A stretch of DNA of 64,000 nucleotides from Cyanophora paradoxa CCMP329 (GCA_004431415.1 QPMI01000408.1:744001-808000), one strand, 5' to 3'. Shown: positions 1 to 64,000, counted from the stretch's first letter. Translations and numbers: made by a program. Notes: generated by a model not told the origin, from the sequence alone.

Positions 1-1409
1 GCGAGCGCGCGCGCACCGCGCTCGAGGGCGACGAGGCGCTCTGCCGCCCCGCGCTCCGCCGGGCGCGCTTCGCCGCCGCCGCCGCCGCCTGCCCGGCGCC
101 TGGCCGCCCCTTGCGCGCCGACTTCGGCGCTGTGCGAACGAAGGGTCGCCGGGGCCCCCGGAACGCACGGGAAGCTCTATGAGGCATCAGGGGGCGGACC
201 GTGGGTGCGCGTGTGGACGAGGACGCGGCCGTGCACCGGGGGCGCTCCCGGCGCCTCCACCCGCAACTCAAAGCGGCGCCCCTCGTGCCGGTGCTGCCGC
301 AGGCGTGAGGCGCCCGCCCCGCGCCCGCGCCCCGCGCCCCGCGCCCCGCGCCGCTACGGACCGAGGGGGCGAGGATGGCGAACGCCTCGTGGGAGAGGCC
401 GGCGCGGTCGAGGGTCAGGCGGCAGGCGCGGCAGCGCCTGCCCTCGCCGGCCCCCTCGAAGAAGAGAAGGGGCAGGTCCGCCGGGTCGCCCGTCCCCACC
501 ATGCTCGACCCGTACAGCACAGGCGCGCCGTCGCCTGAGCGCGCCCGCCTCGTCCGTCAGTCCGCGAAGGGGCGGGGCCCGGGGCCCGGGGTCCCGGGGC
601 GGGGGCGCGCCCTCGTAGCGTAGGGAGACAGTGATGGGACAGCCGGCCCACTGGCCGAGTGCCGCGCCGGAGGCGTCGCGCAGCTGCAGCTTCACGCGAC
701 GCGTCGTGATCGCCGTGTAGGCCGCGAAGTCCGCCCCCTCCGCGTCCGCCGCCATCGGCGAGTAGACCGCCGCCCTGCGCCGCCCGCCGCGCGCCGGCGC
801 CTCGCGATCGGCGCCCTAAGGAGCTCCAGCGACGCGCGCGCACGCACCGGCTCCGGCCGCGGTTCAAGAGGAGGAAGGTGGTGCCCCACGCGCCCGCCGC
901 GGCCGCGGGCTCTCTCTCCGCCTTCAGCTGCGCCCCGCCGTGCGCCCGCGCGTCCAGCGCCAACGCGCCGTCATCCTCCGAGCTCTCCACGGGACAGACG
1001 CGCCGGTCCCGGCGCCTCCCCATCTGCATCCGCGGCCGGTCGTTGCCGCTTGGGCGCCCTGGCGGTCGCTCTGTTCCGCGGCTCGGGGGCGGGCAGGCAG
1101 GGCGAGCGTGCATACCTTGATCTCGAGCCGGGAGTTTGCGTGCTGTGCGCCTACCAGGCTAGCCCGCCGATGGCTGCCCAAAGTTGCCAAGTTGCGTCTC
1201 GCGGCCTGCGGGCGGCCCGCGGGTCGAACCGGGCGACTCGGCAACCTCGCTCTGCAGTTAAACCTGCTGCTAGCTATAGGGTTCACCAAGCTTGAGCGCC
1301 GGCCGCGGCCGCACAGCTGCTGGGCACGCGTACGAGGCGATGGCCGAGATGCCCACTCAGCGCAGATCATATGCCGTACCCGTGCCGCTGGGTCCTCGGT
1401 CCTGCGCAT
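1..1409 (-). CDS. Multi-exon hypothetical protein, runs off the left edge; 5' end approximate
   Basis: Exons join in frame across short introns: 847-775 (GTGCGT..CAG) and 610-535 (GCGCGC..CTGAC..CAG) give ...SLRYEG/DGAPVLYGSSMVGTGDPADLPLLFFEG.... A further GTATGC donor lies near 1115. No recognisable domain. Confidence 0.55.
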
Positions 1410-1782
1410 GCGCTCCGGAATCCGGAATCCGGATCCGGATCCAAATCAATGGGCGTCGACCTTGATCGGAGGCACCCGCGCGCGCCGGCGCCGGGGGCCG
1501 GTCCGCCTGGCGGCGCCTGCAATTGCCCTAGGAGTCGCTAGGGACCTAGGGTAGAGGCTACTAGGCTAGACCTGCTAAGCTGCCTACTAGGCTAGCCGCT
1601 AGCTGGCCTAGATCTAGAGTCCATCCTTGTGCCGCTTGAGCCAGCTGCAGGCCATGCTATTGAAATTGCGAGGCCAGCACTACCGATCCGGTGGTGCTAG
1701 CAGCCACCGTGGCACGACGAACCACTCTCGCCCTCCCCCGCCGGCGCCTCGGCCGCCCGCAGCCGCGGCCGTTGCGCAGCGG

Positions 1783-4466
1783 CTACGAGGAGGCGGCACC
1801 TTCCTCCCCCGCCCCGGCGGCGCCCGGCTCCTCTACCAGCATGGGCTGCGGCGAAAGGGCGCGGCGGCCCCGGCGGTCAGGGTGAGGCCGGGGGGCTTTT
1901 TTTTGAAGCGGCTTTAAGGGGCGTCGGCCGGATTCGAGCCGGGGCCGGGGGCGCGCACGAAGAGGCGGTCGACGAGGTCGCCCATCGCCGGCGCCAGCGG
2001 GTGCGCCTCCCTGCGCCCGGATCGGATCGGATCAGATCGGATCAGATCAGATCGGATCAGATCGGATCGGATCTGAGCCGCACCGCTGGCGGAGGGCGGC
2101 GCCGAGGGCCCCGAGGGAGGTGCAGGGCGGCTCGTCCTCGGGCAGGAAGCCTGAGGGGGGGGGAAGGCAAGGTAAGTCAGCGACCGCCGCGAGCGGCGAG
2201 CGGGGAGCGGGGAGCGGGGAGCGGCCGCGAGTCCCGCCTCATAGAAGGAGCGCAGTGGTGGCGGTCGAGACGCTGGACCCCCGCCCCGCCCCCGCCGCCC
2301 GCCCCCGCCGCCCCTCTCTCGGGCCGGGGCGCAGCACTAGGCGAATCCAGAGAAGCGGGCGGTGCCGCAACAGCCCTCCCGGGCCACGCCGCCCGCCCGC
2401 CCGCCCGCCCCCGCCGCGTCTCCCTCGGGCCGGGGCGCACGCACCGAGGGGCCGGGCGGCCATCTCGAGGAGTCCGGCCATGACCGAGGCGAGCTCCGTG
2501 CGGCTCTCCCCGAACCCCGAGTTGGGCACCGCCCGCAGGCCCTCCATCGCTTCGTTCTGGGGCGCGTTAGGAGGGAGGGGTGGGGGGGGGGGGGGGGGTA
2601 GGGGGCGTGCCAGCTGCTTGAGGCACTGCTCGTCGTCGGTGGTACCCGCCGCGCGGCTCGCCAGCGCCGCCGTGATCTGCGTGTACCCGGGGTCGGACGG
2701 GGACGGGTGCGGAGGGGACACGATGGGGGGAGGGGGTACCACGACCGCGAGGCGCATGACCTCCTCCCCCTGCACGGCTCTGAGCTACGGGGCGGGGGGC
2801 GGGGGGGGGGGGGAGGGGGGGGAAACGAGGGGGTAATGCACCTCCTGATCGACGGAGGCGGCGGCGTTGGGCTCGCGGGGCGCCGCGGCGGGGTCCCGCA
2901 GGGGGTAGTCCTCCTGCAGGGGGGGGGGTACGGTTTAGCCGCTGGCCCCGCGCTGAGAGGGGGCGCCTGCGGGGCGCACGGGCTTGAACCCCAGGGCGGA
3001 GAGGTGCCCCGCCACAAGGTGCTCCAGGGTCACCGCGCGATTGTCGCCCATACCCCTGTGAAGTCGGGGGATGTGAGGGGCGAAGACACGCGGGGGGTAC
3101 CGGAAGGCCGCACGAGCAGTCGCGGAGCCACGAGGAGAGGAGCTTGGCGTACGCGTCGCGCTCCGCGGGGGGGTACGGGTCCAGCTTCGCCTGCCGCAGC
3201 TGCCGGCGGGCTCGGGAGGGGGAAGGAGCGGGCGGGGGGGTGCGGGGCCGCACGGTGCCAAGGGCCGTGACGCCACGGATGATGTCCTCCTCCCGCAGCG
3301 CCCCGTGCAGCATCCTGGGGGGGTACAGGGTCGGAAGGGCAGAGGGGGAAAAGAGAGGAGCGGGCTTGGCGTGCGTACCCCTCCGCAATGGACTCGATCA
3401 GAGCGCCGTCCTCCTCCGCCCACGCCCCGGGGCCCTCCTGGGAGCAGGGTCGGCGAGCCCGGGGGGTACGTGATTCGCGGTAGCGGGGGGGTACGCGTTC
3501 ACCTCGCGCGCGGGCTCGGCGCCGGCCTCCACGGCCGCAGAGAAGGCCTCAACGGCGTCCGCGAAGCGCGACGCGGACGGCTCCTCCTTCGCCCTGCGCG
3601 CCGCGGATCGAATCTCGGATCGAATCTCGGATCAAATCTTGCGGAATCGGACCCGCCGCGAAGCGTAGCGAGGAGGGAATCGAGGGGATCGGTCTCCTTC
3701 GGCTCGGGAACGTTCAGATTCAGCGAGCCCTGCGGCCGCGGTCGGCGTCCGCCCAGCCGGCGGGCGCGCGTGCGTGGGCGGGCGCACGCTCGCGGCGACG
3801 GTCCGCATGAAGTCCGTGCGGGACTCCGGGTGCAGAAGCCGCAGGATACCACCGTGCGCCTACATGCGGGCCGCTCAGCGGAGGAGAAGCGGCGGCACGG
3901 AGCGGGCCGCGCACGCTGCCGAGGCGCTGCGCGACCGCGAGGTGGACCCCGTTCTCGAGCATGAGCTCGCTCCGCGACGCGGAGAGCAGGGAAGAAGTGA
4001 CAGAGATCATCCGCGCGGTCTGCCAGCCTCAGCGTTATGGACATCCCGGGCCCGCGCACGGAGCGGGCGGCGCGGCCCGCGAACCATCAGGCGGCTCATG
4101 AGCTCCGCCGCGATGGCCTGGGGATCGGCCTGCGGAGCGGCCCCGGCGCCAGCACCGTTCGCGCCATCGTTGAGGACGAAGAAGCCGCGCTGGGCGGGGG
4201 CGAGGCTGGCGGAGAGTCATGAAAGCACGATCATATCGCCGCGGGGAGGCGTACGCGCTAGCTTTAGGCTTCGCAGCGATGTCCGAGGCGACTCCAAAGA
4301 AGCGATGCCGGCCCGCGACCTCGAACCTGCTTGAAATCGCCGGTGCCGACCGAACTTGCCGCTGGGCGCGGGACGCTGCAGGAGCCTGCAGCGAGGCGAA
4401 TGCCTGGCACGATCCGACACGAACGGAGGCGGCGGGGACACCGGGGGAGCAGATCGCGAAGGCCAT
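1783..4466 (-). CDS. Multi-exon protein of unknown function with a putative plastid transit peptide
   Basis: ATG at 4466 starts MAFAICSPGVPAASVRVGSCQAFASLQAPAASRAQRQ...RFFG, which is Ala/Ser/Arg-rich and acid-poor. Successive exons join in frame across 50-100-nt introns (QRGFFVLNDG..., TARMISVTSSLL..., AHGGILRLLHPE...). The last exon reads PMLVEEPG...SS* with TAG at 1785-1783. Internal exon boundaries were not all verified. Confidence 0.65.
2020..2073. repeat. (ATCGG/ATCAG)n pentanucleotide microsatellite in an intron
   Basis: gatcggatcggatcagatcggatcagatcag... read directly from the sequence. Confidence 0.9.
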
Positions 4467-5211
4467 TCCACTACCTTTCGAATTCAGCGGTACCCCCCAG
4501 CAAGCGGCTCGCGTGCCCACACAGCCCGCGCGCGCTCGAGCGCGAGTAATGGAGCGCAAGAGGAGAGCGAGCGGCGACGCGGGCGAATCCAGCAGCGGAA
4601 GCGCGCGTTCGCGGCCTGCCTCCGATCCGATCGAGCTCGATCGCGAGGTTCGACCAGCTGCAGGCGCTCGCGCGCGCCGCGGGCATCTCTAGATATCGAT
4701 ATGTTCGCTACTCTACTCGAGCTCTCGCATCGAACGCCTTTTGCAGGAGGGCGCGCGTCCAGGGACGTCGACGTCGCACGCGTACGCATGCGCAGGAGCG
4801 GCTCCTGCCGCCGCGGCGCCGGCCTCCGAGAGCCCTGCTCCGCACACACGGGTTCGTGCAATTGAAAGCCCTGTAGATTTCTCGCGCGCGAACGCTCTTT
4901 TAATTTCAATTGCATCGATCGCGTAATGCGCACGCAGGACCGCGCGCTTCGAATTTCTTCTTTTGATATCGATCATGATCATGATCATGATCATGAGGCG
5001 TTCGCGGCTGATTATGTTCTTGATCATCTGGCGGCTTCAGATCCCGCGGCCTCGCGATCGGCCACCGAGGCTCCGCGACCAGATCTAGAGCTCGAGGTTC
5101 GCGTATACGTATGCAAGGCTTTATAACTAATTTCATGCCAACACGAATTGCAACTGCAAGCTAAGCCTCTTCTCAATTTCGCGCGCGCAGAACGATCGCG
5201 AAACGATAGCG

Positions 5212-7590
5212 ATGACGTCGACAAATCAGCCGCAGGAAGAGCGGGGCGCAGCCGCCCCATCGGCAACTCTCGTTAGGCACCCTGCTAGTGCTGCAGCGGC
5301 AGCTGCACCCACGGAACCAGATCTAGAGGAGAACGCGCTCGAGCTCCTCGGCCTCCCGGACGCCCTTCTCATCCGCATGTTTCGCCTTGCGTGTGCGTGC
5401 GGCCCCGAAGACTGCGAGCCCGTGTGCCATCAGCCCCTGGAGGCGAAGCTTCTGGCATTTCGCTTTGCAGCAGCAGCGCAGTCGAGCTCGAGCGTGGTCG
5501 ATATCGATATCGCGGAGCCAGAGCGCAAGCGGTGGCTCGACCTGCGTCAGCTGTGCCGCTTGCAGGGTGTTTGCCAGCGGTTCAAAAGCGTCTTGGAGAA
5601 TGCGGGCTCCGACCTGGCCCGGGCGCGGCTCGTGCTGGAGGGCAGGACGCTCAAAAACTCGGCAGATGCCGAGGCCTTGCTGGAAAGTGCATGCAAGGGC
5701 GCATCTCGCGTGGCCAATGGCATAGAGGAGCTCGACGTCCAACTCGGCAGATGGGTTCGAATTTTAATTCAACTTACATGTTCAACAATTCGAATTCATA
5801 TTTATTCTATATATATCGGCGAGTTTTGTGCCTGATTATTGCTTGAATTTCTGACTTTCGGCGCGTGTCTGCAGATGTACAGCTCGTCGCTGACTCCGCT
5901 CACTCGCTTCCACTCCATCCGCTCTCTCCGCCTGCAAGGAGAATATTTTGGCTACGCAACTTCTGATGGCAGTTCCGATGGCGTGCTCGGGCGGAGGCAC
6001 CTGTCGCCGTTCAAGGCTGCAGACTTCCCCCACCTGACCCGTCTCGACCTGAGCTCTTCAAGCATGTACAGCAATACGATGGCGGCCGTCAGCCAAGCAG
6101 CCATCGAGGACCCCCTAGGCCTGCCGTCGCTACCCCTCACAGAACTTCGTGCAAAGCTCAGCTGGGGCGCCCCTTTCAGCTGGAATGCGATTACAACGGA
6201 GAACCCACTGAGAGCGATCGCGAAATCGTTTCCCGGCCCAAGGCTTCAGCGACTGCTGCTCGGGTTTGAATTTCAGAGCACAGGCACACTCCCCGAGAAC
6301 GCCCTCGGGCCCCTCGCCAGCCTCTCATCTCTGCGGTGTACGCCGAACTCTTTGCATGCGATCGATAACACACATTGATGATCGTAATATATAATTTTAT
6401 ATGTAAATAATTGATCTTGCGCATAATTTAATTAATTAATTATAAGATTTCATTTTCTTGGCCCATGGATCAAATCTATATCGATGTGTCGCATGCGCAG
6501 CTCTCGGCCTCCTATTCGACGTCGGCGTCAGCCTACCTACACGAGGCCTTCGACCCCTCGCCGCGCTCCCTCGCCTGGAGCATCTCGCGATCGCGCTGCA
6601 TTCTGAGCACGCAGTTGATTTGAGCCCCATCTCCGCCCTTTCGTGCCTTCAATGTGCCCGGTTACTTCTAATTATATAACTAAACATAGTAATTTGATTC
6701 GGCGCGTGCACAGCTGCTTATAGCTCTATATACTTAAATCTCACATTCTTGATCGATTCGAATTCGCAGCGCTCAGCATCGACCCTATTCGGGGCAGTCA
6801 CGACATGGCTTTCCTCGAGTCCCTCACGCGGCTTGAGGCTCTGAAGATACGCTACGAAGGAGACCTAGACAAGGACGGCTTCGATCCCTCTCAGCTTTCC
6901 TGCCTCGCGCCGCGGCTGCGCTGCCTCTCCCTCTCGAACGAACGTGCCTGGGGCAGTGCGGCGGCTTTCGACGCCCTCGGCGACACGCTTTCGACCTTCT
7001 GTGTGATGCAGGTCAGCGCTAGCTGCGTATGCCATATGTAATTTAGATTTAGAAATCTACTTCTGCCAGATTTGCACCGCTCTGGAGCTAGGGATCTGCC
7101 AGATTCGCGCCAGTTTTGCGCCGCTTTCGCATCTAATTATAAATTCTACAATATGCATATGTACGCATACATTTTCACTGAGGATATATATCGATATCGA
7201 TCGCAGGATTTCGCCCTTCGCGCATCGCTGGGCTGCGCCAGCGCCCTCGCGGGACGGTCGCTGGAGGCCTGGAGCAGCGTCGAGAGCTTCGAGCTCCGCA
7301 TTGTGATGCGGAGCAGCGACTGGCCGTCTGTCGCTCCCCTTTTCTCGGTGCGCATGCACTTGCACATGCGTTTTAAAAAGCATGAGCCGACGTCGTTAAT
7401 ATATATATTTTAATATTAATTCGCGCCGCAGCACATCGCGTCCGACATGGCAAACTTGCAAGAGCTCAGTCTCGCCATCCCGATCGCGAGCTGCGCCGGC
7501 GCGAATGTAAATCTGGCAGAGGACGCTGTCGCCGCCCTTCGAATTCGCAGCCGCCCTCTCCGCCGCCTTCGAGTCGTCCGCTTCAGCTGA
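5212..7590 (+). CDS. F-box-like / leucine-rich-repeat protein, multi-exon
   Basis: F-box-like segment LLGLPDALLIRMF...LCRLQGVCQRFKSVL. LRR-like segments FHSIRSLRLQG, FPHLTRLDLSSS, LAALPRLEHLAIAL and LESLTRLEALKIRY. Phase-0 intron 5755-5874 (GTTCGA..CAG) and further AT-rich introns. TGA at 7588-7590. Confidence 0.7.
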
Positions 7591-9075
7591 AAAGATGTAA
7601 TACTAGTGGCCCGGCCGCGATTTTTGCGCCGGGGATGCAAGGGGGGAACCGGGATCTAATGAAAGAGTCCTAGTGGCACGCACATGCGCAGAGTCCTCGA
7701 GCTCCCCTTCGCGCGCGACCCCTCGGCTCGGTCACGCGTGCTCGGCTGCGGGCAGCGGCACAGCTAGGCAGCGGCGCAAGCGGTTTTGCAGTGCAAGCTC
7801 AAGCGCGAGTGCCGGGCAGCATGCTCGGCTGCGGGCAGCGGCGCGTGCTCGGTAGGCGGTGCTGCGGTGCAAGCTTGATGCAGTGAAAGTAGTCCAGGCG
7901 GCACGGGTACCGTGCGGCCGCGGCGTACGCGGAGCAGTGCGAGGAAGCGGAAATCTAGAGGAGCCAGCTAGGGAGATGTGGTTCCATGCAGAACCGCGCA
8001 AGGAAGAGCCCGGAGTGAGAGAGAAGCAATTGGTTGCAATATATTAATCATTGAATTGGATCCCGGGGGCGGGCGCCGGCGTTGTGGCTCCACGTGCACG
8101 GGCGCAGCAAGCACTGCGCAATATTAATTGTGCCGTGGCCATGGGGCCGGGCGATCGCGGGGCGGCGGTCATGATCACTGGCCACGGCGGAGCAAGGCGT
8201 ACAAGCTTAAGTGGCGGGTCCGGTCCGTTGAACAGGATCCATGGCCAGGTCTGCGGTACTGCCAGACACGGCCGCCCGGGCCTGGACACAGCTGCAGTAT
8301 GACTTGAGCGAGGCAGGCTAGGGCAGGGCGACCTATACGCGTCAGCCCCCCTCGTGATCACTCCCGCCGGGGCCGGGCCCTCTCACCCGCCTTCACCCCG
8401 GCCGCGGCCCTTCAGCCCTTCATCCCTTTCCCCCTAGGCCTCCCCCCATCCCCCACCCCCACCCACGTCCGCCTCCCACCCCGGTCGCCGGCAGCACCTG
8501 CATGTATACGTACGAATACATCGCGCCCACATGACTCAGTGAGCACTCTGCGGCAGGGTCCACCTTATAATTACGGGGACATGTACAAGAACTCCGGATC
8601 CGGTCGACGTCCTCCTTAGGGCGCCAGCTCCAGCTGCAGACCCGCCAGCCAGAGCTCGAGGCCCACCACGCCAGCCTTTAATTTGCGTTTAGGAATTCGA
8701 ATTCCGAAGTTAATTCGTCAAGAGACCGGTTAGGGGCCCACCGTGGCACCGTACCAGGCCGGCGCCGGCCTTCGTACACACACTTAATATGCAATTGCGA
8801 CACAATCCTACAGCTAAGCGCATGCGCAGCGATATCGACAGGCCGGGCCCAGCTGTACGTGCACATGCACAGCTTGGCCCGGCGGCGACCTGGCCTACTG
8901 GGCCTATGTATATACATTTCTACGGCAGGCAATACTTTTGCGAGGGGTCGCATATGCATAATACAAAATTAGCTATAGCTAGGAGCCCCAGTTTGGAGGG
9001 CTCAAGCCATGCGGTACGACTCGACCTGGTCGGGGCGGGCCGTCGGGGGCAGGTCCTCGGCCCGCGGCGGCACGC

Positions 9076-12000
9076 TCAGCTTGAAGGAGCGGCCGTGCGG
9101 CGAGCGGCCGCGGCCGGCGCCGTCGGCGTCGGCGTCGGCGTCGACGGCCTCCGCGCTGCCGGGGGCGCGAGGGACATGACGGCGTTGGGCTGGCGTCCAC
9201 GAAGGCGGTCGGGCCAGGCCGAGGAAGCTGGCCGAGCGCGGCGGGGCCCGTGGCCGTGGCCGCCCTCCGAGCCGGTCGGCGAAGCGCCGCCCGCGGTGGC
9301 CGTACCCACGACGCTCGCCCGGCGCCCCTCCTCGCGCCAGCTGCGGCTGCGGATGCCGGCGGCGTGCGCGACAGCGTGGCGCGGCAGCTCGATCGTGGGG
9401 CAGACGTTGCCGATGTCGCCGATGTCGATGGCGCTGCTCGGACGGCGGCTGTTCATGTTGCTGCTCGTGCTTGCCGGCGTCTCCGGACCGGTCTCCTCGC
9501 GATCGCCCGCAACGTTGAAGTGGAGCGAGGGAACGCCAATGGACTTGAAGTCGAACGAGCCGCGCTGCGAGCCCGGCGGCGTGGGATTGCCGACGGGCTC
9601 GCCCGCGTACGCCGCCTTCAAGATGACCTCCTGGTGCGCCTTGCGGAAGCGACGGTAGACGACTGCGACGATGGCAACGGCTGCGACAGCGACGGCGCCG
9701 GCGACGGCGGCGACGATGACGCCGACGGAGGCGCCGGAGGAGGCGGCGCCGGAGGAAGCGCTGGAGCCGGCGGTGCCCGCGGGCGCCTGGCCGAGCATCG
9801 AGGGCGGGCCGGCGGCGAAGTCGTTGACGGCGAAGACGCCGAAGCCGTTGATGGCGAGGGCGCGCGCCGAGAGGATCGTCAGGCCGCGCGTGCGGAGCTC
9901 CTTGTTGGGGCCCGCGGCGAAGATGTCGACGCCGGCGGCGGCCGCGAGGCGGCGGCGGACAGCGGACGAGTCGCCGAGGACGGCGACGGTTAGCTCGAGG
10001 ACGCCCTTGCCGGCGCTCTCCAGCGCCGCCTCGCAGGAGCTCGGGATGAAGTAGTCGGCGGGCGCCTCGACCTCGCCGGTCTCCGACGTCTCCACGACGG
10101 GCGCGACAGCAGCGGCGCAGCCGTCCTGCTCGTCCTGGAGCAGCGTGCGCCGCTTGGCGGCGATGTTGACCTTGGCCCTTGGTGCTCATGACGTAGGTGT
10201 GGACGGGCGCAACCGCGAGGGCCTGCGAGGAACAAGACGTTTGAGCGAGGAAGAAGAACATCGTGCCGTTAGCCGAAACGCACGTAGACACGGCCGGCGG
10301 CGAGGCCGGTGATGGTTAGCGAGATCGACGTGGACGAGCCGGCCGGGTTCGTCACCTACTTAACCGTAAGCGAAAAGGCGAAATTTGCAGCCGCAGGACG
10401 CCGGTACGCACGAAGACGCTCTGGAGGACCTGCGCGGCGTCGCCGATGACCTGGTAGAAGACCTGGTACACGACGCCGCCCTTGTTCGAGGTCGAGCCCG
10501 TCACGGTCGGCTTCGCGTTCCACGTGATCGAGATGCGGTCGGTCGCGACCTTTGTGCTGGTGAGCGCGACCGGCCCGGCAGTCCAGAAGGTCGAGTTGGT
10601 CGGCGGGGAAACAGAGCCGTAGTCGGCGTAGAGGCCGTTCGTCACGATGCCTGTTGTACCGGTCAAACTAGAAACCGGAGAAGCTTAAGCTTCAATTGAA
10701 TATATAATTGTTTACCGAAGCGGTAGTTGCAGTCGACGCCGAGGTCCGACAGGACGGCCCACGTGCTCGAGGTGGTGGCGGACGTCGACGGGCACGCCGA
10801 CGAGGCGCCGATCGCGTGCAGCGTGTAGCCGATCACGTCGCCGGCGACCGGCACCCAGCTCACGTTGACGGCGTTCACGCGCGTCAGCGCGAACTTGATC
10901 GACGACAGCGGCACCGCTGCAAGGAATGCGTTCGTCAGCGCGGAGATTGGAGTTTCGCTACACTGACAACGCGGGATCCCGGACGCACGAATGACGGTGT
11001 AGACCGGCGGAGGGGCGAACCGCATGACGGTGTACTTGTCGATCGGGGAGACGAGGCCCTCGCTGTTGCGGCCCTGGATGGCGGCAGCGTACTCGACGTT
11101 GTACTTGAGCTCGGAGCAGGACCACGTGGACGACGTCTGCGACACTACGGAGGAGCGAGTGCAGACGGAGGCCTTCTTGCCGGAGCCAAAGAACTTGGTC
11201 TCCCAGATGCTGAGCTCGACGGAAGACTCGTCGATGGTGGCGTTGAAGCCGCCGGCGAACCACGACTGCAGGGTCGTGTTCATCTGCACGGTCATCGACT
11301 GCGTGGAGGGGTTGTACGACGAGTAGAGCGGCTTGGCTCCGAAGGGCGACGGCGAGCGGCCGGGGCCGGTTAGCGGCGTGCGGAAGGGCACCCACTTCGA
11401 CTGCGCGAAGCCACCGGCCTCGTTGTGGACGATGGCGGACACCGCGTACGTGTAACCTGCAATGCGCGGCGGTTGTTCGATTAGCATATGCAAAAAATAC
11501 CCGCGGACTGGCCATGGGGTGCGGCATGCGCACCGGGTGTGAAGTAGTCCCAGCACTCGTTTCCGAAGCCGCTGTCAGAGGTCGCGGTGTCGGAGGGCAG
11601 GCCGAACTTGAGCTGCCCCGGGGCGCGCTTCCGGCAGATCTTCATGCCCTCGGTGCCTGGGCTCAGGTTCTGGCGACGTGTTAGATGGCGAAAGCAGAGA
11701 CTAAACGCGCAGCGAACCTTGATGACGAAGCGGTAGCTCTGGAGAGGCGATCCACCGTCGCACTCGGGGACGGTGCCGAGGAAGTTAGTCCGGGCGATCG
11801 GCAGGTGCTTGATCTGGAACGGGGTATGAGCGCGCAATCACGACAAGAACAACCCATAATTTATAATGTGGTCTCGCCTTCTTGATGCTGATGGGGCACG
11901 GGTTGCGGTTCTTCGTAACCCAGCACGCAAGATCGCCGGTGACGTCACCGGTGTCATCCCCGTCCTTCGCGTCGACGGTGATCTTCGCGCCGTAGCAGCG

Positions 12001-13132
12001 GCCGAACGTCGTGGGCAGCGTCGCCGTCGCGGAGGAGGCGCCGGAGACGCTGAGCGTCGCGGTCGTCCCGGCCACCGGCGAGCCGGAGCATGTGCAGGCG
12101 CCGCTGGCGTCCCTCGCGTACTCCGACCATTCAATCACGTAGCCGTCGATGCGGGCCGCCTCGGAGTCGGTCTGAGAGAGCTTTCAATTTCACCGCACTG
12201 GGAACCAAAGACGGTCGCGGCCATGGCCACTCACCGGCGTCCAGGTGACGACGGTTTCTTCCTCGGGCTCCGACTCGGGAACGGGCGTCTTGGGGGTGAG
12301 GGGGTCGTTCATGACGTAGAAGGAGCGGCGGTAGGGCGCGCCCATCGGCACGTCGCTGACGAGGCCAGCCTTGTTGAGGATCTGAAGGGGGCGCGCTCTC
12401 AGCTCCGGGACGGGGGCAGCGGTCGGGAAATTAAATGAGCCGGGCGCCCGCGTACCGTGACGTACGCCGTGTACCAGCCAGGGGACAGCGAGCTGCGAGA
12501 CGTTGTCTGTGTCAGGCCGCGCGCAGAGACGCGAGCGACCCGCTCATGATCGGTGGGCGCACGTCTGCTCGAACGTCTGCTTGGCGGCCACGTCGCAGTT
12601 GCCCGCCTTGTCCCACGAGAGGGCGCCGGCCGGGTACTCCGTCGTGATGTCGCAGATGTTGATGACGGTCTCGTGGGCGGTGCACTCCGCGAGCGGCTCG
12701 CTCACGCAGTCGCCGGTTGCGATGTGGAGGCGGACCGAGGCGACGTACTGCGGCGCGATCGCGCCGCCGAGCCAGACGTCGCCCAGAGTCGGGGAGCCCT
12801 CTTCGCCGGGCTGGAAGAGCGTCCCGTTGGACTTGTCGTAGTACCACGTGATGGTCGCGCTCTTGTCGTCCAGCGCAATCGCGTTGAGGGGCACCGGGAT
12901 GGGCGCCACCGGCACTGTCTCCGGAACGCTGTCGATTGACGGGCCGCCGCTGGTGATGAGCGTGGCGGCGACGACCGCGCTCGAGCGCCCGACGTTGTTC
13001 TTCGCCACGTTGTCGATGTCGTATTTCTGAAGAAAGCTGCAAGTTAATCTCTGACGGAGAGAGCCGCTCGGAGCACTCAGATCGACGGACCTGGCTCGGG
13101 AAGAGCTTGTTCAGATGGACGCTCTCGCTCGC
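9076..13132 (-). pseudogene. 3' part of a type I membrane protein gene with fibronectin type III repeats, interrupted in an exon by a Gypsy LTR
   Basis: FN3 motifs LNKLFPSQ/KYDIDNVAKNNVG, ATITWYY, ELKYNVEYAAAIQGRNSEG, VNVSWVP..GYTL and ISITWNA..VVYQV. TM helix VGVIVAAVAGAVAVAAVAIVAVV followed by YRRFRK. Many short introns. The last visible exon fragment (13132-13091) abuts the LTR. Confidence 0.75.
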
Positions 13133-13490
13133 TGTCGCGTGCGGGATTAGTAGTGAGGCACGCGGGGAGGTTCCCGGTCGAGCGTGGCTCGACGGGGCTC
13201 AGTGGATCACGAGAAACCACAGTGCAAGCCAGTAGTATTGGTAGAACTGTGTACCCGGACAGACCCGGTACACGTACCCCTAGCTCGGAGTACTTCGGTC
13301 ACTGACTCAGGGGAATAGCTGTACCCTGGCAAATACACGTGTTCGGCCGTGGCGTACTAACGCCGACACCGGCCCTAGCGGCCCGTAGGCAGCTCTGCAA
13401 CTAGCAGCACGAAGGCTGCACCTAGCTACTAGTAAGGTAGCTGTACAAGCTCATAGAAGCGCTAGGACAGCGCTAATCCTGAATGCGACA
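13133..13490 (-). repeat. Gypsy 3' LTR (358 bp)
   Basis: Inverted termini TGTCGC...GCGACA, immediately preceded on the minus strand by a polypurine tract. The partner LTR is not in the window. Confidence 0.8.
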
Positions 13491-13501
13491 ACTCCCCTCT
13501 T
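13491..13501 (-). promoter_or_regulatory. Polypurine tract of the Gypsy element
   Basis: AAGAGGGGAGT directly 5' of the LTR start TGTCGCA on the minus strand. Confidence 0.8.
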
Positions 13502-14620
13502 AAGACTGCGTCCCGCAGGCTACATTTCTGAAATGACCGGCGACTGCCGGGAATGAATAGGCTTTGAAGCCGGTACTCGCTCTACGGCAGCCGACTGCCG
13601 GGAATGAAAAGACTGTCAGCCGGATGCCGTTGAATTTCTTGAAAGGCCATTCCGGCCGCCATAGGCGGGTACGGGATTTGATCTCCAGGGAGGAGTGATC
13701 GGCGGCAAGGAAGCCGCGGGTTTTGCCCAATGGGCGACGGACTGAGGTCCAACTTCATGTTCTCATGTAGAGTTTCCGCGTGAAGGGAGGCTCGGGGCCC
13801 CCTTGGTGCCATGCATGCACAGCGAGAGCACGCCGCAGATGCGTACGCGAAAGAGCAGCGCGGGGCGACGCGGCGCGCTGGCAGCGCACGGCCCCCTCCG
13901 GTGTGCCCCCCAACCGCGACGCGGTCGAGTGACCCAAGTGCGAGCCGCTAGCTCCACCCAGGCGAGCACCCCTTAGGCTCTCGCAGTGGTGAAGTACAGG
14001 TAATCGGATCGGCGGGGATTCAACCGTGCCGACGAGGATAGAGCCGGCTCCAGGACCGGGTACCGCTCACAAGGATGCATTCCGGTTTTGCCGCACGCGG
14101 CGCCGGGCACCCCTGCCCGACCCCGTGACTTCGTTTGATGCCAAGGGAGAAGAGCCAGCGTCAGGCGTCCCCGACGTGGATTCTCATGCATGAGAGTCGT
14201 TAAGCTCTCGTCGTCGCGCACGGACCTTGAGCCGGCCGACCGCCCATTCACTGGGACTTCGATTCAGGATAGGGCCCAGGGGTCGTCTAGCCCCGTCGCG
14301 CCGTTCTCGTCAGGAACGCGCCGCCTGGTCGCTCAATAGCGCACTCAGGTCTTATCCAACGCTTCGATTGAGCGGGGCACGTAGGCCCGTCGCGCCGCTT
14401 GACGTTTCACAGTCAAAGCGCGCCGCCCGGCCGCCTGGGGCGTTCTACCAGGACTTTCTTGCATCCGGGACGGGGCCCTTTCTCAGAGCGTCCGTCGCGA
14501 GGGCACTGCCTCTCGCATCATATTCCGGTGGCGGGGGTACGGGGTCCCGCGGCTAGGGTGGCTCGCCATGGCCAACCCCGCCGGGCCTCAGCGCACTGCG
14601 CCGGGCCCTCGAGCCTTTGT

Positions 14621-16100
14621 TTAGGCTGCTCCCGCCGGCGCGGGGCCAGCGGTTGCCGGTCCGGCGGCGCCCTGAGGCGGAGCTGCGGCACCTGCCACTC
14701 GCGGCCTCCCGCGGGCCGGGCGTGCAGGGCGCTCAGTGTCGCGGACACGGAACGGGATCATGCAGTCGATGTGCACGATCGTTTCACGCGTGTCCCGGCT
14801 CTTGTGCCGGTTCGGGGCGGCGGCGCCGTAGGGCCGTGCGAGGCCGCGAACGACGTACGTGTAGCCGCCGGGGTGCACATCGAGCACCGTGAACGGGCCG
14901 ACCAGGAGTTGTACAACCCCTTATCGCGGTCGCCCAGCCAGCACAGGACCTTGTCGCCGACTTCGAAGCGGCGGCGGTCGGGCAAGTCGCCAGTCCGGTA
15001 GATCAGGCGCTGCCGATACACGCGACGGTGCTCGCGGAGAGCTGCCTCGCGGTGCTTGGCCGCGCGGACGACGGCAAGCAGGTACTCCGGGTAGCTCATT
15101 GTTTCCAAGAGCTCAACGCCGAAGCGCACGTCGGCGGGCAACGTCAGCTCGTGCCCAGGTGCAGCACCGCGGGCGAGAAGCCAGTGGCGGCGTGCACGGT
15201 CGTGCGGAGAGCCAGCTGCACCTCGTGCACGTGCTGGTCCCACTCGTGCAGCGGCTCGCGGTTGGCGCGGCACGCAGCGTGCAGCAGCGTCTTGATGACA
15301 CCGCCCAGCCGCTCGACCAGGCCGTTCGTGGCGTGGTGGTACGCAGCGGCGTAAATGAAGCGCGTCCCGAGCGAGCGGAAGAACTCATTGAAGAGCCCTC
15401 CTTCAGGTTCGACCCGTTGTCGACGAGCAGTCGCAGGGGCACGCCTTCATCCGAGACGAACTTGCGGGCGGTTCCAGCAAGGTCAGTCCCTCAAGGTCCG
15501 CGATCGGGTACTCGTGGTGCCATTTGCTCCAGGCATTCACGTACACGATCATGTAGCGCAGACCGCGCGGAGTCGGGTCTAGGTGGAAGATGTCCACCTG
15601 CCACAGGTCGTTTCGGCCCTCAGGCTCGATGACCGCGATCGCCGTTCGCCGCGGCTTCACCGCTTTCGCGAACTGGCAGCAAGCGCAGCTGCGCACGTAG
15701 CGCGTCACTGCAGCTAGCATTCCTGGCCACCAGAACCGGAACGCGATCCGGCGGGCGACGATCTGGGCGCCTCGGTGGCCCCAACCGTCATGGTACGCGT
15801 ACATGACGCGGTCCTGCCAAGTCTCGGGCAATACAGGCACGTAACGCGCGCCCGGCAGGACCGGCCGGCGGACGAGCACGCCGTCCGTGTCGATGTCGAA
15901 TTTCTCGGCAAATTCGGCAAACGACGCCTGTGCCTTGAGGCAGGCATAGCAGTCGCCAGACAGGCAAGACGCGCGCGAGCACCGCGCGTAATTCGTCTTG
16001 TTCTCCAAGTAGGCGAACAGCCGCTGCCCAAGCGGATCGTCCCGCTGCGCGGCGAGCAGCCGCACGCGTCGAGCGGGGAACATGTACTTGAGGGACTCCG
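14621..16100 (-). CDS. Gypsy integrase (frameshifted)
   Basis: HHCC finger YHDGWGHRG...CACCQ. Core motifs WQVDIF, LLVDNGSN and YHHATNGLVER. C-terminal GPF/Y-like LVGPFTVL...VHIDCM, spread over several frames. Confidence 0.9.
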
Positions 16101-17299
16101 GGACGGGCCCGTCAAGCTTCGGGGCGTAGACGCAGTCCCACGCGTCCAGCACGCGCTCGAGAACGCGGGGCTTGCGCCGATCACTCACTTCGCCGAGCTC
16201 GGGCCCTGGCGCGATCGCGCTGGAGGAGAACATCTCCATTTCAGGCGCCGGCTCGGCGTCGGCAGCCGCGGGGCCGCCGCTCTGCTGATCGGAGGAGGGC
16301 GCCCCTGAGGCCGCCGCTCCGCTTGACCCGGCCGTAGCCGCAGCCGTGCTCGAGGAGCTGGCGCCGGAAGGCGCCCTGACAGCCCCCGCACCGCCCTCAG
16401 GACCCTCGTCGGGATCGTCCTGATAGGGGTAGATCGGCGGGCCGCAGCGCCAGTGGCGCGGGTTTCCCGGCCGGCGCGGGGTCTTGCCCGGCCGCGGCTC
16501 AGGCTGGGGCTGCTGGTCGCGCGGCAGCGGGGGCGTCTCCCCTTCGTACCGGCGCGGGCCGCTCAGGTAACGCGCCCGGACCAGCGGGAGGAGGTCCAGC
16601 GGGAACCCATCCTCGTCGAGCGAGGCGCGCGTCGTCGGCTCGGAGGGCATGACGGGCGGCGCCAGCTCAGGCTCAGGCTCGGGATCGAGCTCCATCGGCT
16701 CAGGGGCCGGAGGCGGACTGGGCGACCGAGGCCGCGGGGGCAAGCCCTCACCGACAGCCAATTGGTGCCACTCGTCCACCTGAGCGCGCAGCTGCGCCCA
16801 GGTGACGGCCTGCTTCTGGCCGCGCCGCTGGGGCGGGCCGGCGTTCGGCAACTGAGGCGCAGCCGGCAGGGCCGCGCCGTCAGCGTGGGCCGGAGCCTGC
16901 TGCGGGTCTCCAGCGGGCCGGGAACGGGCGCGAGGCGGCGCCGACGCGGCGGCCTGCGCGGCACCGGGCGAGGCGGGCTCGCTCTCTTCGACGCGGATCG
17001 GCTCGTCGTCCGCGTCCTCACGGAGGGCCTCAGGCGGCGCGCGCGCGATGCGGCGCCGGGGTCCCTCAGCAGGCTGCACGTCGGCGCGAGAGGCCGGGGC
17101 GCCCTCGAACGCAAGCTGCCGCGCGAGGCGGGCCATGCGTCGCGACACTACAGCCTCTACGGGGGCTGGCTCGGGCTCCGGGCAGAGCTGCTTGAGCTCG
17201 CTTCGGCGGGAGGGCTGGCGCCTCAGCGCTGGCCGCCTCGCCACTTCCCTCGACGGCTACCGCGTACAGGGGCAGCGGCTCGTCGAGATCGCCGGGCTG

Positions 17300-19983
17300 G
17301 GGCACGCCAAACCCGCGAGCGCCGGGCAGCGCGTCGGGCGCGTCAGAGCTGCCGTCGGCACCGCCGGGCGCGAGGACAGGATGCTCGCCGGGCAGGCGCG
17401 AGCAGGCGTCGGGGCCGCCGTTGTTGCGCCCAGCGCGGTATTCTACGACGAAGTCGTAGGACTGCAGGAGCAGGGCCAGCGGCCTAGCCTCCCCGTAGTC
17501 TCGTCGCGCGTGCGCAGCCATTGGAGCGCATGGTGGTCAGTGCGCACAGTGAACTGGGGCCCGCCTAGAAGGAAGTGCCGCCAGTATTTGATTGCCCAGA
17601 CTACCGCCAAGCACTCGAGCTCAGTGGCGGAGTAGTTGCGCTCGGCAGGGGCCAGAGTGCGGCTAATGAAGCCGATCGGCCGCTCCACCGGCGGCGTCGA
17701 TCCGTCGAGCTGCGACAGGATCGCGCCAATCGCGTAAGTCGACGCGTCAGTCGACAGGATGAAGGGGCGCTCGAAGTCCGGGTACTTCAACACCAGATTC
17801 AAGAGCAACGCAGCCTTCAGTTTCTCGAAAGAGGCCTGCTGGGCCTCACCCCAGTTCCACTCGGCGTCGCGTAGCAGCAAGCGCTGCATCGGCTGCACGA
17901 TCCGTGCAAAGCCTTCCACGAAGCGCCGGTAGTAGCCAGCCAAGCCCAGGAAAGACCGCAGCCGGTCTGCGTCCGTGGGCGCCGGGTAGTCGCGGATCAC
18001 AGCGAGCTTTGCCGGATCCTGGCGGATCCCCTCTGCAGAGACGAGGTGCCCCAGCAGATTGATCTCGGATACGCCGAAGCGACACTTCGACGGCTTCAGC
18101 CGCAGGTTGGCGGGCACAATTGCCTTGAACAGCGCCTCGAGATCAAGCAGGTGCTGATCGATCGAGGGCGAGAACACCGTGATATCGTCGATATACGCGG
18201 TGACACAGGTGGTGAGGAGGGGCCCGAGGATTGCGGTGACAGCGCGGGAGAACGCCGCTGGCCCGTTGGTTACACCGAACGGGGTCACGCGCCACTCGTA
18301 CTGGCCCCAGGGCACGACGAAGGCAGTGAAGCGCCGCGACGCGGGGTCGAGCGGCAGCTGCCAGAAGCCGCACACTGCGTCTCCTACCGAGAAGACGATG
18401 GCGCCACGCAGGCGGTCGAGCTGATCGTCGATCCGCGGCAGCGGGAAGACGTCACGCTCGGTAATGGCGTTCAGGCGTCGGTAATCGACACACATACGCC
18501 ACGTCCCATCTTTCTTCGGGGCCAACACTAGTGGCGACCCGTACGCAGCCTCAGAGGGCTGGATCAGGCCCAGCTCTAGCAGGCGGGCAATCTCGGCTCG
18601 CGCGAACTGCTCAGCGTGCGGGCTCACGCGCCGCGGCGGCGTGTACACGGGCAGGTGCGAGTTGAGCCGGATCACGTGCTGGTAGTGCATGAGGTCTTGT
18701 GTACCCCCTACAGCCGTGACGCTTTCAGCGAAGGCGCCCTTGTAGCGCTTCAGCAGAGCCTCGAGGCGGGCCTTCTGCGGGCCGTCGAAGCCGGGGTGCG
18801 AACCGACCTCAGGGATCTTTCCCCGGATCCGGTTCCACTCCTCCTCTTCAGAGCTCGACGACCCCGTCGGCTCAGGGTGAGGCGGCCCGCTGGATGGACC
18901 GGCCTCATTGGGATCGCGGGGCGGGGCGCGGACGGGCTCCTTGCCCTTGCGGCGATCGGGCGGAGCCTCGTCGTCAGACCGCTCCATCGGGGGCGTGTCG
19001 TCGGAGTCGTCAGGCTCGCGCTTCACCTCTGGAGGTGCATGGCGCACCGAGCAGTTAGGGCCAGCAAGAGCGGCGCTCGAGCTGGAAACCAGCGGCGCGG
19101 CTGCAGGTACCGGTGCAGCGGACGAAGTCGCGACCGCGTTCACAGCAGCTTCCGCAAGGCGGGCAGCGGCGAGGGCGCGGCGCGCGTTGCGCACGGAGCG
19201 CCGCTCGCGGCGTTCGGCGCGGCGCTGAGGCCGCTGCGCTGCGTGCTCCTCTGGATCGGTCCAGCCCGGATAGTCATCATCGAGCTCCGAATCCGAGGTG
19301 TCTTCGACAGTAGAGTCGCTTTCCCGGTCGCTATCGGAATTGCGATCATTGTAATGACCAGGGAACTCGGGCGGCGCGAGATCGTCGTCATCGCTGTCAT
19401 CGCCCGGGGGCGGCGCGGGCGCTGGCTGTGGAACCAGGTCCGGCAAGTCGCCGTCGAACACGTTTCCTTGCGCATCAATCAGCGGCGGTGGCGCGTCGTC
19501 GGCTGCGCGGGGCAGCGGTTGCGGCGTCTGGCCGTAGTTCACACCAGGCCGATCGGGATCGGTGCTGATGACGCGCAAGATGCGAGGCGGGGCTGGAGGG
19601 CCGCTGCCAAGCGTGTTGGGGTGGGGAAGAGGGGTGCGCTCGCTAGCCGGCGCAGGCTTGAAGCCGGGCGGGGCATTATTCGCGAGGCGGCGCAGAGATC
19701 TGAATCCCTGCCCCCTACGAGGGTCGTACGGCCGCAGCGTGCGCACGTAGGCGTCGGCCACGTCGGCGGCGGTAGCATTTATTGACGGCGGCTCGAATTC
19801 GAAGTCGCCGGGCGGGAGGTGGCGGGCCTCCGCCACTGCAACGATGGCGCCCGCCTCGAGGTGGACGTCGACATCGGCAGGATTTAAGAGGCGGACATAG
19901 ATTGCTCCACGCTCGCCTAGCTCTGCACGGGAGTGCAGTTGGTTCGGGGCTAGGACTCCGAGCGCCGGCAGTGAATCCGGCGC
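17300..19983 (-). CDS. Gypsy reverse transcriptase and RNase H
   Basis: RT motifs SPLVLAPKKDGTWRMCVDYRRLN, FPLPRID, PFGVTNGPAAF and YIDD. RNase H motifs STDASTYAIGAILSQ, NYSATELECLAV and TDHHAL. Confidence 0.97.
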
Positions 19984-20299
19984 TCGGGATTTGCGCTCTC
20001 AATGCGTAAATCGAGTTTTGCGCCGACTGAATGCGAGTAAAGAAGACCGTAGCCGAGCGCCAGGCACGAAAGAGCTGAGCGACTCGCTAGCCGCGGAGCG
20101 GCGCGAGGCGAGCGCGGGAGGAGCAGCAGGCTCCAGCGAGCGCCCCGCAAGGGACTAGCTGAGCTAGCCGTTGGGCCGAGCCGGCGGGCTTGAAGCCGCC
20201 GAGCTCCGGGGGGTACGCTGATTCGGGGTTTCCCTTCACGCCCAGCTTCGCTCACGGCCGCTCCAGGCCACGAAGCGACCAGCGGCGAAGCGAAATCGC
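19984..20299 (+). repeat. Split direct repeat A1 (316 bp)
   Basis: Near-identical to 30223-30538 and similar to the reverse complement of 62507-62822. Confidence 0.92.
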
Positions 20300-21147
20300 C
20301 ACAGCCAGCACTGCAATCACTCCTAAGCAGCCCTGTCGGACCGGCGGCCGCACATCTCGGCCGTCCCTCCAATTGCACAGAGCCGACCAACTCTGCAGCA
20401 CCACGGCTAGCTGCAGTGGAGCATGATCCCGCGGCAGCAACTGTAGAGCAGTTCTGCCTCGATGGCTGGCCGGAGCAAACCCTGTTCCCAGCGATCCTCC
20501 CGGAATCGGCCTCGGGCCCCAGTTCACGCTTGAATCTGGTTCCTTACTGCCGTGCCGGTACGTGGATTCACGTCCGGGCCCGCCCGCCACGCTCGCATTC
20601 AGCGCGCGCTGGCTATCCCGGGGGCCCACCGTCAGTCCGCGGCCGCCGGCTTGCTTATACACTCTATAAGCGTGTATTGAGACCCGCCGCGCGATTCCTC
20701 CGGATCCCTGACCATTTCCTGCGCGCATGCTCCGGGAGCTCCGGATCCTCGGCGCTCAAGCCGGACGCCGCCGCCGCGCCACGTGCACGCCGGCGGAGCT
20801 CGCGCGCGCAGGACCGCCCCGGCCTGCTGGCGCTCGCGCTGCAGGCCCACCGCGAAGTCGGGGTTTGGATCGTGCCATACGCGTGATCCACCGACGGACG
20901 GTGCCCGGCCGCTCGCGCGGCTTGGGGTGGCGAAGAAGTCGAGGGCACCTCGACGCTCGGACCGGCCGGCGCCGCGCCTTTACGACGCACCGGCGCCGGC
21001 TGAGCCCGCGCAGGACAGCCTCGACCCGCGTGCGTTCGCGCTGTGGGTCCCCGTTCCAGCTTCAGGACTGGATCCCTTCCAGGATCCTCGGCGGACAGTG
21101 CCCGGCTCGCTCACGCGACCCGGGGAGCTCGAGGCGACGGAGTACGA

Positions 21148-22265
21148 CTCTCGCGTGCGCCTCGCGCTGCGAGATGGCCCGCGTGCGTGCGCGCTGTGGG
21201 CCCCGTACTCGGAGTTCGGAGGCCGCGCGCGACTCTCGCTGTGGCCCGATCCGCCCCGGCGGATTCCGGCCGCACCCGCGGCCGGCGACCTTCCACCAGG
21301 AGCACGGATCTCGCGAGCGTCTCGCTGTGAGATGGGCCCGCGTGCGTTCGTCGCTGTGGGCCCCGTGCAAGGAGTTCCGGGGCCACGTGCGTCCCGCTGT
21401 GGCCCCGGGCCGCTTCAGCAGCACCGGCCGCTCCCGCGGCCGGCAAACTCCCAACCTGGCCTTCGGCTCTCGCGTGCGCCTCGCGCTGCGAGACGGCCCG
21501 CGTGCGTACGCGCTGTGGGCCCCGTACTCGGAGTTCGGAGGCCGCGCGCGGCTCTCGCTGCGGCCCGATCCGCCCCGGCGGATTCCGGCCGCGACCGCGG
21601 CCGGCGAACTTCCACCAGGAACACGGATCTCGCGAGCGCCTCGCTGTGAGATAGCCCGCGAGCGTACACCGCTGTGGGCCCCGTGCGCGGATCCCGGGGG
21701 CGGCGTGCGCCTCGCTGTCGACGTCGACGTCGCCCCGGGCTCCCTTCCACCCTCCGTCTCGCGTGCGCTTCGCGCTGCGAGACGGCCCGCGTGCGTTCGC
21801 GCTGTGGGCCCCGTACTCGGAGTTCGGAGGCCGCGCGCGGCCCTCGCTGCGGCCCGATCCGCCCCGGCGGATTCCGGCCGCACCCGCGGCCGGCGAGCTT
21901 TCACCTGGAGCACGGATCTCGCGAGCGCCTCGCTGTGAGATATATAGCCCGCGAGCGTACATCGCTGTGGGCCCCGTGTGCGGAGTTCGGGGGCGGCGTG
22001 CGTCTCGCTGTCGCCCCAGGCTTCCTTCCTCCCCCACCCTCGCCGGCGTCTCGCTGCGAGCTCGAGCCGGCCCGCGTGCGTTCGCGCTGTGGGCCCCTTC
22101 CCTCGGAGTTCGGGGCCGCGCGCGGCTCTCGCTGCGGCCCGATCCGCCTCGGCGGACCCCGGCCGCACCCGCGGCCGGCGAGCTCCACCCCGGAGTACGG
22201 ACCTCGCTGGCGTCGCGCTGCGAGATGGCCCGCTGGCGCTTGTCGCTGCAGCCTGCAGGCCCCGT
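21148..22265. repeat. ~300-bp tandem repeat, about 3.7 diverged copies with internal subrepeats
   Basis: Units start near 21148, 21467, 21757 and 22050, with recurrent GCCCGCGTGCGTTCGCGCTGTGGGCCCC. Confidence 0.85.
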
Positions 22266-22839
22266 GCACAGAGTTCCGGGGGCTGCTGGCGCGCACGCTG
22301 CAGCCTCGCGATCGATCGCGATCGCAGAGTGTTTTTGTTTGTCACAGTGTTTTAATTTTGCTCAATTTAGTCAACTCAATGATTGACTCGACCTGAAAAC
22401 AAAACAAAAACAAAAGAACAAAAAACAACACACGCATGCGCATTGCGCACCGGTGCCACCGGCCGGACCCGCGCCGGTCCCGCGGACCCGCGCCGGCGCG
22501 CGCGGTCTCGCTGCCAGCGCATATGCATACAGCCTGATGCAGGCTCTGCGGCCCCTGCCAGGCGCCGGCTAGCTGGCGCTTCCGCTCCCGGTACCGTAGT
22601 ACCCGGTACCGCCACACTGCCGCAGTGCAGCAGCAGTGCGAGTCAGCCGGCGCCGGCCGCGGCCCGCGGGCGCGCGCGCGCGCGCCGCCGCAGCTGCAGC
22701 CTGGCAGCTGCCAGGCTGGCCCTTCCGCTGCCGCAGGCCTAGGGCTGCCGCTGGCGCGTTACGCTGCGGACTACAGTCCTCGCTGGCGCTCTAGATCTCG
22801 CTGCGAGTCGGCCCGCTGGCGGCCTTCCGCGCATCCGCG

Positions 22840-25800
22840 CCGCGCCCTCGCGCGCCCCACGCCGACGCTCGACCCGCCGCCGCCGCATAACCTGCTTGCG
22901 CAGGGCGGACCGGCCGCTGATCATGACTCGCCCGCGACGCTCTCCGGCGGGCACCCTGGGCTCCACCTCCACGGCTCCGCCCCGAGGTCCGAAAGCGACC
23001 TCGCGCGGCCCCGCACCGCCGCTCGACCGCCACCACCGCCTGACCTGCTTGCGCAGGGCGGGCCGGCCGTGGGCTCGCCTGCAGCGCCTTCCGGCTGGAG
23101 CCCCTTGGGCTCCACCTCCGCCCCGAGGTCTGAAGCGACCTCGCGCGGCCCGGCAACGCCGCTCGGCTCGCCGCCTCCGCCTGACCTGCTGGCGCAGGGC
23201 GGGCCGGCTAGGTCCAAAAATCGACCTCGCGCAGCCCCGCATCGCCGCTCGACCCGCCGCCGCTGCCTGACCTGCTTGCCAAGGCGGGCCGGCCGCTGGC
23301 TCGCAGGTAGCACTCCCGGGCTGGAGCCCAGGGCCCCACCTCCGCCCCGAGGCCGACCGCTGGCCCGTCTGCGGCGGAGTCCACCGCACCGAGGTCCGTC
23401 ACGACCTCGCGCGGCCCCGCGCCGCCGCTCGACCCGCCGCCAACTCATACCCTGCTTGCGCAGGGCGGGCCGACCGCTGGCTCGCATGCAGCGCTCCCAG
23501 CTGGAGCCCAGGGCTCCACCTTCGCCCCGAGGTCAGTCACGACCTCGAGCAGCCCCCGCGCTGCTGCTCGACCCGCCGCCGCCGCATAACCTGCTTGCGC
23601 AGGGCGGGCCGGCCGCTGGCTCGCATGCAGCGCTTCCCGGCTAAAGTCCAGGGCCCCACCTCCGCCCCGAGGTCCGTCACGGCCTCGCGCGGCCCCGCGC
23701 TGCAGCTCGGCGTACCGCCGCCGCTTATCTTGCTTGCGCAGGGCGGGCCGGCCGCTGGCTCGCATGCAGCGCTCCCCGGCTGGAGCCCAGGGCTCCGCCT
23801 CCGCCACGAGGTCCGTCACGGCCTCGCGCGGCCCCGCGCTGCCGCTCGACCCGTCGCCGCCGCTTATCCTGCTTGCGCAGGGCGGGCCGGCCGCTGGCTC
23901 GCATGCAACACTCCCCGGCTGGAGCCCAGGGCTCCACCTCCACCCCGAGGCCGTCACGGCCTCGCGCGGCCCCGCGCGGCCGCTCGACCCGCCGCCACTG
24001 CTTATCCTGCTTGCGCAGGGCGGGCCGGCCGCCGGCTCGCACGCAACACTCCCCGGCTGGAGCCCAGGGCTCCACCTCCACCCGAGGCCGTCACGGCCTC
24101 GCCCGGCCCGCGCTGCCGCTCGACCCGTCGCCGCCGCATTACCTGCTGGCGCGGGGCGGGCCGACCGCTGGCTCGCAGGCAGCACTCCTCGGCTGGAGCC
24201 CAGGGCTCCGCCTCCGCCCCGAGGTCCGCCACGGCCTCGCGCGGCCCCGCGCTGCCGCTCGACCCGCCGCCGCCGCCTGACCTGCTTGCGCAGGGCGGGC
24301 CAGCCGCTTCCTCACCTGCGGCACTCTCCGGCTGGAGCCCAGGACTCCACCTGCACCCCGAGGTCCGTCACGGCCTCGCGCGGCCCGGTGCTGCCGCTTC
24401 GCTCGCCACAGCCGCCTGACTCAGTGAATCACTGGCGCAGGGCGGGCCAGCCGCTGAAGCGCCCGCCGCATTCTCCTGCTGGAGCTCAAGGCTCCACCGC
24501 CTCCCCGAGGTCTGCAGCGACCTCGCGCGGCCCCGCGCCGCCGCTCGCCCCGCCGCCCGCGGCCGCCGCATAACCTGCTGGCGCAGGGCGGGCCGGCCGC
24601 TGGCTCACCTGCCGCGCTCCCCGGCTGGAGCCCAGGGCCCCACCTCCGCCCCGAGGTCCGTCACGGCCTCGCGTGGCCCCGCGCTGCCGCTCGACCCGCC
24701 GCCGCCGCATAACCTGCTTGCGCAGGGCGGGCCGGCCGCTGGCTCGCATGCAGCGCTCCCCGGCTGGAGCCCAGGGCTCCACCTCCGCCCCGAGGCCCGT
24801 CACGGCCTCGCGCAGACCCCCGCCGCCGCTCGACCCGCCGCCGCCGCTCATCCTGCTTGCGCAGGGCGGGCCGGCCGCGGGCTCGCATGCAGCACTCCCC
24901 GGCTGGAGCCCAAGGCTCCGCCTCCGCCACGAGGTCCGTCCCGGCCTCGCGCAGCCCCCGCGCTGCGGCTCGACCCGCCGCCGCCGCATCACCTGCTTGC
25001 GCAGGGCGGGCTGGCCGCTGGCTCGCATGCAGCACTCCCCGGCTGGAGCCCAGGGCTCCACCTCCGCCCCGAGGTCCGTCACGGCCTCGCACGGCCCCGC
25101 GCTGCCGCTCGACCCGCCGCCGCCGCGTAACCTGCTGGCGCAGGGCAGGCCGGCCGCGGGCTCGCAGGCAGCGCTCCCCAGCTGGAGCCCAGGGCCCCAC
25201 CTCCGCCCCGAGGTCCGTCGCGGCCTCGCGCGGCCCGCGCTGCCGCTCGACCCGCCGCCGCGGCCGCCGCATAACCTGCTGGCGCAGGGCGGGCCGGCCG
25301 CTGGCTCACCTGCCGCGCTCCCCGGCTGGAGCCCAGGGCCCCACCTCCGCCCCGAGGTCCGTCACGGCCTCGCGTGGCCCCGCGCTGCCGCTCGACCCGC
25401 CGCCACCGCATAACCTGCTTGCGCAGGGCGAGCCGGCCGCTGGCTCGCATGCAGCGCTCCCCGGCTGGAGCCCAGGGCTCCACCTCCGCCCGAGGCCCGT
25501 CACGGCCTCGCGCAGACCCCGCCGCCGCTCGACCGCCGCCGCCGCTCATCCTGCTTGCGCAGGGCGGGCGGCCGCGGGCTCGCATGCAGCACTCCCCGGC
25601 TGGAGCCCAAGGCTCCGCCTCCGCACGAGGTCCGTCCCGGCCTCGCGCAGCCCCGCGCTGCGGCTCGACCCGCCGCCGCCGCATCACCTGCTTGCGCAGG
25701 GCGGGCCGGCCGCTGGCTCGCATGCAGCACTCCCGGCTGGAGCCCAGGGCTCCACCTCCGCCCCGAGGTCCGTCACGGCCTCGCGCGGCCCGCGCTGCGG

Positions 25801-28800
25801 CTCGACCCGCCGCCGCCGCATAACCTGCTGGCGCAGGGCAGGCCGGCCGCGGGCTCGCAGGCAGCGCTCCCCGGCTGGAGCCAGGGCCCACCTCCGCCCC
25901 GAGGTCCGTCGCGGCCTCGCGCGGCCCCGCGCTGCCGCTCGACCCGCCGCCGCCGCATAACCTGCTGGCGCAGGGCGGGCCGGCCGCTGGCTCGAACGCG
26001 GCGCTCTCCGGCTGGAGCCCAGGGCTCCACCTCCGCCCGAGGTCCGTCACGGCCTCGCGCGGCCCCACACTGCCGCTCGACCCGCCACCGCCGCACCACC
26101 TGCTTGCGCAGGGCGGGCCGGCCGCTGGTTCGCATGCAGCGCTCCCCCGCTCGAGCCCAGGGCCCCGCATCCGCCCCGAGGTCCGCCACGGCCTCGCGCG
26201 GCCCCACACTGCCGCTCGACCGCCACCGCCGCACCACCTGCTTGCGCAGGGCGGGCCGGCCGCTGGTTCGCATGCAGCGCTCCCCGGCTCGAGCCCAGGG
26301 CCCCACCTCCGCCCGAGGCCGTCGCGGCCTCGCGCGGCCCGCGCTGCGCTCGACTCGCCGCCGCCGCATACCCTGCTTGCGCAGGGCGGGCCGGCCGCTG
26401 GCTCGCATGCGGCGCTCCCAGCTGGAGCCCAGGGCTCCACCTTCGCCCCGAGGTCAGTCACGACCTCGAGCGGCTTCGCGCTGCTGCTCGACCCGCCGCC
26501 GCCGCATAACCTGCTTGCGCAGGGCAGGCCGGCCGCGGGCTCGCATGCAGCGCTCCCCGGCTGGAGCCCAGGGCTCCACCGCTGCCCCGAGGTCCTTCAC
26601 GGCCTCGCGCGGCCCCGCGCTGCAGCTCGGCGTACCGCCACTGCCTGACCTGCTGGCGCAGGGCGGGCCGGCCGTTGGCTCGTCCGCCGCGCTCTCCGGC
26701 TGGAGCTCAAGGCTCCACCGCCGCCCCGAGGTCCGTCACGGCTTCGCGCGGCCCCGCGCTGCCGCTCGACCCGCCGCCACCGCATAACCTGCTTGCGCAG
26801 GGCGGGCCGGCCGCTGGCGTGCCTGCAGCGCTCCCCGGCTGGAGCCCAGGGCTCCACCTTCAACCCGAGGCCTGTCAAGGCCTCGCGCGGCCCCGCGCTG
26901 CCGCTCAACCCGCCGCCGCCGCATCACCTGCCTGCGCAGGGCCGGCCGCTGGCTCGCATGCAGCGCTTCCCGGCTGGAGCCTAGGGCTACGCCTCCGCCC
27001 CGAGGTCCGTCACGGCTTCGCACGGCCCCGCGCTGCCGCTCGACCCGCCACCGCCGCACCACCTGCTTGCGCAGGGCGGGCCGGCCGCTGGCTCGCATGC
27101 AGCTCCCCCCGGCCGGAATCCAGGGCTCCACCTCCGCCCCGAGGTCCGTTCACGGCCTCATGCGGCCCCGCGCCGCCACTCGACCCGCCGCCGCCGCATA
27201 ACCTGCTTGCGCAGGACGGGCCGGCCGCTGGCTCGCATACAGCGCTCCCCGGCTGGAGCCCAGGGCTCCACCTCCGCCCCGAGGTCCGTCACGGCCTCGC
27301 GCAGCCCCGGGCTGCCGCTCGACCCGCCGCCGCCGCATAACCTGCTTGCGCAGGGCGGGCCGGCCGCTGGCTCGCATGCAGCGCTCCCCAGCTGGAGCCC
27401 AGGGCTCCGCCTCCGCCCCGAGGTCCGTCACGGCCTCGCGCGGCCCCGCGCTGCAGCTCGGCGTACCGCCACCGCCTGACCTGCTTGCGCAGGGCGGGCC
27501 GGCCGCTGGCTCGACCGTGGCGCCCTCCGGCTGGAGCCCAGGGCTCCACCTCCACCCCGAGGTCCGTTCACGGCCTCGCACGGCCCCACGCCACCACCCG
27601 GCTTGCCGCCGCCGCCTGACCTGCGGGTGCAGGGCGGGCCGGCCGCTTGCCCGCCCACCACGCTCTCCTGCTGGAGCTCAAGGCTCCACCACCTCCCCGA
27701 GGTCTGCAGCGACCTCGCGCGGCCCGGCGCCGCCGCCCGGCTCGCTGCCTCCGCCTGACCGGCTGGCACAGGGCGGGCCGGCCCTTAGCCCGCCCGCGGC
27801 CGTCGGACGCTTCCTGGCTGGAGCTCAAGGCTCCGCCACCGCCCCAAGGTCTGCAGCAACCTCGCGCGATCCCGCGCCGCCGCTGAACCCGCCGCCGCCA
27901 CCTGACCTGCTTGCGCAGGGCGGGCCGGCCGGTGGACTGCGTGCAGCGCCTCCTGCGGTAGCTAAAAGCTCCGCCGCCGCCCGAAGGTCCGTAGCGGCCT
28001 CGCGCGGTCCCGCGCCGCCGCTCGACCCGCTACCGCCGTCAGACCTACTCGCGAAGTGCAGGCCGGTCGCTGGCTCGCCAGCAGCGCTCTCCTGCTGGAG
28101 CTCAAGCCTCCACCACCGCCCCGAGGTCTGCAGCGACCTCGCACGGCCCCGCGCCGCCGCTCGGCTCTCCGCCGCCGCCTCGCCTGCTTGCGCAGGGCGG
28201 GCCGGCCTCTGGCCCGCCCGCGTCGCCCCCCTGCTGGAGCTCAAGGCTCCTTCGTGACCCTGTGGTCCGTCACGGCCTCGCGCGGCCCCGCGCCGCCGCT
28301 CGACCCGCCGCCTCCGCCCGACCTGCTTGCGCAGGGCGGGCCGGCCCCTGGCTCGCCCACAAGGCCCCTGGCTGAAGCTCCAGGCCCCGCCACTACACCG
28401 AGGTCTACTGCGACCTCGCGTGGCCCCGCGCCGCCGCTCGGCTTGCCGCCGCCGCCTGACCTGCTTGCGCAGGGCGGGCCGGCCGCTGGCTCGCCCGCAG
28501 CGCCTCCTACTGGAGCTCAAAGCCCCGCCGCCGCCCCAAGGTCCGTGGCGACCTCGCGTGGCCCCATGCCACAGCTCGGCTCGCCACCGCCGCCTGACCT
28601 GCGTACGCAAGGTGGGCCGGCCTCTGGCATGCCCGCGGCGCTCCCCGGCTGGAGCTCGAGGCTCCACCACCTCCCCGAGGTCTGAAGCGACCTCGCGCGG
28701 CCCACACTACCGCTCGGCCCGCTGCCATCGCTCCCCCAGCTTGCGTAGGGCGGGCCGGCCTCTAGCTCGCCCGCGACGCTTCCTGGCTGGAGCTCAAGGC

Positions 28801-29250
28801 TCCACCCCCGCCCCGAGGTCTGCAGCGACCTCGCGCGTCCCCGCGCCGCCACTGAGCTCGCCACCGCCGCATAACCTGCTTGCGCAGGGCGGGCCGGCCT
28901 CTGGCCCGCCAGCAGCGCTCTCCTGCTGGAGCTCATGGCCCCACCACCGCCCCGAGGTCCGCAACGACCTCGCGCGGCCCCAAGCCGCCGCCGCCTCGCC
29001 TGCTGGCGCAGGGTGGGCTGACCGCTGGCTCGCCCACGGTGCTGTTCCACGGGCGCTCCAGGCCCTGAGGCCCCGCGACCGCTCCCGCGGTCTTATGCGG
29101 CCCCCACGCCTCCGCGCGGCGCGCTTCCGCCGCCTAACCTGCTTGCACAGGGCAGGATGGTGGTGGGCTCGCTTTCGGTGCTCACCGGCTGGGATGGTTT
29201 AGATTCCGCCGCGGCCCCGAGGTCCGCACCGGCCTCGCGCGACCTCACGC
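22840..29250. repeat. ~139-bp GC-rich satellite array, about 46 monomers
   Basis: CCTGCTTGCGCAGGGCGGGCCGG-type anchors at 24713, 24852, 24992 and 25131 (spacing 139-140). Edges are degenerate. Confidence 0.95.
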
Positions 29251-29668
29251 CGACGCGCAGTGCGACCGCCTTGCCCGCCCTCCACCCGTAGCGCGCCCCT
29301 GGCCCGCACCGCCCAGCATGACTTGTCGGCGGCGGGGATCTGGCGGCGCCACTATCCAGCGCCGCCCCCGGTTCGTCGATCGTCCCATAGGGGTACGGCG
29401 AGAACCCCCCAGCCTTCTGTGCCGGCTCGTTACCTCGGGCTTCTTGGCCCGCCCCGGCCCCACGTTGTTGTCCGAATTCACGCTCTCTGCCCGTTCCTCC
29501 TACAGCGCAGTGCGCTGGGGGAGGGAGGCCTAGCGTCTGGGACACGTGGGGTGGCAGGGGAAGGAGGAAGGAGAGGGGGGGAAGGGGGGAGGGCGAAACA
29601 ACCTTCGCCCTCTTGCTCACTTTGTTCCTATGTATGCTATTCTGGCTGGCTGTGACCTGACTCTTGTT

Positions 29669-31757
29669 TGGTAGGGGGTACTGCATTCGTGCTGCGTTCG
29701 CTACGCTCACCCCCGCGGCCTCCGGCGGCGGTACCCGGCTTCGGATCCCCGAACCCGGAAGAAACCGCGTACCCCTCCCCGGGGTACGCCGTTCGCCCCA
29801 ACCGGCCCCACAAGGCGCGGCCCGAGGCCGAACGCGTACCCCGGAGAGGGGTACGGCGTCAGAGCGGCCCCGATCAAGTGTACCCCGAGCGGGTACCCGA
29901 TCGGTCCCGCGACGGCCCGAGCGGAGTACCCCCGAGCGGGGTACACCGTCTCGGCCCGCAACGGCCCTCACCGGGGTACAGGCGCCTAGCGCGCTTACCC
30001 CGGAGAGTTCTTGTTCCGGAACTCGCAAGGGCGAGGCCGGAATGGCATACGGCGATCCGCCCTGGTCGATCGCCAACGTATTATGATACGTGGTTCCCGG
30101 GAAAGCAGCCTTGAGCTGCCGTACCTCAGGGCCCAACCGATGCGCTATCCCGTGCATCTAGCTAAGTAGTGTCAGGCGTAAGATAGCTAGGTCTGCTGCA
30201 TTCGAATGAAGCGAGGCGTAAATCGGGATTTGCGCTCTCAATGCGTAAATCGAGTTTTGCGCCGACTGAATGCAAGTAAAGAAGACCGTAGCCGAGCGCC
30301 AGGCACGAAAGAGCTGAGCGACTCGCTAGCCGCGGAGCGGCGCGAGGCGAGCGCGGGAGGAGCAGCAGGCTCCAGCGAGCGCCCCGCAAGGGACTAGCTG
30401 AGCTAGCCGTTGGGCCGAGCCGGCGGGCTTGAAGCCGCCGAGCTCCGGGGGGTACGCTGATTCGGGGTTTCCCTTCACGCCCAGCTTCGCTCACGGCCGC
30501 TCCAGGCCACGAAGCGACCAGCGGCGAAGCGAAATCGCTCCCGCCCACCTCCCCGCGATTTTTCCTCCGGGGCGCCGAACCTCGCTACCCAGCGAGCCCC
30601 GGCCCGACGCCGCGAAAGTCGCGCAAGGGCAATGCATACGGCGACCAGCACCAGCGTTCGCCGAGGGTATTATAATACGTGGTTCCTTGTCGTCTCCTGC
30701 GCACGCGGTTCCGGATGGTACTCCCGCTCGGTGCTGGCCACCAGCGCGGACGTGGTCGTGCACAGCTGATCCGTGGTAAGTTACAATGGTTCCGTCGAAG
30801 ATTCGGGCACGAACTGCGCAGACTCTGTGTACCGGTCGTCATTCGTGTTTTCCACTCGCGTCCGCTGGACCCGCTTGTGCCGGGCCGGGGCCCAGCGCGC
30901 GCCCAAAAAACAGTCGCGCGGCTTCGTTGCGAATCTCGAGTGTTTTCCCGCTGGGTTTTTACCCTGTTTTTCCGCTGGACCCGCGGGTGCCGAGCTGGGG
31001 TCCAGCGCGTATGGCTGTTACGCGGTTTTTCCCCGCGGCGCTGTAACTTGTTGGGTTTCGAGTCTGCCGCCCCGGCGCGGGGGGAGACTTCGCGCATGAT
31101 CCGGAGTTCTGTCGGTTTTTCGATGAGCCTTGATTGTCGTATTTTTGTACGACTCCTTGGTCTCATGGTCGTCTGCGAACGACGGGCACGCTACGCGCGT
31201 GGTAGGGGGTACTGCATTCGTGCTGCGTTCGCTACGCTCACCCCCGCGGCCTCCGGCGGCGGTACCCGGCTTCGGATCCCCGAACCCGGAAGAAACCGCG
31301 TACCCCTCCCCGGGGTACGCCGTTCGCCCCAACCGGCCCCACAAGGCGCGGCCCGAGGCCGAACGCGTACCCCGGAGAGGGGTACGGCGTCAGAGCGGCC
31401 CCGATCAAGTGTACCCCCGAGCGGGGTACCCCGATCGGTCCCGCGACGGCCCCGAGCGGAGTACCCCCGAGCGGGGTACACCGTCTCGGCCCGCAACGGC
31501 CCTCACCGGGGTACAGGCGCCTAGCGCGCTTACCCCGGAGAGTTCTTGTTCCGGAACTCGCAAGGGCGAGGCCGGAATGGCATACGGCGATCCGCCCTGG
31601 TCGATCGCCAACGTATTATGATACGTGGTTCCCGGGAAAGCAGCCTTGAGCTGCCGTACCTCAGGGCCCAACCGATGCGCTATCCCGTGCATCTAGCTAA
31701 GTAGTGTCAGGCGTAAGATAGCTAGGTCTGCTGCATTCGAATGAAGCGAGGCGTAAA
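29669..31757 (+). repeat. 3' repeat module B1 (29669-30222), A2 (30223-30538), C (30539-31199), B2 (31200-31757)
   Basis: B1 and B2 are near-identical ~555-bp direct repeats. The whole module recurs inverted at 61297-63381. Confidence 0.92.
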
Positions 31758-32395
31758 CGGCCCGACGTCTAGGGTCGGGGCCGCGCTTTCAGGCGGCAGG
31801 CGCCCGTCTAGGACGCAGCGGACCCGGCATTCGCGCCAGTTCCGTTCGATTTTGACAGGGCGCTGGACCCGGACAAGCAGAGGCCCTTGTGCTTGCCCGG
31901 GAAGCGAAAAGGGATCACGTGGGGCTTGTAGTGCGCGTCGCGCGCGTGCAAGCACCAGCCGGAGCGCGTGGTGTCGATGCGGCCGTCAATGCACATGATA
32001 GTGCCGATGCCGATCAGCATGTCTGCGTCCGGGCCGAGAGTTCCGTCCGGCACAACGTGCACGGCACGCGAGACGTAGACGTCGCCAAAGCGGAGAACTA
32101 CGTGGGCTATTTCAGCCTCAATCGTCGCGTGGTGCATGAAGGCACGGAGCGTCTTTGTGCCGGTGTAGCGGGTGCCCTTAGGCATCATCCGCCGCTCGGC
32201 CACTTCACCCATTGCGCCAGTATCGAAGATAAACTTGACGCGAATCCAATCGCCTAGCGTGCCGTCGGGGCCGAGGGCGTACACATACCCATGGCACTGG
32301 AGCAGCAGCCGGCGAAAATCATGCGGCAGCCCGTTAATCCCATCGATAACTCGACCAATCGGGACCGGGGCCGGAAGCTGGCTGGAGTCGGGATC
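31758..32395 (-). CDS. Gypsy aspartic protease (retropepsin) and following region
   Basis: KFIFDTGA catalytic motif and DMLIG motif. One frameshift near 31895. Confidence 0.85.
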
Positions 32396-32501
32396 CGCGG
32401 GCCGGACGAACCTGGGCCTGAGCCGCGAGGGATCACTGCGACGGGCCACCTGCGGACAGCTGCTCGGCTCGACTACATTCTCCAGTCCACGGCAGCCGGG
32501 G

Positions 32502-32784
32502 TGTCGGATAGGAAGTATTCCCACCCGATTGGGCGCCCGCGCGGTCCAGCGCGGGGCCGGCTCCCTGTGCTGGAGCAGCTGTAGATGCAGGCTGGTGTAT
32601 TCTCTGTGTACCCGGAAGACTACTGACTCTGTACCCCTAAGACAGGTAGAGGCAGGCCAGCGTAGGCTACCGCGAGGCAAGCCTACAGGAAGAGACTATG
32701 CTAAGGCACTCTAGACTGCGTCAGGCACCAACTAGCTCTAGTCGCTAAGTCATCTCATAGCCTAGGGAAACTAGCCATGCGACA
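32502..32784 (-). repeat. 3' LTR of the LARD-like element
   Basis: TGTCGG...GCGACA, identical by eye to 50413-50695, with the PPT adjacent. Confidence 0.95.
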
Positions 32785-33242
32785 ACTCCTCTTCCGCTGA
32801 CGTCGCGTCCGCGCGACGTAGCCAGTCAAACCTTGACTCAGTCGGCATAACCGCAAGAGGGCGTCCCCAACACCGCCAATGGGTGCGCCGCTCGAGGGCA
32901 CCGACAGGCCCCAAGACGAGGAACCTGAGCCACGGCCCGGGGGGGCAGGAATGCAGACAGCTGCTAGTCCGTCGGCACGCGCAGCGGGTCTCCCAAATCG
33001 CGGCGGCGACAGGACAGGAGTTCCACTCGGAGTAGATAGGTCGACGTAGCCGAGGTAGAAAATAATAATCATAGTAGACGTAGTAGGATCCGATACCCGA
33101 ATAGTGCATGTACCTGAGCAACCCCTGGCAAAGCTCGAAAGTGCAGAAAAGCATGGTGGCTGAAACCCGTGACTGGCCCAAAACTCGCTCCGTACGGCGA
33201 GCACCGCAGGAGAGGGGCACGGATGGGAAGTTTCACCGCCTC

Positions 33243-36200
33243 GGAAGAAAACACGAGGAGGTATCCGGGCCACCCATCAGGCCCAACGAAAGAGCAGGGC
33301 ACGATAGAGTGGACCGCCGGCCGTACGCCTTTCTTGGGCCGCACGCGCGCAAGCAAAGCTCACACTCTACCACTCCTCTGAGCTCTGGGGCCCATACTCC
33401 AGAAAAGGGAACGAAAGTCTTCAAGGAGCAAACCGCCACCAACCCACACTTTGCCCGACAAGACAGCACAAGTGTGATCGGCCGACGTCCCCTGAGAGAA
33501 CCAAGGTTGAGGCAAAGCTGGCAAAGAAATCTGCCCTCACACATCTCATCACAGCGCGCGCGTCGCCCTCGGCATCCCTTCCCGGGACCCTCGGCGCCGA
33601 CGGTAGGGGCAAGGTATAGGTTTTGTTCAGGATGGTTGGTAGAAATTCGCTCGTGCTCCGGTCGACGTCCTCTGTTTCGATTCACAATTTGTGATTAACG
33701 ATTGTCGACTTGAGTCTCCAATCCATGGTCGGCCAATTGTCGAGCGGTGGCCACGGCCACGGGTGCATGCTCAGATGGCCGACTCTTGAGCCGCGCGACC
33801 GCGAAGGAGAGAAATGCCTCGCGGCGAATCCTCCAGCGATCCAGATATTGAAGTTCGTGTTTGCGCGTAGCTGTAGCCAGACCGCTAGACGGCGCGCAGC
33901 CAGCCGATGAGATCCGATCCCAAGCCTTAGAAGGCCGCATCAGTGAGTAGTGAGAACGAGTGCACTGGCCGTAGCTGGGCTCTCCAGGTCTGTCGAGACA
34001 GCACTTGCCAGTCCGTTCCGGACACGATTACTGGCCGTGCACGTAACAACAGGGCCTGAGGGCCATCAGCCCCAGTAGCACCGCCACCGATGGGTTTTCG
34101 AGGCGGGATGTGGTTCGCCGGCGGCGAGACCCGGATCCCGGCAAGCTGCCGTGTGCGGAGGCTAGGGCGAGCCGTTCCGATCCGTAGCAGGCGCGATCGC
34201 GACTACGAGCTCAGAGGCTCGAAACTGATTCCGACTCCTCTTCCGCTGAAGAGGGGAAGCCGGGGCGTGGCAGGCATACGCGCGCCGATTGGGAAGCGCT
34301 CTGGCGTTGAACCAAGAGGTGGCCTTCGGCTCGAGTGCCTGTGCACGTACTCCTCTTCCGCTGAAGAGCGGAAGCGGTAACAGGGCGAACTGCTCCCGAT
34401 GCCACTCCCTCTTCGGTTAAGCACCGTCCCCGGTGCTCCACCACGAGGGTCCGTGATTGGATCGGGGCGGCGTGGCCGTCCAGAGGAATTTTGCGAACGC
34501 AGCCTGAAAGTGCGGTGCGATGGCGTGACCATGCACGACCATGACCGTCTCTCTGTACATGTCGCTAAATTCCACGGCGTTCCGAGCTGCAGCTGTTGTC
34601 CTTCTCGATTCGTACTCGATCGAGGGGCAAGCGTAAGCAGCGGAGCCAGAGCGAGTTGAGTTGGTTTTGGCTTTGGTTCTGAGTTCGGCGTCGAGTCGTG
34701 GGCTACCGGACGATTGCGACAGCCGGCTACGATTGTTCCGAGCCCGGGGGCATCGCAGGGCCCGTCATATGCCCCTTTGTTTTTGGATGGGACCCGAGCT
34801 TGAGGGCACTGAGCGTCGAGGTTCGAACGCGCGCCGATCAAGCTTAAGCTCAAGGTCCGACGGTCTGGACCAATTACAAGCTTTCAGCACACGACTGCGC
34901 GCGAAGCGCTCTGGCTGTGTACGCCGGTGTCTATTGGCACGTGCTTCCGCTTTTCGCGGCTGCAGGCCAGGCGCCGGAGCGCCATGCATATGGCCCAGTG
35001 GCCGGGGCGCCATTGCCAAACTGGTGACGTCGACCGTGGGCGCGCCTCTGCCAGGAATAAGATCCCGGGTCGACGTTGCCAACGTCGGGTGCGAAATCGA
35101 TATATATAATCGTAAAATCGAGTATGGTATCGAGTTCGGTCCCACATTAATTTGTGGGCTCAAATGACCAAGCCACGGGGCAGAAGTAAGGTCCACTGCG
35201 CCACTGCCGGGAATAAGATCCCGGGCCGGCCACAGGAGTGCAATCGCTCTGTAGCGTATCGAACTCAAGGATGACCGCGGCGGATCCCCCGGCCATGCTC
35301 AGGCGCCGTGTCCGCGCGACACTGTGACAGGGCAGGTGCCGTGTCCGCGCAAAACTGCATGCGCCGAGGCGCCGGGCAGAATGCAAGCTTCACCGCCACA
35401 CGAGCACGAAATCAGCTTTAATTTGCTTGCACGGTCGGCCTTCTCACGGCGGCCCGTGTAGCCTACGCCTCAATGCCGTGCTGCAGCATCGTAGCTTGAT
35501 CGCGGGACCGGATCCCGGGATTGACGTGCTACGGTATTCGTGCAGGGTCGCTGGCTCCGCGGGCATCATATGCATGGCATGGCCACGTGCACTCGCGTGC
35601 GTATGGTCATAAAGTTGCCCGGCGACCGCGCCGTAGCGCTTCCGAGTTCAAGGTTCGACGTTCGCTGCCCGTAATCACAGGCGACGCGGAGTGATTCGCG
35701 CAGGATCAACGTCCGGTACCAGTGCGAAAATGTTTCGTGCACGTGGATCGAGGTCGCTGGGCCTGCGGCCAGCATGCGCGTAGAAGCGCACCGAGCGCGG
35801 CTGCCCGCGGCCGTGCACGTGGCGGCTGAGCGCGCGTCGCAAGATTGCAGGGGCCGCGAACGACGCGGGGTCAAAGGCCGCCATGCATATGGGGCCATGG
35901 GGCCGAAGGCCAGGAGCGGGGCCGGTCGGGGCCAGTGGCTGTGCACACGATCGCGAGCATCGTGCCGACAACATGATGCCATGCATATGGTCACGATGCA
36001 TGCCGTAATGCTCGCAATGGCGAGCTTAAGCGCCGCCTCTTAGCGGGTTCCGGATCGAGAATCCAAAGCCGGCTAGTTCAAGCATGCCATGGCCAGCTAG
36101 GCAGACCGCTTTCCGAAATCGGTTGCTGTGCACGCGGCCTCGGGCCTTAGCTTGCGAACTGGGGCTCACGACCGTGGGCTTCAGTCCGTGACAAGTACAC

Positions 36201-39200
36201 CGTAGTGCAGCACTGGGAGCTGCGGCTGTGGCTGCGGGTTCCGAATTCGGCCCTTTCGAATTTGGGCGCCTCCGGGCCGCAGATCGAGAGCATCATAGCC
36301 ATGGCCATATGCATGGCAAGCGCATCGCTGCGCAGGCCTAGGCTTTGCAGCCTTCTAGATCTCGCACGCATATCCGCGTTTTCGCATCTCGCATCCGCGT
36401 TCTCGCAAAACATTTTCGCGAGGCGGGTCGGACTGCGGGCTGCATGCACAGGCTTCAAAAAAGCTCGGCGGCTGGCGACCGGGTCCGCCCGCCTTCAGCG
36501 TGCAATTCTGACCGCGTTTCGCGGGCGAGGCCGCGAGGCCGAGGGCCGCGCCGTGCCGCAGTGCGCGCGGCGGCCATCATGGCATGACCGGCGTTTCAAA
36601 AAGTTCGCCGAATGTGCCACGGTAGCGAACCGATCCGCAGGTTCCGACCTTCAGCAATGCCCTTTGCGTGCTGGCACCGACAGCACCGTTCGCAGAGTAC
36701 CGGCTGCCTGGTGCAGGCAGGCCTAGGTGAGCCTCGCCGAGTCGGAGTCTGCGCTCGGTAGCGCAGCTCGACGTGCCACGGTGGGTGCCTGTCGCAGCGC
36801 CCGGCGGCCCTGCCATGATCGGCCAGGCTGCGTGCCGGCGCGTAGCTGCTGAGCTGCTTTGGCAGAGAATGCCGTGCGTGGCTCAGCGTAGTCGATCTCA
36901 TGTATCGATCGGGCACCGGCGTACGCGTGCCGCGGGGCCGTGCACGTGGGCGCAGCTGCAGCCTCGATCGCGAGCTCTGAGAAGTCACTGCGGGCGCATG
37001 CTGTGTCCGCGGCTTCGTCATCGATGTACATGTCCGACATCGATGCTGTGGGCCGGGCCGATAGCGAGGCCCACGCTTGCCGCGTACGCGTGGTGAAGGC
37101 GATTGCAAAATTGCAAGGTGACAGCTGCCCTGCGGCAGTGGGATCCCCGGACCGCGCGCGCTCGGATTTCGAACCAAGTGGGCTCTCGGCCGCGGGTCGC
37201 GATCGGCTAGAGCCAACGTTCGTAGAGGTCATGATCATGATCATGATCAGCGGCGGCCGCCGGGGCCCGCCGGCGCCGTGCAACGCAGCGGCTACGCTCG
37301 CTCATACATATACGCTCGGGTCGACGCTTGGCCTCAGCCTCTCTAGGCGAGCGGCCATGGGTCGCGATCGGTCCCGTCGAGAGTACACGACCAGGTTGCG
37401 TTTCGAAAGGTCGTCAAGGGGGCCACGCGTACGGGGCGCCGATTAATTTATTTTGTGCGGCCCGGCATCGCGAATCTGGTGATTGACCGTGACTCAGTGA
37501 CCGCGAATTTCAAGCGGTTCTTGCGAGGTGTAGCTGCGGCCGGTTTTCGCAGGGCCGACCGTCGGACGGCGCGGGTGTGCCCGGCCCGGTGGGGCCGCGG
37601 CTGGGAGCCCGGCGTGGGTCGCCCGCCAGCAAAGCCTGTAAGGCGAGAGGTCCGCCTGCAATCACAACTTCATGATAAAGGCTTCGCGATTGCAGGGTGC
37701 GATTGCAGGCTCGAGCTCGGGCTTGAGCAATGGGCCGCGGATTCGCTGCGCCAATACTGGGGCGTCGCGGTGCATTGGGACCGTGAAGGTCGCCGTATGC
37801 ATGCGCCTGGCCACCCGCGGGCCTTATATAATAAGAGAGCGGCAGCGGAGGGGCGCCGGGTACCGGGCGCGGCGGATCAGGGCGGTTACGCCCGACAGCT
37901 GCGGCCCTTCTGGTGGCCATGGTCAGTCAGCGGCTGGGCTCGCAATCAGGTTGCTGAGCGCGCGCCGATAACCGTTGAACGGCGCGAAGCCTCTGGGTCC
38001 AATCGCGAGCCTTCGAAGTCAGGGACCGCGAGTATACGTAGTACCGAAGCACTCGGCTATGGCCCAGTGGGTCTGGTACGTATACTCGGGTCCTAGGCCC
38101 GATCGCGAGGAGGGGAGCCTCGGAGTGCCAGGACTCAGCCCGACAGGCTGGGCCGGGCGCCGCAGTGCTAGAGCCTCGGCTGGGAATTTCGAATTCGGGT
38201 CGGGGCCGCGGGGCGCCAGACCTCGCGGTCGAGCTCGATCGTGTCCGGAGCCGACGTCAACGGGGCCACGACCGCGGCCGCCAGGCTGCGCGTGCCGAGG
38301 CGCTGGGCCCGCGCGGGTTGCACGTTGCCTCGCCTCCAAGGCTTGAACAGGTACTCGAGCTCGCGCGGCTGTGCGATCGCGAGCTCTGGTGCCCTCCGGC
38401 TTCGGATGGCCACGTGCACGGGCCCTCATCCTTCCGGTCGCGAAAATATGCCAGATCGCAGGGCCGGGCCGCCGTGGGGGAAGCTAGCGCTGTCTCCCGC
38501 GAGACAGGCGGCGGCCGCTGCGCATGCATATGCAGGCCGGGACGGGGCAGCAGGGCATGTACAGATGGAGGCGCCGCGGCGTGGATCCGGAGCGAGAGGC
38601 ATGCCGCGCAGCGCTCTCATGACCAGCCGCTGGGCCGGTCACCGTGTCGGGCGCCTCGGGCCAGGCCCGCGGGCTGCTGGAGCAGCAGCTCGTGTGACCG
38701 GGGCCCCGGGCCCGGGGAGGCTTGTGCCGCGGTGCTCGTGATCAGAGCAAAGCAAACGTAAAGAAAGATCAGCCTTTGGCGTGAGTTCGCAATATCGTAT
38801 ACGTAATTGCGGTCCGGATCCGGATCCATGCTCAGCCGAGTTCGAGTTGCGAATCTAAAGCGATTCGCGAAGCCCGAATTCGAGGCTTGCGATTTCGCTT
38901 GACAGTAAATTCGGAAGTATTTGGATTCCAACCGCGATCGATGTTGCAGGGGCAGATCGCGATTGCGAGGTCCTGACCGCAGGCTGGAGGGGCTTCACTC
39001 AGTGACTCGGCAAAGCTCGTGCGGGGCGGAATTCCCGATTTCGCAGGCGAGATCCCGAAGGAGTTTTGCTGCGAAAGCACTAAAGCCTGTATATGTGCCG
39101 TACTTCGGGGGTGCACGCGCCCGGCCCCGTACGGGTGCATACACGTGCACGTCTGCCGCCGGGCCGCAGTGCACGTGCATGCGCACAGTGCACAGCCTCA

Positions 39201-42200
39201 GAGAGTTGTGCATCAGTCTGCAGCTGGCGGGGCTAGGGCCACCCTCGTGACTGGCCATAGTCGATTGCGCATGCGACCCTTGGGGGCTGGCCATGGGGCC
39301 GGGCCCGTACCCATCATGGAATGCGCATCCGACGGTCGGGCCGGTCGCACGCTCGACACGCATGGCCATTTGCAACTCGAGCTCGAGCCTCGGAGCTCAC
39401 TGCAATCCGGGCCGGACACGTGCACGGGTCTCAGTCAGAGTCTCGGAGGCGGGCCGAGCCCACCGTGATTTCTTGGTCTCAGAGCCGGGCTGCGACACCC
39501 TGATCATGAGGACACCAGGACAATCGAGAGCTCATGATCAAGTGCGAGCCGAGGCCTCTGACCCCTGGCGGCGGTGGCTGCCTGCAGCTGCCGACTGTGG
39601 TTGGTCGGGCGCCGGGCGGCCGATCGTGGCGATATCGATCGCGAGCTCTTTTGCACTTTGCGGCGATTTGGCGATGGGCTGGGGCACGCGTGGGCACTAG
39701 TACTGTCCACGGGGCCAGCTTCCGTGACACGCCTTTGAGATTGGGCCGGGCTCCGGATCATCGGATCCTGATCAACAGCTCGAGGGCGCGAGAATCGTCT
39801 CTCCCGGACAGGAGCCCTGAGCTCGAGACTGCCGTCGACGTCCGCTAAGCACCGGGGCCGGCTGGCGCCCGGTTTGCGGCTCAACAGCGCCGGCTTCGAG
39901 TTCGATCGAGGCTGTACCGTAGTACTTTTGGCTGGCGCATCCAATTCGGATGAAGCTTGCAATTGGTGCCGGCGCGGAGCGCGGGTCGAAGAAGCTTGCG
40001 CGGAGAGGGCCACTCGAGGGGCCCGTGCCGCAGTGCTCCGAATTCGGCAAGCTGAAGGCCGGGGTCGCCCAGGGCCTTGAAGGTGCGCCTTTGCAATTGG
40101 GGCTTGCCCTTCGATTTTGCGCATGCCCATTCACATGCGGCTCGTGCGGCTCGAGCTCGCTTTAAAATTCACGTCACTCCCCTTCGTGCTAGCACCGTCC
40201 GCGTGCTTGCCTTAGAATCCCGAGGGATCCGGAAATTCGAAGAGGTTTAAAGATCAAGCTTTCAAGGGTTCACCGCCAGGCCCTGAGGCAGAGCGCTCGG
40301 TCTCAGCGTGCGGCTGGCCCGGCGGTACCGACGCGGGCAGGTGCGAATCTCGCGGTGCCCTAGCCTGCAGTGCCACGGTGGCTTTATATGGGTTATAATT
40401 ACTGGCCCTGGTGGGCTCAATATTGTCCCGGCCAAGTATGCACAAGCTCAAGCTTAAGCGTAAGCAACTTGGCAAGCTTGGAATCTCGGGTGCGGCTCGA
40501 GCTCAGAGCCCGCCAGGCTAGCGCTGCCAAGCCAGGACTCATGATCATGATCAGCTGCAGCCTCGAGCTTGCACACCGTGGCACGGTCCGGATCCAATGA
40601 TCGTGACCGGCCCGGCGGCTGTGCCGGCACCATGTGCACGGGGCTCATGATCATGATTCGACGATTGTGATCAGGTCTGAGTCAACGTTCGGCCGGCGTC
40701 GGAGCCGCAGTGCCGGGCGCCGCGCGCTGGCGACAGCTACGTATACGTATACGTTGAGATCGAGAGCTGAGAGAGACATCGGCCGAAGAAGGCTCATGTT
40801 CTCTTTGCAGACGAAACACGAGGAAGAAAACACGAGGAGGTATCCGGGCCACCCATCAGGCCCAACGAAAGAGCAGGGCACGATAGAGTGGACCGCCGGC
40901 CGTACGCCTTTCTTGGGCCGCACGCGCGCAAGCAAAGCTCACACTCTACCACTCCTCTGAGCTCTGGGGCCCATACTCCAGAAAAGGGAACGAAAGTCTT
41001 CAAGGAGCAAACCGCCACCAACCCACACTTTGCCCGACAAGACAGCACAAGTGTGATCGGCCGACGTCCCCTGAGAGAACCAAGGTTGAGGCAAAGCTGG
41101 CAAAGAAATCTGCCCTCACACATCTCATCACAGCGCGCGCGTCGCCCTCGGCATCCCTTCCCGGGACCCTCGGCGCCGACGGTAGGGGCAAGGTATAGGT
41201 TTTGTTCAGGATGGTTGGTAGAAATTCGCTCGTGCTCCGGTCGACGTCCTCTGTTTCGATTCACAATTTGTGATTAACGATTGTCGACTTGAGTCTCCAA
41301 TCCATGGTCGGCCAATTGTCGAGCGGTGGCCACGGCCACGGGTGCATGCTCAGATGGCCGACTCTTGAGCCGCGCGACCGCGAAGGAGAGAAATGCCTCG
41401 CGGCGAATCCTCCAGCGATCCAGATATTGAAGTTCGTGTTTGCGCGTAGCTGTAGCCAGACCGCTAGACGGCGCGCAGCCAGCCGATGAGATCCGATCCC
41501 AAGCCTTAGAAGGCCGCATCAGTGAGTAGTGAGAACGAGTGCACTGGCCGTAGCTGGGCTCTCCAGGTCTGTCGAGACAGCACTTGCCAGTCCGTTCCGG
41601 ACACGATTACTGGCCGTGCACGTAACAACAGGGCCTGAGGGCCATCAGCCCCAGTAGCACCGCCACCGATGGGTTTTCGAGGCGGGATGTGGTTCGCCGG
41701 CGGCGAGACCCGGATCCCGGCAAGCTGCCGTGTGCGGAGGCTAGGGCGAGCCGTTCCGATCCGTAGCAGGCGCGATCGCGACTACGAGCTCAGAGGCTCG
41801 AAACTGATTCCGACTCCTCTTCCGCTGAAGAGGGGAAGCCGGGGCGTGGCAGGCATACGCGCGCCGATTGGAAGCGCTCTGGCGTTGAACCAAGAGGTGG
41901 CCTTCGGCTCGAGTGCCTGTGCACGTACTCCTCTTCCGCTGAAGAGCGGAAGCGGTAACAGGGCGAACTGCTCCCGATGCCACTCCCTCTTCGGTTAAGC
42001 ACCGTCCCCGGTGCTCCACCACGAGGGTCCGTGATTGGATCGGGGCGGCGTGGCCGTCCAGAGGAATTTTGCGAACGCAGCCTGAAAGTGCGGTGCGATG
42101 GCGTGACCATGCACGACCATGACCGTCTCTCTGTACATGTCGCTAAATTCCACGGCGTTCCGAGCTGCAGCTGTTGTCCTTCTCGATTCGTACTCGATCG

Positions 42201-45200
42201 AGGGGCAAGCGTAAGCAGCGGAGCCAGAGCGAGTTGAGTTGGTTTTGGCTTTGGTTCTGAGTTCGGCGTCGAGTCGTGGGCTACCGGACGATTGCGACAG
42301 CCGGCTACGATTGTTCCGAGCCCGGGGGCATCGCAGGGCCCGTCATATGCCCCTTTGTTTTTGGATGGGACCCGAGCTTGAGGGCACTGAGCGTCGAGGT
42401 TCGAACGCGCGCCGATCAAGCTTAAGCTCAAGGTCCGACGGTCTGGACCAATTACAAGCTTTCAGCACACGACTGCGCGCGAAGCGCTCTGGCTGTGTAC
42501 GCCGGTGTCTATTGGCACGTGCTTCCGCTTTTCGCGGCTGCAGGCCAGGCGCCGGAGCGCCATGCATATGGCCCAGTGGCCGGGGCGCCATTGCCAAACT
42601 GGTGACGTCGACCGTGGGCGCGCCTCTGCCAGGAATAAGATCCCGGGTCGACGTTGCCAACGTCGGGTGCGAAATCGATATATATAATCGTAAAATCGAG
42701 TATGGTATCGAGTTCGGTCCCACATTAATTTGTGGGCTCAAATGACCAAGCCACGGGGCAGAAGTAAGGTCCACTGCGCCACTGCCGGAATAAGATCCCG
42801 GGCCGGCCACAGGAGTGCAATCGCTCTGTAGCGTATCGAACTCAAGGATGACCGCGGCGGATCCCCCGGCCATGCTCAGGCGCCGTGTCCGCGCGACACT
42901 GTGACAGGGCAGGTGCCGTGTCCGCGCAAAACTGCATGCGCCGAGGCGCCGGGCAGAATGCAAGCTTCACCGCCACACGAGCACGAAATCAGCTTTAATT
43001 TGCTTGCACGGTCGGCCTTCTCACGGCGGCCCGTGTAGCCTACGCCTCAATGCCGTGCTGCAGCATCGTAGCTTGATCGCGGACCGGATCCGGGATTGAC
43101 GTGCTACGGTATTCGTGCAGGGTCGCTGGCTCCGCGGGCATCATATGCATGGCATGGCCACGTGCACTCGCGTGCGTATGGTCATAAAGTTGCCCGGCGA
43201 CCGCGCCGTAGCGCTTCCGAGTTCAAGGTTCGACGTTCGCTGCCCGTAATCACAGGCGACGCGGAGTGATTCGCGCAGGATCAACGTCCGGTACCAGTGC
43301 GAAAATGTTTCGTGCACGTGGATCGAGGTCGCTGGGCCTGCGGCCAGCATGCGCGTAGAAGCGCACCGAGCGCGGCTGCCCGCGGCCGTGCACGTGGCGG
43401 CTGAGCGCGCGTCGCAAGATTGCAGGGGCCGCGAACGACGCGGGGTCAAAGGCCGCCATGCATATGGGGCCATGGGGCCGAAGGCCAGGAGCGGGGCCGG
43501 TCGGGGCCAGTGGCTGTGCACACGATCGCGAGCATCGTGCCGACAACATGATGCCATGCATATGGTCACGATGCATGCCGTAATGCTCGCAATGGCGAGC
43601 TTAAGCGCCGCCTCTTAGCGGGTTCCGGATCGAGAATCCAAAGCCGGCTAGTTCAAGCATGCCATGGCCAGCTAGGCAGACCGCTTTCCGAAATCGGTTG
43701 CTGTGCACGCGGCCTCGGGCCTTAGCTTGCGAACTGGGGCTCACGACCGTGGGCTTCAGTCCGTGACAAGTACACCGTAGTGCAGCACTGGGAGCTGCGG
43801 CTGTGGCTGCGGGTTCCGAATTCGGCCCTTTCGAATTTGGGCGCCTCCGGGCCGCAGATCGAGAGCATCATAGCCATGGCCATATGCATGGCAAGCGCAT
43901 CGCTGCGCAGGCCTAGGCTTTGCAGCCTTCTAGATCTCGCACGCATATCCGCGTTTTCGCATCTCGCATCCGCGTTCTCGCAAAACATTTTCGCGAGGCG
44001 GGTCGGACTGCGGGCTGCATGCACAGGCTTCAAAAAAGCTCGGCGGCTGGCGACCGGGTCCGCCCGCCTTCAGCGTGCAATTCTGACCGCGTTTCGCGGG
44101 CGAGGCCGCGAGGCCGAGGGCCGCGCCGTGCCGCAGTGCGCGCGGCGGCCATCATGGCATGACCGGCGTTTCAAAAAGTTCGCCGAATGTGCCACGGTAG
44201 CGAACCGATCCGCAGGTTCCGACCTTCAGCAATGCCCTTTGCGTGCTGGCACCGACAGCACCGTTCGCAGAGTACCGGCTGCCTGGTGCAGGCAGGCCTA
44301 GGTGAGCCTCGCCGAGTCGGAGTCTGCGCTCGGTAGCGCAGCTCGACGTGCCACGGTGGGTGCCTGTCGCAGCGCCCGGCGGCCCTGCCATGATCGGCCA
44401 GGCTGCGTGCCGGCGCGTAGCTGCTGAGCTGCTTTGGCAGAGAATGCCGTGCGTGGCTCAGCGTAGTCGATCTCATGTATCGATCGGGCACCGGCGTACG
44501 CGTGCCGCGGGGCCGTGCACGTGGGCGCAGCTGCAGCCTCGATCGCGAGCTCTGAGAAGTCACTGCGGGCGCATGCTGTGTCCGCGGCTTCGTCATCGAT
44601 GTACATGTCCGACATCGATGCTGTGGGCCGGGGCCGATAGCGAGGCCCACGCTTGCCGCGTACGCGTGGTGAAGGCGATTGCAAAATTGCAAGGTGACAG
44701 CTGCCCTGCGGCAGTGGGATCCCCGGACCGCGCGCGCTCGGATTTCGAACCAAGTGGGCTCTCGGCCGCGGGTCGCGATCGGCTAGAGCCAACGTTCGTA
44801 GAGGTCATGATCATGATCATGATCAGCGGCGGCCGCCGGGGCCCGCCGGCGCCGTGCAACGCAGCGGCTACGCTCGCTCATACATATACGCTCGGGTCGA
44901 CGCTTGGCCTCAGCCTCTCTAGGCGAGCGGCCATGGGTCGCGATCGGTCCCGTCGAGAGTACACGACCAGGTTGCGTTTCGAAAGGTCGTCAAGGGGGCC
45001 ACGCGTACGGGGCGCCGATTAATTTATTTTGTGCGGCCCGGCATCGCGAATCTGGTGATTGACCGTGACTCAGTGACCGCGAATTTCAAGCGGTTCTTGC
45101 GAGGTGTAGCTGCGGCCGGTTTTCGCAGGGCCGACCGTCGGACGGCGCGGGTGTGCCCCGGCCCGGTGGGGCCGCGGCTGGGAGCCCGGCGTGGGTCGCC

Positions 45201-48200
45201 CGCCCAGCAAAGCCTGTAAGGCGAGAGGTCCGCCTGCAATCACAACTTCATGATAAAGGCTTCGCGATTGCAGGGTGCGATTGCAGGCTCGAGCTCGGGC
45301 TTGAGCAATGGGCCGCGGATTCGCTGCGCCAATACTGGGGCGTCGCGGTGCATTGGGACCGTGAAGGTCGCCGTATGCATGCGCCTGGCCACCCGCGGGC
45401 CTTATATAATAAGAGAGCGGCAGCGGAGGGGCGCCGGGTACCGGGCGCGGCGGATCAGGGCGGTTACGCCCGACAGCTGCGGCCCTTCTGGTGGCCATGG
45501 TCAGTCAGCGGCTGGGCTCGCAATCAGGTTGCTGAGCGCGCGCCGATAACCGTTGAACGGCGCGAAGCCTCTGGGTCCAATCGCGAGCCTTCGAAGTCAG
45601 GGACCGCGAGTATACGTAGTACCGAAGCACTCGGCTATGGCCCAGTGGGTCTGGTACGTATACTCGGGTCCTAGGCCCGATCGCGAGGAGGGGAGCCTCG
45701 GAGTGCCAGGACTCAGCCCGACAGGCTGGGCCGGGCGCCGCAGTGCTAGAGCCTCGGCTGGGAATTTCGAATTCGGGTCGGGGCCGCGGGGCGCCAGACC
45801 TCGCGGTCGAGCTCGATCGTGTCCGGAGCCGACGTCAACGGGGCCACGACCGCGGCCGCCAGGCTGCGCGTGCCGAGGCGCTGGGCCCGCGCGGGTTGCA
45901 CGTTGCCTCGCCTCCAAGGCTTGAACAGGTACTCGAGCTCGCGCGGCTGTGCGATCGCGAGCTCTGGTGCCCTCCGGCTTCGGATGGCCACGTGCACGGG
46001 CCCTCATCCTTCCGGTCGCGAAAATATGCCAGATCGCAGGGCCGGGCCGCCGTGGGGAAGCTAGCGCTGTCTCCCGCGAGACAGGCGGCGGCCGCTGCGC
46101 ATGCATATGCAGGCCGGGACGGGGCAGCAGGGCATGTACAGATGGAGGCGCCGCGGCGTGGATCCGGAGCGAGAGGCATGCCGCGCAGCGCTCTCATGAC
46201 CAGCCGCTGGGCCGGTCACCGTGTCGGGCGCCTCGGGCCAGGCCCGCGGGCTGCTGGAGCAGCAGCTCGTGTGACCGGGCCCCGGGCCCGGGGAGGCTTG
46301 TGCCGCGGTGCTCGTGATCAGAGCAAAGCAAACGTAAAGAAAGATCAGCCTTTGGCGTGAGTTCGCAATATCGTATACGTAATTGCGGTCCGGATCCGGA
46401 TCCATGCTCAGCCGAGTTCGAGTTGCGAATCTAAAGCGATTCGCGAAGCCCGAATTCGAGGCTTGCGATTTCGCTTGACAGTAAATTCGGAAGTATTTGG
46501 ATTCCAACCGCGATCGATGTTGCAGGGGCAGATCGCGATTGCGAGGTCCTGACCGCAGGCTGGAGGGGCTTCACTCAGTGACTCGGCAAAGCTCGTGCGG
46601 GGCGGAATTCCCGATTTCGCAGGCGAGATCCCGAAGGAGTTTTGCTGCGAAAGCACTAAAGCCTGTATATGTGCCGTACTTCGGGGGTGCACGCGCCCGG
46701 CCCCGTACGGGTGCATACACGTGCACGTCTGCCGCCGGGCCGCAGTGCACGTGCATGCGCACAGTGCACAGCCTCAGAGAGTTGTGCATCAGTCTGCAGC
46801 TGGCGGGGCTAGGGCCACCCTCGTGACTGGCCATAGTCGATTGCGCATGCGACCCTTGGGGGCTGGCCATGGGGCCGGGCCCGTACCCATCATGGAATGC
46901 GCATCCGACGGTCGGGCCGGTCGCACGCTCGACACGCATGGCCATTTGCAACTCGAGCTCGAGCCTCGGAGCTCACTGCAATCCGGGCCGGACACGTGCA
47001 CGGGTCTCAGTCAGAGTCTCGGAGGCGGGCCGAGCCCACCGTGATTTCTTGGGTCTCAGAGCCGGGCTGCGACACCCTGATCATGAGGACACCAGGACAA
47101 TCGAGAGCTCATGATCAAGTGCGAGCCGAGGCCTCTGACCCCTGGCGGCGGTGGCTGCCTGCAGCTGCCGACTGTGGTTGGTCGGGCGCCGGGCGGCCGA
47201 TCGTGGCGATATCGATCGCGAGCTCTTTTGCACTTTGCGGCGATTTGGCGATGGGCTGGGGCACGCGTGGGCACTAGTACTGTCCACGGGGCCAGCTTCC
47301 GTGACACGCCTTTGAGATTGGGCCGGGCTCCGGATCATCGGATCCTGATCAACAGCTCGAGGGCGCGAGAATCGTCTCTCCCGGACAGGAGCCCTGAGCT
47401 CGAGACTGCCGTCGACGTCCGCTAAGCACCGGGGCCGGCTGGCGCCCGGTTTGCGGCTCAACAGCGCCGGCTTCGAGTTCGATCGAGGCTGTACCGTAGT
47501 ACTTTTGGCTGGCGCATCCAATTCGGATGAAGCTTGCAATTGGTGCCGGCGCGGAGCGCGGGTCGAAGAAGCTTGCGCGGAGAGGGCCACTCGAGGGGCC
47601 CGTGCCGCAGTGCTCCGAATTCGGCAAGCTGAAGGCCGGGGTCGCCCCAGGGCCTTGAAGGTGCGCCTTTGCAATTGGGGCTTGCCCTTCGATTTTGCGC
47701 ATGCCCATTCACATGCGGCTCGTGCGGCTCGAGCTCGCTTTAAAATTCACGTCACTCCCCCTTCGTGCTAGCACCGTCCGCGGTGCTTGCCTTAGAATCC
47801 CGAGGGATCCGGAAATTCGAAGAGGTTTAAAGATCAAGCTTTCAAGGGTTCACCGCCAGGCCCTGAGGCAGAGCGCTCGGGTCTCAGCGTGCGGCTGGCC
47901 CGGCGGTACCGACGCGGGCAGGTGCGAATCTCGCGGTGCCCTAGCCTGCAGTGCCACGGTGGCTTTATATGGGTTATAATTACTGGCCCTGGTGGGCTCA
48001 ATATTGTCCCGGCCAAGTATGCACAAGCTCAAGCTTAAGCGTAAGCAACTTGGCAAGCTTGGAATCTCGGGTGCGGCTCGAGCTCAGAGCCCGCCAGGCT
48101 AGCGCTGCCAAGCCAGGACTCATGATCATGATCAGCTGCAGCCTCGAGCTTGCACACCGTGGCACGGTCCGGATCCAATGATCGTGACCGGCCCGGCGGC

Positions 48201-48389
48201 TGTGCCGGCACCATGTGCACGGGGCTCATGATCATGATTCGACGATTGTGATCAGGTCTGAGTCAACGTTCGGCCGGCGTCGGAGCCGCAGTGCCGGGCG
48301 CCGCGCGCTGGCGACAGCTACGTATACGTATACGTTGAGATCGAGAGCTGAGAGAGACATCGGCCGAAGAAGGCTCATGTTCTCTTTGC
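33243..48389. repeat. 7.57-kb direct tandem duplication (33243-40808 and 40822-48389)
   Basis: The ORF track repeats with a ~7578 offset. The differences seen are single-base homopolymer indels. A 13-nt insert lies at the junction. Confidence 0.97.
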
Positions 48390-50412
48390 GAGGCAAGAGT
48401 GGGTCCTGGCCGCAAAGGAGCAGGTGGGTCCCTGCTCAGTGCTCATGTACATTTGAACTCCCCAGCTGTCGTGCAGCTAGACAGGCCGCTTAATCATGAG
48501 CTCTTGCTCAAGGTCTCGAGGACATTCTCCGCTGCAGGATCAATTGCAAGCTACAGCGTAAAGCCACGCTAGTAGCTATTCCTTCAGAGAATGCTCCTCT
48601 CTCCGAGGCTTGAGATCCGTGGCCATAGTCCACAGCAGCAGCAAGCTCGGGCAAGCTCGGCTGCAACGATTCCGGAAGGGGCTTGGGTGGGCGCGATCGA
48701 GGCTTCCGCTCTCGATCTGATCGCTCTTCCATGGCCACTCATCCGGAAGGAACTCGGGCGCGAGGCCTCGGTTCTGCTGCTGAATAGTACTGTCGCCCGC
48801 GGGCGGCCGGCATATATGCATATGCATCTCCAAGCCACTGGCCAGCTCATGATCATGATCGATCAAGCGTGGCGGTGCCACGGTGGCCTCGAAGGCGCGC
48901 GGCAAGGTGACCGTTTCACGGTCGGCGGCTTTAGCTTGCTGCAGCAGCGGAATCCGGTGCAGCATCTCTAGCGCATTCGCCGGAATGCCGCTCAGAGTGC
49001 TCGGTTCTGCTGTGAAGGGCACCAGGTCCGCCATTTGGGAGCCTCGGTTCCGGAGGAGATTCTTTCACGAAAAGCGCAAGGCGTAAAGCCAAGCTTATCG
49101 CTCAGAATGTCTGCTCCGTCGGCTTTGATCAGGGGCCGCAGCCATGCAGCGAGGCTTCTCGAAGCCGACGCGCGCCGAGCTCATGATCAAGATCTCCATC
49201 CTCACCCGAGCGAAGACAGTGCAAGCGGCAGCGGACACAAGGGTCCTGAAGCACGAGCTACTGCTCTCCGGGCGGCGAGCGATGCAACGGCAACCCGAGC
49301 TTGTCTGCCTCGGTCCCGGCTCGCTGCCTTTCCTCGTGTTCGACTCGACTCTGTTGGAACCCGAGGGAGTCAGGCAAGCTACGCAGCGACCACGGGGGTC
49401 CTGTTTTGCATGCTCTGCTCTCTGGGCGGCGAGCTACGCGGCGACCGCGAGGGTCCCGTTTTGCAAGCCTTTCGATCGACTCCGGTCGTTTCGCTCGGTG
49501 CCTCTGGCAGCCGAGGTGAGCAAGCTCACGTCGCACGAAACCGGGACGCCCCCGGATCGTGTTTGCGCTCAGTTTGCGAGAGCAGCACGCCCCAGTCGTA
49601 ACCGCGCTGAGCCAGAACCTCAGCCCGCGGCCGTGGGCGCCAGGCTAAGCCACGCGGCTGCCCCACGTCTCCTCCGCTGAACGATCTGCGAGCGAGCGGC
49701 TCGCCTGGCTCTCTATAGGTGGCCGGCGACCGCCCGCGCTTAGTGGCGCGCGGCGCGGGCGAGGTCCGCAGCCGGCCAGTTAGAGGATCAAATCTGCCGA
49801 CCCCAGCAGATCAAATCTCACGGGCGAGGCGCAGCGCGCACCCCGGAAGGCCGTGCGCGTGCGCTACGCCGGCACAGGCTATGATGAACTCGGGCGCGGA
49901 GCGCTGGGCTCGGAGTGCAAGGCTCACGAGAGCCAGCACGGCCGATCGACCAGGCTCGATGTACGCCTCGGTCTTGGGCGAGGCTCGCGGGTCGCCGGTC
50001 ATCGTACAGGTCTTCTTTCATCTGCGCAAGGCCGTGCGCGTGGCGCGGCGCGGCGGGGCGCGCGTACTAGCATGGGCATCGAGGTTGTCCCTCCGAGATC
50101 TGGACAAGATCTGCGGCGTCCGTCGGCGAGGGCGACGGGAGGGCGCGTCCGACCGCATTTAGCAGTTCTTCAGAGCTAGTTCTACGTTTCCGGAGCGCTG
50201 ACGGAGAGCCTGGCGGCTCGCTGTGGCTGATCGCTGTGTGCGTATCGCTCGCACGCCGATCCGAGCCCGCCGGTGCGCGGGGGTCGCCGATCGACGCTGA
50301 AATGATGTTCTAGAGCTACTGGCGATGCGCCCGCATCGCTGCTGATCGCCGATCGTGCCGGGCTGATGTTGACGATGAGCTGCCCACGGGTTGCTCCGTA
50401 GGCAGTGGCGCC

Positions 50413-50695
50413 TGTCGGATAGGAAGTATTCCCACCCGATTGGGCGCCCGCGCGGTCCAGCGCGGGGCCGGCTCCCTGTGCTGGAGCAGCTGTAGATGCA
50501 GGCTGGTGTATTCTCTGTGTACCCGGAAGACTACTGACTCTGTACCCCTAAGACAGGTAGAGGCAGGCCAGCGTAGGCTACCGCGAGGCAAGCCTACAGG
50601 AAGAGACTATGCTAAGGCACTCTAGACTGCGTCAGGCACCAACTAGCTCTAGTCGCTAAGTCATCTCATAGCCTAGGGAAACTAGCCATGCGACA
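50413..50695 (-). repeat. 5' LTR of the LARD-like element
   Basis: Direct copy of 32502-32784, followed by the TSD CGGGG. Confidence 0.95.
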
Positions 50696-53600
50696 CGGGG
50701 CCGGACTCCGGGCAGTTCAGGTATCCCCCCGCCACGCGCCCTACGAGTCCGACCACTTCCCGGTACTCGCCGAGTACGACAGGCGCGGACTCGGCCTCCA
50801 GTTCTCGTCCGGCCCGCCGCCCGCCCCCCAGCGCCCGCCTAGGTTCCAGTACGGAAAGCAAGCCGCTCTGACGAAAGTTCGGTTCAAGGAGCTCCTGGAG
50901 GCCAGCCTGAGCCGGACCAGCCCGGCGCCGAATGCGTGGCAGCAATCCTCGACGAAATCGAGCGGGACGCCGCCGCGCCGCCGCAGCAGCGCCTGACCCG
51001 CCTCAGCGCCGCGCTCGACGGGCGCTCGATCGAGTCAAGGAGATCGGCCAGTCGCGGACTTCGGCATGTACACGCCCGCACGCAAGACCCAAAAGTTCTC
51101 TCGCAGGGCCGGCCAGAGTCGGCGCTGCTCACGCGCGCGCAGGAACTCCGGCGCACCTGGGCGGCGGCGCGACACGGACCCGACTCCACGCCTCGCCGAG
51201 TGAGACACGCGCTATCGGACCTCCGCCTCGCCATCTCAAACCATAACCGTCGCATCTCGCAGCTCCCGTGGAGAAACGGTCCGGCTATAGTCTCCTCCCG
51301 GCTCCACCCCCTCTCCTCCTTTCTCAGCGCCGCAGCCCCGCTGGCTCGAGCACTACGATGTGTTCCTGGCATGGGTCTCGGCGCTCGACAAGAAGGTCGA
51401 CCTGCACATCCGCGGCTTCGAGACCAAGCGCATCCTGGCGAGCCGCGAACGCACGCGCCGCATGTTCAAAGTTGACCTCGCGCAGCACCTCCGACTGGTC
51501 CTGGAGGCGCCGGCTCGCCGAGGTATCACATCTTTCTCGTTCTTCGATGGGCTCGAATACAAAGTGTATGACTCCGAAGAGCAAGTCTGTCCCTTTGCCC
51601 GCCAGCACATGCACGCCTGGACCAAGCGCAGAGCACCCCTAACGGCCTGCCTCGACCCGCTAGGTCTCCCGCTAAGCGAATGCGCCCGGGACCCCCGCCT
51701 CTGGCAGCGACTGCACGCGCCGCGGGACGACATAGATGCAGCCCTATTCGATAGCCTACTGAATCGCACGGAGGACACGGAGCTGGGCAGAATCATTGGC
51801 TCGCTGAGAAACGGGGCGGCAGGGCCCTCGGGCCTCTCGAATGAAATGATTAAGATGCTGTGGAGTGACCCTGTCCTCCCCAGGAAAACGCTCGAAGAGC
51901 TGAAGAAAGCGGGCCTGGACACCTCGGCCCTCCAGTCCGAAAACAGAACGCCAACCTGCAGGCGGCTTCTACTGGTGACGGTCAACCTGATTCTAGAGCT
52001 CGGAGCTGTTCCTGAACCTCTGCTCTACGGAAATATCTGCCTGATCCCGAAGAGCGGAGAATGGGACGGGCACCCTGACAACGTCAGACCGATAACACTG
52101 CAAGAATGCGCCCTGAAACTGGTCACAGCTCTTCTCACGGATAGACTCTCCAGGATCATCCGAAAGAACGAACTACTGAAGGGCGCAAACTACGCCTTTA
52201 CACGTGGTAAATCGACGGACGAGCCGCTCTACATGATGCGCGCATTACTTGAAGATGCGAAACAGTTCTCTAAACCGATCTACCTGCTCCTCCTTGACAT
52301 CCGTCGAGCCTACGACAGCGTGAGCTGGCCCAGCATGGCGATGGCCCTCCGCCGCCTCCGCATCCCTGAGAAGTACATTCAGCTGTACGAACAGCTCACG
52401 ACGCGGCGCAAGGCATCGGTCCTCACCGGGTACGGCCCCACCGAACCGTTCGATGTCGAGTGCGGGCTTCCCCAGGGGGGTACGGAATCGCCTATCCACT
52501 GGCTCATCTTTTACGATGTCTTCCTTACGGCCCTGCGCGAAGTCAGCGCGGCGGAGGGTACAACATACCGCATGGGGCCCGGGATCGCACCTCGCCCGGC
52601 CCCCCCGCCAGCTCACCGCCTCCGGGCTCACCTCCCCGACGTTGACTCGCCAGGGCAGGCCTACGCGGACGACACCGTGCTCATCAGCTCGTCCGCGCGG
52701 GGGTACAACTGCATGCGGACCTGGTATCGGAATTCTTCTGGATCCACGATATCGCCCTGAACGCGAAGAAGACTGAGTTCACTTATAACAACGTATCTCC
52801 CGAGCCCAAACCGCCCTCCTTGGCCCGCCCGGGGCTAAGGAGCGTGCGCACCACGTCCTGCCCCCGACGAAGCCCTTCAAGTTCCTGGGGGTCTGGTTTA
52901 CCGCGGACCTAAATTGGAGGCATCAGTTCGAAGCGGTCTACACGATGGCGCAGACCGCCTGCGCGATCCTAAAGAAAAAGAAGCTCACCGCAAAGGAAGC
53001 AGTGTACATCGTGAACAGCGTACTCATCCCGCGCATCACGTACGCCTGCAAGGTTGTCGCGTACACCGAGCGCCAGTGCGCCCAGATAGATACCCTGTGG
53101 ATGACGCTAGTCAAGCATCAGGCGCGCCTCCGCCGCTCGGCGCCCAACGCCCTAATATGGAGCCGCGGATTCTATGGGCTGAAGCGCCTGGCAGACGAGC
53201 AGCTCGCCATACACGTCCTAGACGAAACAATCCGCGCGAACCACCCGACGCTTCGCCCGTATCTCCTCCACCGCGTGTTCGCGGCGCAGGAAAAGCTATG
53301 CCTTCCTCTCCCCCCGTACTGCTATCCGAACCTAGATCCAGGCCCGACCCTCCGGCGCGATCATCTAGCCCTCGCTATAGCCCGAAATATGAATGCGGAG
53401 GGCCACATCCTCGACTCGGGAAGGTCGCACCTGACTCCGGCCCTCCCGCATCCTCGACTCGAACGAAGATTCGTCCTCACTACGCTTCTACCGCCAGCCC
53501 TCCTCCGCAGCGCCGCGCCGTTCCTGTGGGAACACGATCTGCTGACGGCGGCGGACATCACGGGCCCGGACGGGCGCACCGTTCTGGACTGGGCGAGCCT

Positions 53601-53780
53601 CTGGGGCAGCGGCCGCGTCCGCCAGCGTCTCGGCCGGGCGCCGTCGTGGTTCCCAGACTTCCTCCGCGCAATCTGCGAGCCCGTCCGCCGAGGAAGCTCC
53701 CACGCTCCCTGCGCTTCCCCATGCACGTGCTCAAGCAGGGGGCGCGGCGCCAGCAGACGCTTTTCGAAGCGAACCTGATG
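50696..53780 (+). CDS. LINE ORF2: APE C-terminus and non-LTR reverse transcriptase (frameshifted)
   Basis: SDHFPV; AAGPSG; LIPKSG..VRPITL; LDIRRAYDSV; GLPQGGTESP; AYADDT; FKFLGVW; thumb region YIVNSVLIPRITY. Confidence 0.95.
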
Positions 53781-54479
53781 AGCCCGCCGTACGTGGAGGG
53801 ACAGTTCGCCTGGCACCCGCAGGGCTACCTGACGCGCATCGTTAGCAAATGGGAGGAGCGCGATGAAGACGATGGGCGCCTCCGCGTGTACGTCCGCCTG
53901 GAACATTGGATCTGGCGCGACCGCACGATCCGCGACGGCGACGGGGAGGGCGCCGCCCGATTCTACAAGTGCACGATGCTCAAAGATGAGTGCGATGCGC
54001 GGTACACGACGGACGATGCGACAGCCAAGGCGGCGCGCCAGCGCTGCGACCACTCTGAGCCGGAGTCAGGCGCCTGCCAGTGGACCGAGGACTCTATCCA
54101 CATTCACCCGGCCCGCCTCCTCGAGCTAATCACCCCGGCGACCCGCACGCGGAAGCACGAACCGTACGCGGTTGTGAAGCTAGAGAGTCAGGAGTGGTGG
54201 ACCGAGTTCCGCACGACGCTCTTCCTTCCTCCGTGGGAACGCGATTGGGATTACGAAGCGGATCCCTCCGCGCAGCCCCAGCCGCCGTCGGGCTACAAGC
54301 AACGCCGCCCGGGTACAGTGCCACCGCGCACCGCACCGCCTGTATACCCGGATCGCCAGCCTCTCGAGCACTTTCTCATCGACCCGGAGCCCCTAGCCGA
54401 CCCGTTCTGGAACCTCGTAGCCCAGGAGCTTCGCCGCGAGGAGCTCCCCGCTGCCCGGCCCCGAGAGTGGCGGCGACCG

Positions 54480-55500
54480 ATGCCAGCACAACGGGGTTCG
54501 GATCCGAGGCGGCGCTAACGGCTTACGCGGGTGTCTGGACCCGGGACCACGAGCAGAACGCGGCGCACTCCCCAGCGGATCGGCAGCGGGAAGCCCAGCG
54601 CCGCAGCGAAGGTATACAGCTGAAAAACCAGCTGCTGCGTGAAGCCGATGCATGCGCAGAAGATGACGCCCCACAGGCGGCGGCCCTGCGGGAGCTCGCC
54701 GAAGCCATCCCCACGGACGGCAGCGACTTCTTTGTCGCCCCGTGCCCGGGCACTGTCAACAACAACAAAGGCGAGCTCCTCGCCGTCCTCACGGCCTTCT
54801 TAAAGTCGCCCGAGGGCTGCACAGTTAAGACAGACAGCTCGACGGCGATGTCACTCATCCGCCGCTCTGTCCTGCACCGCGCTGACTCGACGGTCCGCAG
54901 CGGCCTTCGCACCAACTTCTCGCACCATCTGCGAGCGGCTGCAGAAGTCCATCAGCACCGCAGAGCCCTCGCCGCCGCCGCCGGAAGGCCACCCGCCGAG
55001 GTCCGCGTACAGAAGGTGAAGGCGCATCAGAAAGAGTACACTGACCGGCCTGCGCCTGTCGCCCCGGCAGAGCCCGAGACGGACAGCGATGCGGACGACT
55101 CCGGATCGTACGTGTCCTACCTCTCCGCCCCGGACGACCTCCCCCCGAGCCCTCTGACGCCGAGCTTATCGCCAAATTCGGCGAGGGACAAGGGGTGTAC
55201 GCCGGGCGCCCGAACCCGCTTTCGGGCGCTTATAACTACCTGTCCGAGCACATCCGTGCGCGCACTGCTCACCTCCGCCGCCGCGAGACTCGACGCATTC
55301 TCCACCAGATCGAACGTCAGACCCGCAAGGCGCGCCGGGAGGAACGCCAGCGCCGTCGAGACGCGCTCGCGGCTCTCGGGCCCCACGTTCCCGCCCTCGC
55401 CGGCCTCCCGATCGCCCAACGCATGGAGAGGGTACTGAATGATGCGTACGACCGGGATAACCACCGAGCCGACCGCCTCGCCGCAGCGGCGCTCGCCCTG
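54480..55500 (+). CDS. LINE RNase H domain with large insertions
   Basis: NNNKGELLAV, VKTDS, QKVKAH and, about 145 codons later, DNHRADRLA. Confidence 0.8.
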
Positions 55501-55899
55501 CACCCCTGCGCCCCGTTCTCCAAGGTCTGCAGCGATGGCCACGGCCTCAATGCCTGGGCTGACGTCGAGAGCGCCACCTGGCAGGCAGATCCCGCAGTCG
55601 CATCCGACCCCGCCGTCTCGGCTGCCGCAAAACGTGCATGGCTAGCACGGCGTGAGCCCCTCTTTCCCCCGGCGGGTTCGAGTTCGTCCTCCTCTTCTCA
55701 CCCCCCCGCAGGAGCCTGGAGGGGTACGACTCCAGCAGAGCGTACCGCGTCGAGTCCGACCCCGGGCCCACGTCCGCGCCGTCTGCGAAATGCGTAACTT
55801 CGTGCGGCTGACGTCGCTTGAATCCTCGTGGCTCGGCGCCCCGGCCGACCGGGCACGGCTCGCGCGCGAATTCCGTAAGCAAGGCGCCTCCCGCGACGC

Positions 55900-56700
55900 G
55901 TCAGCCCCGTTCAATGCCCGCCTTGCGCAGCTCACCAAATTCAGCATGGAACTCGCGCCCCTCCTACCTGTCCGTGCCCGCGATGCCCCACACCTCTACG
56001 GCAACATCAACCCGCAAGGCCTGTGCGTACGCCCTGGGTGCGCTCGCGTCGCCGACGCCTCCGGCGGCCCCATCCCGGCACCCCCCTGGGCACCGAGGCG
56101 CGACCCAGGAGCCGCCGCAACCGCAGACCGCGACCCCCCGCCGGCGCTCCACAGCGCGAGTCAACCCGAGACCCACGACCACGCCTTCGGCCTTTGTTCG
56201 GCATCGCAAGCGGCCCGGCTCGCTATGCAATCCAAGATTTACAACCTCCTCCACACAACGATCACCACGCAGAGACTAAAGTCGGCCGCAACGAGGTACG
56301 AGCTCCCGGACGGCCTGAAGTCGGACGGCCTGTTCCTCCGCGACCTATTTCCCGCCTTCGCCCTCGCTGACGAACGCCGCTGGCGTCAGACCGTGCACGA
56401 ACGCTCGCGACCCGGGCCTGTACCCCCCCACCTCCGTGCCTGTCTCTACGGCTCCCCCTCCCGCTGGCTGACTCACGGACAGGCCCTTTTCACCGACCTC
56501 TCGCACGACTCGCCCCGCCTGTCCGTCCGGCTGCTCCTCCCCCGCAGTCTGGTCCCGGCCCTCGAGTACCTTCATGTCCGCGCCCCCGCTGCTCGTAAAT
56601 GCGCGAACGGGATCTTTGATGTACTTGTGACTGGGCTCCAGGAGATTTGGCAGGCGCGAAACTCGGACGTCCAAGCCTGGCAGCGCCGCTGTGGCCTCAA
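55900..56700 (+). CDS. LINE C-terminal CCHC (zf-RVT-like) region
   Basis: LLPVRARDAPHLYG..CVRPGC...ETHDHAFGLC and EIWQARN, typical of the ORF2 C-terminus. Confidence 0.7.
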
Positions 56701-57279
56701 GCGTCGGACTCTGACGGCGCCCCGACCCCCGCCAGCAACAGACCCCGCGGCCCGCCGAAGAAGCCGCCGCGCCCGGGAGACACGCCCCCAGCCGGACCCG
56801 AACCCGCAGCCCGCACCCGTAGTGCCGGTCAGTAGTATTCCGGTACCCCCAAGCGTACCGGAACGCGCCCGTCTCCAGCCGACGGCAGCGCCAGCGCGCG
56901 ATGCGCACTCAGCAGTAGGCCGGTCGAGCACAGACCGTCCAGCTTGCCCGCCCTCCCCGCCCGACGCCCATGACCTGATGAATGTCGCCGCAGACAGCCC
57001 GCACAGCCCGCCCACGAACCCCAAAGCAACCTCGCGATCGGACGCCCCTCCCGTGAGCTCAGCCCCCAGCTTAACCCTCCACCCCCCCTGAGCCCCCAGC
57101 GCCTCACCCGCCGGAGCCCCGGCACTCACCCTTGCCCGCGGCCCCGACCCGCCCGCAGCCCAGCCCGTGGCCCCCCTGCCGCCGTCCGAAGAGGTCCGCC
57201 TAGCGTGGGCACAGACCCGACCCGGCCCGCTAAAGCCTGCGCAGGAAGTACTCCGACAGATCTCCTCGCCGCTGCTCGG

Positions 57280-57910
57280 TACCTCGGGCAGCATCAACGT
57301 CACGAGGAGATCTCTCAGTCGGCTCAATGGTGAGACCTGGTTAGACGACGAGACCGTTGTCTTCTACCTCGCCCTCCTCGCCCAACTCCCTGCCCTGGCC
57401 CGCCGTCCACTAATCTTTGACTCGCTTGAGTACCCTAACCTCTCCGCGCCAGGCCGAGGCCCCCAGCGCCTTCACAACAAGCTGGTAGCCCGCGGGGTCA
57501 GCCCGTTCGACTTCGATGTTCTGCTCTTCCCGATCCACTCACCGGGCCACTGGACCTTCGCTGCGATCCACGTACGTGACCGTCGAGCCGAACTCTATGA
57601 TGCCTACAACCTGCCAAACGCAGAGTCGGCTCGAGAGAAGCTGGCCCCGATTCTCCGCTGGCTCCAGCTCGAGCGCCGGGAACGCAACCTTCCCTCAGAC
57701 GACCCACCGCCTGGCCGCTTGCATCGGCCACCAGGTACCCCATCCCGAACAACGGGACCGCTTCAGCTGCGGTGTAATTGTCTGTGCCCTGGCAGACGCC
57801 CTGGTCCGGGGCCAAGAAGACGCGCTCACGGACCCCAACTCGCCCTTCGATGGCAGCAGCCGGTGCTGCGCCCACTGGCGCAGCCTCATCCTCACCCGAA
57901 TCCTAGCCAC
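57280..57910 (+). CDS. Ulp1/SENP-like (peptidase C48) cysteine protease domain inside the LINE
   Basis: SLSRLNGETWLDDETV, LLFPIHSPGHWT (His 57548), LYDAY (Asp 57599), EQRDRFSCGVIVC (Gln 57750, Cys 57768). One frameshift lies between the Asp and the Cys. Confidence 0.88.
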
Positions 57911-59000
57911 AAGCCAACGGCCCCCAGCACCCGGACCCGGCCCCAGAGGTCCGCCCCAGCCCCCTCCGGCTCCGGCTCCACCCCCGCCGCCGCGAGCCCC
58001 GGACCCCCCGCCCCCCCCACGCCCCGCCCCGCCCCCCGCCTCGCCTCGCCCACCTCCGACAGGCCGACCGGAGGCGACAGGCCCTTCCTCCCGACTAGGT
58101 GCCGGCACAGCTCGACCCGGCAAGGGCCGTGGCAAAGGTCGCGGCAGAGGGACGACCGTGGCGATGCGCCCCCTCCAATCCTACTTCCGGTCCGCGGTCG
58201 GTCTCTCCCCCGTTCCCCCCGGCCCCGACTCGCAACTGCCCCCTCCCCCTCCGGACTCCCCGCCGCCCCCGCCCCCAGCGGACCCTCCGCCACCCCCGGC
58301 CCCCTCCCCCTCGCCCGCCCGACCGGCCCCTCCACCGTCCCCCGGCCCCGTCTCCCCCCCCCTTCCCCCCAGCCCCTCCCCCCCACACCCCCAGCCTCCT
58401 CCCCTCCCCGCAGCCCAGCCCCGCTACCCCGCCGCCTCACGCGCCGCGAGCGTGAGCTGGCCGCCCTCCGTGACTCGGCCGGCTTCACCTCCGCCCGCAA
58501 CAATCTTCTTGCACGTGGAGACCGCGGAGCCCGACGTGCAGGTCCGGCTGTCCAGCCCCTGATCCACAGGACCGCCCCCCCCCGGACCCCCCCGCCTCGG
58601 CGAGCCTCTCTGACCCCCCCACACCGCCGTCACCCGTCGAACCGCAAGACCGGCCCCCGCCCCGCCAGCCCCGCGCCCCCCGCCGCCGGGCCCCCCCACC
58701 ACCGCCGGCACCGCCCTCGGTCCCCGCACCACCGCCCCCATTCGAGTTTTCCGCCCGCGCGCGCCAGCTCCACCCCGAGGCACTCCCGCCCCCAGACCGA
58801 TGTCCCCTCTGCCTACACCCCCTGGGCCGTCACCGCCGCCTCCACCGAGCCCCGTACCCCCTTCTCTGCCCCCCAAGGTACCACCCCCTGCTCCACCGCG
58901 GCGACCTCATCCAGTCCCTCCTCATCTTCGGCCTCTCCCCGCTGGGCTACAGACCCTGAGCCCAAAGTGTGCACTCCCTGCCCGCGCGCGCCGGGCTGAC
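57910..59000 (+). repeat. C-rich low-complexity region encoding a Pro-rich tail of the LINE protein
   Basis: Poly-Pro translations such as PPPPPDSPPPPPPADPPPPP in shifting frames. Confidence 0.7.
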
Positions 59001-59533
59001 GCCACGCTCGCGCTTGAGAGGCCCACTCCTGGAGGAGAGCAGGCCCCTCGGGCGTGGCCTGCCTGCCCGCGCCAGGTCCGGTCCCGCCCGCGCAGGTGCA
59101 GGCTGCCACGCCGCTGGCAGCCTGCAGGGCGGGACCCGCCGCCGGATGGGGGGCCCCAACCCCTCCCCCGGGGGCCCCGCGCCCGGCGGCGCTCGCACCG
59201 CAGAGGCGGTGCGCAATAAATCCTCCGGGGCCCTGCCCCAATAAACTCTCCGGCCCCAGCTCCCCACCCCCAACCCCACCCCCCAATGGCCGCGCTCGCG
59301 CGGCCGCTGGGGGAGGCCCCACCGAGGGCCGCAAGAGTGGCCTTAGGGGGTAGGGCTCGCAGTAGGGAGATTCCCTCGGGGTTAGTCTAGCTGGAGACCC
59401 AATAGGGGGGAGGTAAGCTAGACTTGTCGTGTGTTTGTAGGCTTAGGCCTAGGGTAGGCAGATAGCATTAGCTGTTTGTCAACTTGGGGCACCAGTCCCC
59501 TAATACACTAGGGATTACTAAAAAAAAAAAAAA

Positions 59534-61296
59534 GGCTGGAGTCGGGATCGGAATCCGCGGACTCAGGCTCAGCGAAATCAGTAGGCCGATCAGGGCCGTA
59601 GCCAACGAGCTCGTCCGGGGCCGGCGCAGGGAAACGCAGGTGAGCCTGCTGCGCAGCGCTCGTGGCATGGAGCGCAGTGGAACGAGCCGCGGGTAGGCCG
59701 CCGACGTGCTTGCGAGACGGGCCGTCGGGGCGGTGCACGGGGACAGAGGCCGTGCTGTCATGATCGAGCTGCATCGCGGCAAGCTCGGGAGGCTGGAGGG
59801 CCGCAGCCGTCGTGTACTCGGGGTCGCTGGCAACCCGCTGAATGCGAGTGCCAGGGGCGGAGCCGTCGACATAGCCTTTGGCGCCGAGGGCCATTGCGTG
59901 GCCGATGCAAGCGATGAGCTGCTGCTCATGTTTCTCGAACGGGCGGATCGAGGGGTCGGAGGCGCTGTGACGCCGAGCAGCCGCGTTGAGCTCGTCCCAT
60001 TGCGGGCTGCTGAGTGGCTCGCCCAGGACCGTAAGGTCCTCGCCCGCGACATTGGCGATCGAATTCAGGTAAGTGCTAAGCAGCTGCGCATTCGGCGGCT
60101 GCTTCGCGAGCTCAGTTGACATCATGGCACACCAGTTCTGCACGCGCCGATAGTGCCGTGCGCCGTCGACGGCGGAGCTGGCGGCCTGAGCGATGAGACG
60201 CTGGCGCAAGGGCGGCGGCGGCGCTTGCTGCGGGCGAGCGCTCGAACTGGCCGCGGCGGGCCGGAACGAGGAGGAGCTGGCCGCGGCCGGCTGCTGCGCA
60301 GCGGGTGCGTAGATCTCTTGGCCCCAACCGTACCCGCCGGACCCGTACATTTGGGGCTGCAGCGGCGGCGGCGCCTGCTGCCAGGCCGGGGGTTGGGGAG
60401 GGGGCGCCGTGGCCGGCGGGCGCGAGGCCTGGGCCTGGCGCGGAGCCTGTGACTGGCGCGAGGCCTGTGGCTGGCGCGAGGCCTGGGCCGGCTGCACGGG
60501 GGCCGCCTGCGCCACGCGCTCTGGATGCGGCGTCGGCGCGAGCGCGAAGCCACGGCGCAACGCCTCGGTACGCGCGAAGTTGAGCAGATTGTCCGTCGGC
60601 ATCAGTACCGGGACACCGAGGATTCCGAGCTGCTCGCGGAGCTCGTCATCGGTCATGTTCGCGATCTCCGGGGCACAGGGCCGAGGCGGTGGCGCATGTG
60701 CGCCGGCCCTACAGGTCCCTTACGGGCAGGAGATTGCGAGTCGTCGCGCGCACGCTTGTGGCTAGCCGGCGTCGCTTGGCCTAGCGACGGGCTCGGCGAC
60801 GTAGTGCTACGGGCGGGGCTGCGGTCGCGGGACGAGGGCGTGGACGCCCCGGCCCCTTGAGCTCCGTGCGAGCGCGCAAAAATATCGAGGGGGTCGCGGC
60901 CGTTCCACGCGCGAACCAGGCTAGCCGGCAGGCGGTAGTGAAACGGCGTAATCGCGACGCGCGAGGGGCCCAGCGCGGGTGCCATCTCAAGCGCGGGGTA
61001 CGGCGCATCGGCCGTGCGCACAGTGTCGAGGACCGGAGCGGCGGTCAAATGGTTGAGCCGCAGGGTCGGGACAGGCGATGTGGACCCGGCCATGAGCGGC
61101 CAAAGAGTTTTGTATATTTCCTGAGTCCAATCGCGGAATGCATCGCGAACCTGCTGCTGCGCGCAGGGCGGGTGACGAGCGTACTGCTCGTGATAGCTGT
61201 TGGCGTTGGTAAAGCCACAGGTCTCGCGGAGGGCCTCCGAGACACCCAGAGCCGACGTTTCGGCGGGCAGCAGGCGCTCGAGGAAGCGCAATGGAA
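59534..61296 (-). CDS. Gag-like ORF of the Gypsy element (called by position), cut at the right by the YR element
   Basis: ...FAEPESADSDPDSS joins in frame to QLPAPVPIGRV...DTGA (protease) once the LINE is removed. One frameshift near 60660. No zinc knuckle seen. Confidence 0.65.
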
Positions 61297-64000
61297 TTTA
61301 CGCCTCGCTTCATTCGAATGCAGAAGACCTAGCTATCTTACGCCTGGCACTACTTAGCTAGATGCACGGGATAGCGCATCAGGTTGGGCCCTGAGGTACG
61401 GCAGCTCAAGGCTGCTTTCCCGGGAACCACGTATCATAATACGTTGGCGATCGACCAGGGCGGATCGCCGTATGCCATTCCGGCCTCGCCCTTGCGAGTT
61501 CCGGAACAAGAACTCTCCGGGGTAAGCGCGCTAGGCGCCTGTACCCCGGGGAGGGCCGTTGCGGGTCGAGACGGTGTACCCCGCTCGGGGGTACTCCTCT
61601 CGGGGCCGTCGCGGGGCCGATCGGGGTACCCCGCTCGGGGGTACACTTGATCGGGGCCGCTCTGACGCCGTACCCCTCTCCGGGGTACGCGTTCGGCCTC
61701 GGGCCGCGCCTTGTGGGGCCGGTTGGGGCGAACAGCGTACCCCGGGGAGGGGTACGCGGTTTCTTCCGGGTTCGGGGATCCGAAGCCGGGTACCGCCGCC
61801 GGAGGCCGCGGGGGTGAGCGTAGCGAACGCAGCACGAATGCAGTACCCCCTACCACGCGCATAGCGTGTCCGTCGTCCGCAGACGACCATGAGACCAAGG
61901 GGTCGTACAACATACGACAACCGAGGCTCATCAAAAACCAACAGGACTCCGAAACATGCGCGAAGTCTCCCCCCGCGCCGGGGCGGCAGACTCGAAAACC
62001 CAGCAAGTTACCGCGGGAAAAACCGCGTAACGGTCATGCGCGCTGGACCCCGGCTCGGCACCCGCGGGTCCAGAGGAAAAACAGGGTAAAACCCAGCGGT
62101 GAAAACCCGAGATTCTCCACGAAGCCGCGCGACTGTTTCTTGGGGGCGCGCTGGACCCCGGCCCGGCACAAGTGGGTCCAGCGGACGCGCGTGGAAAACG
62201 AATGACGACCGGTACACCGAGTCTGCGCGGTTCGTGCCCGAATCTTCGACGGGACTATTGTAAATTACCACGGATCAGCTGTGCACGACCACGTCCGCGC
62301 TGGTGGCCGGCACCGAGCGGGAGTAACATCCGGAACCGTGTGCACAGGAGACGACAAGGAACCACGTATTATAATACCCTCGGCGAACGCTGGCGCTGGT
62401 CGCCGTATGCATTGCCTTTTTTGCGCGAACTTTTCGCGGCGCCGGGGCTCGCTGGGTGGCGAGGTTCGGCGCCCCGGAAGGAAAAATCGCGGGGAGGTGG
62501 GCGGGAGCGATTTCGCTTCGCCGCTGGTCGCTTCGTGGCCTGGAGCGGCCGCGAGCGAAGCTGGGCGTGAAGGGAAACCCCGAATCAGCGTACCCCCCGG
62601 AGCTCGGCGGCTTCAAGCCCGCCGGCTCGGCCCAACGGCTAGCTCAGCTAGTCCCTTGCGGGACGCTCGCTGCAGCCTGCTGCTTATCCCGTGCTCGCCT
62701 CGCGCCGCTCCGCGGCTAGCGAGTCGCTCAGCTCTTTTGTGCCTGGCGCTCGGCTACGGTCTTCTTTGTTCGCATTCCGTCGGCGCAAAACTCGATTTAC
62801 GCATTGAGAGCGCAAATCCCGATTTACGCCTCGCTTCATTCGAATGCAGAAGACCTAGCTATCTTACGCCTGGCACTACTTAGCTAGATGCACGGGATAG
62901 CGCATCAGGTTGGGCCCTGAGGTACGGCAGCTCAAGGCTGCTTTCCCGGGAACCACGTATCATAATACGTTGGCGATCGACCAGGGCGGATCGCCGTATG
63001 CCATTCCGGCCTCGCCCTTGCGAGTTCCGGAACAAGAACTCTCCGGGGTAAGCGCGCTAGGCGCCTGTACCCCGGGGAGGGCCGTTGCGGGTCGAGACGG
63101 TGTACCCCGCTCGGGGGTACTCCTCTCGGGGCCGTCGCGGGGCCGATCGGGGTACCCCGCTCGGGGGTACACTTGATCGGGGCCGCTCTGACGCCGTACC
63201 CCTCTCCGGGGTACGCGTTCGGCCTCGGGCCGCGCCTTGTGGGGCCGGTTGGGGCGAACAGCGTACCCCGGGGAGGGGTACGCGGTTTCTTCCGGGTTCG
63301 GGGATCCGAAGCCGGGTACCGCCGCCGGAGGCCGCGGGGGTGAGCGTAGCGAACGCAGCACGAATGCAGTACCCCCTACCAAACAAGAGTCAGGTCACAG
63401 CCAGCCAGAATAGCATACATTGCACCAAGCATAAAACGCTGGAGCGGCCGGGGGGGAAAAGAGCGGGGCCCTTTATGAGCCCCCCTTCCCCTCCGGCTCC
63501 GCATCCCCCGCTCCCTATCCTTCCCCGCCCGCGCACCGCGCGGGCCCTCGCGTGTCATTCTCGATTGCCAGTACGGCTAACCGTGAATGCATTTTTACAC
63601 GCTACAACGCCGGGCTAAAAGCCGAGGTCGGCGAGGTCGGAGGAGAGGAGGAACAGGTAATCCTCGATGTACCCCTGGGGAACCGAGGAGTACAGGGCCC
63701 AACGACCGTGACGGCGGATCCAGGTCGCCGGCAGGCCGCGGCGGGCCGCAGCCGTGGCGCCGCCGCGGCGGAGGCTGTGCCCGGAGAAGTCCGCGGGGTC
63801 GTGGCCGACCGCGCCGGCCACCTCCTTCACCAGGCGCCGTAGGAAGCCGGCGGTGACCGCGGTCGACGGGTCGGAGAGACGCGGGAATAGTGGGGCCGTG
63901 GCCGGGGCGTCGGCCCGGTTCTCGCTCAGGTGGGACGCGAGCAGTCGCACGGGCAGGACGGACTGTGGCGGGCGGGCGTCAGGTAGACGACGGCGCCGCG
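61297..64000 (-). mobile_element. 3' end of a tyrosine-recombinase retrotransposon with split direct repeats (Ngaro-like)
   Basis: YR ORF followed by B1 63381-62823, A2 62822-62507, C, and B2 61855-61297. This is the reverse complement of 29630-31757 with modest divergence. Confidence 0.9.
63615..64000 (-). CDS. Tyrosine recombinase, C-terminal catalytic part
   Basis: CPV..APLF, FSGHSLRRGGAT (HxxR), IRRHGRW and the catalytic Tyr in VPQGYI. Confidence 0.93.
   Translation of the reverse strand, partial: RRRRLPDARPPQSVLPVRLLASHLSENRADAPATAPLFPRLSDPSTAVTAGFLRRLVKEVAGAVGHDPADFSGHSLRRGGATAAARRGLPATWIRRHGRWALYSSVPQGYIEDYLFLLSSDLADLGF

Follow-up and report, generated by a model that had tools for sequence, protein, structure and literature searches.

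Within the order DIRS, whose retrotransposons encode a tyrosine recombinase (YR), the PAT, Ngaro and VIPER elements have a split-repeat architecture: A1 is found at the 5' end, B1, A2 and B2 come in succession towards the 3' end, and the internal repeats are placed downstream of the YR gene (PMC4157794, PMC6681497). TOC1 of Chlamydomonas is presented as a non-autonomous retroelement that depends on DIRS/TOC3 elements (PMC9940879, PMC5613634), and its internal tandem array is known from the title of a work in the reference list of PMC3623635. Tandem arrays are also found as passengers of LTR retrotransposons such as Ogre of Lathyrus, where short satellite arrays are carried along and can seed longer ones (PMC7004042). 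The literature searched contained no account of YR retroelements from glaucophytes.

The locus considered here occupies positions 19984-31757 of a 64,000-nt stretch of DNA (the window, meaning the whole stretch analysed) from the glaucophyte Cyanophora paradoxa. Very probably it is one young member of a multi-copy family that encodes no protein and derives from a YR retrotransposon of the order DIRS, with ends of the PAT/Ngaro/VIPER type; it is a recently inserted element without genes of its own. BLAST self-comparison of the 11.8-kb element resolves split direct repeats in the order A1...B1-A2...B2, and tandem repeats account for 63% of its length, the 139-bp array alone for 54%. The element and its insertion target are laid out as follows.

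15403-19983, minus strand: Ty3/gypsy pol gene, the insertion target (RVT_1, RT_RNaseH, Integrase_H2C2)
19984-20299, plus strand: A1, 5' terminal repeat (316 nt; 315/316 identical to A2)
20300-21144, plus strand: family-specific 5' interior, non-coding (no Pfam match)
21145-22231, plus strand: 159/289-bp tandem repeat (TRF, 21149-22226: period 289, 2.6 copies, 86% matches; period 159, 3.6 copies)
22232-22835, plus strand: non-coding linker joining the two tandem repeats (no repeat family, no Pfam match)
22836-29220, plus strand: 139-bp satellite-like array (46 monomers, 6,385 bp, 78% G+C; nhmmer profile)
29221-29629, plus strand: family-specific 3' interior, non-coding, unlike the YR-encoding copy (no Pfam match, no database protein)
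29630-29668, plus strand: 39-nt block before B1 (39/39 identical to 63420-63382, minus strand)
29669-30222, plus strand: B1, internal copy of the 3' terminal repeat (against B2, 0 substitutions and four 1-nt indels)
30223-30538, plus strand: A2, internal copy of the 5' terminal repeat (BLAST self-comparison)
30539-31199, plus strand: A2/B2 spacer (661 bp; ungapped identity of 94.4% with the YR-encoding copy's spacer of 651 nt)
31200-31757, plus strand: B2, 3' terminal repeat (ends ...GCGTAAA, as the YR-encoding copy does at 61297)

The complete A...B-A-B repeat set, which a preliminary description of this DNA had reported, is therefore present in the arrangement of YR retrotransposons, with A1 matching A2 and B1 matching B2. 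Taken together, A1/A2 and B1/B2 differ by a single substitution in 870 nt (0.11%). This near-identity could reflect gene conversion instead of youth. Resetting of the ends of YR retroelements at each cycle is not proven, so that the clock read from these end repeats is softer than that of LTRs.

The same description held that the element had moved as one unit, and the insertion site bears this out. The open frame of the pol gene runs for 76 codons across the point where 19983 is joined to 31758, and in public run X2 a contig passes from 19983 directly into 29 of the 30 nt of 31758-31787; contigs from runs X1 and X20 diverge from the window at the same base. This empty site is that of paralogous gypsy copies, the left-flank contigs all carrying paralog-specific differences. 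Since 19983 and 31758 adjoin in these paralogous empty-site contigs without gain or loss of a base, the insertion is exact and, as the flanks themselves also read, lacks a target-site duplication (TSD), as is usual for YR retrotransposons. Contigs from the public runs begin or break exactly at 19984, the first base of A1, and in run X20 the sequence of the B1/A2 junction was recovered as a loose end before 19984. The boundary between B1 and A2 is the predicted circle junction.

Between A1 and B1 lies an interior of 9,369 bp (20300-29668). Sixteen ORFs of 156-460 amino acids cover it and none has a Pfam match, so that the element is a non-autonomous derivative and not an autonomous member; no gag, RT/RNase H or YR domain was found, in agreement with what had first been noticed. 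Pfam likewise gave no match in the spacer at 30539-31199. The element contains no Rfam family and no tRNA, and a tmRNA call elsewhere in the window, at 168-714, was rejected as spurious in a eukaryote. Word-based protein searches with two interior ORFs (403 and 191 amino acids) returned no match in a collection that evidently lacks gene calls from these non-coding stretches, the 403-residue query also exceeding what short Logan contigs can match. Three ORFs of the window were looked up by exact product, and none was on record.

The closest relative in the window is a YR-encoding element on the opposite strand, of which two parts can be recognised.

61297-63420, minus strand: 3' module of the YR-encoding element (39 nt, B1', A2', spacer, B2'); the element is cut by the window end
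63618-63998, minus strand: C-terminal 127 codons of the YR, with the motifs HSLRRGGATAAA...RHGRW...YI (Pfam PF00589, E=0.003)

The match of the 3' module to this element, extending some 40 bp beyond the repeats, had been pointed out in the preliminary description and is upheld: by BLAST, 29630-31757 is 95.7% identical over 2,142 nt to 63420-61297 on the minus strand. A1 is 96.8% identical to A2', B1 is 98.7% identical to the B repeat of that copy, and B1' and B2' are identical to each other at 559 of 559 positions. The A and B repeats and the spacer differ between the two elements by 1.3-5.6%, as against no difference in the 39-nt block before B1, and this block is a candidate cis signal, as far as sequence comparison can suggest one. 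On the minus strand 197 nt separate the YR stop codon from the shared 39-nt block and B1' that follow it, which places an HxxR...Y-type recombinase just upstream of the internal repeats in the related copy. The Phage_integrase score (E=0.003) is below the curated cut-off because only 127 amino acids fall in the window. Relatives in the database, among them some that bear PF00589 or are named integrase, align with the motif block; the search with the fragment found only distant fragments, 33-71% identical over part of the query and none from Cyanophora paradoxa. These matches support the reading 'tyrosine recombinase' without placing the putative helper in a subgroup; the domain that separates PAT/DIRS from Ngaro is the methyltransferase. 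The claim that the likely helper itself sits in the same window holds in part: a YR-encoding relative with common ends is there, but only as the last 127 YR codons and the 3' module, and this copy is better described as a member of the likely helper family than as the helper.

The autonomous family and the present element have their ends in common. Homology to the YR-encoding copy stops 39 nt before B1, and at the 5' side contigs of other A-bearing elements part from the window after 20308 or 20312, having matched it for 9-13 nt beyond A1; ends shared with an autonomous family thus enclose an unrelated non-coding interior, as in TOC1-like elements. The 5' part of this interior is probably not peculiar to the locus. 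In four public runs, several variant contigs covering 20328-20933 were found at roughly 7-10 times the depth of the copy-specific contig 20883-21140, and in run X17 the ratio was 12-37 times, the depth of a Logan contig not being a copy number; the runs that give this ratio date from 2012, 2019 and 2024. Variant contigs and depth ratio together indicate that the 5' interior is multi-copy. The contigs show that other copies skip 20934-21137, and their loose ends enter the 159/289-bp repeat at different points, so that the number of its units differs between copies. In the window this repeat consists of four in-register copies that are 76-94% identical.

Most of the interior, as the preliminary description had it, is a 6.4-kb satellite of 139-bp monomers next to a further tandem repeat, the 159/289-bp repeat. 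The array was first found by TRF and its limits were set by an nhmmer profile. Its 40 core monomers have a mean pairwise identity of 82%, and the edge monomers are degenerate; two monomers, at 24364 and 27703, are 147 nt long. With 27 occurrences of a 34-nt monomer core, where 0 are expected, the pattern is not due to chance. No higher-order structure was detected in the array besides one young event, the duplication of a block of five monomers (24511-25213 and 25214-25904). The two blocks differ by 13 substitutions in 691 nt (1.9%), as compared with the single change in 870 nt of A plus B (Fisher p=2e-4), which makes the youngest duplication in the array about 17 times more diverged than the terminal repeats. 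Given this difference and the 82% identity of the monomers, the array predates the insertion, and it was most likely carried along as cargo, so far as the sequence of this one locus can tell; the same order of events, with monomers older than the insertion, had been suggested before and is still the best reading. Independent termini or a TSD, by which a secondary insertion of the array might have been recognised, were looked for and none were found around it. Its flanks contain no inverted repeats, and a nested foldback or TIR carrier of the array was rejected on that account.

How such an element could have moved can be pictured from the parts it has kept. Of the autonomous family it retains A1 with the 9-13 nt past it, the 39 nt before B1, and the module of B1, A2, spacer and B2; the place of the autonomous coding interior appears to have been taken by 9.3 kb of non-coding sequence, tandem repeats making up two thirds of this. 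The element would be transcribed end to end, and an autonomous relative, for example of the family to which the copy at 61297-64000 belongs, would supply the gag and RT/RNase H that package and copy the RNA. The internal B1/A2 junction would then serve to close the cDNA into a circle, which the YR of the relative would insert without a TSD. On this model the 139-bp array would be a passive passenger in the template. Four parts of this picture are inferred: transcription, mobilisation in trans, a circular intermediate, and carriage of the same array by other copies.

A bolder extension, for which we see some room but which we regard as unlikely, is that the 139-bp repeat originated in the gene-less family of about 12 kb with split repeats and owes its spread in this genome mainly to it, some copies of the family having seeded long arrays with a chromosomal role. 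If this were true, all arrays of the monomer would trace back to copies that had been retrotransposed, and the case would be one of satellite dispersal driven by a YR retroelement in a glaucophyte.

Among the alternatives to cargo carried through transposition, one would confine the array to this copy: a shorter non-coding derivative inserted here and gained the array later, either through a nested insertion or because an older array at another place recombined ectopically with it or converted it, so that the array was itself never retrotransposed. The interior of the family is certainly plastic, as the skipped 20934-21137 and the varying number of 159/289-bp units attest. The array nevertheless shows neither termini, inverted repeats nor a duplicated target, and its edges grade into degenerate monomers inside the element, and we hold later acquisition to be improbable. 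Equally hard to credit is a dedicated system for satellite dispersal or chromosome function, in which the family would exist for the sake of the array, beyond being a parasitic deletion derivative; the array might seed centromeric or heterochromatic arrays or offer repeated packaging or binding sites. Its share of the element (54%) and the well-conserved core of the monomer, with 14 invariant columns in the consensus and many more conserved above 90%, would fit such a role. Against this, core conservation is expected anyway from the recent common descent of the monomers, and no independent long arrays of the monomer were seen, either in the window outside the element, where no monomer copies occur, or in a metagenome scan with the 34-nt core, which gave 0 matches. 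Conserved RNA structure as a sign of function was also considered and rejected, the consensus fold being weak (-13.6 kcal/mol) with almost no covariation (term -0.5). Expansion in situ from one or a few monomers after insertion is already disfavoured and very improbable, for although the five-monomer duplication shows that unequal exchange acts on the array, that youngest event stands at 1.9% against 0.11% in the terminal repeats and the remaining array is about 18% diverged without high-identity blocks.

The preferred reading, an old array carried by a young gene-less element, derives its value from a single, cleanly delimited locus at which the empty site is exact, the end repeats are nearly identical and the internal array is old; together these three observations make the case that a YR retroelement can take 6 kb of tandem repeat with it when it transposes. 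This bears on the transposon-borne spread of tandem arrays and is of help to the annotation of this genome, where elements of this kind would otherwise be recorded as 'satellite' and stray repeats.

This returns us to the question of how the element relates to the systems already described. With the PAT-like, Ngaro and VIPER elements it has in common the order of the split repeats and the lack of a TSD, but these are autonomous, with gag, RT/RH, YR and in some cases MT, whereas 19984-31757 encodes nothing. SIRE of Trypanosoma cruzi is likewise non-coding and built from the ends of a YR retroelement (VIPER), but it is only about 0.4 kb long, comprises the A2-B2 region only, is of debated mobility and carries no cargo (PMC6681497). 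The LTR carriers, with which large non-autonomous LTR derivatives may be grouped, resemble it in spreading a tandem array as a retroelement passenger (PMC7004042); they differ in having an integrase and LTRs, where the present carrier is gene-less, with YR-type ends and no TSD. The closest likeness is to the TOC1/TOC3 pair of Chlamydomonas reinhardtii (PAT/Toc group, order DIRS): TOC1 is protein-less, shares split terminal repeats with a YR-encoding relative, TOC3, by which it is taken to be mobilised (PMC9940879, PMC5613634), and, to judge by the title mentioned above, contains an internal tandem array, as 19984-31757 does. The present element differs in its host lineage, with a very GC-rich glaucophyte genome, and has no sequence relationship to TOC1. 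Its 11.8 kb are about double the length of TOC1 (>5.6 kb, PMC3623635), and its array, 46 x 139 bp or 54% of the element with the 159/289-bp repeat adjoining, is far larger than that of TOC1, so far as these sources describe the latter. The suggestion that this is a new system without a place among known ones is not borne out by comparison with TOC1 (PMC9940879, PMC5613634) and with LTR-borne satellites (PMC7004042); rather than a new system or class, 19984-31757 is a good fresh example of a kind known since TOC1.

The boundaries proposed in the preliminary description for the gene-less element (19984-31757, +, 11,774 bp) were reproduced exactly by a BLAST comparison of the region with the window. 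Its split direct repeats stand in the order A1...B1-A2-spacer-B2; in the same comparison A1 (19984-20299) and A2 (30223-30538) are identical at 315 of 316 positions, and B1 (29669-30222) and B2 (31200-31757) show no substitutions and four 1-nt indels. All four indels lie within a 47-50-bp tandem repeat of B (about two units, at 29865-29967 and 31396-31502) and may be sequencing or assembly errors instead of mutations. Of the element, 63% is tandem repeat, and an array of 139-bp units accounts for 54%.

Segments between the repeats of the element
20300-29668 (+), bracketed interior, 9,369 bp
about 21145-22231 (+), 159/289-bp tandem repeat inside the interior
22836-29220 (+), array of 139-bp units, 46 monomers, 6,385 bp, 78% G+C, delimited by profile search
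30539-31199 (+), spacer between A2 and B2, 661 bp

The bracketed stretch of about 9 kb had been described as lacking gag, RT and YR, and Pfam is indeed blank for all interior ORFs scanned, 16 ORFs of 156-460 aa that cover the interior, as well as for two ORFs (193 and 281 aa) of the spacer/B2 region. The long open frames of the element are as expected at such G+C content, and a search of the element returned no Rfam family and no tRNA.

The element lies within a Ty3/gypsy pol, for which no LTR pair was found in the window.

Parts of the split gypsy pol
15403-19983 (-), left flank of the Ty3/gypsy pol split by the insertion; remainder 31758 to about 31985
17443-19836 (-), RVT_1 and RNase H of the gypsy pol (Pfam)
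15403-17244 (-), integrase zinc domain of the gypsy pol (Pfam)

With 19983 and 31758 brought together, the pol open frame runs 76 codons further. Logan contigs from four public runs (2012, 2019 and 2024) were compared over 19400-21140; one from run X2 departs from the window at 19983, its next 30 nt agreeing with 31758-31787 at 29 of 30 positions, and longer contigs from X1 (1,255 nt) and X20 (1,169 nt) depart at 19983 too. The public runs contain uninterrupted paralogous gypsy copies of about 98.6% identity, and the paralog-specific flank differences of the contigs indicate that these are empty sites in other gypsy copies, not necessarily alleles. The empty-site contigs fix both insertion ends to the base, and their comparison with the window reveals neither a target-site duplication nor a deletion, as expected of recombinase-mediated insertion. 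That contigs join 19983 to 31758, with the pol frame open across the join, supports the earlier view that the element moved as a unit.

Core monomers of the array (n=40) have a mean pairwise identity of 82%, edge monomers being more degenerate, and no higher-order periodicity was found. The only young event in the array is a five-monomer duplication (24511-25213 / 25214-25904), whose two copies differ by 13 substitutions over 691 aligned nt (1.9%), whereas A1/A2 and B1/B2 jointly carry 1 substitution in 870 nt (0.11%), a significant difference (Fisher p=2e-4). If the end repeats record or overestimate the time since insertion, the array as it now stands predates the insertion in its entirety; the likeness of A1/A2 or B1/B2 could be kept by conversion. 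The contrast between duplication and end repeats supports the proposal that the diverged monomers are older than the insertion and that the array was probably cargo. Arrival of the array on a nested carrier is unlikely, since the independent termini for which a check had been suggested are missing, neither inverted repeats nor separate termini being found around it. On the simplest reading, the RNA template included the array.

The element probably belongs to a multi-copy family. At 20328-20933 each run yields several variant contigs, which differ by 2-5% and carry small indels, and their summed depth is about 7-10x (12-37x in run X17) that of contig 20883-21140, which matches the present copy with 0 mismatches; this gives a rough copy number of about ten, contig depth not being a copy number. 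The variant contigs of other copies pass over 20934-21137 and run into the 159/289-bp repeat at differing places; this repeat is therefore a family feature, present in different numbers of units from copy to copy. Agreement between the window and the contigs of other elements with an A repeat ends at 20308 or 20312, 9-13 nt beyond A1, where these contigs diverge into ATG-containing sequences; such elements are probably autonomous relatives.

The 3' module and about 40 bp beyond it had been said to be common to an element encoding a tyrosine recombinase (YR) in the same window (61297-64000, -, cut by the window end), and BLAST bears this out, as 29630-31757 matches 63420-61297 (-) at 95.7% identity over 2,142 nt, including 39 nt before B1. 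Compared without gaps, the A repeats of the element and of this coding copy agree at 96.5-96.8%, the B repeats at 98.7% and the spacers at 94.4%. The block before B1 (29630-29668 vs 63382-63420) is identical at 39/39 positions, while neighbouring modules differ by 1.3-5.6%, and its conservation marks it as a candidate cis-acting signal. The B repeats of the coding copy, B1' and B2', are identical at 559/559 positions, so that copy is young too.

Recombinase frame of the coding copy
63618-63998 (-), ORF of the YR C-terminus, running off the window end and finishing with HSLRRGGATAAA...RHGRW...YI

This ORF lies upstream of the common 39 nt, with 197 unshared nt between. Its Pfam Phage_integrase score (E=0.003) is under the cut-off, since the window holds no more than 127 residues of the protein. 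The motif block can be aligned in every column with fragments from the database, of which some bear PF00589 or are named integrase. Since the ORF stands directly before the common module, the internal repeats are just 3' of the YR, the layout of PAT, Ngaro and VIPER elements (PMC4157794, PMC6681497). Of the suggestion that the window holds a likely helper, what stands is that the coding copy, with its YR C-terminus, is a member of the candidate helper family and only possibly the source itself; its Gag and RT would lie outside the window.

The derivative retains A1, a few nt after A1, the 39-nt block and the complete B1-A2-spacer-B2 module, and in these parts lie the candidate signals that would act in cis during transcription, packaging, priming and closure of the circle. 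An autonomous relative would supply Gag, RT/RNase H and YR in trans. The B1|A2 junction is identical to that expected from joining B2 to A1. A 20-nt circle-junction sequence (the last 7 nt of B and the first 13 nt of A) lies at 30216-30235 and recurs at 18/20 inside A (20004-20023), 27 nt downstream start-to-start; that the two are paired recombinase sites is speculative.

Elsewhere in the window, 33243-40808 and 40822-48389 form a tandem duplication of a 7.57-kb unit (99.8% identity, 13 nt between) that has short ORFs only, the one scanned having no Pfam match. A perfect 283-bp direct repeat (32502-32784 and 50413-50695, 17.9 kb apart) brackets this duplication and may stem from a large rearrangement or mark where another element ends. 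An ORF run at 51360-58999 (+) resembles a non-LTR retrotransposon.

Domains of the non-LTR-retrotransposon-like ORF run
51360-52760 (+), RVT_1
54080-55438 (+), RNase H, below cut-off
57167-58999 (+), Ulp1/Peptidase_C48 domain

The element is thus probably a YR retroelement of the non-autonomous type, with an array that it carried along. It is of the same kind as TOC1 of Chlamydomonas, in another lineage; among YR elements, SIRE and VIPER form a further pair of non-autonomous and autonomous members (PMC6681497). Our literature search turned up no description of YR retroelements from Cyanophora. The proposal of a new system lacks support, since the same kind of element is already known and LTR retrotransposons that carry and spread arrays are well documented (PMC7004042). 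Compared with the known elements, the present element differs in size, and its array, at more than half of its length (54%), is much larger.
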